From Candidatus Pelethousia sp. (GTDB lineage Bacteria; Bacillota; Clostridia; Christensenellales; CAG-138), in the NCBI GenBank assembly GCA_034933245.1, contig JAYFNX010000016.1, forward strand, positions 4,005 to 68,004: 64,000 nucleotides of DNA. Direction: 5' to 3'. Positions 1-64,000 of the stretch are shown one piece after another. Positions within the stretch are counted from its first letter, which is position 1, and every line of letters begins with the position of its first letter. The notes beneath the pieces are model-generated. The model saw only the letters and a program-made list of their open reading frames with translations, was not told the origin of the DNA and made no database searches. A program made the translations under genes and the position numbers.

Positions 1-1832
1 TAACCCGATCCAAATTTATGCGCATCGATGCAACATCCCGGCGCAATCTGGAACTGACGACGCCCATACGGGCAGATGGAAATAAAAAGAACACCTTGCT
101 ATATTTGCTGGATCAAACGGCCACGGCTATGGGAGGGCGTTTATTGCGCACCTGGATTGAACAACCGCTCCAAAACATAGCGGATATAAACGCGCGGTTG
201 GATGCGGTGGAATCCCTTGCAAATAAGCCGGTAGAACGGGAAGCCTTGGGAAAGGCCCTTTCCGCCGTTTACGATATTGAACGACTTTGCAGCCGCATTG
301 CCTATGGGTCTATAACCCCAAGGGATTGCCAGGCCCTTTCCCAATCTCTTTTCCGCATTCCGCAGATCTTGCCCATTCTGGATCTTCTAAAATCTGCGGA
401 ATTAAGCCGCATTCGGGATGGATTAGACCCTATGGAGGATATCGTATCCCTCCTTTGCAGCGCCATCGCCGAAAACCCGCCGCTCAGCGTAAAGGAAGGC
501 GGGTTTATTAAGGATGGCTATAACGCGGAGTTGGACGGCTACCGAACTGCCTCTCGTGACGGTAAGGATTGGTTGATAAAGCTGGAATCGGACGAGCGTA
601 CGAAAACCGGCATCAAAAACTTAAAAGTCGGGTACAACCGTGTATTCGGCTATTATATCGAAGTGAGCCGTTCAGCCGAACACTTGGTTCCCTATACATA
701 TCAACGCAAGCAGACCTTGGCAAATTGCGAACGGTATATTACACCCGAACTCAAAGAGCTGGAAAGCGCCATTCTAGGCGCGGAAGAAAAAGGTGTGGCT
801 CTTGAATATGCGCTTTTTCTTGAATTGCGCCGCGTCCTTTCCGACTGCATCGACCGTCTCCAGGAAAATGCCAGGCTTATCGCCAGCCTGGATGCTTATT
901 ACAGCCTCGCTCAAGCTGCCTTTATGCACGGCTATAATCGGCCCAAGCTGCAGATGAAGGGGAAAATTGAAATTTTGGATGGTCGCCATCCGGTAGTAGA
1001 ATGTGGCCTTAATGGAGGCTTTATTCCTAATAATACCCTATTGGATAGCAAGGAAAACCGCTTGCTGATTCTTACCGGGCCCAATATGGCGGGGAAGAGC
1101 ACTTATATGCGGCAGGTTGCCCTAATTGTCCTCATGTCCCATATCGGCAGCTTTATACCGGCCGCCTCCGCCTCCATCAGCATTACGGACCGGATCTTTA
1201 CCCGTATCGGCGCTTCGGACAGCCTAGCTTCTGGCCAAAGCACCTTTATGGTAGAGATGATGGAAATGAGCAACATTCTTAAAAATGCTACGGAAAATAG
1301 CCTGCTCATCCTTGATGAAATTGGCCGGGGTACCAGCACCTTCGATGGGCTGAGCATCGCTTGGGCCGTTTTGGAACATATTGCGGACAGGGCAAAATGT
1401 GGTGCCAAAACCCTGTTTGCCACCCACTATCACGAGCTCACAGAGCTGGAAGGAAAACTTGCCGGCATTAAGAATTACCGGGTATCCGTAAAAGAGGTGG
1501 GGGAGGATATCATATTTCTGCGCAAGATCGTCCGCGGCGGGGCGGATAAGAGCTTTGGCATCCAGGTTGCCCGTTTGGCTGGGCTTCCGGAGGACGTAAT
1601 TACCAGAGCAAAGGAAATTCTAAGCCAGTTGGAGGCTTCCGATATTAATCATGAGGCCATTTTGGATGGTGCCCAAGGGGAAGAAGAACCGGATCAGCAG
1701 CTTACCCTGTTTGGCCCAACTACGCCGGACGATATTGTCAACGACCTGCAACTTCTTGACGTAAATGCACTAACCCCGATGGATGCTCTAAACAAGCTAT
1801 ATGACCTGCACCTGCGTGCAAAACTGAGGTAA
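1..1832 (+). CDS. mutS: DNA mismatch repair protein MutS (5' end upstream of window)
   Basis: ORF 18..1832 has the MutS ATPase domain (Walker A GPNMAGKST, DEIGRGTSTFDG, THYHEL). The reading frame is open to base 1, so the internal Met at 18 is not the true start. Confidence 0.95.
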   Translation, partial: TRSKFMRIDATSRRNLELTTPIRADGNKKNTLLYLLDQTATAMGGRLLRTWIEQPLQNIADINARLDAVESLANKPVEREALGKALSAVYDIERLCSRIAYGSITPRDCQALSQSLFRIPQILPILDLLKSAELSRIRDGLDPMEDIVSLLCSAIAENPPLSVKEGGFIKDGYNAELDGYRTASRDGKDWLIKLESDERTKTGIKNLKVGYNRVFGYYIEVSRSAEHLVPYTYQRKQTLANCERYITPELKELESAILGAEEKGVALEYALFLELRRVLSDCIDRLQENARLIASLDAYYSLAQAAFMHGYNRPKLQMKGKIEILDGRHPVVECGLNGGFIPNNTLLDSKENRLLILTGPNMAGKSTYMRQVALIVLMSHIGSFIPAASASISITDRIFTRIGASDSLASGQSTFMVEMMEMSNILKNATENSLLILDEIGRGTSTFDGLSIAWAVLEHIADRAKCGAKTLFATHYHELTELEGKLAGIKNYRVSVKEVGEDIIFLRKIVRGGADKSFGIQVARLAGLPEDVITRAKEILSQLEASDINHEAILDGAQGEEEPDQQLTLFGPTTPDDIVNDLQLLDVNALTPMDALNKLYDLHLRAKLR

Positions 1833-1833
1833 C

Positions 1834-3750
1834 ATGAACAAGATCCAGGTTTTAAGCCTACATATCGCCAACCAGATCGCTGCCGGAGAGGTGGTGGAAC
1901 GGCCTTCTTCCATTGTGAAAGAATTGTTGGAAAACGCCATCGATGCGGGAAGCACCAGCATAACCGTGGAGATAGATGGGGGCGGGATAGAGTATCTGCG
2001 GGTAAGTGACAATGGTACGGGTATCCCCGCAGCGGATGTTCCCACTGCCTTTTTACGCCATGCCACCAGTAAGATCGCTACCGCGGAGGATCTGGAGCGC
2101 ATCCATACCCTGGGATTTCGGGGCGAAGCCCTTTCCTCCATTGCGGCGGTTGCCCGCATACGCCTTACGACCCGCACTGCGGAAGCAGAATCCGGTACAT
2201 GCATCGAGATTGCGGGAGGGGATATTCAATCGTGCGGCCCCATCGCCTGGGCGGAAGGAACCGGCATCGAAGTGCGGGATGTTTTCTATAACGTTCCTGC
2301 CCGGCGAAAGTTCTTAAAGAGCCGCAGGGCTGAAGCCGCCGCTATCGGCGATTTTGTCTCTCGGATTATTCTTGCCCACCCGGAGATTTCCTTTCGATTC
2401 CTGAATGCTGGAAAAACGATTTACCAAAGCCTAGGGGATGGGGATATAAAAAATGCCATCTATTGCGTTTACGGGAGCAAAGTTCTGGAGCATCTTCGTC
2501 CGTTTTCCTATGACGACGGGATGATAACCATCTATGGATTTTTGGGCACGGAACAGATTGCCCGCCCCAACCGGCTTCAACAATCCCTTTATGTAAACGG
2601 CCGGTATATCCACTCACAAAAAGTATCTTTTGCTGCCCAGCGTGCCTTTGATACCCGGCTCATGAGCGGAAAATTCCCATTTTACGTCATGCATTTAGGA
2701 CTTCCCTGGGATGAAGTGGATGTAAATGTCCATCCCCAGAAGCTGGAGGTTCGTTTTCGGGAAGAGGACACCCTCCTTCGGGCGGTTACGGTTGCTTGCC
2801 GAAAGGCCTTGGGGGACTCCGTCGCACCCCTGCTGCGGGGTGTGGATCTCCCGGCTTTTCGTAAGCAAACCAGCCATTTTGATGAAAAGATAGGGGAAGG
2901 GGAGACGATAGCGGAAAGGGAAGTGTACGTACCCTCCAATCTTAGGGAACAACTTGGAGACGGATTGCGGAAGGGAGAGGCTATGCCCATGCGCGAAGCA
3001 AGTGCAACGTCCTATTCCCATAGCAGACAAATCCAGAATTGGCAACGCGTCGATACACCAGCCTCTTTAAAAGAAGCCAGCCAGGACAATAAAGCAGATG
3101 AAAGAAAGTCAGCTCGGGAAGCCATGCCATCTCTTGCTGCTGCCGATGCGACGCTTCAAGCCGCTATGGAGTTTGGAGCTGCGCCTTACCGGGTGGTCGG
3201 ACAGCTATTTGATTGCTACTGGATTGTGCAACAAGGGGATCTCGTCTTCTTTATTGACCAGCATGCGGCCCATGAACGCCGGCTCTATGAGCGGCTGATG
3301 GCGGGTAATTTGGCCGGCGCTTCCCAGATGCTACTGCTGCCCGCTGTTGTTAAGCTATCTCCCGCCCAGTTTGACCTGCTTGTGAGCAACCTGCCTTCCT
3401 TTGCGGAGTTGGGGTTTGAGATGGAAGAGTTCGGCACTCTCACCGTGCGAATAACGGCTGTGCCGGATCTTCTGGGCGAAGCCCAAACGGTGGATTTTCT
3501 TTTTGAAGCCCTAGCCATGCTGGAAAAGCAGGGCCATATGGGTGCAAGGGAGCTTAAACGCGCCGCGCTCATCCAAGCATCCTGCAAGTATGCCATCAAG
3601 GCAGGTGCTGCGTTGGCACCCGAAGAAATCAGCACACTCCTGGAAGCATACTCGAAAAAGGGTGTGCCCATGACATGCCCCCACGGCAGGCCTGTTATGG
3701 TACAGATGCAAAAGCTGGAATTTGAAAAGCTGTTCAAACGGGTATTGTGA
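1834..3750 (+). CDS. mutL: DNA mismatch repair protein MutL
   Basis: GHKL ATPase N-terminus (ELLENAIDAG, DNGTGI, GFRGEAL) and a MutL C-terminal dimerisation region. ATG lies 2 nt after the mutS stop. Confidence 0.95.
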   Translation: MNKIQVLSLHIANQIAAGEVVERPSSIVKELLENAIDAGSTSITVEIDGGGIEYLRVSDNGTGIPAADVPTAFLRHATSKIATAEDLERIHTLGFRGEALSSIAAVARIRLTTRTAEAESGTCIEIAGGDIQSCGPIAWAEGTGIEVRDVFYNVPARRKFLKSRRAEAAAIGDFVSRIILAHPEISFRFLNAGKTIYQSLGDGDIKNAIYCVYGSKVLEHLRPFSYDDGMITIYGFLGTEQIARPNRLQQSLYVNGRYIHSQKVSFAAQRAFDTRLMSGKFPFYVMHLGLPWDEVDVNVHPQKLEVRFREEDTLLRAVTVACRKALGDSVAPLLRGVDLPAFRKQTSHFDEKIGEGETIAEREVYVPSNLREQLGDGLRKGEAMPMREASATSYSHSRQIQNWQRVDTPASLKEASQDNKADERKSAREAMPSLAAADATLQAAMEFGAAPYRVVGQLFDCYWIVQQGDLVFFIDQHAAHERRLYERLMAGNLAGASQMLLLPAVVKLSPAQFDLLVSNLPSFAELGFEMEEFGTLTVRITAVPDLLGEAQTVDFLFEALAMLEKQGHMGARELKRAALIQASCKYAIKAGAALAPEEISTLLEAYSKKGVPMTCPHGRPVMVQMQKLEFEKLFKRVL

Positions 3751-3751
3751 T

Positions 3752-4693
3752 ATGAACGAAAAAAAAATTGCCATTGGGGTATTGCTGGGACCTACGGCCA
3801 GCGGGAAAACCGCCCTGGGCGTGGCGGTTGCAAAGCGGTTGGAAGCACAGATTATTTCCGCAGATTCCATGCAAATCTACCGGGGTATGAATATTGGTTC
3901 CGCCAAGCCAACCGTGGAGGAGCAGGAAGGCATTCCCCACCATTTGCTGGATGTGGCGGATATCGATGGGCCAAAGTTTAACGTTGCACAATACCAGCGG
4001 TTGGCTGCGGCCGCCATCGCGTCTATCCATGCCGCAGGCGGGTATCCCTTGGTCGTTGGAGGGACGGGCCTCTATATTAACGCGCTTACCTGCGGGTTGG
4101 ATTTTAGCGAGACGGCCGGTGATGAAGGCCTTCGCGCCGAATTGGCTGAACAGGAAAAAGGACATCCCGGGGCCCTCTATGCGATGCTGCAAAAGGAAGA
4201 TCCAGATGCTGCACAACGCCTTCATCCCAACGATACGAAGCGCCTTATTCGAGCGCTGGAAGTCAAGAGATTGACAGGGAAGCCAATGTGCGCGGATTTT
4301 GAAAAAAGCGCGGCCGCAAACATTCCCTATGCACCCAAGCTGGTTGGATTGACCATGCCGAGGGAACTCCTTTATGCACGCATCGAAAAGCGAGTGGATC
4401 GTATGTTGGCCCAAGGCCTTCTGGAAGAGACGAGGGACATATGGGAGAAAGGTTATGATAGAAATCTACCTGCGCTGCAAGCATTAGGATATAAGCAGCT
4501 TTTTGCTTATTTTGCGGGTGAATCCACCTTGGATACGGCTGTGGATGTCATAAAGCGGGAGACGCGCCGCTTTGCCAAACGGCAGATGACCTGGTTCCGA
4601 CGGGATGCGCGCATTGTTTGGCTGGATATTACACAATACAGCGAGGCCGGACTTCTGGATGCGGCCTGTGCGATTTTGGCAGAGGAGATATGA
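3752..4693 (+). CDS. miaA: tRNA dimethylallyltransferase MiaA
   Basis: P-loop GPTASGKT and DSMQIYRGMNIGSAKP. The ATG at 3752 sits just after the mutL stop. The track start at 3722 is a TTG inside mutL. Confidence 0.92.
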   Translation: MNEKKIAIGVLLGPTASGKTALGVAVAKRLEAQIISADSMQIYRGMNIGSAKPTVEEQEGIPHHLLDVADIDGPKFNVAQYQRLAAAAIASIHAAGGYPLVVGGTGLYINALTCGLDFSETAGDEGLRAELAEQEKGHPGALYAMLQKEDPDAAQRLHPNDTKRLIRALEVKRLTGKPMCADFEKSAAANIPYAPKLVGLTMPRELLYARIEKRVDRMLAQGLLEETRDIWEKGYDRNLPALQALGYKQLFAYFAGESTLDTAVDVIKRETRRFAKRQMTWFRRDARIVWLDITQYSEAGLLDAACAILAEEI

Positions 4694-4694
4694 T

Positions 4695-4952
4695 ATGGGA
4701 AAGCCTTTGAATCTACAGGATACCTTTTTAAACGTTGCCCGCAGGGAACGCGTACCGGTTACCATCCATATAACAAATGGATATCAGATCAACAATGCCA
4801 TCATTTTAGGGTATGACAGCTTTGTGTTGCTGGTGGAAACAGAGGGCAAGCAGATGTTGCTCTATAAACATGCAATATCCACCATAACCCCGCAAAAGCG
4901 GGTGGAGTATAATAAAGAGCCAAAAAAGGAGATGGAACCCCATGCAGACTAG
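4695..4952 (+). CDS. hfq: RNA chaperone Hfq
   Basis: Sm-fold sequence LQDTFLNVARRERVPVTIHITNGYQINNAIILGYDSFVLLVE..MLLYKHAISTI. ATG at 4695 is 1 nt after the miaA stop. Confidence 0.9.
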   Translation: MGKPLNLQDTFLNVARRERVPVTIHITNGYQINNAIILGYDSFVLLVETEGKQMLLYKHAISTITPQKRVEYNKEPKKEMEPHAD

Positions 4953-6237
4953 CGACGACCGCTTCGAACCTTATAAAAAATTGGGCGTGGCGGATACGAG
5001 CATTGGATTTGTGCTGGATGCCGAGGCCGCTTTGGCCCCGGTTTTTGGACAGGTAGATGCCATAGAGGCCGCAAATGCGGCCCGGGTTTTGGAAGCTTTT
5101 CAAAAGGAAGGCGTTGCCCAGCGCCATTTCGCGCCCACTACGGGTTATGGTTATGACGATATCGGCCGTGACACATTGGATAAAGTCTTTGCCCATGCCC
5201 TTGAATGCGCGGATGCCTTGGTTCGTCCGCACTTTACAAGTGGTACCCATGCCATTTTTACAGCCCTTTCCGGCCTGTTGGAGCCGGATGACACCTTGCT
5301 CTCCATCACCGGCAAGCCTTATGATACGTTGGAGAACGCCATCGGCATTGCAGGGGATGCGCCAGGCTCTCTGCGGCGCATGGGCGTAAACTATAAGCAG
5401 GTGGAGCTCAAGGCTGATTCCATTGACCTTCCCAATGTGTTGGAAGCGCTGGAGGATGATAGTGTACGGGTGGTATATGTGCAACGCTCCCGTGGTTATG
5501 CCTGGCGCAACGCATTATTGCCCAAGGAGATGGGGCCTGTTTTCGACGCAATCCATAAAAAAAACACCGCAGCCTACATTGTGGTGGATAACTGCTACGG
5601 TGAATTTACACAACCGCATGAGCCCAGCTTCTACGGGGCGGATGTAATCATTGGTTCCCTGATTAAAAACCCGGGCGGCGGCATAGCGCCCACAGGCGGG
5701 TATATTGGAGGAACGCAAAAAGCCATCGCCCGCATAGAAGGGCGGCTAACCGTGCCGGGCATGGGCAGGGAAGTAGGCAGCTACGCGGGCAGCTACGTCC
5801 CCTTCTACCAAGGGCTGTTTCTTGCGCCTCATACGGTGGCGCAAAGCCTGAAAACCGCCGTGCTGTTTGCGCGTGTTTTTGAGGAAGCCGGGTTAATCAG
5901 CATGCCGCATAGCGCTGCACAGCGGAGCGATATCGTGCAGTCTTTGCGCTTTAAGAATGCGGACGGGCTCATTGCCTTTTGCCGCAGCATCCAAAAAGCT
6001 GCGCCGATAGATAGCTTCGTGACCCCGGAACCATGGGATATGCCGGGCTATCAGAGCCAGGTCATCATGGCGGCTGGGGCTTTTGTACAGGGCTCCTCCA
6101 TTGAACTGAGCGCTGACGGTCCTCTTCAGGCGCCGTATACAGCGTATGTGCAAGGCGGCCTTACCTATTCCCATGGCAGAATAGGCGCCATGTTTGCCGT
6201 GGACGCGCTGACAAAAATTGGAGAAATGTGCCTTTAA
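4942..6237 (+). CDS. YnbB-type PLP-dependent protein (methionine gamma-lyase / 'aluminium resistance' family)
   Basis: 431 aa with TTGYGYDDIGRD and SLIKNPGGG motifs typical of the YnbB family. Overlaps the hfq end by 11 nt. Confidence 0.8.
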   Translation: MQTSDDRFEPYKKLGVADTSIGFVLDAEAALAPVFGQVDAIEAANAARVLEAFQKEGVAQRHFAPTTGYGYDDIGRDTLDKVFAHALECADALVRPHFTSGTHAIFTALSGLLEPDDTLLSITGKPYDTLENAIGIAGDAPGSLRRMGVNYKQVELKADSIDLPNVLEALEDDSVRVVYVQRSRGYAWRNALLPKEMGPVFDAIHKKNTAAYIVVDNCYGEFTQPHEPSFYGADVIIGSLIKNPGGGIAPTGGYIGGTQKAIARIEGRLTVPGMGREVGSYAGSYVPFYQGLFLAPHTVAQSLKTAVLFARVFEEAGLISMPHSAAQRSDIVQSLRFKNADGLIAFCRSIQKAAPIDSFVTPEPWDMPGYQSQVIMAAGAFVQGSSIELSADGPLQAPYTAYVQGGLTYSHGRIGAMFAVDALTKIGEMCL

Positions 6238-6866
6238 TAGCGTCTGAATAAGGAAACCACCTTTCCAACCACAGCTACATCGTCATATGTAGCATAAATC
6301 GGCTCCATGCTTGGGTTTTCCGGCTGGAGCCTAATTTTATCCTGCTCAAAAAATATCCGTTTCACCGTAACGGAATCCTCACATACGCGCGCCACCACGA
6401 TGTCTCCATTCTCCGCTTTAAGGCCGCTGTGCACCACAATCATATCTCCATTTTGAATTCCCGCGCCAATCATGCTTTCCCCGCTTATACGAAGCATGAA
6501 GGCCTCATCCTGCTCTGCACCATGGAGAAGGGAGACAGGCAAGGAAATATATTCCTGAATGTTTTCAACGGCCAAGATAGGCTGGCCGGCAGCGACCGAT
6601 CCAACCAATGGAAGATCCCTATAAAGGGAGGCATTGTTACTAGGGGTAGGTACTTCCCCGCAAAGCGTGATGGAACGCTGCATAGAAGGGTGCTGTTTAA
6701 TCAGCCCCATCTCCGCCAGGTTTTTTAAATGCATATGCACCGTGGAAGTGGATTTCAAGCCCACTGCCGCGCAAATCTCCCGCACGGTAGGCGGAATGGT
6801 GTTTTCTTGGATGTATTTGCGGATGTAATCATAAACCGCCTGCTGAGATTTACCAAGCCTTTTCAT
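6234..6866 (-). CDS. lexA: SOS repressor LexA
   Basis: N-terminal winged HTH (PTVREICAAVGLKSTSTVHMHLKNL) and S24 peptidase Ser/Lys dyad (SGESM, TVKRI). ATG at 6866 is preceded by GGAGGT. The track ORF extends artificially to 6977. Confidence 0.93.
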   Translation of the reverse strand: MKRLGKSQQAVYDYIRKYIQENTIPPTVREICAAVGLKSTSTVHMHLKNLAEMGLIKQHPSMQRSITLCGEVPTPSNNASLYRDLPLVGSVAAGQPILAVENIQEYISLPVSLLHGAEQDEAFMLRISGESMIGAGIQNGDMIVVHSGLKAENGDIVVARVCEDSVTVKRIFFEQDKIRLQPENPSMEPIYATYDDVAVVGKVVSLFRRY

Positions 6867-6891
6867 GCTAACCTCCATGGATGGGATGTGG

Positions 6892-6897
6892 TATAAT
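6892..6897 (+). promoter_or_regulatory. Extended -10 element (TGgTATAAT) for the divergent ORF at 6976
   Basis: tgGTATAAT read at 6889-6897 on the + strand, about 80 nt upstream of the ATG at 6976. The -35 is poor. Confidence 0.45.
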
Positions 6898-6945
6898 ACT
6901 ATCATTATCGTGCTGCCGCAACTTATTATCGGCAGTATATCACAT

Positions 6946-6960
6946 AGTACAAATGTTTGC
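6946..6960. promoter_or_regulatory. Candidate LexA (SOS) box in the lexA / ORF-6976 divergent region
   Basis: AGTACAAATGTTTGC resembles the Gram-positive box CGAAC-N4-GTTCG and shares the core ACAAATGTT with the recA box at 16064-16077. It overlaps a possible lexA -35 (TTGTAC-N16-GATAAT on the - strand). Confidence 0.55.
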
Positions 6961-6975
6961 AAGGATGGAGATATC

Positions 6976-7332
6976 ATGAATCGTCAAGGAAAGCAAGAAT
7001 CGGATTATTGTGATCTGGACCCAACCAAGGTTTGCGATAATTGCTGCAGATGTTTGGATATGGACAAACAATACAATGAAGTGGAAGCCGAGCTTTCCCG
7101 CACGGATCGTATCGATGATGGAGCGCTGTTGGAGTTCCCCCTCGATTTTTATGAAGAAGAAGAGGGGGGGCAGTGCGACGCTTCCCAGGTCGCTCCCATC
7201 GAGATTGACCCGGCATTAAAAGAAGAATGGGAAACTCGCCTCAAGGCTTATGAAGCGGAACAAAAAACGGCCTATATGCGCACCTTGCGCGGTGTACGCA
7301 AAAAGCAGCCGAAAGACGGGGAAGAGGGATGA
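6976..7332 (+). CDS. Hypothetical Cys-rich, highly acidic 118-aa protein, divergent from lexA
   Basis: ATG at 6976 is preceded by GGATGGAG. The N-terminus carries 5 Cys in 15 residues (CDLDPTKVCDNCCRC), followed by an acidic stretch and a basic tail. No family recognised. Confidence 0.55.
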   Translation: MNRQGKQESDYCDLDPTKVCDNCCRCLDMDKQYNEVEAELSRTDRIDDGALLEFPLDFYEEEEGGQCDASQVAPIEIDPALKEEWETRLKAYEAEQKTAYMRTLRGVRKKQPKDGEEG

Positions 7333-7339
7333 TGCAGGT

Positions 7340-8389
7340 TTAATCCTCCCGAAGCTTTACCACTTGGGCCGCCTTACGTCTGTTGTCCTGGGATGCGGCG
7401 GCATAATGCTTGCGAGTGGTGTTCACATCCTTATGCCCCAGCACGTCGGCCACCAGATAAATATCTCCGGTCTCCCGATATAGGGTCGTGCCGAATGTGC
7501 TGCGTAGCTTATGGGGGGAGATATTCTTAAGGGGAACTGCTAATTTCGCATATTTTTTTACCAAATTTTCTACAGCCCGTACGGTGATTCTGCGGTTTTG
7601 AAGCGAAAGAAACAGTGCTTCCTCATGGCCTATCTGGGGCGTCATGCGTTCTCTTTCCAGCATATAGCCAAGCAGAGCGGTCCGCGCTTCCTCACCAAAA
7701 ACCAGAATGTCCTGCTTGCCGCCCTTACGGATGATAGAAAACTCATTGGCTGAGAAGTTAATATCATCCATGTTGATACCAACCAGCTCACTGATGCGGA
7801 TACCCGTGCCCAGGAAGAGGGTAAGGATAGCCAAATCCCTGGTTTGGGTGCGTTTATGATATTTCTTTTGCCCTTCCGTAAGGCCGTCTCCAGCCTGCAC
7901 GATATCCAGAAGATTCGCTACTTCGTCCGGTTCAAGGCGAATAATGGCCTGTTCGCGAATTACCGGTAAATCCACAAAGGCAGGCGCATTGGTAGCCAGC
8001 CTTTCTTTTTTATTAAAGTATTTATACAAGGCGCGCAGGGTGGAAAGCTTCCGCTTTTTTGCTCGCCCACCATTGAGAATCTCCTTTTCTTCTTCGTCCG
8101 TATAATAGGAAACATAACTTAAATAGTTCTCGATGGTGGTAATATCCACACGGTCCAGGTCCAACAAAGTGAGGGCTTGCATCGTTGCCTTTTCAAAACC
8201 CGGCTGGCAAATAAGGAAAGAAAAGAAGGTTTTTAGATCCACGCCATAAGCATACCGAGATCGAACCAACGTTTCATGTTCAATGCCTCTGAAGAATTCT
8301 CCACAAAAAGGAGGGAGCTCCTCGCAGAGACTCCGAAGCTTAAGCATATATTTTTTATACTCGCTTCCCGCATAATTGTCTGTAGCCAT
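7340..8389 (-). CDS. Tyrosine-type site-specific recombinase (Xer-like, 349 aa)
   Basis: C-terminal catalytic signature TGIRISEL ... HKLRSTFGT ... LGHKDVNTTRKHY (R..H-x-x-R..H..Y). ATG at 8389 is preceded by GAGGAG. No flanking phage or plasmid genes. Confidence 0.85.
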   Translation of the reverse strand: MATDNYAGSEYKKYMLKLRSLCEELPPFCGEFFRGIEHETLVRSRYAYGVDLKTFFSFLICQPGFEKATMQALTLLDLDRVDITTIENYLSYVSYYTDEEEKEILNGGRAKKRKLSTLRALYKYFNKKERLATNAPAFVDLPVIREQAIIRLEPDEVANLLDIVQAGDGLTEGQKKYHKRTQTRDLAILTLFLGTGIRISELVGINMDDINFSANEFSIIRKGGKQDILVFGEEARTALLGYMLERERMTPQIGHEEALFLSLQNRRITVRAVENLVKKYAKLAVPLKNISPHKLRSTFGTTLYRETGDIYLVADVLGHKDVNTTRKHYAAASQDNRRKAAQVVKLRED

Positions 8390-8432
8390 CTAAGCTCCTC
8401 ATAGTGCGTTCGCAATGCGATAGGATTGTTCC

Positions 8433-8472
8433 TATAACTATTCGTTAAACTTGCGTTTAACGAATAGTTATA
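8433..8472. repeat. Perfect inverted repeat, 18-nt arms with a 4-nt spacer
   Basis: TATAACTATTCGTTAAAC-TTGC-GTTTAACGAATAGTTATA. The arms were checked base by base as exact reverse complements. Located 43 nt upstream of the recombinase ATG. Confidence 0.95.
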
Positions 8473-8511
8473 ACGCTTTCAGGAGAAAATCACCGCATCT
8501 TGTTTTTTACT

Positions 8512-8955
8512 TTATCCCTGCCGCATTTGTTCAATGGCGCCCCTGGCTAATGCATCGCACCGATTGTTATACTCGTTGTCACTATGTCCCTTTACCTTAT
8601 GCCACGTAATTCGATGGTTTTTTGTATGGGCTAATAAGCGTTCCCATAAGTCTCGATTCTCAACATCCTTTTTTGCGGAGGTTTTCCAGTTGTTGCGCTG
8701 CCAGCCGGTTAGCCAGCCTTCATTAAACGCGCGGTATAAATAAGCGCTATCCGTATAGAGATCCACTGCACAAGGCTCGCGAAGCGCATCCAACGCGCAG
8801 ATCGCCGCCATGAGTTCCATGCGGTTGTTGGTCGTATAGGTTTCACTACCGGAAAGCTCCTTACAATGGTGATGATAGAGCAATATAGCGCCCCAGCCGC
8901 CCGGCCCAGGATTTCCAGAACACGCACCATCTGTATAGATCGTTATTTGTTTCAC
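8512..8955 (-). CDS. rnhA: Ribonuclease HI
   Basis: TDGACSGNPGPGGWG, TNNRMEL, TDS, GHSDNEYNNRCD (DEDD catalytic pattern). GTG start at 8955. Confidence 0.9.
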   Translation of the reverse strand: MKQITIYTDGACSGNPGPGGWGAILLYHHHCKELSGSETYTTNNRMELMAAICALDALREPCAVDLYTDSAYLYRAFNEGWLTGWQRNNWKTSAKKDVENRDLWERLLAHTKNHRITWHKVKGHSDNEYNNRCDALARGAIEQMRQG

Positions 8956-9011
8956 AATAATTGTTCCCTATTTCCTATTTTTTATACTCTATTATACCAC
9001 AGGAAAGACAA

Positions 9012-9041
9012 TTGACATATCCCCTGCTATAGTGCTATAAT
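9012..9041 (+). promoter_or_regulatory. Sigma-A type promoter for tRNA-Trp
   Basis: TTGACA (9012-9017), 18-nt spacer, TATAAT (9036-9041), about 30 nt upstream of the tRNA. Confidence 0.7.
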
Positions 9042-9071
9042 ATGAAAGCTGGCCTGTTCCAGTTTTTGTAT

Positions 9072-9145
9072 AGGGGCATGATGTAATGGTAACATAGCGG
9101 TCTCCAAAACCGTTCTTGAGGGTTCGAGTCCTTCTGCCCCTGCCA
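9072..9145 (+). tRNA. trnW: tRNA-Trp (anticodon CCA), encoded 3' CCA
   Basis: Hand-folded cloverleaf. Acceptor AGGGGCA/TGCCCCT, D stem ATGT/ACAT, anticodon stem GCGGT/ACCGT with loop CTCCAAA, T arm GAGGG-TTCGAGT-CCTTC, discriminator G plus CCA. 74 nt. Confidence 0.92.
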
Positions 9146-9154
9146 CAGAAAAAA

Positions 9155-9195
9155 AATCAGTAAATTTGCTTATAATTTACTGATTCTTTATTTTA
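9155..9195. terminator. Bidirectional rho-independent terminator (tRNA-Trp / P-type ATPase)
   Basis: 12-bp stem AATCAGTAAATT / AATTTACTGATT (9155-9166 / 9174-9185), flanked by an A-run upstream and CTTTATTTT downstream. Confidence 0.75.
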
Positions 9196-9214
9196 TATGT
9201 TCATGATTTATGCG

Positions 9215-11848
9215 TTACCATTTCTTTCTCCAGTTTCTCTGGAAAGCCTTTACCGTCTCTACAATGGGAACCACCAAGATGGCAAGGAATAAAGCGACCG
9301 CATATTCCAAGGCGCTAATATGCTCGAAACCAAAAGCGTCGGAGATACCCGGGAGATAAATAACGGCGGCCGTTAACAACAGGCTTAGCCCCATAGCGCC
9401 CCAAAGCACCCAGTTATGAGAGCCAAGGCGGAATATACTCCCCCGCTGGCTTCGCATATTAAAGCTGTGGAATATTTCCGCCATGCTCATGGTCAAAAAC
9501 GCCATGGTCATACCGTCGGGACTATTTGCGATTTCCCAAACGCCCGTCTCCAAAAAGTGCCCAATGAAGTAAGCCCCCAATGTCAGAAGAGATACCATAC
9601 AGCCCTGATAGAGCACATCAACGCCAAGCCCCCCGGCAAAAATCCCGTCTTCCGAACTGCGCGGCTGCCGGGCCATAAGATCCGGCTCGCCTTTCTCCAA
9701 CCCGAGAGCCAGGGCCGGGAAGCTATCCGTAATAAGGTTGATCCATAAAAGGTGTACGGGCTTTAAGATGATGAAGCCAAGGAGCGTGGCCAAGAACACG
9801 CTGAGCACCTCGCTCATATTGGCGCCTAGAAGAAATTGAATAGCCTTGCGTATATTGTCGTAGATTCTTCGGCCTTCCTCCACTGCGCCAACAATGGTGG
9901 CGAAATTATCATCCATCAATACCATATCCGCCACGTTCTTGGTAACATCCGTTCCTGTAATGCCCATGCCTACGCCAATGTCCGCGCTCTTGATGGAGGG
10001 AGCGTCATTTACGCCGTCCCCGGTCATGGCAGTGATGAATCCTTTTTTACGCCAAGCGTTTACAATACGCACCTTATGTTCGGGCTGAACGCGTGCATAT
10101 ACGCTATAATGTTCAATGGAATGTGCAAGCTCCTCATCGCTAAGCGTATTGAGCTGCGCGCCGGTAATCGCCTGGCTTGTCTCAAACAAAATCCCAAGCT
10201 CTTTGGCGATAGCAACCGCGGTATCGCGATGATCACCGGTAATCATCACCGGCCGGATGCCTGCCTGTTTACAAAGCTGAATCGCTTTCAGTACCTCGGG
10301 GCGAACGGGATCGATCATCCCCACAAGCCCCAGAAAGACCAGATTCTTTTCTAGTGAAGCAGGCGAAGTATCATCCGGAATTTCATCATAAAGCCGTTTC
10401 GCAGCGCATAAAACCCGCAGCGCCCGGTCCGCCATGGCCTTGTTTACGGAGAGAATCTCATCCCGCGCCTGATGGGTAAGCGGCAAAATCCGGCCGTCTT
10501 TTTCATAGGATACGCAACGTTTTAACACCTCATCCGGTGCGCCTTTTGTATATTGCACGAAGCCATCCGATGTTTTGTGCAGGGTGCTCATCATTTTGCG
10601 GAGGCTATCAAAAGGTGCTTCACCAATGCGTGGCATTTCCGCTTCCAGTGCGGGTTTGGACAGCCCTTCCTTTGTCGCCCAGTTTACCAGCGCACATTCC
10701 GTAGGCTCGCCAACGGCACCGCCGCTTTCGTCCGGAACTGCATCTGAACAAAGGGACATCGCACGGGCTACGGAATGGGATTTTCCATAACTTTCTACCA
10801 CGGTCATTTTGTTTTGGGTAAGCGTACCGGTCTTATCGCTGCAGATTACTTGCGCACAGCCAAGGGTTTCCACGGCGGTCAGACGACGGATAACGGCATT
10901 TCGCTTGGACATGTTTGTTACGCCGATGGATAGCACGATGGTTACAACTGCCGCCAGGCCTTCGGGTATGGCCGCTACGGCCAAGCTGACAGCTACCATG
11001 AAGGTATCAATCATCACATGCAAATGAAAATTTCCGGCCCGAAGCAACGCAACAACGAAGATAAAGGCACAGATGCCTAGCACAAGCCAGCTAAGTATCT
11101 TGCTTAGTTGGGATAGCTTGATTTGCAGCGGCGTTTTATTGTCCTCCGCTTGTGCCAAGACTCCGGCAATTTTCCCCATTTCCGTATCCATACCCGTGGC
11201 CACAATGACGGCGCGGCCACGGCCATAAACTACGGTGCTGCCCATGTAAGCCATGTTGCGCCTATCTCCTAAGGAGATATCCGAATCCGTTTCGCAAAAA
11301 AGCGTTTCTATGTTTTTGTCCACCGGTATGCTTTCGCCGGTAAGCGCCGCTTCCTCCATTTGAAGGCTGGCGGACTCAATGATCCGCGCATCAGCGGGCA
11401 CCGCATCGCCCGCTTCCAGCATGATTACATCGCCAACAACCAGCTCTTCGCTCTTCAACTGAAGGGCATTTCCATCCCGCAAAACTTTACTGGTGGCTGC
11501 CGTCATGGCCTGTAGGGCTTCAATGGACTTTTCCGCTTTGTTTTCCTGATATACCCCAAAAACAGCGTTGATAAGCACTACGAGCAGAATGATCACCACA
11601 TCCGCCATGCTTTCGCCACTATAGACGGCCGTTGCACCGGACACCGCGGCTGCGGCTATCAAAATTAAGATCATTGGATCTTTAAGCTGGCTGATGAACC
11701 GTTCAAATAACGTAGCCTTTTCGGCTGCTTTAAGCCTATTTCTTCCATTCTTTTCCAAGCGTGCCTCCGCCTCGCGAACGGATAGGCCGTTAGGCGTGCT
11801 TCCCTGCTTTTTCAGCACCTGTTCCACACTGGCTAAGTATGCCTTCAT
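9215..11848 (-). CDS. Cation-transporting P-type ATPase (P2, Ca2+-ATPase-like)
   Basis: 877 aa with TGES, DKTGTLT phosphorylation site, TGDHRDTA, GDGVNDAP and about 10 TM segments. Confidence 0.9.
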   Translation of the reverse strand: MKAYLASVEQVLKKQGSTPNGLSVREAEARLEKNGRNRLKAAEKATLFERFISQLKDPMILILIAAAAVSGATAVYSGESMADVVIILLVVLINAVFGVYQENKAEKSIEALQAMTAATSKVLRDGNALQLKSEELVVGDVIMLEAGDAVPADARIIESASLQMEEAALTGESIPVDKNIETLFCETDSDISLGDRRNMAYMGSTVVYGRGRAVIVATGMDTEMGKIAGVLAQAEDNKTPLQIKLSQLSKILSWLVLGICAFIFVVALLRAGNFHLHVMIDTFMVAVSLAVAAIPEGLAAVVTIVLSIGVTNMSKRNAVIRRLTAVETLGCAQVICSDKTGTLTQNKMTVVESYGKSHSVARAMSLCSDAVPDESGGAVGEPTECALVNWATKEGLSKPALEAEMPRIGEAPFDSLRKMMSTLHKTSDGFVQYTKGAPDEVLKRCVSYEKDGRILPLTHQARDEILSVNKAMADRALRVLCAAKRLYDEIPDDTSPASLEKNLVFLGLVGMIDPVRPEVLKAIQLCKQAGIRPVMITGDHRDTAVAIAKELGILFETSQAITGAQLNTLSDEELAHSIEHYSVYARVQPEHKVRIVNAWRKKGFITAMTGDGVNDAPSIKSADIGVGMGITGTDVTKNVADMVLMDDNFATIVGAVEEGRRIYDNIRKAIQFLLGANMSEVLSVFLATLLGFIILKPVHLLWINLITDSFPALALGLEKGEPDLMARQPRSSEDGIFAGGLGVDVLYQGCMVSLLTLGAYFIGHFLETGVWEIANSPDGMTMAFLTMSMAEIFHSFNMRSQRGSIFRLGSHNWVLWGAMGLSLLLTAAVIYLPGISDAFGFEHISALEYAVALFLAILVVPIVETVKAFQRNWRKKW

Positions 11849-11914
11849 TCGAATCTCTCTTCTCCTTCTCCCATATTCCCATGGTTTCCTTGCCTATCTT
11901 ATCCGCCATCATAT

Positions 11915-11950
11915 AAAAAACGAGGCCTATCTGTCCGCCAGATACGTCTC
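11915..11950 (-). terminator. Terminator-like hairpin plus U6 inside the ATPase 5' leader (candidate attenuator)
   Basis: - strand RNA GAGACGUAUCUGGCGGACAGAUAGGCCUC followed by GUUUUUU, about 65 nt upstream of the ATPase ATG. Confidence 0.5.
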
Positions 11951-12048
11951 ATCATTTAATATAAAGCCAGAGAGTATCTAAGCTCTCGGTCGTTGGCCTT
12001 ATTACGGACAAGATAGCTATGCCCGCCGATTACTCCCTTATTATTTTA

Positions 12049-12077
12049 ATCATAGCATACTGATTCTAGCAATGCAA
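12049..12077 (-). promoter_or_regulatory. Candidate sigma-A promoter of the ATPase leader
   Basis: On the - strand, TTGCAT (12077-12072), 17-nt spacer, TATGAT (12054-12049). Confidence 0.5.
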
Positions 12078-12104
12078 GGGATTCCAACCGCAATTGGGAA
12101 TCCC
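12078..12104 (-). terminator. Hairpin downstream of the dipeptidase gene
   Basis: GGGATTCC ... GGAATCCC 8-bp stem. The U-tract on the - strand is weak. Confidence 0.4.
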
Positions 12105-12140
12105 GCTGGAGAATCCATTCGAGCAGCAATGCTTTAACCT

Positions 12141-13076
12141 TTAAATAAACTGTAGAATGTAATCGTGCAGGTTATCATAGGCAATCCGGTGGATCTCCGC
12201 ATCAGAAAAGCCCGCTTCCGCGAGGGACGAAAGAAGGACGGGCAGATCCGATTGCTTTTTTAAATCCGCAGGATAGGTGCACATCCCATCGAAATCCGAC
12301 CCCAGAGCCACATGTTCTACCCCTGCAATAGACGCAATATGCGCGATATGCCGCGTTACATCCGAAGCGGAAGCTTCTTTTCCATCCCCCCGAAGCTGCG
12401 GAGGATAGTAGTTTACGCAGATAACCCCGCCGCCCTGGGAGATTTCTCGAATATGCGCATCACATAGAGAACGTTTATGCGGGCAAATCGCTCTTGAATT
12501 AGAATGAGAGGCAAGAATCGGTTTGTCGGTAGAGGAAAGAACTTCCGAGATACCTGCATCGCTCAAATGGGCTACATCCAAGGCCATGCCGATACGGTGC
12601 ATTTCTTTTACCACCCGGCGTCCCAATGACGTAAGCCCCTTGTTCATCCGGCGCATAGCAGGCGAAGCCAGTTCATTGCTAAAATTCCAAGTAAGGGTCA
12701 TAGCGCGTGCGCCTAACCTATGGAACATCCGCAAAACCTCCAGGCTCCCTTCGATGGCCTCGCCTCCCTCAATGGTAAGGACCGTAGCGATGGCCCCGTC
12801 TCCGGGATTAAATTCCTTCGTAAGGGGGACTAAGACGCCCTCGCTTTCCTCCAGCATCCGCCAATAGGCGTCAACCAAGGATAGGCACTGGGACATGCAG
12901 CTCATCTTCAGGTCCGCATCCACCCAAGCGGCGAAAAATTGCAGAGCTACGTTGGCGGTACGCATATAAGGCAAAGCTACAGCTTGGCGCCCTTTGGGAG
13001 CGAATAGACTCCATGCATCGTTATACATATAATAAAGAAAGTCGCAGTGTGCATCCGCAATGGGGCATCCTTCCAT
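12141..13076 (-). CDS. Membrane (renal-type) dipeptidase, peptidase M19 family
   Basis: IADAHCDFL N-terminal motif, HLSD, ASHSNSR, GSDFDG. ATG at 13076 has AAGGAAG upstream. An alternative ATG exists at 13118. Confidence 0.85.
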   Translation of the reverse strand: MEGCPIADAHCDFLYYMYNDAWSLFAPKGRQAVALPYMRTANVALQFFAAWVDADLKMSCMSQCLSLVDAYWRMLEESEGVLVPLTKEFNPGDGAIATVLTIEGGEAIEGSLEVLRMFHRLGARAMTLTWNFSNELASPAMRRMNKGLTSLGRRVVKEMHRIGMALDVAHLSDAGISEVLSSTDKPILASHSNSRAICPHKRSLCDAHIREISQGGGVICVNYYPPQLRGDGKEASASDVTRHIAHIASIAGVEHVALGSDFDGMCTYPADLKKQSDLPVLLSSLAEAGFSDAEIHRIAYDNLHDYILQFI

Positions 13077-13145
13077 GATGAGCTTCCTTTCCAAAAACAA
13101 GGATATGCAATGCAGCATATCCTTGCGCTTGTAGCCTAACCATTT

Positions 13146-14690
13146 TTATTTGGCAAATTCAACTGCCCTGGTTTCCCGGATTACGTTAATCTTGATTTGA
13201 CCAGGATATTCGAGCTCCGTTTCAATACGCTTCACAATCTCTTTCGCCATAAGAATGGTGTCTGCATCGTTCACGGTTTCAGGCTTAACCAAAATCCGTA
13301 CTTCCCGACCCGCCTGAATAGCAAAGGATTTATCTACGCCTTCAAAAGAATTGGCGATCTCCTCCAACTTTTCGAGCCGCTTGATGTAATTCTCCAATGT
13401 CTCCCGGCGTGCGCCCGGACGAGCGGCTGAAATAGCGTCCGCGGCTTGCACGAGAACGGCCTCTACCGTGCTGGGCTCCACATCGCCATGGTGGGCCTGA
13501 ATGGCATGAATGACCTGATTATTTTCCCGGTACTTTTTAGCTAAATCGGCACCGATTTGTGCGTGGGGGCCCTCGATCTCATGATCCACTGCCTTGCCAA
13601 TATCATGGAGCAAGCCGGCCCGCTTGGCGAGTGCGGTGTTTGCACCAATCTCGGCGGCCATAATACCGGCCAGATGTGAAACCTCAATGGAATGCTTAAG
13701 CACATTCTGGCCATAACTGGTGCGGTAACGCAAACGGCCGAGAAGCTTGACAAGCTCATGATGCAGCCCATGAATGCCGACTTGGAAGATGGCTTGCTCG
13801 CCTGCCTCCCGAATCTGCGTATCCACTTCTTTCCGAGCCTTTTCCACCATTTCTTCAATACGAGCAGGATGGATCCGGCCATCCATAATGAGTTTTTCCA
13901 GCGCGATGCGGGCAACTTCCCGGCGAACCGGATCAAAGCCAGACAGGATGACAGCTTCCGGCGTATCGTCGATGATCAGGTCCACGCCGGTGGCAGTTTC
14001 CAAGGTGCGGATATTTCGGCCTTCTCGGCCGATAATGCGGCCTTTCATTTCATCGTTGGGCAGAGGCACGACGGATACCGTGGTTTCCGCCACATGGTCT
14101 GCGGCACAGCGCTGAACAGCCAAAGAGATAATATTTCGGGCTCGTTTTTCCGCCTCTTCTTTTGTTTTCGCCTCGATATCACGGAGCATCAGTGCCGCAT
14201 CATGACGGGCTTCCCGCTCCACATTCCCCAAAAGAATCTCCCTTGCCTCGTCCATTGACAAACCGGAGATCGTTTCGAGTTCCTGTAGTTGCCGATCGTG
14301 GAGTTCCTTTGCAGTAGTCTCCATAGCCTCGGCTTCTTTAAATTTGTCATTAAGGGCAACCTCGCGCAGCTCAATGCCATCCAGCTTTTTATCCAACATC
14401 TCTTCCCGCTGGACAAGGCGCCGTTCGGAGCGCTGAAGTTCATTGCGCCTGTCACGCAAGTCCTTTTCATTTTCGCTCTTGATCTTATAGGCCTCTTCCT
14501 TCGCCTCAAGTATGGTTTCTTTTTTAATGGTCTCCGCGCGCTTTTGCGCATCGTCTATCATTCTTTTAACAGCGTCCTCCGCTTTGGCCACCTTGGCCTC
14601 CGCGATATTACGCCGATAAGTATAACCAGCAAAGATACCTACAGCCAAGCACAAAACCCCGATAATAATCGGGAGCAATATATTTCCCAC
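13146..14690 (-). CDS. rny: Ribonuclease Y
   Basis: N-terminal TM helix, coiled coil, KH domain ([12 protein letters not shown]), HD domain (LLHDIGK). GTG start is preceded by GGAGGTG. Confidence 0.95.
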
Positions 14691-14827
14691 GATTTGTACG
14701 CACCTCCAAATTATTAAAAACTCTCATTTGCAATATCGCCTTGAGCATATAGCTATTCAGCATGCATGGACAAAATTTCATAAAATTATTTTCATGAAAT
14801 TACATACCGATATAATTACTCATACCG

Positions 14828-14856
14828 ATTTTAACCTGTTTAAATGTAAAAGTCAA
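14828..14856 (-). promoter_or_regulatory. Candidate sigma-A promoter for rny
   Basis: On the - strand, TTGACT (14856-14851), 17-nt spacer, TAAAAT (14833-14828). Leaves a leader of about 130 nt. Confidence 0.55.
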
Positions 14857-14931
14857 GAAAATCGCTATGGACCTCCTTGACTTTTTTGCCTAAAATACAG
14901 GGGCTCTATCCAAATCTACTTCAAAAGATTT

Positions 14932-16026
14932 TTATTCTTCTTCGTCCTTGCTTGCCTTCGTTGTAGCTTTCGAGTCTTTATCTGCCGCGGCCTTGCTTGC
15001 CTTTGTTGTATCTTTCGAGTCTTTATCTGCCGCTTTGAGTTTAGCTGCCAGTGCGGCGCGTAGCTTTGCCTCTATTTCAGCGCAAAGTTCTTTGTTATCC
15101 TTTAGGAATAGGCGCGCATTGTCCCGGCCTTGGGCCATGCGCATATCTCCATAAGAGTACCATGCCCCTGTTTTGGAAACGATCTTATTATCGACGGCCA
15201 TATCCAAAATGCTGCTCTCATTTGAAACGCCTTCCCCGTAAATAATATCAAATTCAGCCTGCTTAAAAGGCGGTGCGACCTTGTTTTTAACCACTTTGAT
15301 GCGCGTACGGTTGCCCACAATATCGGTCCCATTTTTTATGGTATCAATTTTGCGCACATCCAAGCGAACGGAAGCGTAAAACTTGAGCGCCTTGCCGCCT
15401 GTAGTGGTTTCCGGGTTGCCGAACATCACGCCCACCTTCTCGCGCAGTTGGTTTATGAAGATGACGATGGTGTTGGATTTGCTGATCACGCCAGCCAACT
15501 TGCGCAGGGCCTGGCTCATCAGCCGGGCCTGCAGACCAACATGGGAGTCTCCCATGTCCCCCTCTATCTCAGCTTTGGGGACCAGTGCAGCCACCGAGTC
15601 AATAACAACCACATCTATGGCGCCGCTGCGCACCAGCGCTTCCGCGATATCCAAAGCTTGTTCGCCCGTATCCGGCTGGGAAACATAAAGGTCGTCCACC
15701 TTTACGCCCAAATTTTCCGCATAGACGGGATCCAGCGCATGCTCTGCATCAATAAAAGCCGCGGTACCACCCTGCTTTTGCGCCTCCGCAATAGCATGCA
15801 GCGCAATGGTGGTTTTACCGGAGGATTCAGGACCATATATCTCAATGATTCTACCCCGGGGCAGCCCGCCCACGCCTAAGGCAAAATCCAAGGCAAGACA
15901 GCCGGAAGGAATGGTGGAAACGGTAATTTTGGCGGCAGCATCACCCAGTTTCATGACAGCGCCTTTGCCAAATTGCTTTTCAATCTGACTGAGGGCCATC
16001 TCCAGTGCTTTTTCTTTTTCCATCAT
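14932..16026 (-). CDS. recA: Recombinase RecA with an extended repetitive C-terminal tail
   Basis: Walker [11 protein letters not shown]1/L2 loop regions, 364 aa. AAGGAG lies upstream of ATGATG. Confidence 0.97.
14946..15035. repeat. 45-bp tandem duplication (2 copies) in the recA 3' end
   Basis: Units 14946-14990 and 14991-15035 differ at about 4 of 45 positions. They encode AADKDSK(D/A)TTKASK twice. Confidence 0.9.
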
Positions 16027-16063
16027 AAGATATAGGCTCCTTTGCTCATGTTACATACACATT

Positions 16064-16077
16064 GTAACATTTGTTCG
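16064..16077. promoter_or_regulatory. LexA (SOS) box upstream of recA
   Basis: The - strand reads CGAACAAATGTTAC, matching CGAAC-N4-GTTnC, 38-51 nt upstream of the recA ATG. Confidence 0.75.
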
Positions 16078-16079
16078 GT

Positions 16080-17339
16080 TTATTTGCACGTATTATTTTT
16101 GCTATTTTCCATTTGACGGCGCAACATATCCAGCGCTTCCAAAACCCCAAGATTGCGAATGCGCTCCCTGTTCCCAACCAACCGCAGTTCATGAACCGCT
16201 TCCCCGCCTGCATAGGAAAGGGCGATGTAGGCTAATCCCACGGGTTTTTGCGGTGTGCCGCCATCGGGTCCGGCAATACCCGTAGTAGAAAGAGCAAAAT
16301 CCGCGCCTGAAGAAGCCCGCATGCCACGAGCCATCTCCAACGCCGTTTCCGGGCTTATGGCGCCGTAGGTGGATAGGATGTCCGATGAAACGCCCAATCG
16401 CCGTATTTTGGCTCCGTTTGAATAGGTTGTACAGCCTTCCAGCATCCAAGCAGAGCTTCCCGGAACGGAAATAAGCGTGGAGGCCAACAAACCGCCTGTA
16501 AAGCTTTCTGCTACCGCCAAGGTTTTCCCATGGGAAGATAGAAGCGCAGCGCATACTTCCTGGAGCTGCTCACCATGGGTGGAGTAAACCACATCCCCAA
16601 GCCTTTGACAAATGGCGCGGATAACGGGTTCCGCGAGCGCCTCCCCATCCTGATTGTCCTTACAGCGCGCGGTTATGCGCAGGGTTGTTTCCCCTGTCAT
16701 GGCGTAAGGGGCTATGGTGGGGTTTGTCTGCGCGTCTATCAAATCACGAAGCCTATCTTCCACGGCGGATTCCCCCATGCCGTAAATCCTGAGGATACGG
16801 GAATAGAGCTTACCGTGGGTTTTGCGCAGGAGATAGGGCATAACCGAGTCATCAAACATGGGGACCATTTCCTTTGGGGGGCCAGGCAGCAGAATAACCG
16901 CTTTGCCCTGCTTTTCAAGGATGCAGCCCGGCGCTGTGCCATTTGCATTGGGCAGGATGGTGGCTTCCTTTGGGAACATGGCCTGCTTGCGGTTATTTGC
17001 AGTCATAATCCTATGCATATGAGAGAAACGCTTTTCCATAGCCTCATAGCTGCCCTGGTCCAAGACGAAATCCCGATAACCCATCACGTCCGCGGCCGTC
17101 TCTTTTGTCAGGTCGTCCTCGGTAGGCCCTAGCCCGCCTGTAAGGATAACCAAGTCCGCTCGTTCTACCGCCGTACGGATGGTATCGTAGAGGCGGCCAT
17201 GGTTGTCGCCCACGGTCACCCGAAAATATTGATTGATCCCCGCTTCCGCCAGACGCTGGGAGATATACTGCGCGTTTGTATCTACAATCTGCCCCATGAG
17301 CAATTCTGTGCCCACGGAAATGATCTCTGCCGTCAACAT
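16080..17339 (-). CDS. cinA: Competence/damage-inducible protein CinA (NMN amidohydrolase family)
   Basis: N-terminal MoCF-type domain (AEIISVGTELLMGQIVDTN) plus a CinA/PncC C-terminal domain. Conserved position upstream of recA. Confidence 0.9.
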   Translation of the reverse strand: MLTAEIISVGTELLMGQIVDTNAQYISQRLAEAGINQYFRVTVGDNHGRLYDTIRTAVERADLVILTGGLGPTEDDLTKETAADVMGYRDFVLDQGSYEAMEKRFSHMHRIMTANNRKQAMFPKEATILPNANGTAPGCILEKQGKAVILLPGPPKEMVPMFDDSVMPYLLRKTHGKLYSRILRIYGMGESAVEDRLRDLIDAQTNPTIAPYAMTGETTLRITARCKDNQDGEALAEPVIRAICQRLGDVVYSTHGEQLQEVCAALLSSHGKTLAVAESFTGGLLASTLISVPGSSAWMLEGCTTYSNGAKIRRLGVSSDILSTYGAISPETALEMARGMRASSGADFALSTTGIAGPDGGTPQKPVGLAYIALSYAGGEAVHELRLVGNRERIRNLGVLEALDMLRRQMENSKNNTCK

Positions 17340-17376
17340 GCTTGTTATTCCTGCTTTCCTAAATTAGCAACCCAGC

Positions 17377-17928
17377 TTATTCCAAGCTGATCGTATCTTT
17401 ATTCTTTATCACATAATCCACGCCGGATACAACCGTAAAGAACACGGAGATCCACATAACCACCATATCCAAGGGAAAGCCCACCAAACGAAGGGTCAGA
17501 TCATGCAGCAATACCATGGTGATGGCTACAAACTGGGAAACGGTCTTCACCTTTCCCATCCAGCTGGCGGCGATGACAACCCCTTTTTCAACAGCTACCA
17601 GGCGGAAGCCGCTAATAAAAAGCTCCCGGGCCACAATAATAATGGTGGCAATCGGGTTGAGCATATCCACGGCGGTAAGCATGACAAGGGCGCTTACGGA
17701 AAGAAGCTTATCCGCCATGGGGTCCATAAGCTTGCCAAAATCAGTGATCAGATTTCGTTTACGGGCAATTTGCCCATCCAGCATATCCGTAAAATAGGCC
17801 AACACAAAAATTACGGCAGCTGCATAACTCCACCAGCTTACGTTTAAATAAAAACAGACGATCAGGAGCGGCACCATGGCGATGCGCAGGAGCGTAAGTT
17901 TATTGGGCAGATTTATCTTTTTTAGCAT
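17377..17928 (-). CDS. pgsA: CDP-diacylglycerol--glycerol-3-phosphate 3-phosphatidyltransferase
   Basis: CDP-alcohol transferase motif DMLDGQIARK..TDFGKLMDPMADK. ATG at 17928. The track start at 17988 is a TTG inside rimO. Confidence 0.9.
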   Translation of the reverse strand: MLKKINLPNKLTLLRIAMVPLLIVCFYLNVSWWSYAAAVIFVLAYFTDMLDGQIARKRNLITDFGKLMDPMADKLLSVSALVMLTAVDMLNPIATIIIVARELFISGFRLVAVEKGVVIAASWMGKVKTVSQFVAITMVLLHDLTLRLVGFPLDMVVMWISVFFTVVSGVDYVIKNKDTISLE

Positions 17929-17969
17929 AGACGATGTAGCACTCCCTTTTCGTATAGTTTGTTCGATAC

Positions 17970-19259
17970 TTAAATTTGTTCGCCCCAAAGATCATAAGGG
18001 CCGGCCTTGGTAATGCGGACTTGAACAAAGCTTCCAGGTTGGGGGGGATGTTCGCCATACTGAAAGCGGATGCTTCCATCTACCTCAGGCGCCTCGGCAT
18101 AGGAGCGGCCATACGCCATAGTATCCTCAATCCCTTCCACAAGCACCTCATAAACGCGGCCGATTCGAGCCTGATTTCTGGAAAGAGAAATCGCCCGCTG
18201 CGCTTGCATCACCCTATCCAAACGGCCTTGTTTCACCGATTCTTCTATTTGATCAGTCATTTCGGCTGCCGGCGTATTTTCTTCTATAGAATAAGCAAAG
18301 GCCCCTAGCCGGTCAAATGGATGCGTTTGCAAGAATTCGGCCAATTGCCCGAATTCCTCCTCCGTTTCCCCCGGAAAGCCAGTGATGACAGTCGTTCGCA
18401 AAATAAAATCATGGCTTCTCTCACGGATATAATCTACCATATGACGGATATGTTCTGCCGATCCATGGCGGTTCATACGCCGCAAGACATGGGGCGCAAT
18501 GTGCTGAATGGGCATGTCCAAATAAGGGACAAGCTTAGGTTCGGCCAGCATCGCCTCCATTAAAGCCTCATCCACGGTATTTGGATAGGTATACAGAACC
18601 CGGATCCAGTGAAGGTCTTCTATTTTACACAGCGCCAGCAAAAGCTCGCGCAGCATGGGTTTTCCATATAGATCGCTTCCATACGCGGAGGTATCCTGGG
18701 CGATAACGGTCAATTCCACCACGCCTTCCGCCGCCAGCCTTTGGGCTTCCGCAAGAAGATCCTCCATAGGAACGCTTACACGTGGGCCACGGATAAGGGG
18801 GATAGCGCAATAGGTGCAGCGATTGTCGCATCCGTCGGCAATGCGAAGGTAAGCCGAATAGGGCGGCGTTGTAAGAACCCGCGGGCAGCAACCTTTCTCG
18901 GGGATCACGCCTGCCAGCTGGCAAATCCTGCGGACAAGCCCTTTATGGTCCTTTATCCCCCATATGAGATCCAGCTCGGGCATTTCTTCTTGGAGTTCCC
19001 GCGCATACCGTTCTGTAAGGCAACCGGTTCCAACGAGAATACGGCAATGGCCGGCGGTTTTATAGGCAGCCATCTCCAAAATGGTGTTAATGGACTCTTC
19101 CTTGGCAGGCGTGATAAAGCCGCATGTGTTCACAAGCAGAACGTCCGCCTCCGCCGGGTCTGTAGTAAGCGTAAAACCGGCGTTAACCAGCTCCGCCAGA
19201 ATATATTCGCTGTCCACCCGGTTCTTAGAACATCCAAGAGATACCATCCCTGCCTTCAT
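17970..19259 (-). CDS. rimO: Ribosomal protein S12 methylthiotransferase RimO
   Basis: UPF0004 N-domain (SLGCSKNRVDSE), radical-SAM CDNRCTYCAIP, C-terminal TRAM domain. Confidence 0.9.
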   Translation of the reverse strand: MKAGMVSLGCSKNRVDSEYILAELVNAGFTLTTDPAEADVLLVNTCGFITPAKEESINTILEMAAYKTAGHCRILVGTGCLTERYARELQEEMPELDLIWGIKDHKGLVRRICQLAGVIPEKGCCPRVLTTPPYSAYLRIADGCDNRCTYCAIPLIRGPRVSVPMEDLLAEAQRLAAEGVVELTVIAQDTSAYGSDLYGKPMLRELLLALCKIEDLHWIRVLYTYPNTVDEALMEAMLAEPKLVPYLDMPIQHIAPHVLRRMNRHGSAEHIRHMVDYIRERSHDFILRTTVITGFPGETEEEFGQLAEFLQTHPFDRLGAFAYSIEENTPAAEMTDQIEESVKQGRLDRVMQAQRAISLSRNQARIGRVYEVLVEGIEDTMAYGRSYAEAPEVDGSIRFQYGEHPPQPGSFVQVRITKAGPYDLWGEQI

Positions 19260-21733
19260 TCCATATCCTCCTCCGGTTTATGCGTTTCTCCGCCGAACAT
19301 CTCTGCGTAGTCGGCCGCCGTGATAAGCAGCTTACGAGGTTTGCTGCCATCAAAGCCGCTTACAATTTTCTTTTGCTCCATGATATCGATAAGCCGGGCC
19401 GCCCGTGCATACCCCACCCGAAGCCGACGCTGAATCATGGAGATCGATGCCTGCCCGCTTTCCAATACGATTTTCACCGCATCGGGAAAGAGCTCGTCCT
19501 CCTGCTTTCCGTTTCCTTGCGCGGGCCCGTTCTCTCCTGCGCAGGCAATTGTATCAAGGGAAACTTCGGAATATTGTTCCACCGGAGCCGTGTGATGAGC
19601 GGAGAAGAAATCCATCACCCGCTCTACCTCTTCGTCGCTGACATAAGCAGCTTGGGCTCTTATGGGTTTATTTGCCCCATTCGCATGAAAGAGCATATCG
19701 CCTCTGCCGAGGAGCTTTTCCGCTCCGCTTACGTCCATAATCACGCGGGAGTCCACCGCCGAGGACACCGTAAGGGCAATCCGGCTGGGTATGTTTGTTT
19801 TAATAAGGCCGGTGATAATATCCGTAGATGGTCTCTGCGTAGCCACAATCAGGTGAATGCCTGCCGCTCTTCCAAGCTGGGCAATACGGCAAATGGACTC
19901 CTCTACGTCTTTAGCGGCCACCATCATGAGATCCGCCAGTTCATCAATAATAATAACAAGCCTCGGAAGATTATCACCCACATCTTCCTGCAGAGAATTA
20001 TACCGATTTAGATCCCTCGCATTGACAAGAGACATCTTTTGGTACCGTTGCTCCATTTCTACAACGGCCCACTTTAAAGCGCCGGCCGCTTTCTTGGCAT
20101 CTGTAACCACGGGTAAAAGCAGATGCGGCAAGGGGGAGTACACTTTCAGCTCTACTTTTTTCGGGTCCACCAAAATCATGCGCAAATCGCAAGGCGCCGT
20201 ATGATAGATCATGCTCAAGATGATGTCGTTAATACAAACGCTCTTACCGCTGCCGGTAGAGCCCGCAATGAGCAAATGCGGCATGCGGTCTAAATCCGCA
20301 CATACCACCTTACCGGCAATATCCTTGCCTAAGGCAAAACATAAGGGGGATTTAGCAGCTATGAACTCTGGGGAATCAATGGCTTCCCGCAAAAGCACGG
20401 GTTGGATATCCTTATTCGGTATCTCGATTCCAATGGCAGCCTTGCCAGGAATGGGCGCTTCAATGCGCACACGGGGCGCCGCCAAAGCGAGCGCAATATC
20501 ATCCGAAAGGGTGGTAATGCGGTTTACCCGCACACCCTGGGCAGGCTGAAGCTCAAAGCGCGTGATGACGGGCCCTACGGTAATGTTGATGACCCGCGCG
20601 CTGATATTGAAGCTTTGGAGTGTTTCCACAAGCATGCGGCTTTTTTCCGCAGGAGATTCTTCAGCGGCATAATGGCGCTGGGGCGTGTTGAGCAAAGTAT
20701 AGGGGGGACGCTGGTAGGCCAAGATATCCGGCGTGGCGCTCGGAAGATCTGCCGTCTGTTCTTGAAGATCGTCTTGCGAGGTCTCCTCTTGCTTGTCGCC
20801 TTGGGCTTGTTCCTCCTTAAGCTCGTGTACCGTTACCGTCTTTTTTCGTTCCTTTCGGGAGGATATGCGGGTAATGGGCGCGTCTTCATCCGAAGCATGC
20901 ACTTCCACTTCAGATAAAATATCAAAGGGATCATCTTCATCTTCCCCTCGAAGCGGTAAATCTCCAGTGGAGGGGAAATAGGAAAGTTCATCGAGTTTCG
21001 GATTTCCGGAATCCTCGTCCACCAAAACGCGCCTTTCAACTTTTACTCCCGTATGACCGTGCCCACTAGCGGGATGGGGCGGTTCCAGGATTTCATTAAA
21101 AAGGTTCTTTTTTGTAACGTCGATTTTTTCTGCTACCACAGTGGCTCCGGTTTTAATCTGCCTACCCATCTTGACGCCTGCCGAACGCAAAGAAATTTGG
21201 GTAGCCACCAAAAATAGAATTACCAGGGCAGCGATAAAAAAGATGTTTGTCCCCACTGAACCTAAAAAGACCAAGGAAGGATAGGCCGGTAGCGCACCGA
21301 AAAGGCCCCCGCCCTTCTGCAGATTGCTGCCATATTGATAAGCATCCACATAATAATCCCATAAGCTTATGCCGCCTGTTGTGTTTCGTGCATGCGCATG
21401 TAGCAGTACCAAAATACAGACGAGAGCTAATACGGAGATCACGATGGTGGATCCGGCGGCGCCTTTACCCGAGGAGGAAGCAATGCATAGAATGCCAAGG
21501 ATTACCAAAATAAGAGGGAGCACATAGGTTATAATTCCAAATAAACCAAAACAGACCCGGTTTACCACCTGGCCAATAATACCTACGGCATCCACATATA
21601 AGCTGGCGGCAAAAAACAGGCCGAAAGCAATGAGCAAAACGCCCGTAGCCTCCCGCTTTATGCGCCTTTTCCGTTCCAGCACAGCCTTTGTTGCAGCTTT
21701 TTCACCTTTGGTTGGCTTTCCCTTTGCGGCCAT
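19256..21733 (-). CDS. ftsK: DNA translocase FtsK/SpoIIIE
   Basis: N-terminal TM helices, linker, motor domain with Walker A GSTGSGKSV, C-terminal gamma wHTH (ASISMIQRRLRVGYARAARL). Confidence 0.93.
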   Translation of the reverse strand: MAAKGKPTKGEKAATKAVLERKRRIKREATGVLLIAFGLFFAASLYVDAVGIIGQVVNRVCFGLFGIITYVLPLILVILGILCIASSSGKGAAGSTIVISVLALVCILVLLHAHARNTTGGISLWDYYVDAYQYGSNLQKGGGLFGALPAYPSLVFLGSVGTNIFFIAALVILFLVATQISLRSAGVKMGRQIKTGATVVAEKIDVTKKNLFNEILEPPHPASGHGHTGVKVERRVLVDEDSGNPKLDELSYFPSTGDLPLRGEDEDDPFDILSEVEVHASDEDAPITRISSRKERKKTVTVHELKEEQAQGDKQEETSQDDLQEQTADLPSATPDILAYQRPPYTLLNTPQRHYAAEESPAEKSRMLVETLQSFNISARVINITVGPVITRFELQPAQGVRVNRITTLSDDIALALAAPRVRIEAPIPGKAAIGIEIPNKDIQPVLLREAIDSPEFIAAKSPLCFALGKDIAGKVVCADLDRMPHLLIAGSTGSGKSVCINDIILSMIYHTAPCDLRMILVDPKKVELKVYSPLPHLLLPVVTDAKKAAGALKWAVVEMEQRYQKMSLVNARDLNRYNSLQEDVGDNLPRLVIIIDELADLMMVAAKDVEESICRIAQLGRAAGIHLIVATQRPSTDIITGLIKTNIPSRIALTVSSAVDSRVIMDVSGAEKLLGRGDMLFHANGANKPIRAQAAYVSDEEVERVMDFFSAHHTAPVEQYSEVSLDTIACAGENGPAQGNGKQEDELFPDAVKIVLESGQASISMIQRRLRVGYARAARLIDIMEQKKIVSGFDGSKPRKLLITAADYAEMFGGETHKPEEDME

Positions 21734-21833
21734 ATATACCTCGCATTCCGTTTAAAATTATACTACACTTGGTATCGCAAAGAAAGGGCAGATGCGAATT
21801 TCATCCCAATGCCCTTTTTTATGTTACTTTTCA

Positions 21834-21864
21834 GCATAAAAAATGGGGCCCGCTTGGGCCCCAT
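21834..21864 (-). terminator. Rho-independent terminator after ispH/S1
   Basis: The - strand reads AUGGGGCCC-AAGC-GGGCCCCAU followed by UUUUUUA. A second hairpin (AAGGGCA ... TGCCCTT, 21784-21816) follows. Confidence 0.75.
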
Positions 21865-21883
21865 GGATTGTTTGCCTGGAAGG

Positions 21884-24217
21884 TTAATCCTTATCGTTTT
21901 CCTGCGCTGTAAAGGCAGAGAACAAATCAGCCAGCGACGTAGTAGACTGCTGCACGGGCGGCAGATCATAATCCGCATCTTCACGGCGGGGACGACGCTC
22001 GCGGCGTTCGCTGCGATCCGCGGGAGCAGAAGCAAACGTATTATTGCTGCGCTCGCTGGTTCTCTCGTGACGTTCAGAGCGCTCTGGGCGTTGCTGCACT
22101 TGGCGGGATTCATTGGCAGTCGCACGCTCATGAGAAATGCGCTCACGCTCGGCCCGCTCCGCAGCAAGCTGCTGGGCAATTTCAGGATTTTCCTCCAAAA
22201 TAACTTCCCGACGGCTAAGGCTAATACGCTTGGCCTCAGGGTTCACATCCAAAACTTTGCAGCGAACCATATCGCCTACGTTAATCTCATCCTCCACTTT
22301 CTCAATCCGCTTTACGCCAACCTGAGAAATATGAATGAGTCCGTCAATGGTGGGCTCAAGAGCCACAAAAGCACCAAAGGGAACAATGCGGACAACCTTA
22401 CCCTCTACGATGGAGCCCACGGGATATTTTTGATCCGCCATCGTCCAAGGATTTGGTTGTAGCTGATTATATCCAAGGGAAACGAGCTGTTTCTCCACAT
22501 CGACATCCCTGATAAGAAGATATACCTCCTGGCCGATAGAGAGCACGTCGGAAGGATGCTTCACGCGGCCCCAGGCAACATCCGTCACATGAACTAGGCC
22601 GTCAATTCCGCCAATGTCCACAAAGGCGCCAAAATCCGTAAGCCTGCGGACAACGCCATGAACCTTGGAACCCACAACCAATTGGCTCCAAAGCTCCTTG
22701 CGATGCTTTTCGGCTTCCTCAAGCATCACGGCCTTATGGGAAGCAACGATACGCTTGCGAGCCTTGTCCACCTCAATAACTTTCAAGCTTAAAGTCTGGC
22801 CCACGTATTCGCCGATGTTTTCAACATATTTTGTGGAAATATGGGAAGCGGGAATAAAGGCGCGGATACCTTCGATAGTCGCAATCAAACCGCCCTTGAC
22901 GACTTCCTTGCCAACCCCCTCAAAGACCTTATTCTGGATATCTTCATCCTTCATCAGGTCATCCCAAAGCTTTTTGCTTTCCACATTTTTACGGGAGAGC
23001 AGCACATTGCCCTCGCCATCATTCACCTTGAGAACCTCAACCTCGATTTCGTCCCCTACCTTTACACATTCGGCGGGATCTACATCGGGATTAGTAGAGA
23101 ATTCGCTGCGTGGGATATAGCCATCCGCTTTGTAGCCGATATCAATGCCAACTTCGCCATTAACGATTTGAAGCACGGTTCCCTTGATAAGCTGCCCATT
23201 GCGGATACGAACCAAGGTTTTTTCAAACGCTTCCTCGAAGCTGGGCTCGGCCGTTTCTTCGGCCGCAGGTGCTTCCGCCTTAGGCTCTTCTTTCGTGGCC
23301 TCGGCCGATACGGACGTCTCGACGGTAGCTGCTTCTTCTGCCTCTACCTTTTCAATTTCGGGGCTTTCAGCCATCGTCTTTTCCAGTTCGCTCATTCTTG
23401 TTATAACCTCCATTATTATCCAATTCGGCGTTGAAGCGCCTCCAACAACCCCTATTATATCATTTGTATCAATATTTTCAAGTAAAAATTCACTTGGATT
23501 TGCTATAGATTGCACCTGTTTACAGTATTTTTTGCAAATTGCCGCCAGCTTTTGCGTATTGGAACTGTGATGACCGCCCACTACCAGCATATATGTACAT
23601 TTTTTACTAAGCGCAGCAGCTTCATCCTGTCTTTGGCAAGTGGAAGGACAAATGGTGAAAAAGCATCGGAAATCTTTCACTTTTGATCGCAAAATGCAGG
23701 CAATTGCTTCAAATCCATCCCGTTGGGCCGTAGTCTGTGATACTAAGCATGCCTTTTCAAAAAAAGGCAACACCTCTGCCTCTTCGGGCTTCTTTATTAT
23801 AAATACTGCTACATCTTTTGCATATCCTGCAATCCCCCGTACTTCCGGGTGGTCTGCGGTGCCGTAGATTAGGATCGGGCATCCTTCCCCCGCCTGTTCC
23901 GCCACAATCTGGTGGATGCGGGCCACAAAGGGGCAGGTAGCGTCCGTTACTTCCCCAGCTCGTTCCATAAGCTCCCCCCGTTCCTGGGGGGAGAGACCAT
24001 GGGACCGAATAATCATCCTGCTTCCCAAAGGGATCTCCGTTAACCCATGGATTACGTGAATGCCTTCCTCCTCCAGCTTCTCGATCACGGACTCGTTATG
24101 GATGAGTTCTCCATAGGTATAGACAGGACCTCTTTTTGCCGCTTCTCTGGCCATATCCATGGCTCGTTCCACGCCAAAACAAAACCCAATATGCTTAGCG
24201 GTGATAAGCTTGCTCAT
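21884..24217 (-). CDS. ispH: Bifunctional 4-hydroxy-3-methylbut-2-enyl diphosphate reductase (IspH/LytB) fused to ribosomal protein S1 repeats
   Basis: The N-terminal ~280 aa are LytB-like (GFCFGVERA, conserved Cys). They are followed by four S1 domains and an ER-rich tail. This fusion is common in Clostridia. Confidence 0.9.
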   Translation of the reverse strand: MSKLITAKHIGFCFGVERAMDMAREAAKRGPVYTYGELIHNESVIEKLEEEGIHVIHGLTEIPLGSRMIIRSHGLSPQERGELMERAGEVTDATCPFVARIHQIVAEQAGEGCPILIYGTADHPEVRGIAGYAKDVAVFIIKKPEEAEVLPFFEKACLVSQTTAQRDGFEAIACILRSKVKDFRCFFTICPSTCQRQDEAAALSKKCTYMLVVGGHHSSNTQKLAAICKKYCKQVQSIANPSEFLLENIDTNDIIGVVGGASTPNWIIMEVITRMSELEKTMAESPEIEKVEAEEAATVETSVSAEATKEEPKAEAPAAEETAEPSFEEAFEKTLVRIRNGQLIKGTVLQIVNGEVGIDIGYKADGYIPRSEFSTNPDVDPAECVKVGDEIEVEVLKVNDGEGNVLLSRKNVESKKLWDDLMKDEDIQNKVFEGVGKEVVKGGLIATIEGIRAFIPASHISTKYVENIGEYVGQTLSLKVIEVDKARKRIVASHKAVMLEEAEKHRKELWSQLVVGSKVHGVVRRLTDFGAFVDIGGIDGLVHVTDVAWGRVKHPSDVLSIGQEVYLLIRDVDVEKQLVSLGYNQLQPNPWTMADQKYPVGSIVEGKVVRIVPFGAFVALEPTIDGLIHISQVGVKRIEKVEDEINVGDMVRCKVLDVNPEAKRISLSRREVILEENPEIAQQLAAERAERERISHERATANESRQVQQRPERSERHERTSERSNNTFASAPADRSERRERRPRREDADYDLPPVQQSTTSLADLFSAFTAQENDKD

Positions 24218-24810
24218 AGGGTATTCTCCAATTGCGTTTTCAGGTGCAAAAAGGAATCCTCCATAGCGGCTGTAAGCGCCGCCATGTGAGCGGAACGCGG
24301 CAATCCTTCCACAACATCCGAAGCATAGAGCGGCTCCCCCACGATCAATTTGGGACGCTGGGTACGGTAACTGCTTGCATGGATATAAATGGGTAACAAA
24401 GGCGCACCGCTACGCAGGGCTAAAAAGGCCGCGCCTTCTTCCATTTCATCCAATTCAAAGGTGATGGAGCGCTTGCCTTCGGGGAAAATGCCGAAGACCT
24501 TGCCGTCCTTAAGTAACTGCATGGCATTGCGAAGGGAGGCCAGATCCGCGGTTTTCCGTTTGATTGGGAAAGCAAAAAGCGCCTTGAAAAACCAACGGCC
24601 AAGCGGCTTTTCAAACAGCTCTTTCTTTGCCATGAAGTGAATAAAACGCCCAGAAAGCAGCGCGATCAGCAGAGGGTCACACATAGAGATATGATTCGCC
24701 ACGAAAATAGCGGGGCCTTTGATATCCAAACCCTTACGGTTAATGACCCGGGGCCTCCAAAAAAGCAAAATCAACGGCCCCCAAACATATTTCACCAAAA
24801 TATAAAACAC
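24214..24810 (-). CDS. plsC: 1-acyl-sn-glycerol-3-phosphate acyltransferase
   Basis: HX4D motif (NHISMCD) and FPEGKRS. GTG start at 24810. Confidence 0.8.
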   Translation of the reverse strand: MFYILVKYVWGPLILLFWRPRVINRKGLDIKGPAIFVANHISMCDPLLIALLSGRFIHFMAKKELFEKPLGRWFFKALFAFPIKRKTADLASLRNAMQLLKDGKVFGIFPEGKRSITFELDEMEEGAAFLALRSGAPLLPIYIHASSYRTQRPKLIVGEPLYASDVVEGLPRSAHMAALTAAMEDSFLHLKTQLENTL

Positions 24811-24816
24811 GGTTCT

Positions 24817-25500
24817 TTACCTTTCTTCCCCCAATCTCGTGGGCAAATGACTTAACACCGCAGCAACAGCTTGCTCCAGCGTCATGTCCGTGGTGTCGAT
24901 ATAAATGGCCTCGGGCACTTGAATCAAAGGTGCAAAGGCGCGCGTACGATCGTTATGATCCCGCTGGAGGATCTGGCGCTCCATCTCCTTGGCCGATAGA
25001 TCCGCACACTGGCCCTTTGCCTTAAGTTCGTCCAATCGGCGAGTTGCGCGGGTCTCTGGAGAAGCTGTGATAAAGAATTTATAAGCTGCGTCCGGAAGCA
25101 CGTAAGAACCGATCTCTCTTCCATCCAGCACCACGTCATTTTCTCGTGCAATGCATCTCTGGGCTTCCGCGAGCTTAATCCGTACGCCCGGAATTGCGCT
25201 GATATCCGATGCGCCCTTTGCGACTTCCTGGGTGCGGATCCGTTCGGAAACGTCCTCCCCATCCAAGTATGTATGTTGCACTCCCTTTACGCTTCGAACA
25301 AAAATCTCCGTTTGCTCCAAAAGGGACAATACGGCGGGAACCTCCTTGGGGGAAATGTCTTTTTGCAGAGCTTTTAGGGCCATTGCCCTATACATGGCGC
25401 CCGTATCCAAATATAAGATTCCCAGCGCATTTGCCACAGCCTTGGCAATGGTACTCTTCCCAGCTCCTGCGGGGCCGTCTATCGCGATGTTTAAATGCAT
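24817..25500 (-). CDS. cmk: Cytidylate kinase
   Basis: IAIDGPAGAGKST P-loop and LDTGAMYR. Confidence 0.93.
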   Translation of the reverse strand: MHLNIAIDGPAGAGKSTIAKAVANALGILYLDTGAMYRAMALKALQKDISPKEVPAVLSLLEQTEIFVRSVKGVQHTYLDGEDVSERIRTQEVAKGASDISAIPGVRIKLAEAQRCIARENDVVLDGREIGSYVLPDAAYKFFITASPETRATRRLDELKAKGQCADLSAKEMERQILQRDHNDRTRAFAPLIQVPEAIYIDTTDMTLEQAVAAVLSHLPTRLGEER

Positions 25501-25553
25501 GAAATACAGCCTTTCTTTTTGAACCGCTGGCCTAAGAACAGCGCTTGTTCCAG

Positions 25554-26786
25554 CTAAACACTCCGGCCCGCCAATGCGCCCGTGGAAAAGGCGATTTGCA
25601 GGTTATAGCCGCCTGTATATGCATCGGCATCAATGATCTCACCCGCAAAATACAAGCCTGGCACCAGTTTGGATTCCATGGTCGAAGGATTGATCTCCCT
25701 TATGGAAATACCCCCGCGGGTAATAACGGCCTCCTCCATACCACCTGCCCGAGATACCGTGAGCGGAAGCTCTTTTAAAAGAGAACAAAAATCTTGCCGT
25801 TGAGGCCGGGTGATATCTGCGGCGTGCAGGTTGGCGGGAATTCCGGAAAGCTCTACCATGATGGGAATAAGCCTGGCAGGAAGAAGATCGCCCAATGCGT
25901 TTGAAAACTGACTGCGCGCATGCTTTTCAAAGTCCCGTTGCAGCCGCTTATCCAGGCTTTCTAAAGACAAGCCCGGTTTGAGATCGATGAGTAGGGATGT
26001 GCCTGCAGGCTCGTCCGCTATGCGGCTGCTGGCAGAAAGCACCAATGGCCCGGATACACCATAGTGCGTAAAAAGCAATTCCCCCAACTCGGAAAAAACC
26101 ATTTTCCCTTTTTTGATGGCCCGCAGCGTTACATTTTTCAAAGAAAGGCCCATGACCGTTTGCGGCCAGGTTTCTTTGGTTACAAGCGATATGAGGGATG
26201 GCTTGCAGGGCGTAATGGTATGGCCCAGCTTTTCCGCAAAGGCATAGCCCTCGCCGTTAGAGCCTGTGGAAGGATAACTCAAGCCCCCGGTGCAAAGGAT
26301 AACCGCATCGTAGATTTGTTGCGTACCGTTGACCGTTAGCAAGAATTCGCCCGTTTCTTCTCTCCTGTGAATGGCTTCCACGTGGGAATGAAGCCGGATA
26401 TTCGCTCCGCTGCGGTTCACATAAGAGGTAAGCGCACGAAGGATATCGCTGGAATGATCCGATGCGGGGAATACACGGCCGCCCCGCTCCACCTTGGTGG
26501 GTGTTCCCATGCGCTCCACCAGGGCGATGATATCCTGATTTGTAAAGCCGTATAGTGCGCTGTAGAGGAACCTTGGGTTCCTGGGAATGTTCTGAAACAT
26601 ATCTTCCACGGGGCATGCGTTGGTGAGATTACACCGTCCCTTGCCTGTGATGTAGAGCTTTTTCCCGGTCTTTTCATTTTTTTCAAGCAGCGTTACAGCA
26701 TGGCCGCGCATGGCGGCTTCCCCAGCCGCCAGCATGCCCGCAGGCCCACCGCCAATTACGGCCACCTGTTTTTTTTCAATGGTCAT
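25554..26786 (-). CDS. HI0933/YhiN (BaiN-like) family FAD-dependent oxidoreductase
   Basis: N-terminal Rossmann VIGGGPAGM. C-terminal GLYFAGEIIDADAYTGGYNLQIAFSTG is typical of this family. Confidence 0.8.
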   Translation of the reverse strand: MTIEKKQVAVIGGGPAGMLAAGEAAMRGHAVTLLEKNEKTGKKLYITGKGRCNLTNACPVEDMFQNIPRNPRFLYSALYGFTNQDIIALVERMGTPTKVERGGRVFPASDHSSDILRALTSYVNRSGANIRLHSHVEAIHRREETGEFLLTVNGTQQIYDAVILCTGGLSYPSTGSNGEGYAFAEKLGHTITPCKPSLISLVTKETWPQTVMGLSLKNVTLRAIKKGKMVFSELGELLFTHYGVSGPLVLSASSRIADEPAGTSLLIDLKPGLSLESLDKRLQRDFEKHARSQFSNALGDLLPARLIPIMVELSGIPANLHAADITRPQRQDFCSLLKELPLTVSRAGGMEEAVITRGGISIREINPSTMESKLVPGLYFAGEIIDADAYTGGYNLQIAFSTGALAGRSV

Positions 26787-27664
26787 TTGGTTTTCTCCGG
26801 TGCGGATTCCCTGGAAGAAATATATACCTTTTGCCGTTTCCAGAGGCTTTCCAGTTGATCCAGCCGTTCGTATACATCGTCTTTGCGGCGAATGCTGGCG
26901 GCCACAATCAGTGCGTTAATAAGGCTTAATGGCGCGGTTAAGGAATCCGCAAAGGAAGCCATGTCGCTGCGCGCCATAAGCACATAATCCGCAAGCTCGG
27001 CGATGGGGGAAAACACGCCGTCCGTAATGGCCACTACCCTTGCCCCCATACTTTTTGCAAAAGAAAGAGCTTCCACGGTACGAGAGGAATAGCGTGGGAA
27101 GCTGATGCCCACGCAAGTATCGTCCGGACCGATACGAATCATGCTCTCATAGGCATCTCCAAAGGATGCGTTCACCGTAACCACATTATCCAGCACAAAG
27201 CCCAGATAGTAACCAAGAAACTGTGCCAGTGGCGACGCGCTCTTCATACCTACGATATAAACCTTGTTGGATGCGAAAAGCTCATCCACCACCCGGTTAA
27301 AGGTTACGTTGTCCGCCGTATCGATTGTGGCGCGTAAGTTGGCGATATCGCTCTTGAGCACGTTGGTGAGTACCTCGTCCTGCTCCAGCTCCGAAGTAAG
27401 CTGGATACGCTGCACCGCAGTGAGGCGATTGCGAATAAGCTCCTGAAGCGAACTCTGCAGCTCTGGATATCCGTCATATCCCAAGGCGTAGGCAAAGCGC
27501 ACCACGGTGGATTCGCTTACCCCTACCGTATGCCCCATACGGGAGGCGGTAATAAAGGCCGCCTTATCATAATTTTCCATGATATAGTTGGCCAACAGCT
27601 TTTGTCCCTTGCTAAAGCTGTTATAGTTTTGATTAATTCGAACCAGTAAATCGGCATTTTCCAT
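26783..27664 (-). CDS. MurR/RpiR family transcriptional regulator (HTH + SIS)
   Basis: N-terminal HTH_6 (ITASRMGHTVGVSESTVVRFA) and a C-terminal SIS domain. ATGA overlap with the downstream oxidoreductase. Confidence 0.85.
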   Translation of the reverse strand: MENADLLVRINQNYNSFSKGQKLLANYIMENYDKAAFITASRMGHTVGVSESTVVRFAYALGYDGYPELQSSLQELIRNRLTAVQRIQLTSELEQDEVLTNVLKSDIANLRATIDTADNVTFNRVVDELFASNKVYIVGMKSASPLAQFLGYYLGFVLDNVVTVNASFGDAYESMIRIGPDDTCVGISFPRYSSRTVEALSFAKSMGARVVAITDGVFSPIAELADYVLMARSDMASFADSLTAPLSLINALIVAASIRRKDDVYERLDQLESLWKRQKVYISSRESAPEKTK

Positions 27665-27679
27665 ATTCTATACCTGCGC

Positions 27680-28432
27680 TTATCCTTCCACTTGAAGCTG
27701 TGCCAGGGCTCTTTTATCCGTAAAATCCGTGAGCAGGGGGGTAATCGTTACATAGCCCCCTTCCACCCATCGCACATCGCAATCCTCTTTGGGCCCACAT
27801 TGGTAAGTCGCCCCGGTGGGCGTCCAGTAGTACTTCCTTCCATGCGGATCTTTTCGTTCGATATATTTTCCATCATAGACCTGATGGGCCAGGGGTGTGT
27901 AGCGCACGCCCAGCATCTTCTCTTCCGCTACCGGTGGAACATTTACGTTCCAAAGCAGACTTCCGCTTTTGAGGAAATCGGGTAAAAGCGTCCGAGCGAT
28001 CCGGGCGGCGGGGCCAAAGTCCTCCATGTCACATCCCGCTAGGGAAAGGGCCATGCTGGGTACGCCCAAGAGCGCCCCTTCCATAGCGGCGGAGACGGTG
28101 CCCGAATAAGTCGTATCCACCCCAAGATTCTGCCCATGGTTGATGCCGGAAAGAATGCAATCCGGGCGTTGAGCCAGGTTCCCCAACCCCACTTTCACGC
28201 AGTCCGTAGGGGTGCCGTTTACGGCGTAAGCCTCCACATCCTCTAACCCGCTCAACGTGACGCGATTGGCGCGCAACGGCGTTAAAAAGGTAAACGAATG
28301 CCCGGCACCGCTCCGCTCGCTATCCGGCGCTACAATGGTTACTTGGTGGCCGCCATTTTCACTTAACTCCAATGCTAGCGCCTGGATTCCCGCAGCGAAA
28401 ATACCATCGTCATTCGTCAGCATAATGTGCAT
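27680..28432 (-). CDS. surE: 5'/3'-nucleotidase SurE
   Basis: MLTNDDGI N-terminus, GINHGQN, TYSGTVSAAMEG. Confidence 0.92.
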   Translation of the reverse strand: MHIMLTNDDGIFAAGIQALALELSENGGHQVTIVAPDSERSGAGHSFTFLTPLRANRVTLSGLEDVEAYAVNGTPTDCVKVGLGNLAQRPDCILSGINHGQNLGVDTTYSGTVSAAMEGALLGVPSMALSLAGCDMEDFGPAARIARTLLPDFLKSGSLLWNVNVPPVAEEKMLGVRYTPLAHQVYDGKYIERKDPHGRKYYWTPTGATYQCGPKEDCDVRWVEGGYVTITPLLTDFTDKRALAQLQVEG

Positions 28433-28571
28433 AGGCTCCGAATCCCCTTCTATAATGATTTATTTCCTGCATACGCTTGCACTATTGTAGCAAAGTGGTC
28501 GGAAAAATGCAATCATAATCCGCAAAAGATGCAAGTCCTGCAAATAATCGTGCAAATGCAGAGCAAACCAC

Positions 28572-28605
28572 AAAACGGGCGATGCTTATCGCATCGCCCG
28601 TTTTT
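28572..28605. terminator. Bidirectional terminator after the decarboxylase operon
   Basis: 10-bp stem CGGGCGATGC / GCATCGCCCG (28576-28585 / 28591-28600), flanked by AAAA and TTTTT. Confidence 0.8.
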
Positions 28606-28619
28606 AGATGTCGTGCAAA

Positions 28620-30086
28620 TTAGATGGAAAGATCCTCGACATATAGCGTCGTCACGCCGGCGGGAGTAGCCTTGGGGGCTGCCGCCGGAGCTGGCGTAGG
28701 CTTGGAAGCGGGAACGGGAGCAGCGGCAGGCGCTTTGCCTTCCTTAGCAGCCTTGCGGGCTTCGAAGAACTTCATGGCCACCTGCGGGAAGAGAGCGTAG
28801 CTGAGCACATCCTCATCCTGCTCCATGTAATCCTTGATTTCCTCCCGGTATTTATCCAGCTCGGGCGGCAGCAGATCGGCAGGGCGGCAGGTAATAGGCT
28901 CTTTATCGCCAATAGCAAGTTTGCGAACTTCTTCGTTCACCTTGCCGGGCAGAGAGCCATATTCGCCGGCCAGCAACGCCTTGGACTCCTTGGTAAAGGT
29001 CTTATAACGGCCCATGAGCACATTGAATACGGCCTGGGTACCGACGATTTGGCTGGTGGGCGTGACCAGGGGCGGATAGCCAAAATCCTTGCGGACAACG
29101 GGGATCTCCGCCAGCACGTCGTAATACTTATCCTCTTTCTTCGCTTCCTTAAGCTGGGAGATCAGGTTGCTGAGCATGCCGCCGGGCACCTGATAGATGA
29201 GGGTGTTCGTATCCACGCTGAGTACCTTGGGATCCAAGGAACCCTGCTTTTTAAGCTTCTCCGCCACTGTGCGGAAATGCTTGGCAGCAGCAGCCAGCTT
29301 AGCAAGATCCATGCCGGTATCATACTCCGTGCCCTTCAGGGTAGCCACCAACGACTCGGTGGCGGGCTGGGCGGTGCCGTTTGCCATAGGAGAAAGGGCA
29401 CAGTCGACAATATCCACACCGGCCTGCACGGCCATGAGGTAAGTCATATCGCCCGTGCCGGTGGTATTATGGGTATGCAGGTGGATAGGCACATTCACTT
29501 CGCTCTTAAGCCGCTTTACGAGAGAATACGCGTCATAGGGCAGGAGCAGGTTCGCCATATCCTTGATGCAGATGTTGTCCGCGCCCATCTGAACCAGTTC
29601 TTTTGCAAGCTTTACGAAATAGTCCTCGTTATGCACGGGGCTGATGGTATAGCTGATGGCGGGTTCGCAGATGCCACCATACTTTTTCGTGAACTTAATG
29701 GCCGCTTCCAAATTGCGGATATCGTTTAGCGCATCGAAAATACGGATTACATCGATGCCGTTTTCAATGGCTTTGCGGCAGAACTGCTCCACCACATCAT
29801 CTGCATAATGCTTGTAGCCCAAAATATTCTGGCCACGGAAGAGCATTTGCAGCTTGGTGTTGGGAATCGCCTTGCGCAGCTTGCGGAGGCGCTCCCAAGG
29901 GTCTTCATTGAGGAAGCGGAGACAGCTGTCAAAGGTAGCGCCGCCCCAGCATTCCAAGGAATAATAGCCGATGCTGTCCAGAATTTCACAGGCGGGGAGC
30001 ATGTCCTCCACCCGCATACGGGTGGCCGCCTGGGACTGGTGCGCATCGCGCAGGATAGTGTCTGTGATCATTACTTTATGTGCCAT
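28620..30086 (-). CDS. Oxaloacetate decarboxylase alpha / pyruvate carboxyltransferase (5S-type) subunit, without a biotinyl domain
   Basis: HMGL-like TIM barrel (ITDTILRDAHQS, HLHTHNTTG). Ala/Pro-rich C-terminal linker with no biotin-attachment motif. Confidence 0.85.
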   Translation of the reverse strand: MAHKVMITDTILRDAHQSQAATRMRVEDMLPACEILDSIGYYSLECWGGATFDSCLRFLNEDPWERLRKLRKAIPNTKLQMLFRGQNILGYKHYADDVVEQFCRKAIENGIDVIRIFDALNDIRNLEAAIKFTKKYGGICEPAISYTISPVHNEDYFVKLAKELVQMGADNICIKDMANLLLPYDAYSLVKRLKSEVNVPIHLHTHNTTGTGDMTYLMAVQAGVDIVDCALSPMANGTAQPATESLVATLKGTEYDTGMDLAKLAAAAKHFRTVAEKLKKQGSLDPKVLSVDTNTLIYQVPGGMLSNLISQLKEAKKEDKYYDVLAEIPVVRKDFGYPPLVTPTSQIVGTQAVFNVLMGRYKTFTKESKALLAGEYGSLPGKVNEEVRKLAIGDKEPITCRPADLLPPELDKYREEIKDYMEQDEDVLSYALFPQVAMKFFEARKAAKEGKAPAAAPVPASKPTPAPAAAPKATPAGVTTLYVEDLSI

Positions 30087-30125
30087 TCAATAAACCTCCT
30101 AATAGACGGTAGAGGGGCACTGGCA

Positions 30126-31322
30126 TTAGCCAAACAGCGCAAGGAATACGCCTGCAGCGATGGCGCTGCCGATAACGCCGGCCACATTGGGGCCCATGGC
30201 ATGCATGAGCAGGAAGTTCTTGGGGTTCTCCTTCTGGCCGACTACCTGGGAAACCCGGGCAGCCATGGGCACAGCGGACACACCTGCCGAACCGATGAGA
30301 GGATTGATTTTGCCGCCGGAAAGCACGTTCATCAGCTTACCCAGCAGCACGCCGCCGGCGGTGCCGCAGGCAAAGGCCAATACGCCCATGAGGAATATGC
30401 CCAGGGTACGGCCATTGAGGAATGCGCTCGCCGTAGCGGTGGCGCCAACGGATACGCCTAAGAAAATTGTAACAATGTTAATCAGCTCATTTTGGGCTGT
30501 TTTGCTCAGCCGGTCCACCACGCCGCATTCGCGGAACAGGTTGCCAAGCATCAGCAAGCCAACAAGAGGCGCAGCCGAGGGCAAAAGCAGGGAAACAAAG
30601 ATGGTTACCACAATGGGGAACACGATCTTTTCCGTCTTGGATACGGGACGGAGCTGTTCCATCACGATCATGCGCTCCTGTTTGGTGGTAAGAAGCTTCA
30701 TGATGGGAGGCTGGATTACCGGCACCAAAGCCATGTAGCTATAGGCTGCCACGGCGATGGGACCCAAAAGCACGGGTGCCAACTGGGATGTGAGATAAAT
30801 GGCGGTTGGACCATCCGCGCCGCCGATAATGCCGATGGAGGCAGCTTCCTCATAGGTGAAGCTGACGCCCGGAACAATACCGGAAATCCCCAGCGCGCCC
30901 AGGAAAGCTACAAAGATGCCCAGCTGGGCGGCAGCGCCCAGAAGTAAGCTTTTGGGGTTGGCAATCAACGGACCGAAATCCGTCATGGCCCCTACGCCCA
31001 TGAAAATCAGCGAAGGGTATATGCCAAGTTTCACGCCCAGGTAAAGGTAATCGATCAGGCCGGCATCGTGGCTGAACAGGGCCCAATCCACATGCCCGCC
31101 TTCATAAAGGTAAGCGTGATACATGTTCGACCCCGGCAAATTGGTTAGCAGCATGCCGAAAGCGATGGGGATGAGCAGCAAAGGTTCGTATTTTTTCACA
31201 ATGGCCAAATACAGCAACAGGCATGAAATGGCAATCATGATCAGAACCTTGGGATCTGCCGCCAACTGGGCAAAGCCCGTGGACAGGAGAAACTCCTTAA
31301 TTGGTTCTAAATAATTCTGCAT
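30126..31322 (-). CDS. Na+-translocating decarboxylase beta subunit (OadB/GcdB/MmdB family)
   Basis: 398-aa polytopic membrane protein of the OadB family, positioned between the biotin carrier and the alpha subunit. Confidence 0.88.
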
Positions 31323-31452
31323 GTGGAACTCCTTAGGTCAGTTTGCGCGGCCGCTATAGGGGCGGCCTGCGGGGGCTCCGCGCCGATGGTCGGGCGGCGG
31401 GAGGCGTTTTGCGGCGCACCGGCATTCGTTCCGGGGAAGCCGTCGCAAAGCC

Positions 31453-31809
31453 TTAGGCCAAAACTACCAGCACGTCACCGGAGTTAACCGTAGCGCCTTT
31501 TGCAATGTTAACGGCCACTACTTTTCCATCGCGGGGCGCCATAATCTCATTTTCCATTTTCATTGCTTCCAAAACTGCCAGCACATCGCCGCTCTTTACA
31601 ACATCGCCCACCTGCACGCGCACATCCATGATGTTGCCGGGCAAGGGGCTTTCCACAGATTCTGGGCCTGCTGCGGCGGCAGCGGGGGCTGCTACGGGAG
31701 CGGCTGCGGGCGCGGCGACAGGGGCAGCTACAGGAGCTGCGCCAGCGGCGATTTCTTCGACTTCGACTTCGTAAGAAGAACCGTTAACATTGACGATGAA
31801 TTTACGCAT
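31453..31809 (-). CDS. Biotin carboxyl carrier subunit of the decarboxylase
   Basis: Ala/Pro linker followed by a biotinyl domain with EAMKMENEI. Confidence 0.85.
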   Translation of the reverse strand: MRKFIVNVNGSSYEVEVEEIAAGAAPVAAPVAAPAAAPVAAPAAAAAGPESVESPLPGNIMDVRVQVGDVVKSGDVLAVLEAMKMENEIMAPRDGKVVAVNIAKGATVNSGDVLVVLA

Positions 31810-31851
31810 GGGAAATCCTCCTGAATTTTTAAGTAAAGTATTTTTGGATAG

Positions 31852-32259
31852 TTAGATGTTTTTGATACTGTGGATACGCAGGCCCTGGGGCTCCGTGCCC
31901 ATAGCAGTAGCCAGCGCCACGGATACTGCGGCTACAAACTGCCCGCGATCGCCTGCCTGTCCAGCGGAAAGACGCCGGATGGATCGGATACGAAGACCAT
32001 GAGGTTCCGTTCCCATAGCAGTGGCGATGGCGGCGGCCGTGATGGCGGTGAACAGCTTGCGATCCGCTATGTTCAGCGCTGCTGGCGCGGCAACGGGTGC
32101 CGCAGCAGGCGCGCTCGCCTTTTGATGGGTAGTGGCTACCGTACTTTTCTTGGCTACGGCGGCGCTCATCAGTTTGGTTAACAAAATCAAAGAGACGAGC
32201 CCCACAAAAACAGTGGACATACCAAGAACAAGTACAAACCACGGACTGATATTCTGCAT
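31852..32259 (-). CDS. OadG-like gamma subunit (single N-terminal TM) with internal repeat
   Basis: N-terminal TM (ISPWFVLVLGMSTVFVGLVSLILL) typical of OadG. First gene of the operon. GGGAGG RBS. Confidence 0.7.
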   Translation of the reverse strand: MQNISPWFVLVLGMSTVFVGLVSLILLTKLMSAAVAKKSTVATTHQKASAPAAAPVAAPAALNIADRKLFTAITAAAIATAMGTEPHGLRIRSIRRLSAGQAGDRGQFVAAVSVALATAMGTEPQGLRIHSIKNI

Positions 32260-32370
32260 GGTAGATTTCCTCCCTTCTAAGTTTTTTTTAGAAAATGAAA
32301 CCAGGCATAAGATATACTTATTATAGGGTGTATTTATGCCGTTAATGGCCGCTACGACCCTATTATCTAT

Positions 32371-32399
32371 ATTTTACATAATACCGACATCATGTGCAA
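32371..32399 (-). promoter_or_regulatory. Candidate sigma-A promoter of the decarboxylase operon
   Basis: On the - strand, TTGCAC (32399-32394), 17-nt spacer, TAAAAT (32376-32371). Confidence 0.5.
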
Positions 32400-32442
32400 G
32401 GAGATTTGGCAATTTTGTCAATTATATTTTTTGTTAACCATT

Positions 32443-33186
32443 CTAATTCGTTATATCTGAATCAAAGGGGTTCGCTGAAATATGGGATAAAGCCGCAATT
32501 TCCTCCTCCGTGAGGGGTCTATGTGAGCCGCTGGCCAGCGAACCCAAGCGCAACGGTCCCAACGCCACCCGCCGCAACATAAGGGTTTCATGGCCAACGG
32601 CGGCCAGCATTCGGCGGACCTGTCGGTTTCGGCCTTCATGAATGGTAATATTAAAAGCGGTGTTTCCGTTTTGGAGATGGTGCAGCTCCTCCACCCGCGC
32701 CGGAAACGTGATACCGTCCTCCAGCATTACCCCCTGCTCCAACCTGCTTTTTTCTTCGGCGGACAGCGCACCGTTACAAATGGCGGAATAGGTTTTGTCA
32801 AACTTAAACTTTGGATGCGTCAGGCGGTAAGCCAGCTCACCATCGTTTGTCATAACCAAAAGGCCCTCGGAATCATAATCCAATCTACCCACGTTATACA
32901 CCCGGGCAGGCAGGTCTTTTACATAATGCATCACGGTAGGCCGTCCTTGGGGATCGGATGCGGTGCACATGACGCCCCGGGGCTTATTAAGCACCACGGT
33001 GATGCGCGTTTCCTCCGGATGAACGGCATGCCCATCCACCTCCACCACATCGAAAGGAGGATTCACGGAGCACCCCAACTGGGCCGGTTGTCCATTTAGC
33101 CGCACACGCCCCCCCAGGATCATCTCTTCGCATTTGCGTCTGGAAGCAATCCCTGCGTCCGCCATGAATTTTTGAAGTCTCACCAA
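32443..33186 (-). CDS. rluB: Pseudouridine synthase, RsuA/RluB family
   Basis: S4 domain (RLQKFMADAGIASRR) and catalytic GRLDYDSEGL. TTG/GTG start region is preceded by GGGGAGG. Confidence 0.85.
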   Translation of the reverse strand: MVRLQKFMADAGIASRRKCEEMILGGRVRLNGQPAQLGCSVNPPFDVVEVDGHAVHPEETRITVVLNKPRGVMCTASDPQGRPTVMHYVKDLPARVYNVGRLDYDSEGLLVMTNDGELAYRLTHPKFKFDKTYSAICNGALSAEEKSRLEQGVMLEDGITFPARVEELHHLQNGNTAFNITIHEGRNRQVRRMLAAVGHETLMLRRVALGPLRLGSLASGSHRPLTEEEIAALSHISANPFDSDITN

Positions 33187-33213
33187 TCGGCAGACCTCCC
33201 CGCTTTATTATTC

Positions 33214-34344
33214 TCATGCAAGGAAGCGGGCCAGTTTTTCAATATAGAAGCGCACGGTAGCCTCGTCTATATCTTCCTCCGCCACCAGATCAAACCGGGT
33301 ACGCAATGCGCCGTTTTCTTCCAAAACTTCCACATAGCCGCAGGTTTCCCCCTGGTGAACGGGCGCCGCAAGGGAATCCGGCAGGATGACCCTGGTACGG
33401 TACTGGCTGCTTTCGTTTTTTTCCACAGGTACCATTATATCCTCTGCGGCGCAAAGTGCCAATCTATTTTTCATTCCGCCGTCCACAAAGATGCTGGCTA
33501 CCCTATCTCCCCCGGATACCATAGGAACCATTTCATAATGATTCATGCCATAGTCCAGCAAGGTTTCCGCCTCTTTAAACATATCCGGGCAATCCAGAAC
33601 AACGCCCACCAACTGCATACCATCCCGTTCGGCAGCAAAAACGAGGCAGCGGCCGGCGGCTTTTGTATAGCCTGTTTTCACGCCGTTCCCTCCCGCATAG
33701 TTCCAGAGGATTTTATTTTTATTTTTAAATGTGCGCACGACAGCCCCGGTTTCCGCACGGTAATATTGGGTGGATACAATTTCGCGAAACGTTTCATTTT
33801 GCATGGCCGCGGCGGCAATCAGCGTCAGATCATAGGCGGTGGTATAGTGGTCCGCATTGGGCAAGCCGTTCGGGGTGACAAAGTTTGTATTCACGGCGCC
33901 CAACTGCCGGGCCTTAGCGTTCATCATAGCGGCAAACTGTTTAATCCCATGGCCGATATGGACTGCAATGGCAACGGCAGCATCATTGCCGGAGGCCAGC
34001 ATAAGGCCATAAACCAGATCACGCAAGCTGATGGTCTCTTCCATTTGCAGGTAAATGCTGGAACCCTCTACGCCATAGGCCGTGGCATCCGTGGTTACCA
34101 TTTCGTCCAGGTTTCCTATCTCTATGGCCAAAAGCGCCGTCATCACCTTCGTGGTGCTGGCCATAGGAAGCTTCTGCTGCGCATTCCTTTCATAGAGAAC
34201 TTTTCCTGTGGTGGCCTCCATCAACAAGGCCGCCCGGGCACTGGTCTCGGGCGGCTGGGAGAGCGCTTGCACAGGATATGCAACAAGCAGGAACAGCAAA
34301 GCTAAAAGGGCCGCAAGGCAGCCTCTTATAAGCCGCATGGTCAT
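33214..34344 (-). CDS. dacB: D-alanyl-D-alanine carboxypeptidase (PBP5/DacB-type, peptidase S11)
   Basis: Signal peptide and intact SxxK (STTK), SxN (SGN) and KTG motifs. Position next to scpB/ytfIJ matches sporulation dacB synteny. Confidence 0.85.
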   Translation of the reverse strand: MTMRLIRGCLAALLALLFLLVAYPVQALSQPPETSARAALLMEATTGKVLYERNAQQKLPMASTTKVMTALLAIEIGNLDEMVTTDATAYGVEGSSIYLQMEETISLRDLVYGLMLASGNDAAVAIAVHIGHGIKQFAAMMNAKARQLGAVNTNFVTPNGLPNADHYTTAYDLTLIAAAAMQNETFREIVSTQYYRAETGAVVRTFKNKNKILWNYAGGNGVKTGYTKAAGRCLVFAAERDGMQLVGVVLDCPDMFKEAETLLDYGMNHYEMVPMVSGGDRVASIFVDGGMKNRLALCAAEDIMVPVEKNESSQYRTRVILPDSLAAPVHQGETCGYVEVLEENGALRTRFDLVAEEDIDEATVRFYIEKLARFLA

Positions 34345-34793
34345 CGGCCTTCTCCGTCTTCATTTTCTTTGGTGCGGAAACCCCGGATTGCCTGTTCCAG
34401 TGTCGTGATGGATTCAGGAAGAAGCTCAATGGCACGATCCAGCGTACCCTGGCAGGAAGCGGGCAAAACCTTTACATTTCCGCCGTTTACGGAAAGAAAA
34501 GCGAGGGGGGTAAGGGTCATCCCCGCAACGGAAGCCCCGGCAAAAGGATAGCAGCCGTCCTGTTCGCCGGATAGTTCCTCTCCGCTGCGCGCAATGCGGG
34601 ATTTACTTTCCTTCTTTTCCTCTTGACCATATTCCCCGCCGCCGGAAAAGAAGCCCATGCTTACTTTTGAGACGGGAAGAATCATGGTCTCGCCCGTGGT
34701 GAGAATGGGGGTGCCGACGATGGTGTTCACATCTACCATTTCCTTAAGCTGTTCCATCGTGGTTTTCATGATGTTTTCAATGGGGTGTGCCAT
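34341..34793 (-). CDS. ytfJ: Sporulation protein YtfJ (GerW family)
   Basis: IENIMKTTMEQLKEMVDVNTIVGTPI..ILPVSKVSMGFFSGGGEYG matches the YtfJ/GerW pattern. Confidence 0.85.
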   Translation of the reverse strand: MAHPIENIMKTTMEQLKEMVDVNTIVGTPILTTGETMILPVSKVSMGFFSGGGEYGQEEKKESKSRIARSGEELSGEQDGCYPFAGASVAGMTLTPLAFLSVNGGNVKVLPASCQGTLDRAIELLPESITTLEQAIRGFRTKENEDGEGR

Positions 34794-35332
34794 AGCTTTT
34801 TACCTCGCGTGCCGCGTATTTGATGCCGGATAGCAACACCTATAATCTGCCATATCCGCAAGGTAACTATGCCTTCCAGATTCAGGCAAAAACACCGAAC
34901 GCCGCATACCGGCACCACGCGAACCTGGAGCGAAACGGGCGTGAGCAGGAACCTTGCAAGGCAGTCCAAAGTAATGGATGTGGCGCCAGCCCAACAGATT
35001 GCAGCACAGGCATCTTCCGCGTTGCCCACCACGCCCCTGATTCGCAGCTCGTCTGCCCGAAGCCAGATATCATGCTGCAGAATGAACTCCCGGAAGAAGA
35101 GACTTTTCTTTCTCCCCCTTTTTTTGTCCAAATCCCTAATTTTGCCGCCTGCGTAGAGCCGCAAAGGAAAATAGGAAACGCACCCTTGGATGCGGAAACG
35201 CACAAGGCGGAAAAAAGCCTGCACCTGAACCGAGAGCATTGCACGCTCCCGTTCCACCGTGAGGCAATAGTGCAACCGTATATTGCTCAGTAGGCCGCAT
35301 AGAATTGCCGCCGCTACAATCAAAAAGGCCAT
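34766..35332 (-). CDS. ytfI: YtfI-like sporulation membrane protein (DUF2953-like)
   Basis: N-terminal TM, position immediately upstream of ytfJ. ATG at 35332 is preceded by GGAGGG. Confidence 0.6.
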   Translation of the reverse strand: MAFLIVAAAILCGLLSNIRLHYCLTVERERAMLSVQVQAFFRLVRFRIQGCVSYFPLRLYAGGKIRDLDKKRGRKKSLFFREFILQHDIWLRADELRIRGVVGNAEDACAAICWAGATSITLDCLARFLLTPVSLQVRVVPVCGVRCFCLNLEGIVTLRIWQIIGVAIRHQIRGTRGKKLWHTPLKTS

Positions 35333-35409
35333 ATACCCTCCAGCATAAGGTATTGGCCTTAGTGTTTTCCAAAGTTGGATTTTTATGTCCCGCACATAAT
35401 TCGGAACGG

Positions 35410-36003
35410 TTATGCGCTTGCTCCAGAAGGGGAGATCGATAAAAATGCGGGTTTCTCCGTGCTATCTTCCGAAGAAAAGGTTTCATAACTTGGCAGTTCA
35501 GAGAGGGAATGCAAGCCAAACTGGCGCAAAAATGCATCCGTGGTACCGAAAAGTATGGGCTTCCCCACCGCGTCTTTACGGCCAACCTCCCGGATTAAAC
35601 CCAGCTTTTGAAGCTGGCTTACCGAATAGTCGCAGCGGACGCCTCGGATGGCCTCAATATCGTTTCGCGTCACGGGCTGCTTATATGCCACGATGGATAA
35701 GGTTTCCATCATGGCCTGGGAGAAGCTCTTAGACTGGGCAGGCTGTAACAGTTCCTCCACATAGCCCGCATAGCACCGGTTGGAAATCAACTGCACGGTG
35801 TCCGCCGTCCGATATAGCTGAATGCCCCTGTGTTGTTCCTTATATTGTGCTTCCATTTTGGTAAGGATGGCATGGAGCTCCAACTCCGTTACGCCTAGAA
35901 CCCGCTGCAGTGAGATAAAGTCCACCGCTTCTCCGGAAACGAATAAAATGCACTCGATGACACCGAATCGCTCTTGCTGATCTAAAAACTGTTTGCTCTC
36001 CAT
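35410..36003 (-). CDS. scpB: Segregation and condensation protein B
   Basis: Two wHTH repeats (IECILFVSGEAV, SIVAYKQPVTRNDIEAIRGV). ATG at 36003 chosen. An alternative start at 36030 overlaps scpA. Confidence 0.9.
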   Translation of the reverse strand: MESKQFLDQQERFGVIECILFVSGEAVDFISLQRVLGVTELELHAILTKMEAQYKEQHRGIQLYRTADTVQLISNRCYAGYVEELLQPAQSKSFSQAMMETLSIVAYKQPVTRNDIEAIRGVRCDYSVSQLQKLGLIREVGRKDAVGKPILFGTTDAFLRQFGLHSLSELPSYETFSSEDSTEKPAFLSISPSGASA

Positions 36004-36019
36004 GTTTCCGTCCGTTTCC

Positions 36020-36784
36020 TCATTGCTCATCCATATATTCAAAGTTCTCATCATCCAGAAGAATGTCACCGGGTAGGATTGCGATGGGTTCATACGGCCC
36101 GCTTTGCTTCAGGCGAACTTCCCCCCGGGTGAGCATGTCCAAAAGGGCCATGAACGTAACGATCATCTCAAGCTTGGACGTGCCGGACGCAAACAGATCC
36201 CGAAAATCGATTCGCTCCCTCCCCTGCAGAAGGGAACGAATCTTCACAAGCTGGGTGCGCACGGTATAAATGTCCGCCTGAACCTCATGGGAGCTGATGG
36301 CATGGGCACGCTCATCCTCCCGGCGGCTGAGCAGCTCCAGAAAAGCGGTTAGAAGGCCGGCAGGAGAGCTTTCTTCCCAAATGACCTCCTTGGGCGGTAA
36401 AAGAAATTCCTCCGGCAGCTTTGTAAACGCGCCCCTGGCCTCATGCAATAGATTTTCCAGATGGATGCTCGCTTCTTTCATGGCCTTATATTCTCGAAGC
36501 TGACGGATAAGAACCTCGGCCGGGTCTTCCTCCTCCCCTTCCTCTTTCGGAGGGCGGGGTAGCAGGGAGCGGGATTTGATATACACCAGCGTAGTGGCCA
36601 TGGTGAGGAACTCGCTGGCCATATCCATGTCCATCCCGTCCAGATGCGCCATGTATTCCAGATATTGGGCGGTAATTTCCGAGATAAAAATATCCTTAAT
36701 GTCTACCTCCGCCTGCTCAATCAGGTGCAAGAGCAAGTCCAGAGGACCTTCAAACTGCTTTAGATGAACTTCATAGGCAGCCAT
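36020..36784 (-). CDS. scpA: Segregation and condensation protein A (kleisin)
   Basis: FEGPLDLLLHLIEQAEVDIKDIFISEIT N-terminus. ATG at 36784 directly follows the upstream stop. Confidence 0.9.
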   Translation of the reverse strand: MAAYEVHLKQFEGPLDLLLHLIEQAEVDIKDIFISEITAQYLEYMAHLDGMDMDMASEFLTMATTLVYIKSRSLLPRPPKEEGEEEDPAEVLIRQLREYKAMKEASIHLENLLHEARGAFTKLPEEFLLPPKEVIWEESSPAGLLTAFLELLSRREDERAHAISSHEVQADIYTVRTQLVKIRSLLQGRERIDFRDLFASGTSKLEMIVTFMALLDMLTRGEVRLKQSGPYEPIAILPGDILLDDENFEYMDEQ

Positions 36785-36785
36785 A

Positions 36786-37463
36786 TCACGCGATGCCGAG
36801 CAGTTGGAAAATGCCCATATAAATGCTTTGCAGCACGTAAACGATGCCATTGACCAGAGGGCTCATAATCGTGCTGAGGACCCCGGAAAAAAGCAAAACA
36901 AGCAGGATAATATAGCCATATTGATTTAGGAAGGAAAAGAATCGGTACGCCCCGTTTCCCCGTAAAAACAGGCATTGGGCTACGTGATAGCCGTCCAAGG
37001 GTGGGATGGGCAGCAGATTGAACACGCAAAGCCCTACATTGAGGAAAAAGAACGTATAGAATAGATTTGCCCCCATTTCGTTCACACCGGTGGTGAATGC
37101 GAACAGGTAAAATACGCCCATGGAGACAAACGCCAAGATGAGGTTCGTCGTTACACCCGCAAGGGATACGATAAGCTCATCCTTACGGGGATTTTTAAAA
37201 TACCGGGTGCTGATGGGTACTGGCTTGGCCCAGCCAAAACGAAACAGCATCAAGGTAAGAAAGCCGACCGGGTCAATATGGGCAAATGGGTTAATGGTCA
37301 TGCGGCCCAAATTCCTGGCAGTAGGATCGCCCAGGCGATAGGCTGCATATGCATGGGCCCATTCATGAAATGAAAGGGCTACAAGAACCGCCGGAATCCG
37401 ATAAAGGAGCTCGGTCAGAAACTCCATGGGGTTGGAAAACAAACTCGAAATACCTGTTAACAA
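36786..37463 (-). CDS. Site-2 protease family (peptidase M50) membrane protein
   Basis: HEWAHAYAA zinc motif, multiple TMs, PIPPLDG. TTG start is preceded by GAGGTG. Confidence 0.8.
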   Translation of the reverse strand: MLTGISSLFSNPMEFLTELLYRIPAVLVALSFHEWAHAYAAYRLGDPTARNLGRMTINPFAHIDPVGFLTLMLFRFGWAKPVPISTRYFKNPRKDELIVSLAGVTTNLILAFVSMGVFYLFAFTTGVNEMGANLFYTFFFLNVGLCVFNLLPIPPLDGYHVAQCLFLRGNGAYRFFSFLNQYGYIILLVLLFSGVLSTIMSPLVNGIVYVLQSIYMGIFQLLGIA

Positions 37464-37538
37464 GCCTATAACACCTCATTTTAAGATGCGTTTATTATAA
37501 GCTATTTATGTCACCCTTTGCAAGTGCGGGTATGGGCC

Positions 37539-38696
37539 CTATCCGTGGACCCAGCCCGAAAGCACAATAACGGCATAATCCACCACCCCCGCCTGGGGAA
37601 TATCCTCGGCCGGGAACAACTCAACCGAGCAAATTTCCGCGCCTGTATCGTCCAGATAGCGCACCGTACCCACCGATTCGCTGCTGGAAAGCGGTGCCGT
37701 AAGCGCCTCGGGTAAATCCCACTGCGCCTCATGCCCCGTACCTCTGGGCATCAGGAGAACCGCCTCCTTTCCCGCTATCAGCGCCACGGTGCTGCGCCTA
37801 GCGCCCAAAACAGGCATGGCATCCACCAGCACCTCTTCCACACGCGCCAGATTTTTTACTTCGTAGGCCGCGAAGCCATAATCGATGAGGTCGCCGGCAG
37901 CCGCAAATCGAGCGGAAGCATTGGGGGCGCCAATAACGGTGCACAGCCAGGCCGTACCCCCTCTGGATACGCTGAATACCCCGCAGTATCCAGCCGTGGC
38001 CGAAGAACCGGTGGCCACGCCCGTACAGCCTACGGATGTTTTTAGAAGCTTATTGGCGCTTGCCAACTCCGTCGTCCTTCCGTCCGCATGGGAGATGCCG
38101 TCAAAAAACAGGTTGCTGTAAGCGGTAAAGGCGGGGCTATTCATCAGCGCCCTGCCAAGGCAGGCAAGCTCATTGGCGCTCAAGCGGACTTCGGCGCCCA
38201 TAAGGTCTGCATAAACCGCATCCACACCCAGCTCAAAAAGACGCGTCTGCATATGCTGGATGCAGGCTGTGGCTGAACCGTATGCAGCCTCCGACAATGC
38301 GTAAATGGCGTCTCCGGCGGTGATCATCACAGCAGCTTTCATGAGGGAAGCCGCATCGATGACTTCGTAAGCCGATAAAAAGGCAGTGGGCCCTTTAATC
38401 CGCGCCGCCTCCTCGCTAACGGTAATGGAAGCGCTTGGTTCCAAAATGCCCGCATCCATTGCCTCGCAAACCACAAGCAAGGCGGGAAGCCGGCTTAACC
38501 CGCCAACCTCCATCTTCTCCTCCGCTTGATAGGAGGCCACGCTCTGACCGCCCACCTGCTCCATCAAAACGGCTGCCTTGGCCCCCGCAAGATCCCCAGG
38601 CATGGGTGCATTTGCTGCCAAGGCCACGCCGCCGGGCATTAGCAAAAGCAAAACCAGCGCCAAGGATAAGGCGCGTGCGAAAATTCGTTTTTGCAT
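37539..38696 (-). CDS. PBP5/DacB-like protein with degenerate active-site motifs
   Basis: Signal peptide. Aligns by eye to the dacB product at 33214, but SxxK reads SRLP, SxN reads AGD and KTG reads ATG. ATG at 38696. Confidence 0.7.
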   Translation of the reverse strand: MQKRIFARALSLALVLLLLMPGGVALAANAPMPGDLAGAKAAVLMEQVGGQSVASYQAEEKMEVGGLSRLPALLVVCEAMDAGILEPSASITVSEEAARIKGPTAFLSAYEVIDAASLMKAAVMITAGDAIYALSEAAYGSATACIQHMQTRLFELGVDAVYADLMGAEVRLSANELACLGRALMNSPAFTAYSNLFFDGISHADGRTTELASANKLLKTSVGCTGVATGSSATAGYCGVFSVSRGGTAWLCTVIGAPNASARFAAAGDLIDYGFAAYEVKNLARVEEVLVDAMPVLGARRSTVALIAGKEAVLLMPRGTGHEAQWDLPEALTAPLSSSESVGTVRYLDDTGAEICSVELFPAEDIPQAGVVDYAVIVLSGWVHG

Positions 38697-38751
38697 AATA
38701 ATAAAAGCCCCCCTACACAGATCATATTCCATATCTATGTATCAGGGGGGC
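38697..38751 (-). terminator. Terminator-like hairpin after deoB whose 3' arm is the only SD-like sequence for the next gene
   Basis: The - strand reads GCCCCCCU ... AGGGGGGC followed by UUUUAUUAUU and then AUG (38696). Confidence 0.55.
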
Positions 38752-38765
38752 ACAAATACGACAAA

Positions 38766-39962
38766 CTAATCTTTTTTGCCTGCAAGGTTTAAATCATGTA
38801 AAAAAGAGGTGCCTGTCTTCCATGGTGTGCCTGTAATATATTCAAAGACAGTGCTGCCGATATCCGCAAAAGTCTTTCTGGTTCCCAAATTTACAGCGCC
38901 CGTCATCCCTTTGCTATAAGCCAATATTGGGATATATTCACGCGTATGATCCGTACCCGGCCAAGTCGGATCGCATCCATGATCCGCCGTAATTATAAGC
39001 AAATCATTCGGACCCATGGCTTCCCCAAAAGCCGGCAATTGCCCGTCAAAATACTCCAGCGCCTTCGCATACCCCTCCACATCGTTACGGTGGCCATAGA
39101 GCATGTCGGTATCCACCAAGTTGGTAAAAATCAGGTTTCCAGCGCCCTCTTGTATATAACGCAGCGTAGCCTCTATGCCGTCATGATTGTTTTTGGTATG
39201 ATTTGCTTCGGAAATTCCTCGATGGCAAAAAATATCCTCAATCTTGCCCACGGCAATGGTAGTATAGCCCTTTGCCACAAGGCCGTCCAGAATCGTATCC
39301 TCAATGGGCGGTACGGCGAAATCCCGACGATTCTCCGTGCGGGTATAGTGGCCGTTTGATCCCACAAAGGGCCGCGCAATCACCCGGCCCACCAGATCGG
39401 GGGGGACCAGCATAGCCCTGGCTTCCTCACACATTTTATAGAGTTCCGCCGGGGGGATGATCTCTTCGTGAGCAGCGATTTGGAAAACGCTGTCCGCAGA
39501 GGTATATACAATGGGCTTTCCCGTTTTTACGTGCTCATCGCCAAGTTCCTGAATGATAACGGTACCCGAAGCCACCCGGTTGCCTAGCACTTGTCGGCCG
39601 ATCCGTTTCTCGAAATCTTCGATGATATGGGATGAAAAACCCTTGGGATAGGTTTTAAAGGGCTCGTCCATGATGATGCCTGCCATTTCCCAATGGCCAC
39701 AGGTGGTGTCCTTCGCGAATGTTTTTTCTGCGGCACGTCCATATCCACCCTGCAAAGGCCCCGCATAGGCGGGCAGGCGTTCCGCGCCTTGAATGCGGGA
39801 AAGTCCCATGGAATACATATGGGGTAACTCCAGATGCCCCCGATGCTCGTAAATATTACAAATGGTATTGGCGCCGTCATCTCCAAATGCTGCGGCGTCC
39901 GGTAGGCTACCAATCCCAGCGCTGTCCAGAACGACAAGAATGGCCCGTTTATGCTCCAGCAT
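38766..39962 (-). CDS. deoB: Phosphopentomutase
   Basis: VLDSAGIG N-terminus and TADHGCDPTWPGTDHTREYIP metal-binding region. Confidence 0.93.
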   Translation of the reverse strand: MLEHKRAILVVLDSAGIGSLPDAAAFGDDGANTICNIYEHRGHLELPHMYSMGLSRIQGAERLPAYAGPLQGGYGRAAEKTFAKDTTCGHWEMAGIIMDEPFKTYPKGFSSHIIEDFEKRIGRQVLGNRVASGTVIIQELGDEHVKTGKPIVYTSADSVFQIAAHEEIIPPAELYKMCEEARAMLVPPDLVGRVIARPFVGSNGHYTRTENRRDFAVPPIEDTILDGLVAKGYTTIAVGKIEDIFCHRGISEANHTKNNHDGIEATLRYIQEGAGNLIFTNLVDTDMLYGHRNDVEGYAKALEYFDGQLPAFGEAMGPNDLLIITADHGCDPTWPGTDHTREYIPILAYSKGMTGAVNLGTRKTFADIGSTVFEYITGTPWKTGTSFLHDLNLAGKKD

Positions 39963-40041
39963 AATTTAATCCCTTCTTTTGTTGCATTTGAGGTGCGAAA
40001 CCTCTGTAAGATTGTACCACCCTTTGAAAGTACCCGTCAAT

Positions 40042-40623
40042 TCATTTGACAAGCCAAGCACGAAGGGCAACGGGAGCTGCCGCGCTTTCCAGCAGAATGC
40101 AGAATGCCAGGAGCCCCCAGGAACGCAGGGATAAGCCCTCTTGGGGAAGGCCCGATCGGGCTCGAATATCCGCCAGAATTCGAAAGGCGAGGGCGGCCAT
40201 ACAAAAAAGAGCGGGAAGAATGCTCAGGGGGGTTCCCAAAGCCAATCCCCGAAGGCCCATCTCGCCGAAAAGGCAGGAAAGGGAACTTCCCATGCAAAAT
40301 CCTTTGAATGCCACGGACAGCCCGCCGATGGCCACCAGGGGTGGCCAAATCCTCGGAAGGCAGGCAATGCAATACAGAAGCAGGTTTATAGCGATCGAAT
40401 GGACTATGGCAGGAAATACATGATAGGTTTGCGAAGGAAGCGCTGTAAAAAAGGCGGACAGCCCGCCTGTGTTTCCCTGGGGCTGAACTCTACTGGCTGC
40501 GGAAACGCCGGCCGCTATGCCTGCAACGGCATAAAAGAGCAGGAGCAACAGAATGTAGGGATGTTGCACCGCCGTTTTTACGGGGCCGGTTATCTGTTTA
40601 AGTCGGTTTGTTTGTATACTCAT
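40042..40623 (-). CDS. spoIIM: Probable stage II sporulation protein M (SpoIIM/DUF95-like membrane protein)
   Basis: 193 aa, about 5 TMs, size and topology consistent with SpoIIM. Lies beside spo0A and deoB. Assignment rests on pattern and context only. Confidence 0.5.
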   Translation of the reverse strand: MSIQTNRLKQITGPVKTAVQHPYILLLLLFYAVAGIAAGVSAASRVQPQGNTGGLSAFFTALPSQTYHVFPAIVHSIAINLLLYCIACLPRIWPPLVAIGGLSVAFKGFCMGSSLSCLFGEMGLRGLALGTPLSILPALFCMAALAFRILADIRARSGLPQEGLSLRSWGLLAFCILLESAAAPVALRAWLVK

Positions 40624-40659
40624 GGAGCATATATACGTACCGAAGCTCCAGGATATGCC

Positions 40660-41445
40660 TCAGGAAGGCTTGCGCAGCCGGCGAACGGTATATTCCGTAA
40701 TGTTTGCAATAAATTCCTTGTTGGTAGGGCGGCTACGCTCGGCCTCAATGGTATTTCCAAATAGTTTATGCTGGGCTTTTAGGTTTCCTCTGGTCCAGGT
40801 GACTTCTATAAAATTTCGAATGTTACGCTCAATTTGTTTTATGTTTACTCCATGTATGCGGGCGGCAGAGGGATAGGCCTCCTGCGAAAGGCATACGGAG
40901 CGGTCCATATTGCGTACGCAAAAAGCGATAACGGTTTTAACCTGATAATACCCCGTAAGGCTTACGGGGCATCCCATATGCCGCAGCAAACCGGTGACGA
41001 TCTGGTCAATTTGGAGATTCAAGTCGGTTTCGCGCATGTTCATGCGAAATTGCTGCAACGCGCCATCCCGATCCGGTGAAAAATCCATCATACGGCTGAA
41101 GATAAGCGTTTCATCTGTTGGCATTTGAATTTGATAGGTAACGCCCAGGCTTTCTCCAAGTTGAACCGCTTCTTCTCCCTTCATAGAGGAAAGGGCGAAA
41201 ATACGAGTGCTTTTGCAAATTCCTTCCGCCCGAAAACTGCGAAGGACGGCAATGCCGTCCATACGGGGCATAAGCATATCTAAAAGCATGAGATCAGGCT
41301 CAAAGAGGCGCGCCTGCACCACCCCGGACATGCCGTCCACGCCGGATGGAAGCAGCTTAATGATGGATACGGAACGGAAATAGGTTTCTAACCTCTCGCG
41401 CAATTCAACATTATCCGTAATAATGAGCAAGGTATATGGTTTCAT
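40660..41445 (-). CDS. spo0A: Sporulation master regulator Spo0A (divergent)
   Basis: Receiver domain plus Spo0A_C signature (ERNIRNFIEVTWTRGN...RPTNKEFIANI). Conserved position next to spoIVB-recN. Confidence 0.8.
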   Translation of the reverse strand: MKPYTLLIITDNVELRERLETYFRSVSIIKLLPSGVDGMSGVVQARLFEPDLMLLDMLMPRMDGIAVLRSFRAEGICKSTRIFALSSMKGEEAVQLGESLGVTYQIQMPTDETLIFSRMMDFSPDRDGALQQFRMNMRETDLNLQIDQIVTGLLRHMGCPVSLTGYYQVKTVIAFCVRNMDRSVCLSQEAYPSAARIHGVNIKQIERNIRNFIEVTWTRGNLKAQHKLFGNTIEAERSRPTNKEFIANITEYTVRRLRKPS

Positions 41446-41538
41446 AATCGCTCCCGATAAGAACTTATGGATATGCGCTATACACTTTGCATTACAAGCC
41501 TAATTTAGTATAGCAGAATCCACAACCGGGCGCAATGC

Positions 41539-42789
41539 TCAGCAAAGTTCATACATCCAAAGGGCATAGATGCAATAACCGCGAAGCGGGTCATTCACAA
41601 ATACATGGGTAACGGCCCCAACCAGCTTTCCATCTTGTAAAATAGGGCTGCCGCTCATGCCTTGCACAATCCCCCCCGTTTTCTCTATCAAATCTGGATC
41701 CGTGATCTGAATCACCATGCCCTTTCCCTCTGCGCTGGATTGCTGGTATGTTTTAATGATCTCGCAATCATAGGCCTGCACACCATCGGAGTCCACCGTT
41801 GTTAAAAGCTGGGCAGGCCCCGTATGGGCTTCTTCAGGATAGGCCAAAAGTACGCCCTTTGGATATAGGGGATTCTCCATGGGCTCATAGAGCTGGCCAT
41901 ATATTCCCAGGTTGCAATTTGCGTCCAAGGTCCCCAGGTGTCGGCTTACCGTGCTAAATGCGCCCCGGATCTCCCCCGGTAAACCGCTGGCTCCCTGTGC
42001 TACGCCCACCACGCTGGAATGTATGATCGTCCCCTCTTTAACAGAGAGCAGCGACCCTGTATCCACATCCGTAATGGGATGCCCAAGCGCGCCATAACGC
42101 AGCGTAGCCATGGAATAGAAAGATAAGGTTCCGATCCCGGCCGTACTATCCCGTACCCACATCCCCATTTTATTAATGCCGTCCGCAGCATCGGCCACGG
42201 GCTGTAAATTCATGTTAAGCGTTTGCCCGTTCCGGGAAACGGTTAGGCCGATATCCCCTTCCGTTTCGTTGCAAAGCGTTATCAAATGCTCCGCATTTTT
42301 CACATCGCTCCCTTCGATGGCCAAAATTACATCCCCCACCCGAATCCCCGCAGCCTGCGCGGGGCATACCTGTTCCCCCGCGGCATTAAAAAAATTCCCC
42401 AGGCCCACGACCAACGCCCCTTTTGTATATAAGGTTACACCGACCGACTGCCCGCCCGGCATGACCCATATTTGATCCCGCGGGTGGAAGCTAACCGTTT
42501 TCACGGGAATCAAACCAAAGAGGTCGACTGTGACGGAATATTGACCTTTCTCAGCCGTCTCCAAGCTTTCTCCCATATTTTGCATAACGGCCTGTTCCTC
42601 TTCGTCATAACGCAGCCCAAAGGGCGCGCGAATGGAGGAGAGAAGCGTTTCGCTTTCCGAATCAATATACGCGTCCTTGGGCAAAGAACGGATAATCTGC
42701 ATCTGCGGCCCATAATTAAAGCTGATAAGCAGCAGACAAATGATAAGACCCAAGCAACGAATGAACACGCCCGCGCCGTGTTTCCTCAT
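41539..42789 (-). CDS. spoIVB: SpoIVB peptidase (S55)
   Basis: N-terminal TM, PDZ domain, catalytic region with GALGH and GMSGSPI. Confidence 0.9.
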   Translation of the reverse strand: MRKHGAGVFIRCLGLIICLLLISFNYGPQMQIIRSLPKDAYIDSESETLLSSIRAPFGLRYDEEEQAVMQNMGESLETAEKGQYSVTVDLFGLIPVKTVSFHPRDQIWVMPGGQSVGVTLYTKGALVVGLGNFFNAAGEQVCPAQAAGIRVGDVILAIEGSDVKNAEHLITLCNETEGDIGLTVSRNGQTLNMNLQPVADAADGINKMGMWVRDSTAGIGTLSFYSMATLRYGALGHPITDVDTGSLLSVKEGTIIHSSVVGVAQGASGLPGEIRGAFSTVSRHLGTLDANCNLGIYGQLYEPMENPLYPKGVLLAYPEEAHTGPAQLLTTVDSDGVQAYDCEIIKTYQQSSAEGKGMVIQITDPDLIEKTGGIVQGMSGSPILQDGKLVGAVTHVFVNDPLRGYCIYALWMYELC

Positions 42790-42802
42790 GAATTTTCACC
42801 TC

Positions 42803-42843
42803 AAAAAAATAAAAACACTACGGCCGATTGATACCGTAGTGTT
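42803..42843 (-). terminator. Rho-independent terminator after recN, abutting the spoIVB RBS
   Basis: The - strand reads AACACUACGG-loop-CCGUAGUGUU, then UUUUAUUUUUUU, then GAGGUG and AUG. Confidence 0.75.
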
Positions 42844-42895
42844 ATATTTGGCGATGAACGTACGGGCTATACCATCATTTTCTGGGCAAAAAAAG

Positions 42896-44590
42896 TTAGT
42901 TTTTCCTGCGGGCGGCCTTGGCCGCCTCGCAATTATCAATCAATTCTTTTGCATGTTCCAAAGCGGCGCTGGATTGATTCGCGCCGCTCATCATGGCGGC
43001 CACCTGCGTATAGCGCTGTTCGTTGGTAAGCAAGCGCACAAAAGTTTTGGTCGCGCCTGCCTCTTCCCGTTTTTCTACCAGATAATGCGCGTCCGCCAAC
43101 GCGGCAATTTGAGGCAAATGGGTTACGCAAAGCACCTGATGCGAATCGGATATGCGCACCATCTTTTCCCCCACAACGGCCGCAACCCGTCCACTGATAC
43201 CCGTATCGATTTCATCAAAAATCAGGGTTGGAATGCCGTCTCCCTGCGCAAACATCGCTTTCATGGCCAGCATTATGCGGCTCATTTCACCCCCGGAAGC
43301 CACCTTTTCCAGGGGTTTCAGGGGTTCGCCCGCATTCGCGCTTAGAAGGAACTCGGCCCTTTCGGCGCCTAAGGGTGCAATATCCTCTATTCTTTGAAAG
43401 TGTACGGAGAAATCTGCATGGGCAAAACCAAGGTCAACCAATTCCTGCCGCATGCCTTTTTCAAGTTTTGCAGCGGCGGCCTCCCTGGCTTGGGTGAGAC
43501 GCGCAGCGCAAATGCCATACTCCTTTGTCGCTTTGGCGAGATCCTGTTCTAACTGCTCGCGCCGTGCCGCCGTCCCTTCCAGGCTCGTCAGCCGATCGCC
43601 CGAATTTTCCAGATAATTCATAATCGCGGCGTAATCCACCCCATATTTGCGTTTGAGCGTCCGATAAATCTCCAATCGGTTCTCTATTTCGTCAATCCGT
43701 CGGGGATCGTATTCAAAGCCGTTGCGCAAATCCCGTAGAGAGAAACCGATGTCCTCAATGGCATAATAGGCGTCTTCCAGCCGTTTGGTCAGCGCCGCGT
43801 AATCCTCAGAAAAAGCGGCTATATCCTGCATATGGCGCATCGCGCCGCCCAACAGGGAAAGGGAGGCGTCTTCGCCGGATAATGCCTCCCCGCTTTGCGC
43901 AAGCGCTTCCATGATGCGCTCCGCATTATGCACAAGGACACGCTCTGCCAAGAGGGATTCCTCTTCCCCCTCCTTCAAGCTTGCCCGTTCGATCTCGGCT
44001 ATCTGGTAACGCAAAACGTCCATCTCGCGAAGGCGCTCATCCTCGGAGCCAAAGCCATCCAGCATTTCCTCCCGCAAGGCCTTACAGCGACGTGCCGAAT
44101 TCGCCACGTCCCGGCGAGCCTCTGCCACCGGTTCGCCGCCAAATGCATCCAGATAGTTCATGTGGTGGGACTTGGAAAGGAGGGACTGGTGCTCGTGCTG
44201 GCCGTGAACGTCCACCAGTTGATCCGTGATGGATTTAAGCACGGTCAGGGTGACCAAAGCGCCGTTAGCCCGGCAAACATTTTTGCCCGCCGCTGAAAGC
44301 TCGCGGGAAAGGAGCAACTCTCCATCTTCGCAAGGGAGACCCTGCTCCTCCAAAAAAGATAAGAGACCCGGCTGGCCGCCGATATCAAAAATCGCTTCCA
44401 CCCGGGCTTTATCCGCACCATGTTTAATGAGTTCCCGGCTCCCCCGTTCCCCAAGCACAAGATTAACCGCATCAATTACGATGGATTTACCGGCTCCGGT
44501 CTCGCCTGTGAGCACATTAAAGCCGGATAAAAAGCCTATATCCAGCTCTTCGATGAGAGCTACGTTTTTTACAAATAGCCGCTGTAGCAT
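42896..44590 (-). CDS. recN: DNA repair protein RecN
   Basis: SMC-like. Walker A GETGAGKS, long coiled coil, C-terminal signature/Walker B (SGGEMSRIMLA, LIFDEIDTG). Confidence 0.95.
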   Translation of the reverse strand: MLQRLFVKNVALIEELDIGFLSGFNVLTGETGAGKSIVIDAVNLVLGERGSRELIKHGADKARVEAIFDIGGQPGLLSFLEEQGLPCEDGELLLSRELSAAGKNVCRANGALVTLTVLKSITDQLVDVHGQHEHQSLLSKSHHMNYLDAFGGEPVAEARRDVANSARRCKALREEMLDGFGSEDERLREMDVLRYQIAEIERASLKEGEEESLLAERVLVHNAERIMEALAQSGEALSGEDASLSLLGGAMRHMQDIAAFSEDYAALTKRLEDAYYAIEDIGFSLRDLRNGFEYDPRRIDEIENRLEIYRTLKRKYGVDYAAIMNYLENSGDRLTSLEGTAARREQLEQDLAKATKEYGICAARLTQAREAAAAKLEKGMRQELVDLGFAHADFSVHFQRIEDIAPLGAERAEFLLSANAGEPLKPLEKVASGGEMSRIMLAMKAMFAQGDGIPTLIFDEIDTGISGRVAAVVGEKMVRISDSHQVLCVTHLPQIAALADAHYLVEKREEAGATKTFVRLLTNEQRYTQVAAMMSGANQSSAALEHAKELIDNCEAAKAARRKN

Positions 44591-44598
44591 AAGCCTTT

Positions 44599-45051
44599 CT
44601 ATACCTTTAGAATCGTTTGAAAACGGCGGATGAGTTCGTTTGCATCCTGCCCCTCTTTTACGGCGATGAAAATGGTGTTATCCCCGGCGATGGTTCCCGC
44701 AATTTCCTCCCAGTGCAGGGAATCAATGGCCTCTGCGGCAGCGTTCGCCGTGCCGGAGATAGTTCGGATGATGGCTAGGTTTCCCGTGGCGATCATAGAA
44801 ATTACAGAGTGGGCGAAAATGCTGATAAAGCGATCCTTAAGACCCGCTTCTGCCTTGTCCACTGTGGCATATTTATAGCTGCCGTCCTCCGAGAGCACCT
44901 TGATAAGCCGGAGTTCCTTAATATCCCGAGATACGGTGGCCTGGGTCACGTTCATTCCCTGCTCTCGGAGCCGGGAGGCCAGGTCTTCCTGTGTATCTAC
45001 GTTGTAGCGCTCGATGATGTCCAAAATGATAGCGTGCCGTGCGGACTTCAC
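44599..45051 (-). CDS. argR: Arginine repressor
   Basis: N-terminal wHTH (TQEDLASRLREQGMNVTQATVSRDIKEL) and C-terminal GTIAGDNTIF. GTG start is preceded by GGAGG. Confidence 0.92.
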   Translation of the reverse strand: MKSARHAIILDIIERYNVDTQEDLASRLREQGMNVTQATVSRDIKELRLIKVLSEDGSYKYATVDKAEAGLKDRFISIFAHSVISMIATGNLAIIRTISGTANAAAEAIDSLHWEEIAGTIAGDNTIFIAVKEGQDANELIRRFQTILKV

Positions 45052-45078
45052 GTGATTTAGACCTCCGTTATGAAAGAA

Positions 45079-45894
45079 TCAGGAAAGTTTCGTTCGAATC
45101 AACTGGTAAATATTGTTCCGTCCAAACTGGATAAACTTAGCGGTGCGCTTGCTGCGGGTGATAGTGATAATATCCTTGTCGTTGATGTCTTGCGTATAAA
45201 TACCGTCTACAGCCAAATACCCATCGCTATGCATGCTCAGGCGTAAGGACATGTCCGCCGCCATCACAATGGGCCGGAAGCAGAGGGTGTGGGGACAGAT
45301 GGGTGTGACGATGGCAACATCCAACCCGGGAGCTACCACAGGGCCGCCCGCTGAAATAGAATACCCCGTTGCGCCGTTGGGGGTGCTGACGATGATTCCA
45401 TCACAAAATAAGCTCCCCGCATCGATACCATCGATTTCCACATGGATATCGGCTACGCCGGAAAATCGTTTTTTATAAAGGATGGCGTCGTTGATACAAT
45501 CGTGCGGGGTACCTCCGTTTACGGCACAGGAAAGGAGCATACGTTCATCTACCCGGTACGCCTCCGTCTCCAGTTTTATCAAAACCTCCGGAACTTCCTC
45601 CGCGCTGGCTCCGCTCATAAAACCGACACGACCAAAATTAATGCCCAAAACGGGCACATCCATGGGTACGGCAATAGTCGCCGCCCGTAGGATGGTTCCA
45701 TCGCCTCCCAGCGCAAAAATCACCTGAGGCGGCTCTTCCTCAAAAGAAGGCAGGGCGGGGAGGTCGGAAATACTTCGCAGGGAAGCATCCATGGAACAGG
45801 AAAAAGACGCGGCCAGTGCGGCATCTATGGTGCTTTGCACAGCGGATAGGGCGCTGGGATTATTCGGATTTGCAAAAATGCCAATATGCCGCAT
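45079..45894 (-). CDS. nadK: NAD kinase
   Basis: GGDGT motif (ALGGDGTILRAA), NFGRVGF, TPNGATGYSISAGGP. ATG at 45894 is preceded by GGTGGA. Confidence 0.9.
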   Translation of the reverse strand: MRHIGIFANPNNPSALSAVQSTIDAALAASFSCSMDASLRSISDLPALPSFEEEPPQVIFALGGDGTILRAATIAVPMDVPVLGINFGRVGFMSGASAEEVPEVLIKLETEAYRVDERMLLSCAVNGGTPHDCINDAILYKKRFSGVADIHVEIDGIDAGSLFCDGIIVSTPNGATGYSISAGGPVVAPGLDVAIVTPICPHTLCFRPIVMAADMSLRLSMHSDGYLAVDGIYTQDINDKDIITITRSKRTAKFIQFGRNNIYQLIRTKLS

Positions 45895-45984
45895 GCTTCC
45901 ACCTAATGATCTTCGTTTGTTTATTATATGCATATATATAGTTTTTTTCAAGGGAATTTCGCGAAAATACAGAATGATTATACA

Positions 45985-46797
45985 TTAATTTAGCACCTCA
46001 TGCGCTTCCGATACAACATGCTGTATGCGTGCATCCAGTTCATCCCATTCCATAGGCGCTTCCGCCGTCTTTTTTAGGATCAGCAAAAATTCGATATTAC
46101 CCTTGGGGCCGGTGATGGGCGAAAAATCCACCGCCATTACGGCAAATCCCGTGTCCACGGCAAAACGAGCCGCTTCCCGAAGAACGGACAGGTGCGTTTG
46201 TGCATCTCGCACCACCCCGTTCTTGCCGACTTGGCTCCGCCCTGCTTCAAACTGGGGTTTCACAAGGGAAACCGCCAGGCCGTCCTCCCGAAGGCAGGCA
46301 TAAAGAGCGGGGAGAATCAGGCGGATGGAAATGAAACTTACGTCCATGCTTGCAAAGTCCAAAGGCCGGCAGAACCACCCAGGCTCCATATTGCGGGCGT
46401 TGGTCCGCTCCATTACGCATACGCGTTCGTCGTTTCGAAGGCGCCAATCCAGTTGCCCGTAGCCAACGTCAATGGCGTATACATAGGCGGCGCCACTTTG
46501 CAGCATGCAATCCGTAAAGCCACCTGTAGAGGCGCCCACATCCGCCGCCACGACGGCGTTTAAGCTGATCCCGTAGGTCTGAACGGCCTTATCCAGTTTA
46601 AGGCCGCCACGGCTCACAAAGGGGATCGGATTTTCCTTAAGGCTTACAGTCTGTTCCGGCCCCAGGCTTTGCCCGGCCTTTTCCACCCGTTGGCCATCCG
46701 CAAAAACCACGCCCGCCAAAATGAGAGAACGGGCTTTTTCCCGGCTTTCCGCCAGGCCAAGCTCTACCAAACGGATATCCGCCCTAGGGCCTTTCAT
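45985..46797 (-). CDS. tlyA: TlyA family rRNA 2'-O-methyltransferase
   Basis: S4 domain (RADIRLVELGLAESREKARSLI) and FtsJ-like MTase (DVGASTGGFTD). ATGA overlap with the dxs stop. Confidence 0.88.
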   Translation of the reverse strand: MKGPRADIRLVELGLAESREKARSLILAGVVFADGQRVEKAGQSLGPEQTVSLKENPIPFVSRGGLKLDKAVQTYGISLNAVVAADVGASTGGFTDCMLQSGAAYVYAIDVGYGQLDWRLRNDERVCVMERTNARNMEPGWFCRPLDFASMDVSFISIRLILPALYACLREDGLAVSLVKPQFEAGRSQVGKNGVVRDAQTHLSVLREAARFAVDTGFAVMAVDFSPITGPKGNIEFLLILKKTAEAPMEWDELDARIQHVVSEAHEVLN

Positions 46798-48647
46798 AGG
46801 AGTACCGCCCCTTTCTTCGTTAAAATTTGGCGCAAGGAAGCCGCATCCATACCGCACATCGCATGCTGCCGAGCGGCTGAAGCCTGGGGCACGGGCTTTT
46901 TGCCCACACCCACCCGGATTATTTCAATGCTGCTTCCGGAAAGCGCCTCGCAAAGCCTGCTGCCAAGGCCGCCGTTCTTCAACCCGTCCTCGGCTGTAAC
47001 GATGCATCGGCACGTTTCCCGGATGGCGTCTATCATATTCATATCCAGCGGTGCGATGCATCGCGCATTTACTAGGCCCACGTCCAGGCCTTTCATGGCC
47101 TCCATGGCCGTCTGCACCATTTTGCCGGCCGCGACGATGGTGATAGGCCGAAGCGCGCATACAACATCCCACTTCCCCCGCTCCACGGGCGTTAGAATGG
47201 GCATGTTCATCAGGGCGCCCCGGGGATAACGCACAGCGGCAGGCCGCCCGGAAGCGATCGCCAGCTTGAGGGATTGGGCGAGTTCCTCCATCGTTGCAGG
47301 AGCATAAATGTCCAAGCCCGGTATGGTTTGCAGATAGACCAGATCATATACTCCTTGGTGCGTTTCTCCATCCTCTCCTACTAGGCCGGCCCGATCCACG
47401 GCGAATACCACAGGCAGGCCTTGTAGGGCCACATCGTGCAGAATCTGATCATAGGCGCGTTGGAGGAAGCTGGAATAGATGGCAACCACCGGCTTCATTC
47501 CGGCGGCAGCTAACCCAGCGGCCATGGTTACGGCATGCTGCTCGGCAATGGCAACATCGAAAAACCGCGCCGGGTAGCGCATGGAGAAATCCCGCAGGCC
47601 CGTTCCGTCCGACATGGCGGCGGTGATAGCGGCTATCTTTTTATCCTTTTGCGCGAGATCGCACAGTACCATGCCGAGTACATCCGAATTTGTGCAGGTG
47701 GATCCGCATTTAACATAGCCCGTTCTGGGATCAAAGGCGCCGATACCATGGAACTTATCCGGGCTGCATTCCGCAAAACCATAGCCTCTCCCCTTTTGGG
47801 TTACGGCATGAATTACGACGGGCCCCTCCAATCCTTTCGCATTTTCCAGAACCCGGATTAAAGCGCCAATATCATGGCCGTCAATGGGGCCCAGGTAGGT
47901 AAACCCAATTTCCTCAAACCAGACGTTTGGCAAAAGAAAATATTTGATTCTGGCTTTCAGGCGGGAAATCCCTCTATATATATTCTTGCCGATACGGGGA
48001 ATCCGCTCAACCATGCGCACGGTTCCGCGTTTGATATCATTGTATCGTTTACTTGCCCGGATATCGCTTAAATGCCGGGTCATAGCCCCTACGTTCCGCG
48101 CAATGGACATGCCGTTATCGTTGAGAACAATGATGAGGGGAAGTCCGCTTTGCCCGGCATCGTTCATGGCTTCAAAAGCCTCGCCCCCCGTCAGGGCGCC
48201 ATCCCCAATAAGGGCGACAACATGATGGGTCTTGTCACCTAACAAGCGCATGCCCCGCAACATCCCCAGCGCAGCGGAAATGGAGGTGCTGGAATGGCCC
48301 GTATTGAAGGCATCGTGCGGGCTTTCCTCCCGTTTTGGGAAACCGGCCATGCCGCCCTCCTGCCGAAGGGTTTTGAACGCCTGTACCCGCCCAGTAAGAA
48401 GCTTATGAATATAGCACTGATGTCCAACATCAAAGATCAGCTTATCCGCCGGGCTGTTAAATACCCAATCCAAAGCCATGGTAAGCTCCACGACTCCCAG
48501 GTTGGAGGCAAGGTGCCCTCCGTTTTTTGAAACCACGTCCACCAGATAAAGGCGTATCTCCCGGGCAAGCTCATCCAAATTCTGCCGGGGGATACGCTTA
48601 TAATCCTTTAAGGTATGTATGCTGCTCAGCAGTGGTGTATCCTGCAT
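46794..48647 (-). CDS. dxs: 1-deoxy-D-xylulose-5-phosphate synthase
   Basis: GGHLASNLGVVELT, GDGALTGGEAFEA (ThDP motif), transketolase-like domains. Confidence 0.95.
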   Translation of the reverse strand: MQDTPLLSSIHTLKDYKRIPRQNLDELAREIRLYLVDVVSKNGGHLASNLGVVELTMALDWVFNSPADKLIFDVGHQCYIHKLLTGRVQAFKTLRQEGGMAGFPKREESPHDAFNTGHSSTSISAALGMLRGMRLLGDKTHHVVALIGDGALTGGEAFEAMNDAGQSGLPLIIVLNDNGMSIARNVGAMTRHLSDIRASKRYNDIKRGTVRMVERIPRIGKNIYRGISRLKARIKYFLLPNVWFEEIGFTYLGPIDGHDIGALIRVLENAKGLEGPVVIHAVTQKGRGYGFAECSPDKFHGIGAFDPRTGYVKCGSTCTNSDVLGMVLCDLAQKDKKIAAITAAMSDGTGLRDFSMRYPARFFDVAIAEQHAVTMAAGLAAAGMKPVVAIYSSFLQRAYDQILHDVALQGLPVVFAVDRAGLVGEDGETHQGVYDLVYLQTIPGLDIYAPATMEELAQSLKLAIASGRPAAVRYPRGALMNMPILTPVERGKWDVVCALRPITIVAAGKMVQTAMEAMKGLDVGLVNARCIAPLDMNMIDAIRETCRCIVTAEDGLKNGGLGSRLCEALSGSSIEIIRVGVGKKPVPQASAARQHAMCGMDAASLRQILTKKGAVLL

Positions 48648-48663
48648 GAATTTTCAGCTCCGT

Positions 48664-49551
48664 TCAATGGTCCCGCCGAAGGGTTGCGTCCGTAAGCTCA
48701 ATAAAATACTGTGCCGACGGGCCGAATATCGTTAAGGAATCCTTGGCCTTCTGCGCCGTCTCCAAAGCCATTTGCTTCGCCGTCTCAAGCCCGCAAAGAT
48801 TTACATAGGTAAGCTTATGGGCCGCCTCATCTTTCCCCAGGGTTTTACCCATGCCGGTAAAGCTGCCTTCCACGTCCAACACATCGTCCGTAATCTGAAA
48901 GAGGAGGCCATACAGGGATCCAAATTCGCTCATGGCGGCCAATTGCTTATCATCTGCATTGGCAATGTGCGCGCCTGCCAGCGCGGCGGACTTGATAATG
49001 GCACCGGTCTTACGGGCGTGTATGTATCTTAGGCGGGTTTCATCCGCGCCCGCCTCCCCTTCGGATTCCAGATCAACCGCCTGGCCGGCTACCATGCCGC
49101 ATACGCCCGCTCCGCTGGATACGGTTCGAACGGCCTCCAAATAGCCGGGATTATCCCCATGAAGGGCCATAGCGGCAAGCATCACTTCAAAGGCATAGGA
49201 AAGGAGCCCGTCACCCGCCAAAACAGCCATTCCCTCTCCAAATACCTTATGATTGCTGAGCTTGCCCCGCCGGTAATCATCATTATCCATAGCGGGCAAA
49301 TCGTCATGAATAAGAGAATAGGAATGGATCATTTCCAGCGCGCAGGCCACGGGAAGCGCATCCTCCACTTCCCCTCCCAGCATATCGCAAGAGGCCAGCG
49401 TCAGGCAAGGCCGCATGAGCTTGCCGCCGCTGTTCAGGCTGTAATCCATGGCCTCCAGCAGCCGTTTGGGAATATAGGGATTGCGCATATAATCGTTCAG
49501 GGTACGGCCGATCATCTCCCTGTAACGGGTCGCATCTTCACGGTAGCTCAT
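48664..49551 (-). CDS. ispA: Farnesyl diphosphate synthase (polyprenyl synthetase)
   Basis: First and second Asp-rich motifs (LIHDDLPAMDNDDYRRG and FQITDDVLD). Confidence 0.9.
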   Translation of the reverse strand: MSYREDATRYREMIGRTLNDYMRNPYIPKRLLEAMDYSLNSGGKLMRPCLTLASCDMLGGEVEDALPVACALEMIHSYSLIHDDLPAMDNDDYRRGKLSNHKVFGEGMAVLAGDGLLSYAFEVMLAAMALHGDNPGYLEAVRTVSSGAGVCGMVAGQAVDLESEGEAGADETRLRYIHARKTGAIIKSAALAGAHIANADDKQLAAMSEFGSLYGLLFQITDDVLDVEGSFTGMGKTLGKDEAAHKLTYVNLCGLETAKQMALETAQKAKDSLTIFGPSAQYFIELTDATLRRDH

Positions 49552-49778
49552 TGTTCTTCCTCCGTTGCTTCATTTCCTTCAGCTTCATCCACCAACATAA
49601 GGCGGGCATCGTAAGCATCCAGCATTTTCTTACAATAAGCGGAGAGGGCAGAACCGTGCTCATATAGCTTCACCATTTCATCCAGTGGCAAGCTGCCAAC
49701 GCTTAGCCGCTCCACAACGGTGTCCAGCTCGGCCTTTGCCTGCTCAAAGGTAAGCGCTTTTTTCTTCACAGTAGCCAT
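49548..49778 (-). CDS. xseB: Exodeoxyribonuclease VII small subunit
   Basis: 76 aa. TFEQAKAELDTVVERLSVGSLPLDEMVKLYEHG matches the XseB pattern. Overlaps the ispA start (ATGA). Confidence 0.9.
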   Translation of the reverse strand: MATVKKKALTFEQAKAELDTVVERLSVGSLPLDEMVKLYEHGSALSAYCKKMLDAYDARLMLVDEAEGNEATEEEQ

Positions 49779-49779
49779 G

Positions 49780-51003
49780 TTATCCCCTTTCCTCCACGCT
49801 GTCTATTATAATACGGGCAATGCCGTCCTGCATAATCAAATCCGCGCCCATGCCGCTTTCCAGTTCCCGAATACTGCCGGCATAACCCTTACCAAGCTTC
49901 ACCATGGCATAGCCTCTGCCAAGAACGCGAGCCGGATTGATTTCTTCCAGCCGGCCTTTCGCTTGCTCCAGCGCGGCACAGGCTCCTAAAAGCTCCGTTC
50001 GTGCGCCTCCTTGCATGGATATATCCATGCTCCACAGTTCTCGGCGGAGAACATCCAACCGATGCCTGGGGAGCGAAAATGAAGCGGCGTTTGCCAACGC
50101 ATCGATTTCCCGTCGAAGAGCATCTATCCGCCCATGGGGGAGGGTTTGAAGCGCAATTTTGGCTTCTTCTATCTCCTCCCAAAGCCTTTCGTATTCCGGG
50201 ATACATAGTTCAGCCGCCGCACTGGGCGTGGGCGCCCGCAAGTCCGCCACAAAATCCGCGATGGAAAAATCGGTCTCATGCCCTACGGCACTTACAACGG
50301 GAATTTCACAATCGTAAATCGCCCGAGCCACTACGGGCTCATTAAAGGCCCAAAGATCCTCCAGGCTTCCGCCGCCTCTACCCACAACGAGCACGTCGGC
50401 CAGGCGCAAGCGGTTCATTTCCCGAACTCCGTGGGCAATTTCCTCCGCAGCTCCCTCCCCCTGCACCCGCACGGGATACAGGGTAATGTTCATTTTGGGA
50501 AACCTTCGCCGGGCGATCTGAAGAATGTCCTGCATGGCCGCGCCTGTGGGGGAGGTGACCACGCCCATGCATTTTGGCAATAAGGGCAAAGGCTTTTTAT
50601 GTTCCGAATCAAAAAGGCCTTCCGCCGCTAACGCATCCTTCATTTCCAGGAAACGGCGGTAAAGCTCCCCTTCTCCCGCCTGTTCCAAAGCGGTAACATA
50701 CAGTTGGTATTGCCCATCTTTCACATATAGGGAAACGCTGCCCCGAACGATCACGCTTTGGCCGTCCTTGGGCAGGGCAGAAAGGGACAAGGTGTTTTGC
50801 CGGAACATCACGCATCGAACCAGGGCGCCTTCATCTTTAATGGAGAAATAAAGATGGCCCGAACTATGCCGCTTAAATCCGCTTATTTCTCCCCGTACCC
50901 GTACGCCTTGCAGCAGCAAATCCCGCCGGAAAAGGCCGGACACATATTCGTTGAGCTGAGTAACGCTCAAGGTATAGCCGTTGTCACGCTCCATGGTAGC
51001 CAT
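49780..51003 (-). CDS. xseA: Exodeoxyribonuclease VII large subunit
   Basis: N-terminal OB fold (LSVTQLNEYVSGLF..VRGEISGFKRHSSGHLYFSIKD) and catalytic domain (VVTSPTGAA, GRGGGS). Confidence 0.93.
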   Translation of the reverse strand: MATMERDNGYTLSVTQLNEYVSGLFRRDLLLQGVRVRGEISGFKRHSSGHLYFSIKDEGALVRCVMFRQNTLSLSALPKDGQSVIVRGSVSLYVKDGQYQLYVTALEQAGEGELYRRFLEMKDALAAEGLFDSEHKKPLPLLPKCMGVVTSPTGAAMQDILQIARRRFPKMNITLYPVRVQGEGAAEEIAHGVREMNRLRLADVLVVGRGGGSLEDLWAFNEPVVARAIYDCEIPVVSAVGHETDFSIADFVADLRAPTPSAAAELCIPEYERLWEEIEEAKIALQTLPHGRIDALRREIDALANAASFSLPRHRLDVLRRELWSMDISMQGGARTELLGACAALEQAKGRLEEINPARVLGRGYAMVKLGKGYAGSIRELESGMGADLIMQDGIARIIIDSVEERG

Positions 51004-51850
51004 AGGCAGGAATGCTACGCTCCGCCGCTTCCACGGTGTTATCCATCAGCATGATGATGGTCATGGGGCCCACGCCGCCGGGGACCGGGGTTATATAGGA
51101 TGCGATGGAAAGCACGGCTTCATAATCCACATCTCCGTGCCATTTATCGTTTACGCGGCTCTGGCCTACATCGATAACCACTGCCCCTGGTTTTACCATA
51201 TCCGCAGTGATCAGGGCCGCATGGCCAACTGCGCAGATGAGAATGTCCGCCTCTTTTGTGATACGCCCTAAGTCATGGGTATAGGAATGGCAGATGGTTA
51301 CGGTGGCATTTTCCCGAAGCATCAGGATAGCCGCCGGTTTCCCCACGATGTTGCTTCGGCCCACCACAACGCACCGTTTTCCCTCAATGGAGGTGCCTGT
51401 GCTTTTTACAAGGGCTACGATTCCCTTTGGCGTGCATGCCAGGAAACCTTCCCGTCCGGTTAAAAGGGCGCCTGCATTTTGGGAATGAAACCCGTCAACG
51501 TCCTTAGCCGGGGACACCCGGGCCAGTACGCGCACGGAATCGATCTGTTCCGGGAGGGGAAGTTGCACGAGGATGCCGTGAACGCTTTCATCCCGGTTAA
51601 GCGAATCGATCAGATCCACCAACCGTTCTTCAGCAAGATCCGCCGCAAACATATATTGCTCCACGGCAATCCCAAGCTCCGACGCCCGTTTGCTTTTTAG
51701 GTTCACATAGACCATGGAGGCAGGGTCGTCCCCCACCAGAATAACCGCCAGCTTCGGAATAATGCCCCGTTGGCGAAGGATTTCTACCCGCTCCCTGATG
51801 CCAGCGCTTATATGCTGGGCCAACGCCTTGCCGTCTATAATCTTTCCCAT
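50984..51850 (-). CDS. folD: Bifunctional methylenetetrahydrofolate dehydrogenase/cyclohydrolase
   Basis: LAVILVGDDPASMVYV, HGILVQLPLP, VVGRSNIVGKP, TPVPGGVGPMT. Confidence 0.95.
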   Translation of the reverse strand: MGKIIDGKALAQHISAGIRERVEILRQRGIIPKLAVILVGDDPASMVYVNLKSKRASELGIAVEQYMFAADLAEERLVDLIDSLNRDESVHGILVQLPLPEQIDSVRVLARVSPAKDVDGFHSQNAGALLTGREGFLACTPKGIVALVKSTGTSIEGKRCVVVGRSNIVGKPAAILMLRENATVTICHSYTHDLGRITKEADILICAVGHAALITADMVKPGAVVIDVGQSRVNDKWHGDVDYEAVLSIASYITPVPGGVGPMTIIMLMDNTVEAAERSIPAYGYHGA

Positions 51851-52792
51851 TTATTCATCCTTCCCGCTCTTGTCCATTCCCAACAAGGCAACGCCAACGG
51901 CATTGTCGCTGCTGAGCGCAGGCAACGCAAAAAATAATTGTATGTTTTTATCCGCAAGCCGCTCGCCAAGCATCCGGCGCAACAGGCTGCTGGAAGCCAC
52001 GCCCCCTGCCAACAATACCCGAGAAATCCTGGTTTCAGCGGCGGCGCGGAGAATAATCTTAGTAAACGTGCGGGCCATGCAGTCATAAGCGGCTAAAGCA
52101 AGCTCCCCCTCTTGGGCACGGCCAATAAGGGAACGGGCCGCCGTTTCCACACCCGAAAATGAACAAGAAAGGCCGCTCACGCTGGCAGGCAGTTTGATGT
52201 TGGTTTCTTTAGCACGGCCGGCCAGTTCCTCCATATGTTTGCCGCTGGGAAACGGCAGGCCCATGGCCACGCCTAGCCGGTCCACAAACTGGCCCGCATG
52301 GAGATCCTTGGAGCCCCCAAGCAGGCGGATGGAAAGGCCCTCGCTAATGACGAAAATCTCGGTGGTCCCCCCCGAAAGATGCATGCCCAGAATGGGCAAC
52401 TCGTCCATAAGGAATTCGTTTCCCCACAAGGCCGCCCGCACATGGCCCTGCTGATGGGAGGTAAATCGGGGCGTAAGGCCTAAGCTTGCGCCGAGAACGC
52501 TGGCAGCGGTTTTTCCTGCCAAAAATACGGGCATATAGGAATCCAACTCGGGACGGGGCCGGGTGCTAACGGTTACGCTTCGAATATTGAATCGGTCCAG
52601 CCCGGAAAGCACTTCCGGCACAAGGACGTCCAAATTGCGGGTATGCTGGAAAAGCCCCTCGCTTTGACGGAGGCCCCGCTCCCCCAATTTCACAGAGAGC
52701 ATCGTCCGTTTATCATAGACGATGCCCTTTTCATCCACGCAGGCCACGGAGGTAGTGTAGCAACTCGTGTCGATCCCCAGATAAAGACCCAT
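51851..52792 (-). CDS. TsaD/Kae1-like (ASKHA, peptidase M22 family) paralog of unknown role
   Basis: GIDTSCYTTSVA, HQQGH (HxxxH), LSGGTTE, CSFSG, AGGVASS, SSDNAVG parallel the TsaD motifs. It is only 313 aa and divergent. Tightly packed between nusB and folD. Confidence 0.65.
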   Translation of the reverse strand: MGLYLGIDTSCYTTSVACVDEKGIVYDKRTMLSVKLGERGLRQSEGLFQHTRNLDVLVPEVLSGLDRFNIRSVTVSTRPRPELDSYMPVFLAGKTAASVLGASLGLTPRFTSHQQGHVRAALWGNEFLMDELPILGMHLSGGTTEIFVISEGLSIRLLGGSKDLHAGQFVDRLGVAMGLPFPSGKHMEELAGRAKETNIKLPASVSGLSCSFSGVETAARSLIGRAQEGELALAAYDCMARTFTKIILRAAAETRISRVLLAGGVASSSLLRRMLGERLADKNIQLFFALPALSSDNAVGVALLGMDKSGKDE

Positions 52793-53211
52793 TAGGATGG
52801 CTCCCCGCCTTCCAGCTTTTTCGCCAGCGTACCCAGCATGCCGTTGATATAGGCGGAGGAACGTTCTCCGCCGAAGGCTTTCGCCAGTTCCACCGCTTCG
52901 TTGATGGACACGCCATAGGGAATATCTTCCCGATAAAGCATTTCATAAATGGCCACCCGAAGGATAGATAAATCCACCCGGGGTATGCGGCCAATTCGCC
53001 ATCCAATGGCGATTTCGTCAATCAGCGCGTCAATTTCTTCTTTGTGGGCTTCGATACCGCCGAGAACCTCTTGGGAAAATGTGGTATCCTCGGTGGTAGG
53101 CGTTTCGCAGATGCCGGATTTATCCAACACTGCACCATAGGTATCTTCGCCGCCCAAAAGGCTGGCGAAGGCAAGTTTCATGGCTACCTCACGGGCCGTT
53201 TTTCTACTCAT
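52792..53211 (-). CDS. nusB: Transcription antitermination factor NusB
   Basis: SRKTAREVAMKLAF, ILRVAIYEMLY, INEAVELAK. Confidence 0.93.
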   Translation of the reverse strand: MSRKTAREVAMKLAFASLLGGEDTYGAVLDKSGICETPTTEDTTFSQEVLGGIEAHKEEIDALIDEIAIGWRIGRIPRVDLSILRVAIYEMLYREDIPYGVSINEAVELAKAFGGERSSAYINGMLGTLAKKLEGGEPS

Positions 53212-53230
53212 GCTCTCCTAGTCTCCATCC

Positions 53231-53446
53231 TCATCTTCCAAATAGTTGGGAGAAAAATTCAGCCACCCGGTGTCGGCCGCCTTCATCCAGCAGCGTGCCC
53301 AAATAATAGCACACAGCCACTACGGCTGATAGTAAAAGGGTGCGCCAAAAGTTGATGGTAAATACTAGAATGCAGAAAAGCACCCCTCCTGCCACGCCCA
53401 GGATGCGCCATTTATATTGTTTGCAAAATGCCATAAATTCTTCCAT
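53231..53446 (-). CDS. Small two-TM membrane protein (DUF2273-like, asp23 operon)
   Basis: 71 aa from the ATG at 53446, two hydrophobic helices, position downstream of the AmaP-like gene. Confidence 0.55.
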   Translation of the reverse strand: MEEFMAFCKQYKWRILGVAGGVLFCILVFTINFWRTLLLSAVVAVCYYLGTLLDEGGRHRVAEFFSQLFGR

Positions 53447-53468
53447 GTCTTTTGCCTTTTCGCCTCTT

Positions 53469-54047
53469 TTATCTTTGCTGTAGCTGTTGGGTAGGCGCAC
53501 ACACGACCATAATGCTTATATCATTCACCGTGATGCCTGTCAATCCCTCAATGTATTCCTTTAGGGATTTTTGCAACTCCGCCGTAACCTCGGGCACGTT
53601 GGCTTCGCTGAGCAGTACCAGCTTAAGGCTTATGGCCACGCCGCTTTCCCGCGTGCTGACAGCACTGGTCACTTCCCGCACCTTGCTGTTGGCCCTACAA
53701 TGGCGCTGCACCATGCTATCAATGGCGGCCAAGGTGATCTGGATGGTTCCATAGTCACCCGAATTGATGGTTGTAGCCGTGGCGGCAGGGGCCTTTTCAG
53801 CCTTGCCCCGTCTGCTGTTAAACCCAACGATGAGCCTAAAGGAAACAAGAAATACCACTAGCCCGGCTGCGCCTAAAATAAGGCGGAAGTTCAGATTACC
53901 AACTTGGGCGGCATAGCCGTCCACCATGGCGCGAGCAACCTCCAAGGAGAAAATGCCGACGGACAAAAGCAAAAGCGCCACACCTGCCGCCATACCCACA
54001 AGGGAGCAGATCACCAGCAAGAACCTATCAAAATAGCTCGGTTTCAT
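53469..54047 (-). CDS. amaP: AmaP-like membrane anchor protein of the asp23 operon
   Basis: N-terminal TM hairpin then a soluble domain, immediately downstream of asp23. ATG at 54047 chosen, with a weak RBS. Confidence 0.55.
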   Translation of the reverse strand: MKPSYFDRFLLVICSLVGMAAGVALLLLSVGIFSLEVARAMVDGYAAQVGNLNFRLILGAAGLVVFLVSFRLIVGFNSRRGKAEKAPAATATTINSGDYGTIQITLAAIDSMVQRHCRANSKVREVTSAVSTRESGVAISLKLVLLSEANVPEVTAELQKSLKEYIEGLTGITVNDISIMVVCAPTQQLQQR

Positions 54048-54176
54048 AAAGATGCAATCATACCTTTCTTTTGAATTGGCATACGCCCATGCCGTAAACA
54101 CGGCAAACGGCGACCAGGCCTTACCCGATCGCCTTCTCGGCGTCCGCACCCACAGAGGGGCGGATATGCTGGTTCG

Positions 54177-54605
54177 CTATGCCTCGGTCTTTTCTTCCCC
54201 GGAGACGGGTTCCGAAGGCTTGGATTCCCCTTTATCAAAACTAATGGATTGTACGGAAACGTTGATGGCGGCAACGCTCAGCCCCGTCATAGTTTCAATG
54301 GTGGTCTTCACCTTTTTCTGGATATTTTGGCAAACCTCATGGATCTTATAGCCATATTTAACGACCACGCTGATGTCAATGGTGGCGGTTTCCTCAGCAA
54401 TGTCCACTTTTATGCCTTTTGTTAGGCTCTTTTTGCCTCCCAGCATGCCGGTAATGCCTTCTACCACGGAGCCACTCAAACTTGCCACGCCTTCCACCTC
54501 GCTGGCAGCGAGGTTGGCGATGGTGGCAACCACATCCGGCGCAAAAACGATCTTGCCGCCTTCGATCGCCTTCACATCTGTGCTTATGGATTTATCAGAT
54601 GCCAT
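54177..54605 (-). CDS. asp23: Asp23/Gls24 family envelope stress protein
   Basis: GKIVFAPDVVATIANLAASEVEGVASL is the typical Asp23 N-terminus. AAGGAGG is spaced correctly for the ATG at 54605 (third codon of the track ORF). Confidence 0.85.
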   Translation of the reverse strand: MASDKSISTDVKAIEGGKIVFAPDVVATIANLAASEVEGVASLSGSVVEGITGMLGGKKSLTKGIKVDIAEETATIDISVVVKYGYKIHEVCQNIQKKVKTTIETMTGLSVAAINVSVQSISFDKGESKPSEPVSGEEKTEA

Positions 54606-54643
54606 GTACATGCCTCCTTGCGTTGTTTTTGTATGATAGGCAT

Positions 54644-54671
54644 ATTATATCAGATTTTTCCACGTCTGCAA
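54644..54671 (-). promoter_or_regulatory. Candidate sigma-A promoter for the asp23-nusB-folD transcription unit
   Basis: On the - strand, TTGCAG (54671-54666), 16-nt spacer, TATAAT (54649-54644). Confidence 0.55.
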
Positions 54672-54717
54672 ACCAAATTGCCCCGGTTGTAACTTTATTT
54701 TCACTTTGGTCATCTTT

Positions 54718-55245
54718 TTATCCATTTTCATTCATGATCTTAATATTATCCGCCCCTTCCCCGGTTTCCCGCTTGACAATATCGAGAATCTGTGCCACCT
54801 TTTCCTGGGTAAGTTCCTCGCAATCCACCACCACATTTACAGAGCCTTTGTGAAATGTAACGGCTGCATCGGAAAAGCCTTTGGCTTTGAGCAAGCTTTC
54901 AACGGTAAACTCCGTTTCCATATTTTCCACCAGCGCCAGCTTTTGTGTTTGGGCGTCCGATAGGGTTTCCGCATCGCTTGCGGAAGCTGCGATCACCTCA
55001 TCCAAATATTGGATTTCCGTCGTGCGCACCGCGTCCCGCTCATTCCGGAAGGATTCAAAATAATTCGTGCCCGCGTCCTGCTCTATTGCCGTCTCTGCCG
55101 TTTCTTTGCTGTTTTCTCCCCAAACAGCCTCCTCCACCGCGCCGGTTTCCGTTCCTTTGTTCAGGCGAATATTTACATAAATCGCCCCGGCCAGCATTAA
55201 GGCAACCACCATCAGCACCGCATATTTTTTTAAAAACGCTCCCAT
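54718..55245 (-). CDS. spoIIIAH: Stage III sporulation protein AH
   Basis: N-terminal TM, acidic linker, C-terminal YscJ/FliF-like domain. Last gene of the spoIIIA operon. Confidence 0.75.
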   Translation of the reverse strand: MGAFLKKYAVLMVVALMLAGAIYVNIRLNKGTETGAVEEAVWGENSKETAETAIEQDAGTNYFESFRNERDAVRTTEIQYLDEVIAASASDAETLSDAQTQKLALVENMETEFTVESLLKAKGFSDAAVTFHKGSVNVVVDCEELTQEKVAQILDIVKRETGEGADNIKIMNENG

Positions 55246-55257
55246 TTTTCAACCCCC

Positions 55258-55839
55258 TTATTCAGATTCCGTCCGGCTCATTTCAAAAACTTCTATGCAA
55301 TCTATATCCACGCCCAGCACCGTCTGCACGGCGGCCTGCAGCTTGAGCTTCACGGCAATGTCCGCCGCGCCCTCCGCTATGACGATCACGCCCCGCACGG
55401 CGGGCGCTTTTTCGGTGATTACCAACGCCTCATCCTGCAAGGTGGCAGGCCGTGAGGATTCCGTACGGTTTTCGTTAAGCGTGGTTCCGTCCTCGGCGGT
55501 GCTTTCGGAAGTGCTGCTCTGCACATCCGTGCTCATGGCGGGAACAATCTGCGTTCCCGTATCATAGGTAATCATCACGCGGACTTTACCCGCGCCCCGA
55601 ATACAGGAAAGGGTTTCCGCAAGCCTATCTTCCACTGCCGTTTCGGCGGGCGCCTGGGAAGCTGCCTCTTGCAGCCCTGCTTCCGCTCCCCCTTCCTGGT
55701 TCTTTCCGCAGGAAGCCGTATAGAGAAAAATCCCCAGGATTGCCAAAAGCGCATACACAAGAAGTTCAATCCGCTTATCCGCCTTCATCAGGGCGGCCAA
55801 ACGCTTAAGGGGTTCGGTAATCGCCTTCAAATCAATCAT
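55258..55839 (-). CDS. spoIIIAG: Stage III sporulation protein AG
   Basis: ATG at 55839 is preceded by AGGAGG. N-terminal TM then a soluble domain ending VRGVIVIAEGA...IEVF, as in SpoIIIAG. Confidence 0.75.
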   Translation of the reverse strand: MIDLKAITEPLKRLAALMKADKRIELLVYALLAILGIFLYTASCGKNQEGGAEAGLQEAASQAPAETAVEDRLAETLSCIRGAGKVRVMITYDTGTQIVPAMSTDVQSSTSESTAEDGTTLNENRTESSRPATLQDEALVITEKAPAVRGVIVIAEGAADIAVKLKLQAAVQTVLGVDIDCIEVFEMSRTESE

Positions 55840-56012
55840 AGCACCTCCTGCCAGGTGGAAAGCACGACCTCCGCCACCATCCAGAACATAATAAGATCCA
55901 TAGCCCGCCCGGCGCTGCGTTTCATACTGCCGGATGGTAGCAGGAACGCCAATACGCACCGGAGAACTGCAATCACGCTCAATTTCAAAACCAGCCCATA
56001 TAGTAAAGCCAT
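55836..56012 (-). CDS. spoIIIAF: Short (58 aa) SpoIIIAF-like membrane protein, below the ORF-track cutoff
   Basis: Hand translation gives MALLYGLVLKLSVIAVLRCVLAFLLPSGSMKRSAGRAMDLIMFWMVAEVVLSTWQEVL*. ATG is 4 nt after the spoIIIAE stop, and its stop overlaps the spoIIIAG ATG (ATGA). The LLPSGS motif follows TM1 as in SpoIIIAF. Confidence 0.55.
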   Translation of the reverse strand: MALLYGLVLKLSVIAVLRCVLAFLLPSGSMKRSAGRAMDLIMFWMVAEVVLSTWQEVL

Positions 56013-56016
56013 CGTC

Positions 56017-57165
56017 TTAGACTCCGCCCAAAGCCATCACCAGGCCCATGGTCAGCACATACATGAGGGCAACCGCCGCTACGCATGCGAACATATAGCG
56101 GCAAATATCCGCCAAATCGTTGAGCATTTTAGGCATTCTTTCATCGGAAATCTGGGCGCACAGGGCGGCAGTGATTCGAAAAGCCAGGTTCATTCCCGCC
56201 AGCCGAAGCAACGGTGTTAGGACTGTGCCCAAAGCGATGAGGACAGCTCCCACGCCCGCCGCATTTTTAATGAGCAAGGTGCAGCCCCGCACGCTGTCCA
56301 GGCTGCCCGCCACCACGCCTCCCACCAAGGGAAGAGATTTATCCAGCGCGTATTTCATGGTGCGAAAGCTAATGCTGTCCACCCCGCCCACGCTCATGCC
56401 CCGCAGGGCCATGCTTCCCAAAAAAACCGTGGTGATTCCTCCTATCATCCATTTGGAAAAGGATTTGATCGTAGCAGCGATATGTTCCATCTGCTTACGG
56501 CCTGTCAGCCCGCCCACAATATGCAGCACCCCGGCGCTCATGACGGCGGGCAACAGAACGCTCTGCACAGTTTTGGCCACCGTGCCGCTCAAAAATATAA
56601 AAAGCGGCTGTGCCATTCCGGCGGATGCTGTGGCGCCCACCGCCGCCAGCAGCGTAACCAGCAGGGGAGAAAGCGCCTCCAACAATTTGCATATATCCTC
56701 CACCGCTCCCGCGGCTAAGGATAACTGCGCGGCCATCACGCCGCTTAGGGCCGCCACGCAAACCCCATAGCACAGGAATGTGGCAATCTCCTTTATATTT
56801 CCTTGCCCTTCTCCCAGCATCACATCCAATAACCCGATTAAAAGGGCCACGCCAATGATGGTCCCCAGGCTGCCGATGCCTTGCCGTATCGCCGATATGG
56901 CCGCTTCCCAAAGGCCTTTAAGCAAGCCTTCTCCCAAATTCCCTTCCCCCAAGGCATAGCTGGAAATCAGCTCGTGTGCGCTCTCATATCCCCAAAGCGA
57001 ACGTACATCCACGGGCAGGCTTCCATAGCTCTCTTGCCAGGCGCTTAAATCGTATTGCCCTAAGGTGGAGCGTACGGCATCAACCAATTCGTCTTCCAGG
57101 GCATACGCCGAGGCGGGGCGAAAAACGGCGAGGATAAAAATTATGAAAACGAAAATCCGTTTCAT
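56017..57165 (-). CDS. spoIIIAE: Stage III sporulation protein AE
   Basis: Signal peptide then a polytopic membrane domain. ATG at 57165 overlaps the spoIIIAD stop. The Gly/Arg-rich extension in the track is an artefact. Confidence 0.88.
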   Translation of the reverse strand: MKRIFVFIIFILAVFRPASAYALEDELVDAVRSTLGQYDLSAWQESYGSLPVDVRSLWGYESAHELISSYALGEGNLGEGLLKGLWEAAISAIRQGIGSLGTIIGVALLIGLLDVMLGEGQGNIKEIATFLCYGVCVAALSGVMAAQLSLAAGAVEDICKLLEALSPLLVTLLAAVGATASAGMAQPLFIFLSGTVAKTVQSVLLPAVMSAGVLHIVGGLTGRKQMEHIAATIKSFSKWMIGGITTVFLGSMALRGMSVGGVDSISFRTMKYALDKSLPLVGGVVAGSLDSVRGCTLLIKNAAGVGAVLIALGTVLTPLLRLAGMNLAFRITAALCAQISDERMPKMLNDLADICRYMFACVAAVALMYVLTMGLVMALGGV

Positions 57166-57554
57166 GGTTTTTGTAGCAAGCCTGTCAAAAGGCTCAGCAC
57201 GGCCATAAGCGCGGGCAGGGCCACCGCAACGATGAGCACCCGGCCCGCCAACTCCACCTTGGAAGCCACGGCCCCTTCCCCGGCATCCCGACATGCTTCT
57301 GCGGCAAATTGAACGACATATGCAATGCCAATGACTTTGAATACCAGCTTGAGCTGGTTCGCCCCCAATCCAAAGCGAGCGGCTATGCCGTCTACGGCCT
57401 GGCGGATTGCGGCGATGTCCGAAAGGGCGTAGGTCAGGATAAAAAGGCAGGCGACCACGCTAAGCTGCAAGGCCATCTCGGGCCGGTAGGCCCGAAGCAC
57501 CACCACCGCCGACACAGCGAGCAACGCAATTCCTACCAGCTTAAAGACCGTCAT
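57162..57554 (-). CDS. spoIIIAD: Stage III sporulation protein AD
   Basis: 130-aa four-TM protein with the conserved order AC-AD-AE. Confidence 0.88.
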   Translation of the reverse strand: MTVFKLVGIALLAVSAVVVLRAYRPEMALQLSVVACLFILTYALSDIAAIRQAVDGIAARFGLGANQLKLVFKVIGIAYVVQFAAEACRDAGEGAVASKVELAGRVLIVAVALPALMAVLSLLTGLLQKP

Positions 57555-57556
57555 AG

Positions 57557-57754
57557 CTAGTATAAGCCGAAGATCCGCTTCACCTCATTGAAGAGGGAGC
57601 CGATCTCGCCCACCACCATGCTCAACACGAGAATAAGCCCCATGAGGGCTGCCAGCATGGCGATATCATCCCGGCCCGTCTGCTTGAGCAATTGGCAAAT
57701 TACAGCTACCAGCATGCCGATTCCCGCAATTTTCAGAATGATGTCAATTCCCAT
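57557..57754 (-). CDS. spoIIIAC: Stage III sporulation protein AC
   Basis: 65-aa two-TM protein (ILKIAGIGMLVAVICQLLKQTGRDD). Confidence 0.88.
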   Translation of the reverse strand: MGIDIILKIAGIGMLVAVICQLLKQTGRDDIAMLAALMGLILVLSMVVGEIGSLFNEVKRIFGLY

Positions 57755-57775
57755 CGTACCGTACCTTAATCCTTT

Positions 57776-58276
57776 TCATATGATGAAGATGGCAGCCGCC
57801 AAACCAAAAAGCAGGCCCAGTGTGCCATAGAGACTTCCCTTCTTCGTCTGCTCTTCCCGGAGGATATCCCGCCGCCTTGCCGTTTCCCGAAGGATGTGGG
57901 CGGATGCTTGTTTGCGCCCTGCTCCATCCGGCGAGGCCAATGCATCTCCCAGGCCTTGCAGCAACGTTCTATCTTCCGCCAGCAGTCCGTAGGGCGGGCT
58001 TTTCACCAAGGCCGCACGCCAAGCTTCCTCCGCTCCTTTTTCCGCCAGATCCGCCCCAAAAGCAGTCCAAAATCCTGTGAGAATGGTTTTTTTCTCTCCC
58101 ATGGCCGCTGCCAGGCGGCTTAAAGGCAACGCTTCGTAATCCATGCGAAGCAGGAGCCGGGAGGTTTCTTCCACGAAAGCGGAAAGGGAAGCGGTTCGTG
58201 CGGAAAGGGCGTATGCCTTTGCGTAGCCCAGGAAAACGGAAAGGGCCACCAAGCCAAGCGCCAAAAAAAGCCTCAT
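57776..58276 (-). CDS. spoIIIAB: Stage III sporulation protein AB
   Basis: 166 aa with TMs at the N- and C-termini. ATGA overlap with spoIIIAA. Confidence 0.8.
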   Translation of the reverse strand: MRLFLALGLVALSVFLGYAKAYALSARTASLSAFVEETSRLLLRMDYEALPLSRLAAAMGEKKTILTGFWTAFGADLAEKGAEEAWRAALVKSPPYGLLAEDRTLLQGLGDALASPDGAGRKQASAHILRETARRRDILREEQTKKGSLYGTLGLLFGLAAAIFII

Positions 58277-59154
58277 AATCCCTCCTCCGCCCTATATACC
58301 GTTTCCAGCTTGGGAGCGGCCCCGGCCACACGCCGCAGGGCAATCACCCGTTCAAAGCAGCCCGCTTCCACCAGGGCATAGATTTCAGGACGGCGCCGTA
58401 GTTCCTCCAGGGAAGCGGCATGGGCGCTGGCCACAACCCGCACGCCGCAGCCGGATGCATCCAGCACGGCCCTGGCATCCTCCTCTCCAGCAAGTTCATC
58501 GGTTACCAACACCTGGGGAGCCATCCCACGAAGAAGCAACTTCAAAGCCTTGGCTTTCTTGCAGCCTTCCAGCACATCCGTACAGGGCCCGACATCCAAG
58601 GTTGGAACGCCTGCGTCGCATCCCGCCAACTCCCGCCGTTCATCCGCAATGCACACCGTTATGCCACGCTCGGAAAGCTGCCGGGCCGCATCCCGAAGCA
58701 AGGTGGTTTTACCGGCGCCGGGCGGAGAGATCAGCAGTGCGCTTTTCGGTCCATCCATCCCCCATAAAACCTGCATCAACCCATCCGCGCAGCCAAGAAT
58801 TTCTCTTGCGAGCCGGATGTTAAACCCCATGGGCGCTACTAGATGAGGTTCCGTTTGGGTTCCCGCCATACGCCCCGTAAGCCCCACCCGAAACCCGCCC
58901 GGCAACGTCATATAACACGCAGTCAGTTCCTCACTATAGGCATATAGGGATTGGCGGCAAAGCCGAAGCAGCACCTGACGGCAGTCCTCTGCATCCGGTG
59001 TCCAGCGGAAGATCAAATTGCGACGCCCTAGAATCCGCGTTGGCCTGCCTACACGTATGCGCAGCTCTTCCGCCCCTTCCAGGCCCGTTTCCCGCAACTC
59101 TCGGGTTAGATCTCCCGGGAGCAGCGGTAGCAAATACCGTTCCCAGTTCTCCAT
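58273..59154 (-). CDS. spoIIIAA: Stage III sporulation protein AA (secretion-type ATPase)
   Basis: Walker A SPPGAGKTT and Walker B VLVTDE. First gene of the operon. Confidence 0.88.
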   Translation of the reverse strand: MENWERYLLPLLPGDLTRELRETGLEGAEELRIRVGRPTRILGRRNLIFRWTPDAEDCRQVLLRLCRQSLYAYSEELTACYMTLPGGFRVGLTGRMAGTQTEPHLVAPMGFNIRLAREILGCADGLMQVLWGMDGPKSALLISPPGAGKTTLLRDAARQLSERGITVCIADERRELAGCDAGVPTLDVGPCTDVLEGCKKAKALKLLLRGMAPQVLVTDELAGEEDARAVLDASGCGVRVVASAHAASLEELRRRPEIYALVEAGCFERVIALRRVAGAAPKLETVYRAEEGL

Positions 59155-59234
59155 CGCTGCCTGTCCTCCTTTGTTGTGTTATATGTGTATGTAGGATGCT
59201 TTATGATTAGCACAGCATGATCTTTGGCAAAAGG

Positions 59235-59265
59235 AAAAAGCGCGCCGTATGGGCGCGCCGTTTTC
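59235..59265. terminator. Bidirectional GC-rich terminator upstream of the spoIIIA promoter region
   Basis: AAAAA-GCGCGCC-GTATG-GGCGCGC-CGTTTT. On the - strand it follows the stop of the 59299-59883 gene. Confidence 0.7.
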
Positions 59266-59298
59266 CTAAAAATGATCCGAACCACTTTCCCTATAGAA

Positions 59299-59883
59299 TT
59301 ATCCTTGTTCCCCGGGCATATCCTTGCGTTTTGCCGATGTATACATGCAAAGCAGCACGCTCCCAAAGCAGAGCGCGCTCATCTGGGCATCCCGCAAGGC
59401 CACCTGTCCAAAATCCATGACCACATAGCTGCCCGTAACCAAGGCAAAGCATGTTGAAAGAATCGCACAAACAAGGGGTATGGCGGCTGCTACCGCCAGC
59501 GCGGTTTTGGGCGTATCCGCAAGGGCCGCGGCGGATGCCCCCGCAATAAATCCTGTAAGTACGCCACTTTGCGCACCCGCAAAAAAGCCGGCTTTCTCCG
59601 CGCCAAAGGCCACGAGGGAAAATGCTGCCAACGCACAGGGAACGCCGCCCCGAATTGCTTCGGTTCTGGCCCACAACGCCAGCGCTAAAGGCATAAAAAC
59701 AGCGCAGAGATTAAAGCGCGTCTCGGGATTTGGCGAAAAATCAAAACGGGATAGGGCCAACATGCTCAAAGCAAAAAAGGCCGTTTGAAATCGGCCTAGG
59801 GCAACTATAGGTTGAAACGGTTTCAGCCCTCCTGTTAGGCTGAGAACCAGGACGCAAAGCAGAAGCGCGGTATAAAGTTGCAT
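59299..59883 (-). CDS. Hypothetical polytopic membrane protein (194 aa)
   Basis: About 6 Ala/Gly-rich hydrophobic segments. No family recognised. Confidence 0.5.
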   Translation of the reverse strand: MQLYTALLLCVLVLSLTGGLKPFQPIVALGRFQTAFFALSMLALSRFDFSPNPETRFNLCAVFMPLALALWARTEAIRGGVPCALAAFSLVAFGAEKAGFFAGAQSGVLTGFIAGASAAALADTPKTALAVAAAIPLVCAILSTCFALVTGSYVVMDFGQVALRDAQMSALCFGSVLLCMYTSAKRKDMPGEQG

Positions 59884-59960
59884 AAAAAACCTTCTTCATA
59901 AGGAGTGTTCTTAAGATACCCCATACGAAGAAGGTATAAGCCCGTCAATATCTGGCAGAT

Positions 59961-60824
59961 TCAGCGGAGCTGGATAAATGCGGCCATAGAGCCTGTAACG
60001 CCTTGATCCCGCCTGTGTGAAAAGAAATGCACCGGGGTTTCATAGGTGCAAGCATCCATGAGCGTGATATGCTCCGGCTGAATGCCTGCGCGTAAGAACT
60101 GAATTGCCGAACACATGGGCAAATCTACATATGCCTTTCCCGGCCGACCTAGGCGTTTGAGGGAAGGCTCCGCAAACACCGCTACAAACTGGTCGGCCAG
60201 CGGCTCGTCCACCTCAAAGCATTTAGGACAAATGCAGGGGCCCGCCGCAGCCAGAATATCCGCCGGTTTGGCTCCATACTCCCACTCCATGGCCCGTGCC
60301 ATTACCAAGCCGATTTGTTCTAAGGTCCCCTTCCAGCCCGCATGCGCCATCCCGATGGAACGTGTTTCGGGATCATATAGGAAAAAGGCGCCGCAGTCCG
60401 CATGGGATGTAACCAATGCGACGGCAGGATCGTTGGTTATAATCCCGTCGCAAAAGGGAAGCGGCGGCTTATCAAACCCACGGCCTCGGTGGGAAGCGTC
60501 CAGTCGGAGAACCACAGCCCCATGCGCATGGTTAACGATGGCCATATCCGCATAGGAAATCCCGGCGCCTTGGGAAAAACGATGATAGTTTTCCAAAACG
60601 TCCGCCTCGCAGCCTTCCTTGGACCAGTGCAGGTTTAAGGAAGCGAACGGGCCTTGGCTCACGCCGCCCTCCCGGGTGGAAAAGCCGTGCGCAAGGCCGG
60701 GCAACAAAAGGGAAGGCGCCTTGTAAAAGCCCGTTTCTCCTATTTTTTCGTAAAGAAAGCCATGCTGAAACCGCGCGGCTTTCGCTACATAATCCACGAT
60801 TCGATCCTTCATCTTATTTTTCAT
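59961..60824 (-). CDS. pgeF: YfiH/PgeF (DUF152, laccase-domain) family protein
   Basis: [52 protein letters not shown]. Confidence 0.88.
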
Positions 60825-61269
60825 CCAAAAGCAATTTCAGTTCATCCATAAACGTGCTGATATCTTTAAACTGGCGATAGACAGAGGCGAAGCGAACATA
60901 AGCCACCTCGTCCAAATCTTTGAGCCGCCGAATCACCATTTCGCCGATTGAACTGCTGGGTATTTCTTGTTCAAGGGAATTAAACACTTCCCGAACCACA
61001 TCATCCACCAGCAACTCCTGCTCCACGGAGGATACGGGGCGTTTTTCACAAGCTTTTCTCACGCCGGCCAGAATCTTTTCGCTATCAAAAGGTTCGCGAC
61101 TTCCATCCTTTTTTACCACCATAATCGGGATTTCTTCAATTTTCTCATAAGTGGTAAACCGTTTGCCGCAATTAATGCATTCCCGCCTGCGCCGAATGGA
61201 GGTGCCGTCATCTGTGGGCCTGGAATCGACTACCTTGCTCTCTGTGCTCAAACAATAGCGACATTTCAT
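60814..61269 (-). CDS. nrdR: Transcriptional repressor NrdR
   Basis: Zn ribbon [18 protein letters not shown] plus an ATP-cone. ATG at 61269. Confidence 0.93.
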
Positions 61270-61365
61270 GAAGGTGCCTCCTGTATGCATAGATATGAAA
61301 GAATGTCCTACTGTATTTATGATATCACATGCACACTATCTTTTCCAGTTCCCGTAAAATTTAAT

Positions 61366-61608
61366 TTACAGCATAATATCTACCAATATAACATCCCCGC
61401 CAATTTTGGTAATCCGGTTAAAGGGAATTACCAATTCCTCATCGCTACGGAACAAGCCGAAAAACCGGGGGGGCCCCGGCACAACAATGGAGCGGATAAG
61501 CCCTGAGCAAGCATCTATCTCAAAATCGCAAATGCAGCCCAGCCGAGCCCCGTCCCGCATATTGATCACTTCTTTTCGCCGAAGCTCGCAAAAATTTGTC
61601 ATGGCCAT
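61366..61608 (-). CDS. YlmC/YmxH family sporulation protein (PRC barrel)
   Basis: FCELRRKEVINMRDGARLGCICDFEID...IVVPG pattern. GGAGGTG RBS. Confidence 0.85.
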   Translation of the reverse strand: MAMTNFCELRRKEVINMRDGARLGCICDFEIDACSGLIRSIVVPGPPRFFGLFRSDEELVIPFNRITKIGGDVILVDIML

Positions 61609-61670
61609 CCGTCTTCACCTCCCTATATCCTATGCGGCTAAACGCAAACGCATCCACTTTGGGAGAATGG

Positions 61671-61696
61671 AAAAAGCCCGCCGGATTATGGCGGGC
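61671..61696 (-). terminator. Rho-independent terminator about 100 nt downstream of rpsU
   Basis: The - strand reads GCCCGCC-AUAAUCC-GGCGGGC followed by UUUUU. Confidence 0.75.
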
Positions 61697-61797
61697 CACA
61701 TTTCTACATGCTGTTTGATTTTGCTTGCGATCTCGGCTGCTTATCCGGGAAGGACGGAACGAATAATCCCGAATATGTTGGACGCTGAAAGCTTGGG

Positions 61798-61968
61798 CTA
61801 ATACTTACGCTTCCGGGCCGCTTCAGCCTTTTTCTTACGTTTTACGCTGGGCTTCTCATAATGTTCACGCCGACGGACTTCGGCCAAAACGCCGCTACGG
61901 GCGCACTTGCGCTTAAACCGCTTGAGAGCACTCTCCAGAGACTCGTTTTCACCTACGCGAATTTCCAA
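61798..61968 (-). CDS. rpsU: 30S ribosomal protein S21
   Basis: (M)[49 protein letters not shown] at 61968 with GAGGGGAGGGG upstream gives the canonical ~56-aa length. The track ATG at 61998 adds 10 unlikely residues. Confidence 0.88.
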
Positions 61969-62039
61969 ATCTTTCCCCTCCCCTCTCCGTTGCAGCATGG
62001 CAACCTTTACCGCTTAGAAGCAGAAATCAAACACAACAT

Positions 62040-62068
62040 ATTATACTGGAATTGCTCTTTTTAGTCAA
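62040..62068 (-). promoter_or_regulatory. Sigma-A promoter for rpsU
   Basis: On the - strand, TTGACT (62068-62063), 17-nt spacer, TATAAT (62045-62040). Confidence 0.7.
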
Positions 62069-62083
62069 CCACCAACCACGAAT

Positions 62084-63139
62084 TTAGCCTGCATAGCGGA
62101 TATCAATCCCGCCCAAAACCACATTCCCCGTTATGGTAAGGGTGGCCGTAGGGTTGGAAGGCGCGCCATGAATATCTACGCCCCCCATTGTACAGCTGGC
62201 TCGATTATCGACCCGGATATACGGAGGAAGGTAGATGGAGCAGCCCGCCAATACCACATGCACATTGAGTACGGCAGCCCCTTTTTCTCCCAAGGATTTC
62301 ACCTGGGAAAGGTCCATTTCTCCACCGGCGAACACAAGGTTTAGATCGCCGCCATTCAATTTTTCGGATTTTATACGGCGGGTTGCTTCTGCAAACGTCG
62401 CGTGGACGTCCAAAAAGCCCTCCTCCTCACTATATTCTATGGATTCCGCTCTGTTCTTGCAGCATCTAGGCCGGTTTTCGCGCCAGCGGCTTCGGCAACG
62501 AAAACGGCCGATCAAAATCGTTAACCCAAGCAGAACCAGCCCGATTGGCCAGATAAGGTTCCAATCCAGCGCAAAAGGCAACGGCTGCCCTAGGTTGTGC
62601 AAAAGATAATAAAAGCCGACAAAAGCCACGCCCAAGCCAAGAGGGGCGATCTCTTGGACAAACCACGCCACGCCCAAGCCAAGCACTACCGCAGGCCATA
62701 CGATATCCCATACGCTGGGGGTCAGGCCAAAGTAACGGCACAGCAGAAAAAGGGCGCCCAAGCCAATGAGAAGCAGGGCAAAGCCCAATCCATGAAGACC
62801 CTGCCGGCCATGCTTTTCCTCCGCTTCTTCCCTGCATTGCGAGGCGCAAAACGTGTCCTGTTCAGCATTTTCGTCGAAAGCATCCTGCTTATTCTGGCCT
62901 TGGGGCAGTTCAGCTTCCGGCGGTCTGTCAATCCCAAGCAAATCATCCACCGTCACATTAAATAAAGAAGCGAGGAGGGGCAGCGTGGAAATATCGGGGC
63001 AGGATATATCGTTTTCCCACTTGCTCACCGCTTGGGGGGAAATGCCCAATTTTTCTGCCAACTGCTCTTGGGTAAGGCCGGCCTCCTTACGCAAGGCTAC
63101 AATTTTTTTACCGATGGTCATAGTATTGATCTGCTCCAT
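62084..63139 (-). CDS. Membrane-tethered XRE-family HTH regulator with a LiaF-like C-terminal domain
   Basis: N-terminal HTH (IGKKIVALRKEAGLTQEQLAEKLGISPQAVSKWEN), about 4 TMs, C-terminal beta-rich domain (LNLVFAGGEMDL...VLNVHVVLAGCSIYLP). Start at 63139 or 63121. Confidence 0.75.
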   Translation of the reverse strand: MEQINTMTIGKKIVALRKEAGLTQEQLAEKLGISPQAVSKWENDISCPDISTLPLLASLFNVTVDDLLGIDRPPEAELPQGQNKQDAFDENAEQDTFCASQCREEAEEKHGRQGLHGLGFALLLIGLGALFLLCRYFGLTPSVWDIVWPAVVLGLGVAWFVQEIAPLGLGVAFVGFYYLLHNLGQPLPFALDWNLIWPIGLVLLGLTILIGRFRCRSRWRENRPRCCKNRAESIEYSEEEGFLDVHATFAEATRRIKSEKLNGGDLNLVFAGGEMDLSQVKSLGEKGAAVLNVHVVLAGCSIYLPPYIRVDNRASCTMGGVDIHGAPSNPTATLTITGNVVLGGIDIRYAG

Positions 63140-63420
63140 ATTTATTTCGTCCTTTCTCGCACTGGCCATTGCTTTTTCTCTGGATCGGATTATCCCATGA
63201 CCGATTCCAAAAAGCTATCAAACATTTGGCGAACCGTCTTCTCAACCGGTGGTTGGGTCTGCAACCGGCAGTTGATTTTTGTGCGATCGGGATGGTGAAA
63301 CCAGTATATCACGGCATTTTTTTGCAGGCAACGCCCAGCAAGGTCCAAATGCTTGCCCGGGGCGCAAAAATGGATTAATATAAGAGGGATCAAGCATGAA
63401 AGAAAAGGAAACGAATGCAC

Positions 63421-64000
63421 ATGAAGTGGACGGAGATAACCGTATTTACCACCGAGGAAGGGCTGGACGCAGTATGTGGCCGTCTTTCAACCCTGGGCAT
63501 CGACCAGGTTCAAATTGAACAGGGGCGGGATAGCATCGCCCAGTTTTTGCGTGATACGGCAAAATACTGGGACTATGCCGATTTGGATGCGCTGGTAACA
63601 GGAGAAGAACCCTGCGTAAGGGCCTACTTGGCGAATGTATCGGACAATGGAGCTTTGGTGGATTCCATCCTGGCTTCCTTTGACGAACTGCGGCATATGG
63701 ATGTGGGGTTGGATTTGGGAAGCCTTCGGATGGTGGTTCGATTGACGGATGAGGAGGACTGGGCCAATAACTGGAAAGTCTATTATAAACCCCTGCCGAT
63801 TGGGGAGCGGCTTTTGGTATGCCCAAGCTGGGAGCATATAGATTCTCAAGGGCGGGTGCTCCTTTCCTTGGACCCCGGTATGGCGTTTGGCACGGGGGGC
63901 CACCACACCACCCGGATGTGCCTGGAATATTTGGAACAGCGCGTGCAGGACGGAGATGTTGTGTTGGATCTTGGATGCGGCAGCGGTATTCTTTCCATCG
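63421..64000 (+). CDS. prmA: Ribosomal protein L11 methyltransferase PrmA (3' end beyond window)
   Basis: Hand translation from the ATG at 63421 gives MKWTEITVFTTEEGLDAVCGRL...DWANNWKVYYKPLPIGERLLVCPSWE...LDPGMAFGTGGHHTTRMCLE...VLDLGCGSGILSI. Not in the ORF track because it has no stop in the window. Confidence 0.9.
   Translation, partial: MKWTEITVFTTEEGLDAVCGRLSTLGIDQVQIEQGRDSIAQFLRDTAKYWDYADLDALVTGEEPCVRAYLANVSDNGALVDSILASFDELRHMDVGLDLGSLRMVVRLTDEEDWANNWKVYYKPLPIGERLLVCPSWEHIDSQGRVLLSLDPGMAFGTGGHHTTRMCLEYLEQRVQDGDVVLDLGCGSGILSI

Follow-up and report, generated by a model that had tools for sequence, protein, structure and literature searches.

A candidate dif-like site and its adjacent Xer-type recombinase in gut Clostridia: a possible, previously undescribed one-recombinase system for the separation of joined sister chromosomes

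The resolution of chromosome dimers has been described in detail for XerCD, XerS, XerH, XerA, and XerL. In Streptococci and Lactococci, XerS, a recombinase of about 350 residues, is encoded beside its site, difSL, which has a terminus-like location with FtsK present (Le Bourgeois et al. 2007, PMC1914069); difSL is 31 bp long, with unequal, imperfect arms (TTTCCGAAAA / TTTTCTTGAAA) and a center reported as 11 bp (PMC5357621). Helicobacter and Campylobacter have a single recombinase of 354-362 residues, XerH, adjoining difH (Debowski 2012; Bebel 2016, PMC5241119), and in the Legionellales the single recombinase XerL was found via a mobile element that mimics its site (PMC9765430). We found no account of dimer resolution in the Clostridia dominant in human and animal guts. 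A large 2011 survey of dif, with just 19 Clostridia rows, was restricted to genomes that have XerCD orthologues, and in some Clostridium botulinum strains the dif it predicts falls about 175 degrees from the skew shift point. Our literature search for the site string reported below and for Xer systems in Clostridia returned nothing, with incomplete coverage that makes an earlier description possible.

We analyzed a 64-kb stretch of DNA (the window) in which an 18-4-18 palindrome (8433..8472, no strand assigned) lies exactly 43 nt (8390-8432) upstream of the ATG of a minus-strand gene for a 349-aa tyrosine recombinase (7340..8389). Its arms, TATAACTATTCGTTAAAC (8433-8450) and GTTTAACGAATAGTTATA (8455-8472), flank a TTGC spacer and match each other exactly as reverse complements. 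The palindrome occurs once in the window, where the 18-mer arm has no other copy even with up to 3 mismatches allowed (chance expectation 0.01). The original prediction had described this palindrome between the rnhA stop (8512) and the recombinase start (8389), and both its coordinates and complementarity and its placement by the open reading frames are confirmed, rnhA being co-oriented with the recombinase gene. Its reading of the inverted arms as a core-site layout also stands, but not with 18-4-18 as the unit: what is conserved, and appears to be functional, is the inner 34 bp, AACTATTCGTTAAA-CTTGCG-TTTAACGAATAGTT (8436-8469). This 14-6-14 core has the layout typical of a tyrosine-recombinase core site, in which two inverted arms surround a center of 6-8 bp: a left arm (8436..8449), proposed to bind one recombinase monomer; an asymmetric center, CTTGCG as read on the plus strand (8450..8455), proposed as the region of strand exchange; and a right arm (8456..8469) that mirrors the left, all unstranded features. 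A Bacillus-type dif is absent from the window, the best match to the Firmicutes dif consensus having 7 mismatches. We also rejected a promoter or terminator at the palindrome, since neither was called by the scans, and LexA control, since the window holds no GAAC-N4-GTTC box. The lexA gene itself is at 6234-6977 on the minus strand.

The recombinase, preceded by a GAGGAG ribosome-binding site, carries a Phage_integrase domain (Pfam, 1.6e-31) and is a relative of XerS. XerS (NF003462) is the top NCBIfam match with 182 bits, against near 140 bits each for the XerC, XerA, and XerD models, but its score stays below the 267-bit XerS equivalog cutoff. The catalytic set is complete, with R197, K221, H292, R295, H318, and Y328 invariant across 13 orthologues, giving the protein the full R-K-H-R-H/W-Y set of a tyrosine recombinase, and its family matches show affinity to the Xer subgroup. 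The nearest solved structures are XerD and XerA, and no Cre-like match appeared among solved structures at E <= 1e-3. We kept the AlphaFold prediction from 13 close orthologues out of fold searches on account of its poor quality, with a mean pLDDT of 57.6 and values below 50 in the catalytic domain. More than 8000 homologues were retrieved, the best 120 of which are all at least 64% identical. We rejected the presence of this recombinase on plasmids, as plasmid-borne matches are at most 37% identical (those named xerS by PGAP are 31-32% identical over 95-98% of the length), and on phages, as the two 50% matches in a phage collection lie on contigs resembling bacterial chromosome fragments. The window contains no second tyrosine recombinase, and the neighbors of the gene and site are housekeeping genes, in agreement with the earlier statement that no phage, plasmid, or transposon genes flank them.

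Conservation of the palindrome beside orthologous recombinases, proposed earlier as a check, was found: the core is present in about 60 of the 81 orthologous loci, which come from Christensenellales, Oscillospirales, and Lachnospiraceae. Counting the window with the 81 fetched loci, 54 of 82 host loci contain CTATTCG-N16-CGAATAG with at most 2 mismatches and with the 16-bp spacing between the two heptamers fixed, and six further loci carry variants of the site. Across 48 aligned host sites, the C, T, T, C, and G of the left arm and its inner AAA are invariant, as are the AAA/TTT that border the center, and the center itself is fixed in length at 6 bp and variable in sequence (CTTGTC, CTTGTG, GTTGTG, GTCTAG, and others). 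In two loci (L007 and L008) both arms are altered together, to CATTGCG/CGCAATG. A site bound by a homodimer should behave in this way, and the equivalence of the arms together with their joint change suggests, at the level of sequence, that a homodimer may bind them. All five close relatives examined carry the site, and the core is identical in relatives with 85-86% protein identity whose intergenic flanks cannot be aligned; in close relatives the same central 6 bp occurs in flipped orientation relative to the gene. Furthermore, of 120 sites sampled without bias from metagenomes, 38 share a short locus with an orthologous recombinase, and some of the others have the usual host neighbors. We saw one copy in the window and one in the 102-kb contig MT835478.1, and every locus examined carries one full site.

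The position of the site is terminus-like, judged from local contigs. As described in the original prediction, gene orientation in the window flips at ~6.2 kb, four plus-strand genes being followed almost exclusively by minus-strand genes. The skew is positive over positions 1-6000 and negative in all 2-kb bins but one over 8001-62000, and the cumulative G-C curve reaches a maximum plateau at 5962..8239 (unstranded), peaking at 7534, at a distance of 0.9 kb from the site. Between 34 bp and 3.2 kb separate the site from the cumulative skew maximum in four contigs, and in two of these the maximum coincides with the switch in gene orientation, 2.5-3.2 kb from the site, rather than with the site itself. 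Pooled over about 50 loci, the GC skew is +0.062 on the immediate left of the site and -0.042 on its immediate right, and at third codon positions the co-oriented genes on the right have a skew of -0.076, like lagging-strand genes, compared with -0.013 for genes of the left flank. Uniform skew domains of 94 kb and 55 kb stop at the site; in MT835478.1, 94 kb of co-oriented genes with a skew of +0.13 to +0.23 terminate at its single site. Because synteny is conserved, these numerous loci cannot be counted as independent support for a terminus. Three complete chromosomes (L001, L020, and L023) were compared as loci with at most 10 kb of flank, and their coordinates are uninformative on distance from the origin because their start points are arbitrary. 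In addition, the window encodes, 11 kb from the site, an FtsK/SpoIIIE DNA translocase (19256..21733, minus strand) with FtsK_4TM, FtsK_alpha, FtsK_SpoIIIE, and FtsK_gamma domains (gamma 1e-27), and locus L001 has this gene at the corresponding position. We regard this FtsK as a candidate activator of recombination.

Integrase-less filamentous phages insert precisely into the site. An empty locus (L218) and an occupied one (L265) have flanks that are 94-98% identical, and they differ by a 6.7-kb insert that sits exactly at the site and encodes Zot and a G2P-type Rep, with no integrase. This insert has a perfect site at one junction and, at the other, a degenerate left arm followed by the host's right arm; the crossover falls within AGG and the right arm of the site. 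Recombination has thus occurred at the site, and an element without an integrase has made use of it. Six further elements with Zot or a rolling-circle Rep abut the site (L173, L076, L164, L120, L241, and L298). At least 120 viral contigs carry one site each and no host recombinase, usually just downstream of terS. This terS linkage in tailed phages is unexplained by a dif model. No host locus has terS-type genes adjoining the site, as a tailed prophage integrated there would, and a DNA search of the phage collection for annotated relatives of the site-bearing tailed phages gave only tRNA-sized matches.

We consider it probable that 8436-8469 is a dif-like core site served by a dedicated tyrosine recombinase of Xer type, the 349-aa protein encoded next to it. 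The single-recombinase dif-like module at a terminus-like switch put forward in the original prediction is supported by the occurrence of the site beside orthologous recombinases in several orders of Clostridia, by its 14-6-14 layout, by a compositional switch within 0-3 kb, by a nearby FtsK with a gamma domain, and by integrase-less inoviruses located precisely in the site. Together, the module looks like an undescribed one-recombinase system of gut Clostridia that separates joined sister chromosomes. Adjacency and co-occurrence suggest that the recombinase acts on the site, and dimer resolution would be its cellular role. In the mechanism we propose, one recombinase monomer would bind each 14-bp arm, and two sites, carried by a chromosome dimer or by sister chromosomes that are linked, would synapse as a tetramer. 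Tyr328 would cut at the borders of the 6-bp center, the edges of which are the putative cleavage positions, and two successive pairs of strand exchanges would add one crossover and convert the dimer to monomers. The site would be located where the two replichores meet, and FtsK would probably license the reaction at the septum through its gamma domain, placing recombination under FtsK control. In filamentous phages without an integrase, an imperfect copy of the site would insert into the chromosomal site and regenerate a perfect site on one side. With somewhat more doubt than conviction, we suggest further that the module represents a fifth, undescribed single-recombinase Xer/dif family, which doubles as an integration platform for integrase-less inoviruses in Gram-positive anaerobes and for a large group of tailed gut phages with a mimic of the site shortly after terS.

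The best surviving alternative, which we consider unlikely, is that the site is a genuine recombination site whose enzyme is not the neighboring recombinase, or whose role is not chromosome dimer resolution. It might, for example, be an attachment site for other host Xer proteins or phage factors, or serve decatenation or another process beside a classical XerCD/dif system. The recombinase is assigned to the site through adjacency and co-occurrence, about 20 Lachnospiraceae loci have the gene and no site in the upstream sequence (up to 6 kb, for some less than 200 nt), and the constant place of the site beside terS in tailed phages hints that it has functions other than dimer resolution. Against these stand a site unlike an XerCD-type dif, in a window that has no Bacillus-type dif, arms whose equivalence and joint change fit one homodimeric enzyme, and a linkage of gene and site that is kept across orders while the surroundings change. 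Moreover, the site is present as a single copy at the compositional switch in both the window and MT835478.1, and if the chromosome has no further copy, the only possible partners would be the copies on sister chromosomes. Should XerC/XerD and a classical dif also occur in these genomes, the role of the module would need rethinking.

A second alternative, to which we give considerably less weight, is that the palindrome is an operator only, through which the recombinase or another dimeric regulator controls the recombinase gene in the absence of recombination. The distance to the gene in the window would suit an operator, as would that in 29 loci of Christensenellales or Oscillospirales type, where the site precedes the recombinase gene by less than 260 nt (about 40-250 nt), and regulatory binding could also account for residual left half-sites 70-180 nt upstream of the ATG in three loci (L009, L010, and L076) whose full site is further off. 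In 21 Lachnospiraceae loci, however, the site lies 0.7-2.9 kb upstream, beyond a gene for a PP-loop ATPase, and in five of these opposite-strand genes also intervene (a dtd homologue, joined in four of the five by a 450-480-aa ORF), which makes a role as operator alone impossible. Since phages also carry the site without the gene, as in the viral contigs above, an operator cannot be its main function. A filamentous phage inserted within the site, with the crossover in the site, and a center of fixed length with conserved AAA/TTT borders, which are typical of strand-exchange regions, argue in the same direction. The autoregulatory operator offered in the original prediction therefore fails as the main function, and the weak promoter it was said to overlap (TTAAAC-N17-TTATAG) is below the threshold of the promoter scan. 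An operator role could nevertheless accompany recombination: given the 43 nt between site and ATG in this genome, binding of the recombinase may dampen its own expression as a secondary role.

A role of the palindrome as an RNA element between rnhA and the recombinase gene, be it an intrinsic terminator or a hairpin for processing or stabilization, is barely credible, for although these genes are co-oriented with no sigma-70-like promoter detected between them and the transcript could form a hairpin of -23 kcal/mol as minus-strand RNA, the sequence that follows on that strand (GGAACAATCC) has no U tract and the terminator scan does not pick it out (as expected from the earlier view of it as a poor intrinsic terminator), the arms are conserved in base identity and not merely in pairing, the site is also found in phages and, at other loci, in different orientations and transcriptional settings, and no Rfam family matches it.

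A defined 34-bp site with a candidate enzyme of its own would mark the terminus in thousands of genomes known as drafts or metagenome assemblies, explain the lysogeny of Clostridia by integrase-less filamentous phages, offer a clue to phage host range through matching central regions of phage and host sites, and supply a compact native pair of recombinase and site for organisms that are hard to engineer. If the terS-linked tailed phages integrate at the site, they would be tailed double-stranded DNA phages that exploit Xer, to our knowledge an unusual case.

Among described systems, Cre/loxP of phage P1 shares with this locus a total site length of 34 bp, the inverted-arm layout, and a chance ATAACT match at the start of the arm. 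The loxP layout is 13-8-13, compared with 14-6-14 here, and the recombinase has no Cre-like match and a chromosomal housekeeping context rather than a phage one; of the likeness between arms noted earlier, the suspicion of coincidence holds, and we rejected a sequence relationship, the resemblance being one of layout only. XerCD/dif follows the logic proposed here with CTXphi, VGJphi, TLCphi, and others, in that integrase-less filamentous phages enter a site at the replichore junction, leaving one functional and one degenerate site as at L265. XerCD, however, comprises two paralogues acting on distinct half-sites, whereas one recombinase and equivalent arms are found here, and the 28-bp dif is unrelated in sequence to the site of these Gram-positive anaerobes. 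The dif arms of XerL are long uninterrupted inverted repeats, as are those described here; in Legionella pneumophila a distance of more than 400 kb separates xerL from dif (PMC9765430), whereas gene and site are linked in our loci, and we saw no specific sequence relationship between the two systems. XerH/difH is alike in its single recombinase of similar length adjoining the site and in arms that end in GAAAA/TTTTC around a short center; it differs in its arm sequences and its Epsilonproteobacterial hosts, and the similarity of XerH to our recombinase is weak (5jjv, E = 2.3e-7), weaker than that of XerD or XerA. XerS/difSL differs in its Streptococcaceae hosts, and the Clostridia site, 34 bp long with equivalent arms and a 6-bp center, departs from the difSL layout. 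The XerS/difSL module and the one described here share a recombinase of about 350 residues encoded beside the site (43 nt upstream of the gene in the window), a terminus-like location, and FtsK, and the difSL arm core TTCCGAAAA resembles TTCGCAAAA or TTCGTTAAA of the Clostridia site.

We confirmed on the window sequence every detail of the palindrome at 8433-8472, which reads TATAACTATTCGTTAAAC-TTGC-GTTTAACGAATAGTTATA, has 18-nt arms that are exact reverse complements, and lies upstream of the recombinase ATG at a distance of exactly 43 nt. Its other side is bordered by the stop of the RNase HI gene rnhA (8512-8955, minus strand), and the 18-nt arm is single-copy in the 64-kb window with up to 3 mismatches allowed (chance expectation 0.01). 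The 349-aa ORF at 7340-8389 (minus strand) matches Pfam Phage_integrase (1.6e-31), which makes it a tyrosine recombinase, and its catalytic residues R197, K221, H292, R295, H318, and Y328 are unchanged in all aligned orthologues. A metagenome-assembled genome recorded as Candidatus Pelethousia sp. encodes the identical protein. Among more than 8,000 homologues, the best 120 share 64-100% identity with it at a length of about 349 aa, an unusual degree of conservation for an integrase. In keeping with the original prediction of flanks without phage, plasmid, or transposon genes, housekeeping genes surround the recombinase: miaA and a Met_gamma_lyase-family gene on the plus strand, a side that in the orthologous locus L001 also carries mutS, mutL, and hfq; and, on the minus strand with the recombinase and rnhA, lexA, a P-type ATPase, a dipeptidase, rny, recA, cinA, a gene with UPF0004, radical-SAM, and TRAM domains, and an FtsK/SpoIIIE gene with a gamma domain (19256-21733). 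The domain scan covered the window neighbours outside the ORFs at 18-3750; an unscanned 203-aa ORF on the minus-strand side (17377-17988) has a CDP-alcohol phosphatidyltransferase gene at its counterpart position in L001. All close relatives have, separating lexA from the recombinase, a small opposite-strand ORF of 114-155 aa (window 6865-7332, plus strand; L001 11047-11391; related locus L202 4061-4435); it has no family match, it takes the place that the SOS-controlled yneA has in Bacillus, and the LexA box GAAC-N4-GTTC is absent throughout the window. A lone tRNA-Trp gene (9072-9145, plus strand) stands within the long minus-strand region, with a perfect TTGACA-18-TATAAT promoter upstream (9012-9041) and a 16-nt inverted repeat downstream (9151-9189).

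Comparison of 82 host loci (the window, 80 loci from named genomes of Christensenellales, Oscillospiraceae, and Lachnospiraceae, including Anaerobutyricum hallii, Enterocloster, Roseburia, Blautia, and Hungatella, and one locus from a 2.44-Mb contig) reveals that the palindrome is kept beside orthologous recombinases: CTATTCG-N16-CGAATAG occurs with exact spacing and at most 2 mismatches in 54 of them, and recognizable variants occur in 6 more. The remaining loci, approximately 20, showed no site in the sequence available; several of these have almost no upstream sequence, and in about 10 no site was found in the 6 kb available upstream of the recombinase. The aligned sites read AA-CTATTCG-yw-AAA / 6 bp / TTT-wr-CGAATAG-TT, with two equivalent 14-bp arms (window 8436-8449 and 8456-8469) around a centre (CTTGCG, 8450-8455) of fixed length and variable sequence, whose AAA/TTT borders are invariant. 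Relatives with an 85-86% identical recombinase share an identical 30-bp core, and the rest of their intergenic sequence is unalignable. In two loci (L007 and L008, 5919-5958 in both) the site is AACATTGCGTTAAA-CTTGTC-TTTAACGCAATGTT, its outer arms altered jointly to CATTGCG/CGCAATG, as would be expected if two copies of one protein read the site. Read in gene direction, the centre is CTTGCG in loci L202-L206, with the site approximately 60-90 nt upstream of the recombinase, and CGCAAG in the window, arms and centre being otherwise the same; within a perfect palindrome, the asymmetric spacer seems to have turned around in situ, a hairpin-loop inversion being a possible route. One typical Lachnospiraceae-type site, with a PP-loop ATPase gene and a recombinase 80% identical to the orthologue on contig L092, lies on a contig labelled Prevotella sp. 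(L075, CAVIRL010000039.1), probably a binning error.

The claim that this is a recombination site is borne out by two metagenome contigs with 94-98% identical flanks. In L218 the site is empty, in the order dtd, site, PP-loop ATPase gene, recombinase; in L265 that exact point is occupied by a 6.7-kb insert (995-7683). A perfect site, AACTATTCGTTAAA-CTTAGG-TTTTGCGAATAGTT, forms the left junction, and the right junction consists of a degenerate left arm, CGCTTTCGCTAAACTACGAC, and AGG-TTTTGCGAATAGTT, followed by host flank, placing the crossover inside the site. Among the insert's genes are those for a Zot-type assembly ATPase and for a rolling-circle replication protein of G2P type; an integrase gene is absent. 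Six other elements that encode Zot or a rolling-circle Rep adjoin the site: L173 and L120 (proviruses in isolate genomes), L164, the left flank of L076 (Hungatella), L241, and L298. Integrative mobile elements exploiting Xer, such as CTXphi at dif, insert in this way, and the pattern shows that a host enzyme recombines the site sequence. Near its right end, the L265 inovirus has two imperfect site-like sequences (7580-7613 and 7681-7714) about 100 nt apart, with AACTACCGCTCCG just upstream of both; they recall the paired attP sites of CTXphi, but are direct rather than inverted repeats.

Tailed phages carry the site as well. A scan of IMG/VR with a degenerate site pattern returned at least 120 contigs (L082-L201) with one site each, and among those listed a single contig, a host fragment, has a host-type recombinase. 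In 88 of the 120 listed, about 70 nt separate the site from the end of an upstream gene of about 225 aa (in L135, for example, site 8409-8438 and gene 8511-9254); these are tailed phages of 35-60 kb. This terS-like gene is flanked by replication genes on one side and by the terminase large subunit/portal genes on the other, and its family includes terminase small subunit matches (PF16677, phrog_606). No tailed phage was found integrated at the site among the host loci examined; the phages could use it for integration, for multimer resolution of plasmid-like prophages, or in connection with packaging.

The site also lies close to a compositional switch. GC skew in the window is positive over 1-6000 and negative in nearly all 2-kb bins from 8001 to 62000, with a cumulative maximum at 7534, and in four contigs, the window included, the distance from site to cumulative maximum is 34 bp, 0.9 kb (window), 2.5 kb, and 3.2 kb. 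With approximately 50 loci pooled, skew averages +0.062 across the 500 bp to the left of the site and -0.042 across the 500 bp to its right, a sign change that is present although the first right-hand genes share the direction of the left genes. In third-codon-position skew, these first right-hand genes (-0.076) resemble comparison genes judged to be lagging-strand (-0.077 and -0.133), unlike the left-flank genes (-0.013). MT835478.1 (102 kb) has one site, at 94,423, where 94 kb of co-oriented genes with a skew of +0.13 to +0.23 stop, and skew goes down to -0.26 within 6 kb. This record (L329, L330, L208) and MT835555.1 (L207) were deposited as "UNVERIFIED: Bacteriophage sp."; in each, the site precedes an orthologue of the host recombinase, and both look like bacterial chromosome fragments, MT835478.1 evidently so. 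At local scale the surroundings of the site look like a terminus, with the loci not counting as independent evidence of one because their synteny is conserved.

Site anatomy, conservation, gene linkage, the nearby switch in skew, and phage insertion support the single-recombinase dif-like module of the original prediction, and we consider it likely that the site and the adjacent recombinase resolve chromosome dimers. The recombinase would bind both arms as a homodimer, the two sites of one chromosome dimer would pair, and Tyr328 would cut where the 6-bp centre meets the arms; a crossover added by two successive strand-exchange rounds would then let the sisters separate, the reaction probably being licensed by FtsK at the septum. 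It seems rather unlikely that this real recombination site is served by another enzyme or serves another purpose, perhaps in a genome that also has a classical XerCD/dif pair. Neither a second tyrosine recombinase nor a Bacillus-type dif is present within the window.

We think it improbable that the palindrome is an operator only. The site lies about 40-250 nt (<260 nt) upstream of the recombinase gene in 29 loci, and 0.7-2.9 kb from it in 21 Lachnospiraceae loci, where the PP-loop ATPase gene is directly upstream of the recombinase gene; in 5 of these 21 an opposite-strand dtd homologue lies between the site and the recombinase gene, accompanied in 4 by an unscanned opposite-strand ORF of 450-480 aa. 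Because of this displacement, and because lineages differ in which way the asymmetric centre faces with respect to the recombinase gene, promoter control is not the conserved function. The operator suggested earlier survives as a function that may be added where the site is close, as in the window, and the weak promoter proposed with it at the palindrome drew no call from the promoter scan. Lone half-sites, ACTATTCGTTAAA, occur in L009 (5078-5090), L010 (5916-5928), L076 (5822-5834), L006, and L028, 70-180 nt upstream of the recombinase ATG, with the full site 290-540 bp further upstream, and may be remnants of earlier insertions or half-sites of an operator. An RNA hairpin is hardly credible: the fold predicted on the transcribed strand is stable (-23 kcal/mol), but it is followed by GGAACAATCC instead of a U tract and the terminator scan made no call, in line with its original description as a poor intrinsic terminator.

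Reviews from 2017 and 2022 give XerS, XerH, XerA, and XerL as single-recombinase systems, and a 2011 survey of dif was restricted to genomes with XerCD orthologues. A literature search on the site sequence and on clostridial Xer systems, whose incomplete coverage leaves room for an earlier description, yielded nothing. Against the NCBI curated families, the recombinase scores 146 bits for XerC (cutoff 335.15), 142 for XerA (220), and 140 for XerD (329.6); its nearest solved structures are XerD and XerA, with a weaker match to XerH. We place it outside XerS because it misses the equivalog cutoff (182 vs 267 bits), is 31-32% identical to the products of genes annotated xerS, and has a site that differs from difSL in length, symmetry, and centre. 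The arm cores nevertheless resemble those of difSL (TTCCGAAAA) and difH (ATGAAAA), and in its uninterrupted inverted arms the site is reminiscent of the XerL site of Legionella; the likeness to loxP that had been suggested holds for the layout and goes no further. XerS/difSL and XerH/difH likewise place a single recombinase of about 350 aa beside its site, a layout shared here together with the presumed function, and it is exploitation by phages that lifts the present system above a routine addition to the Xer/dif families.
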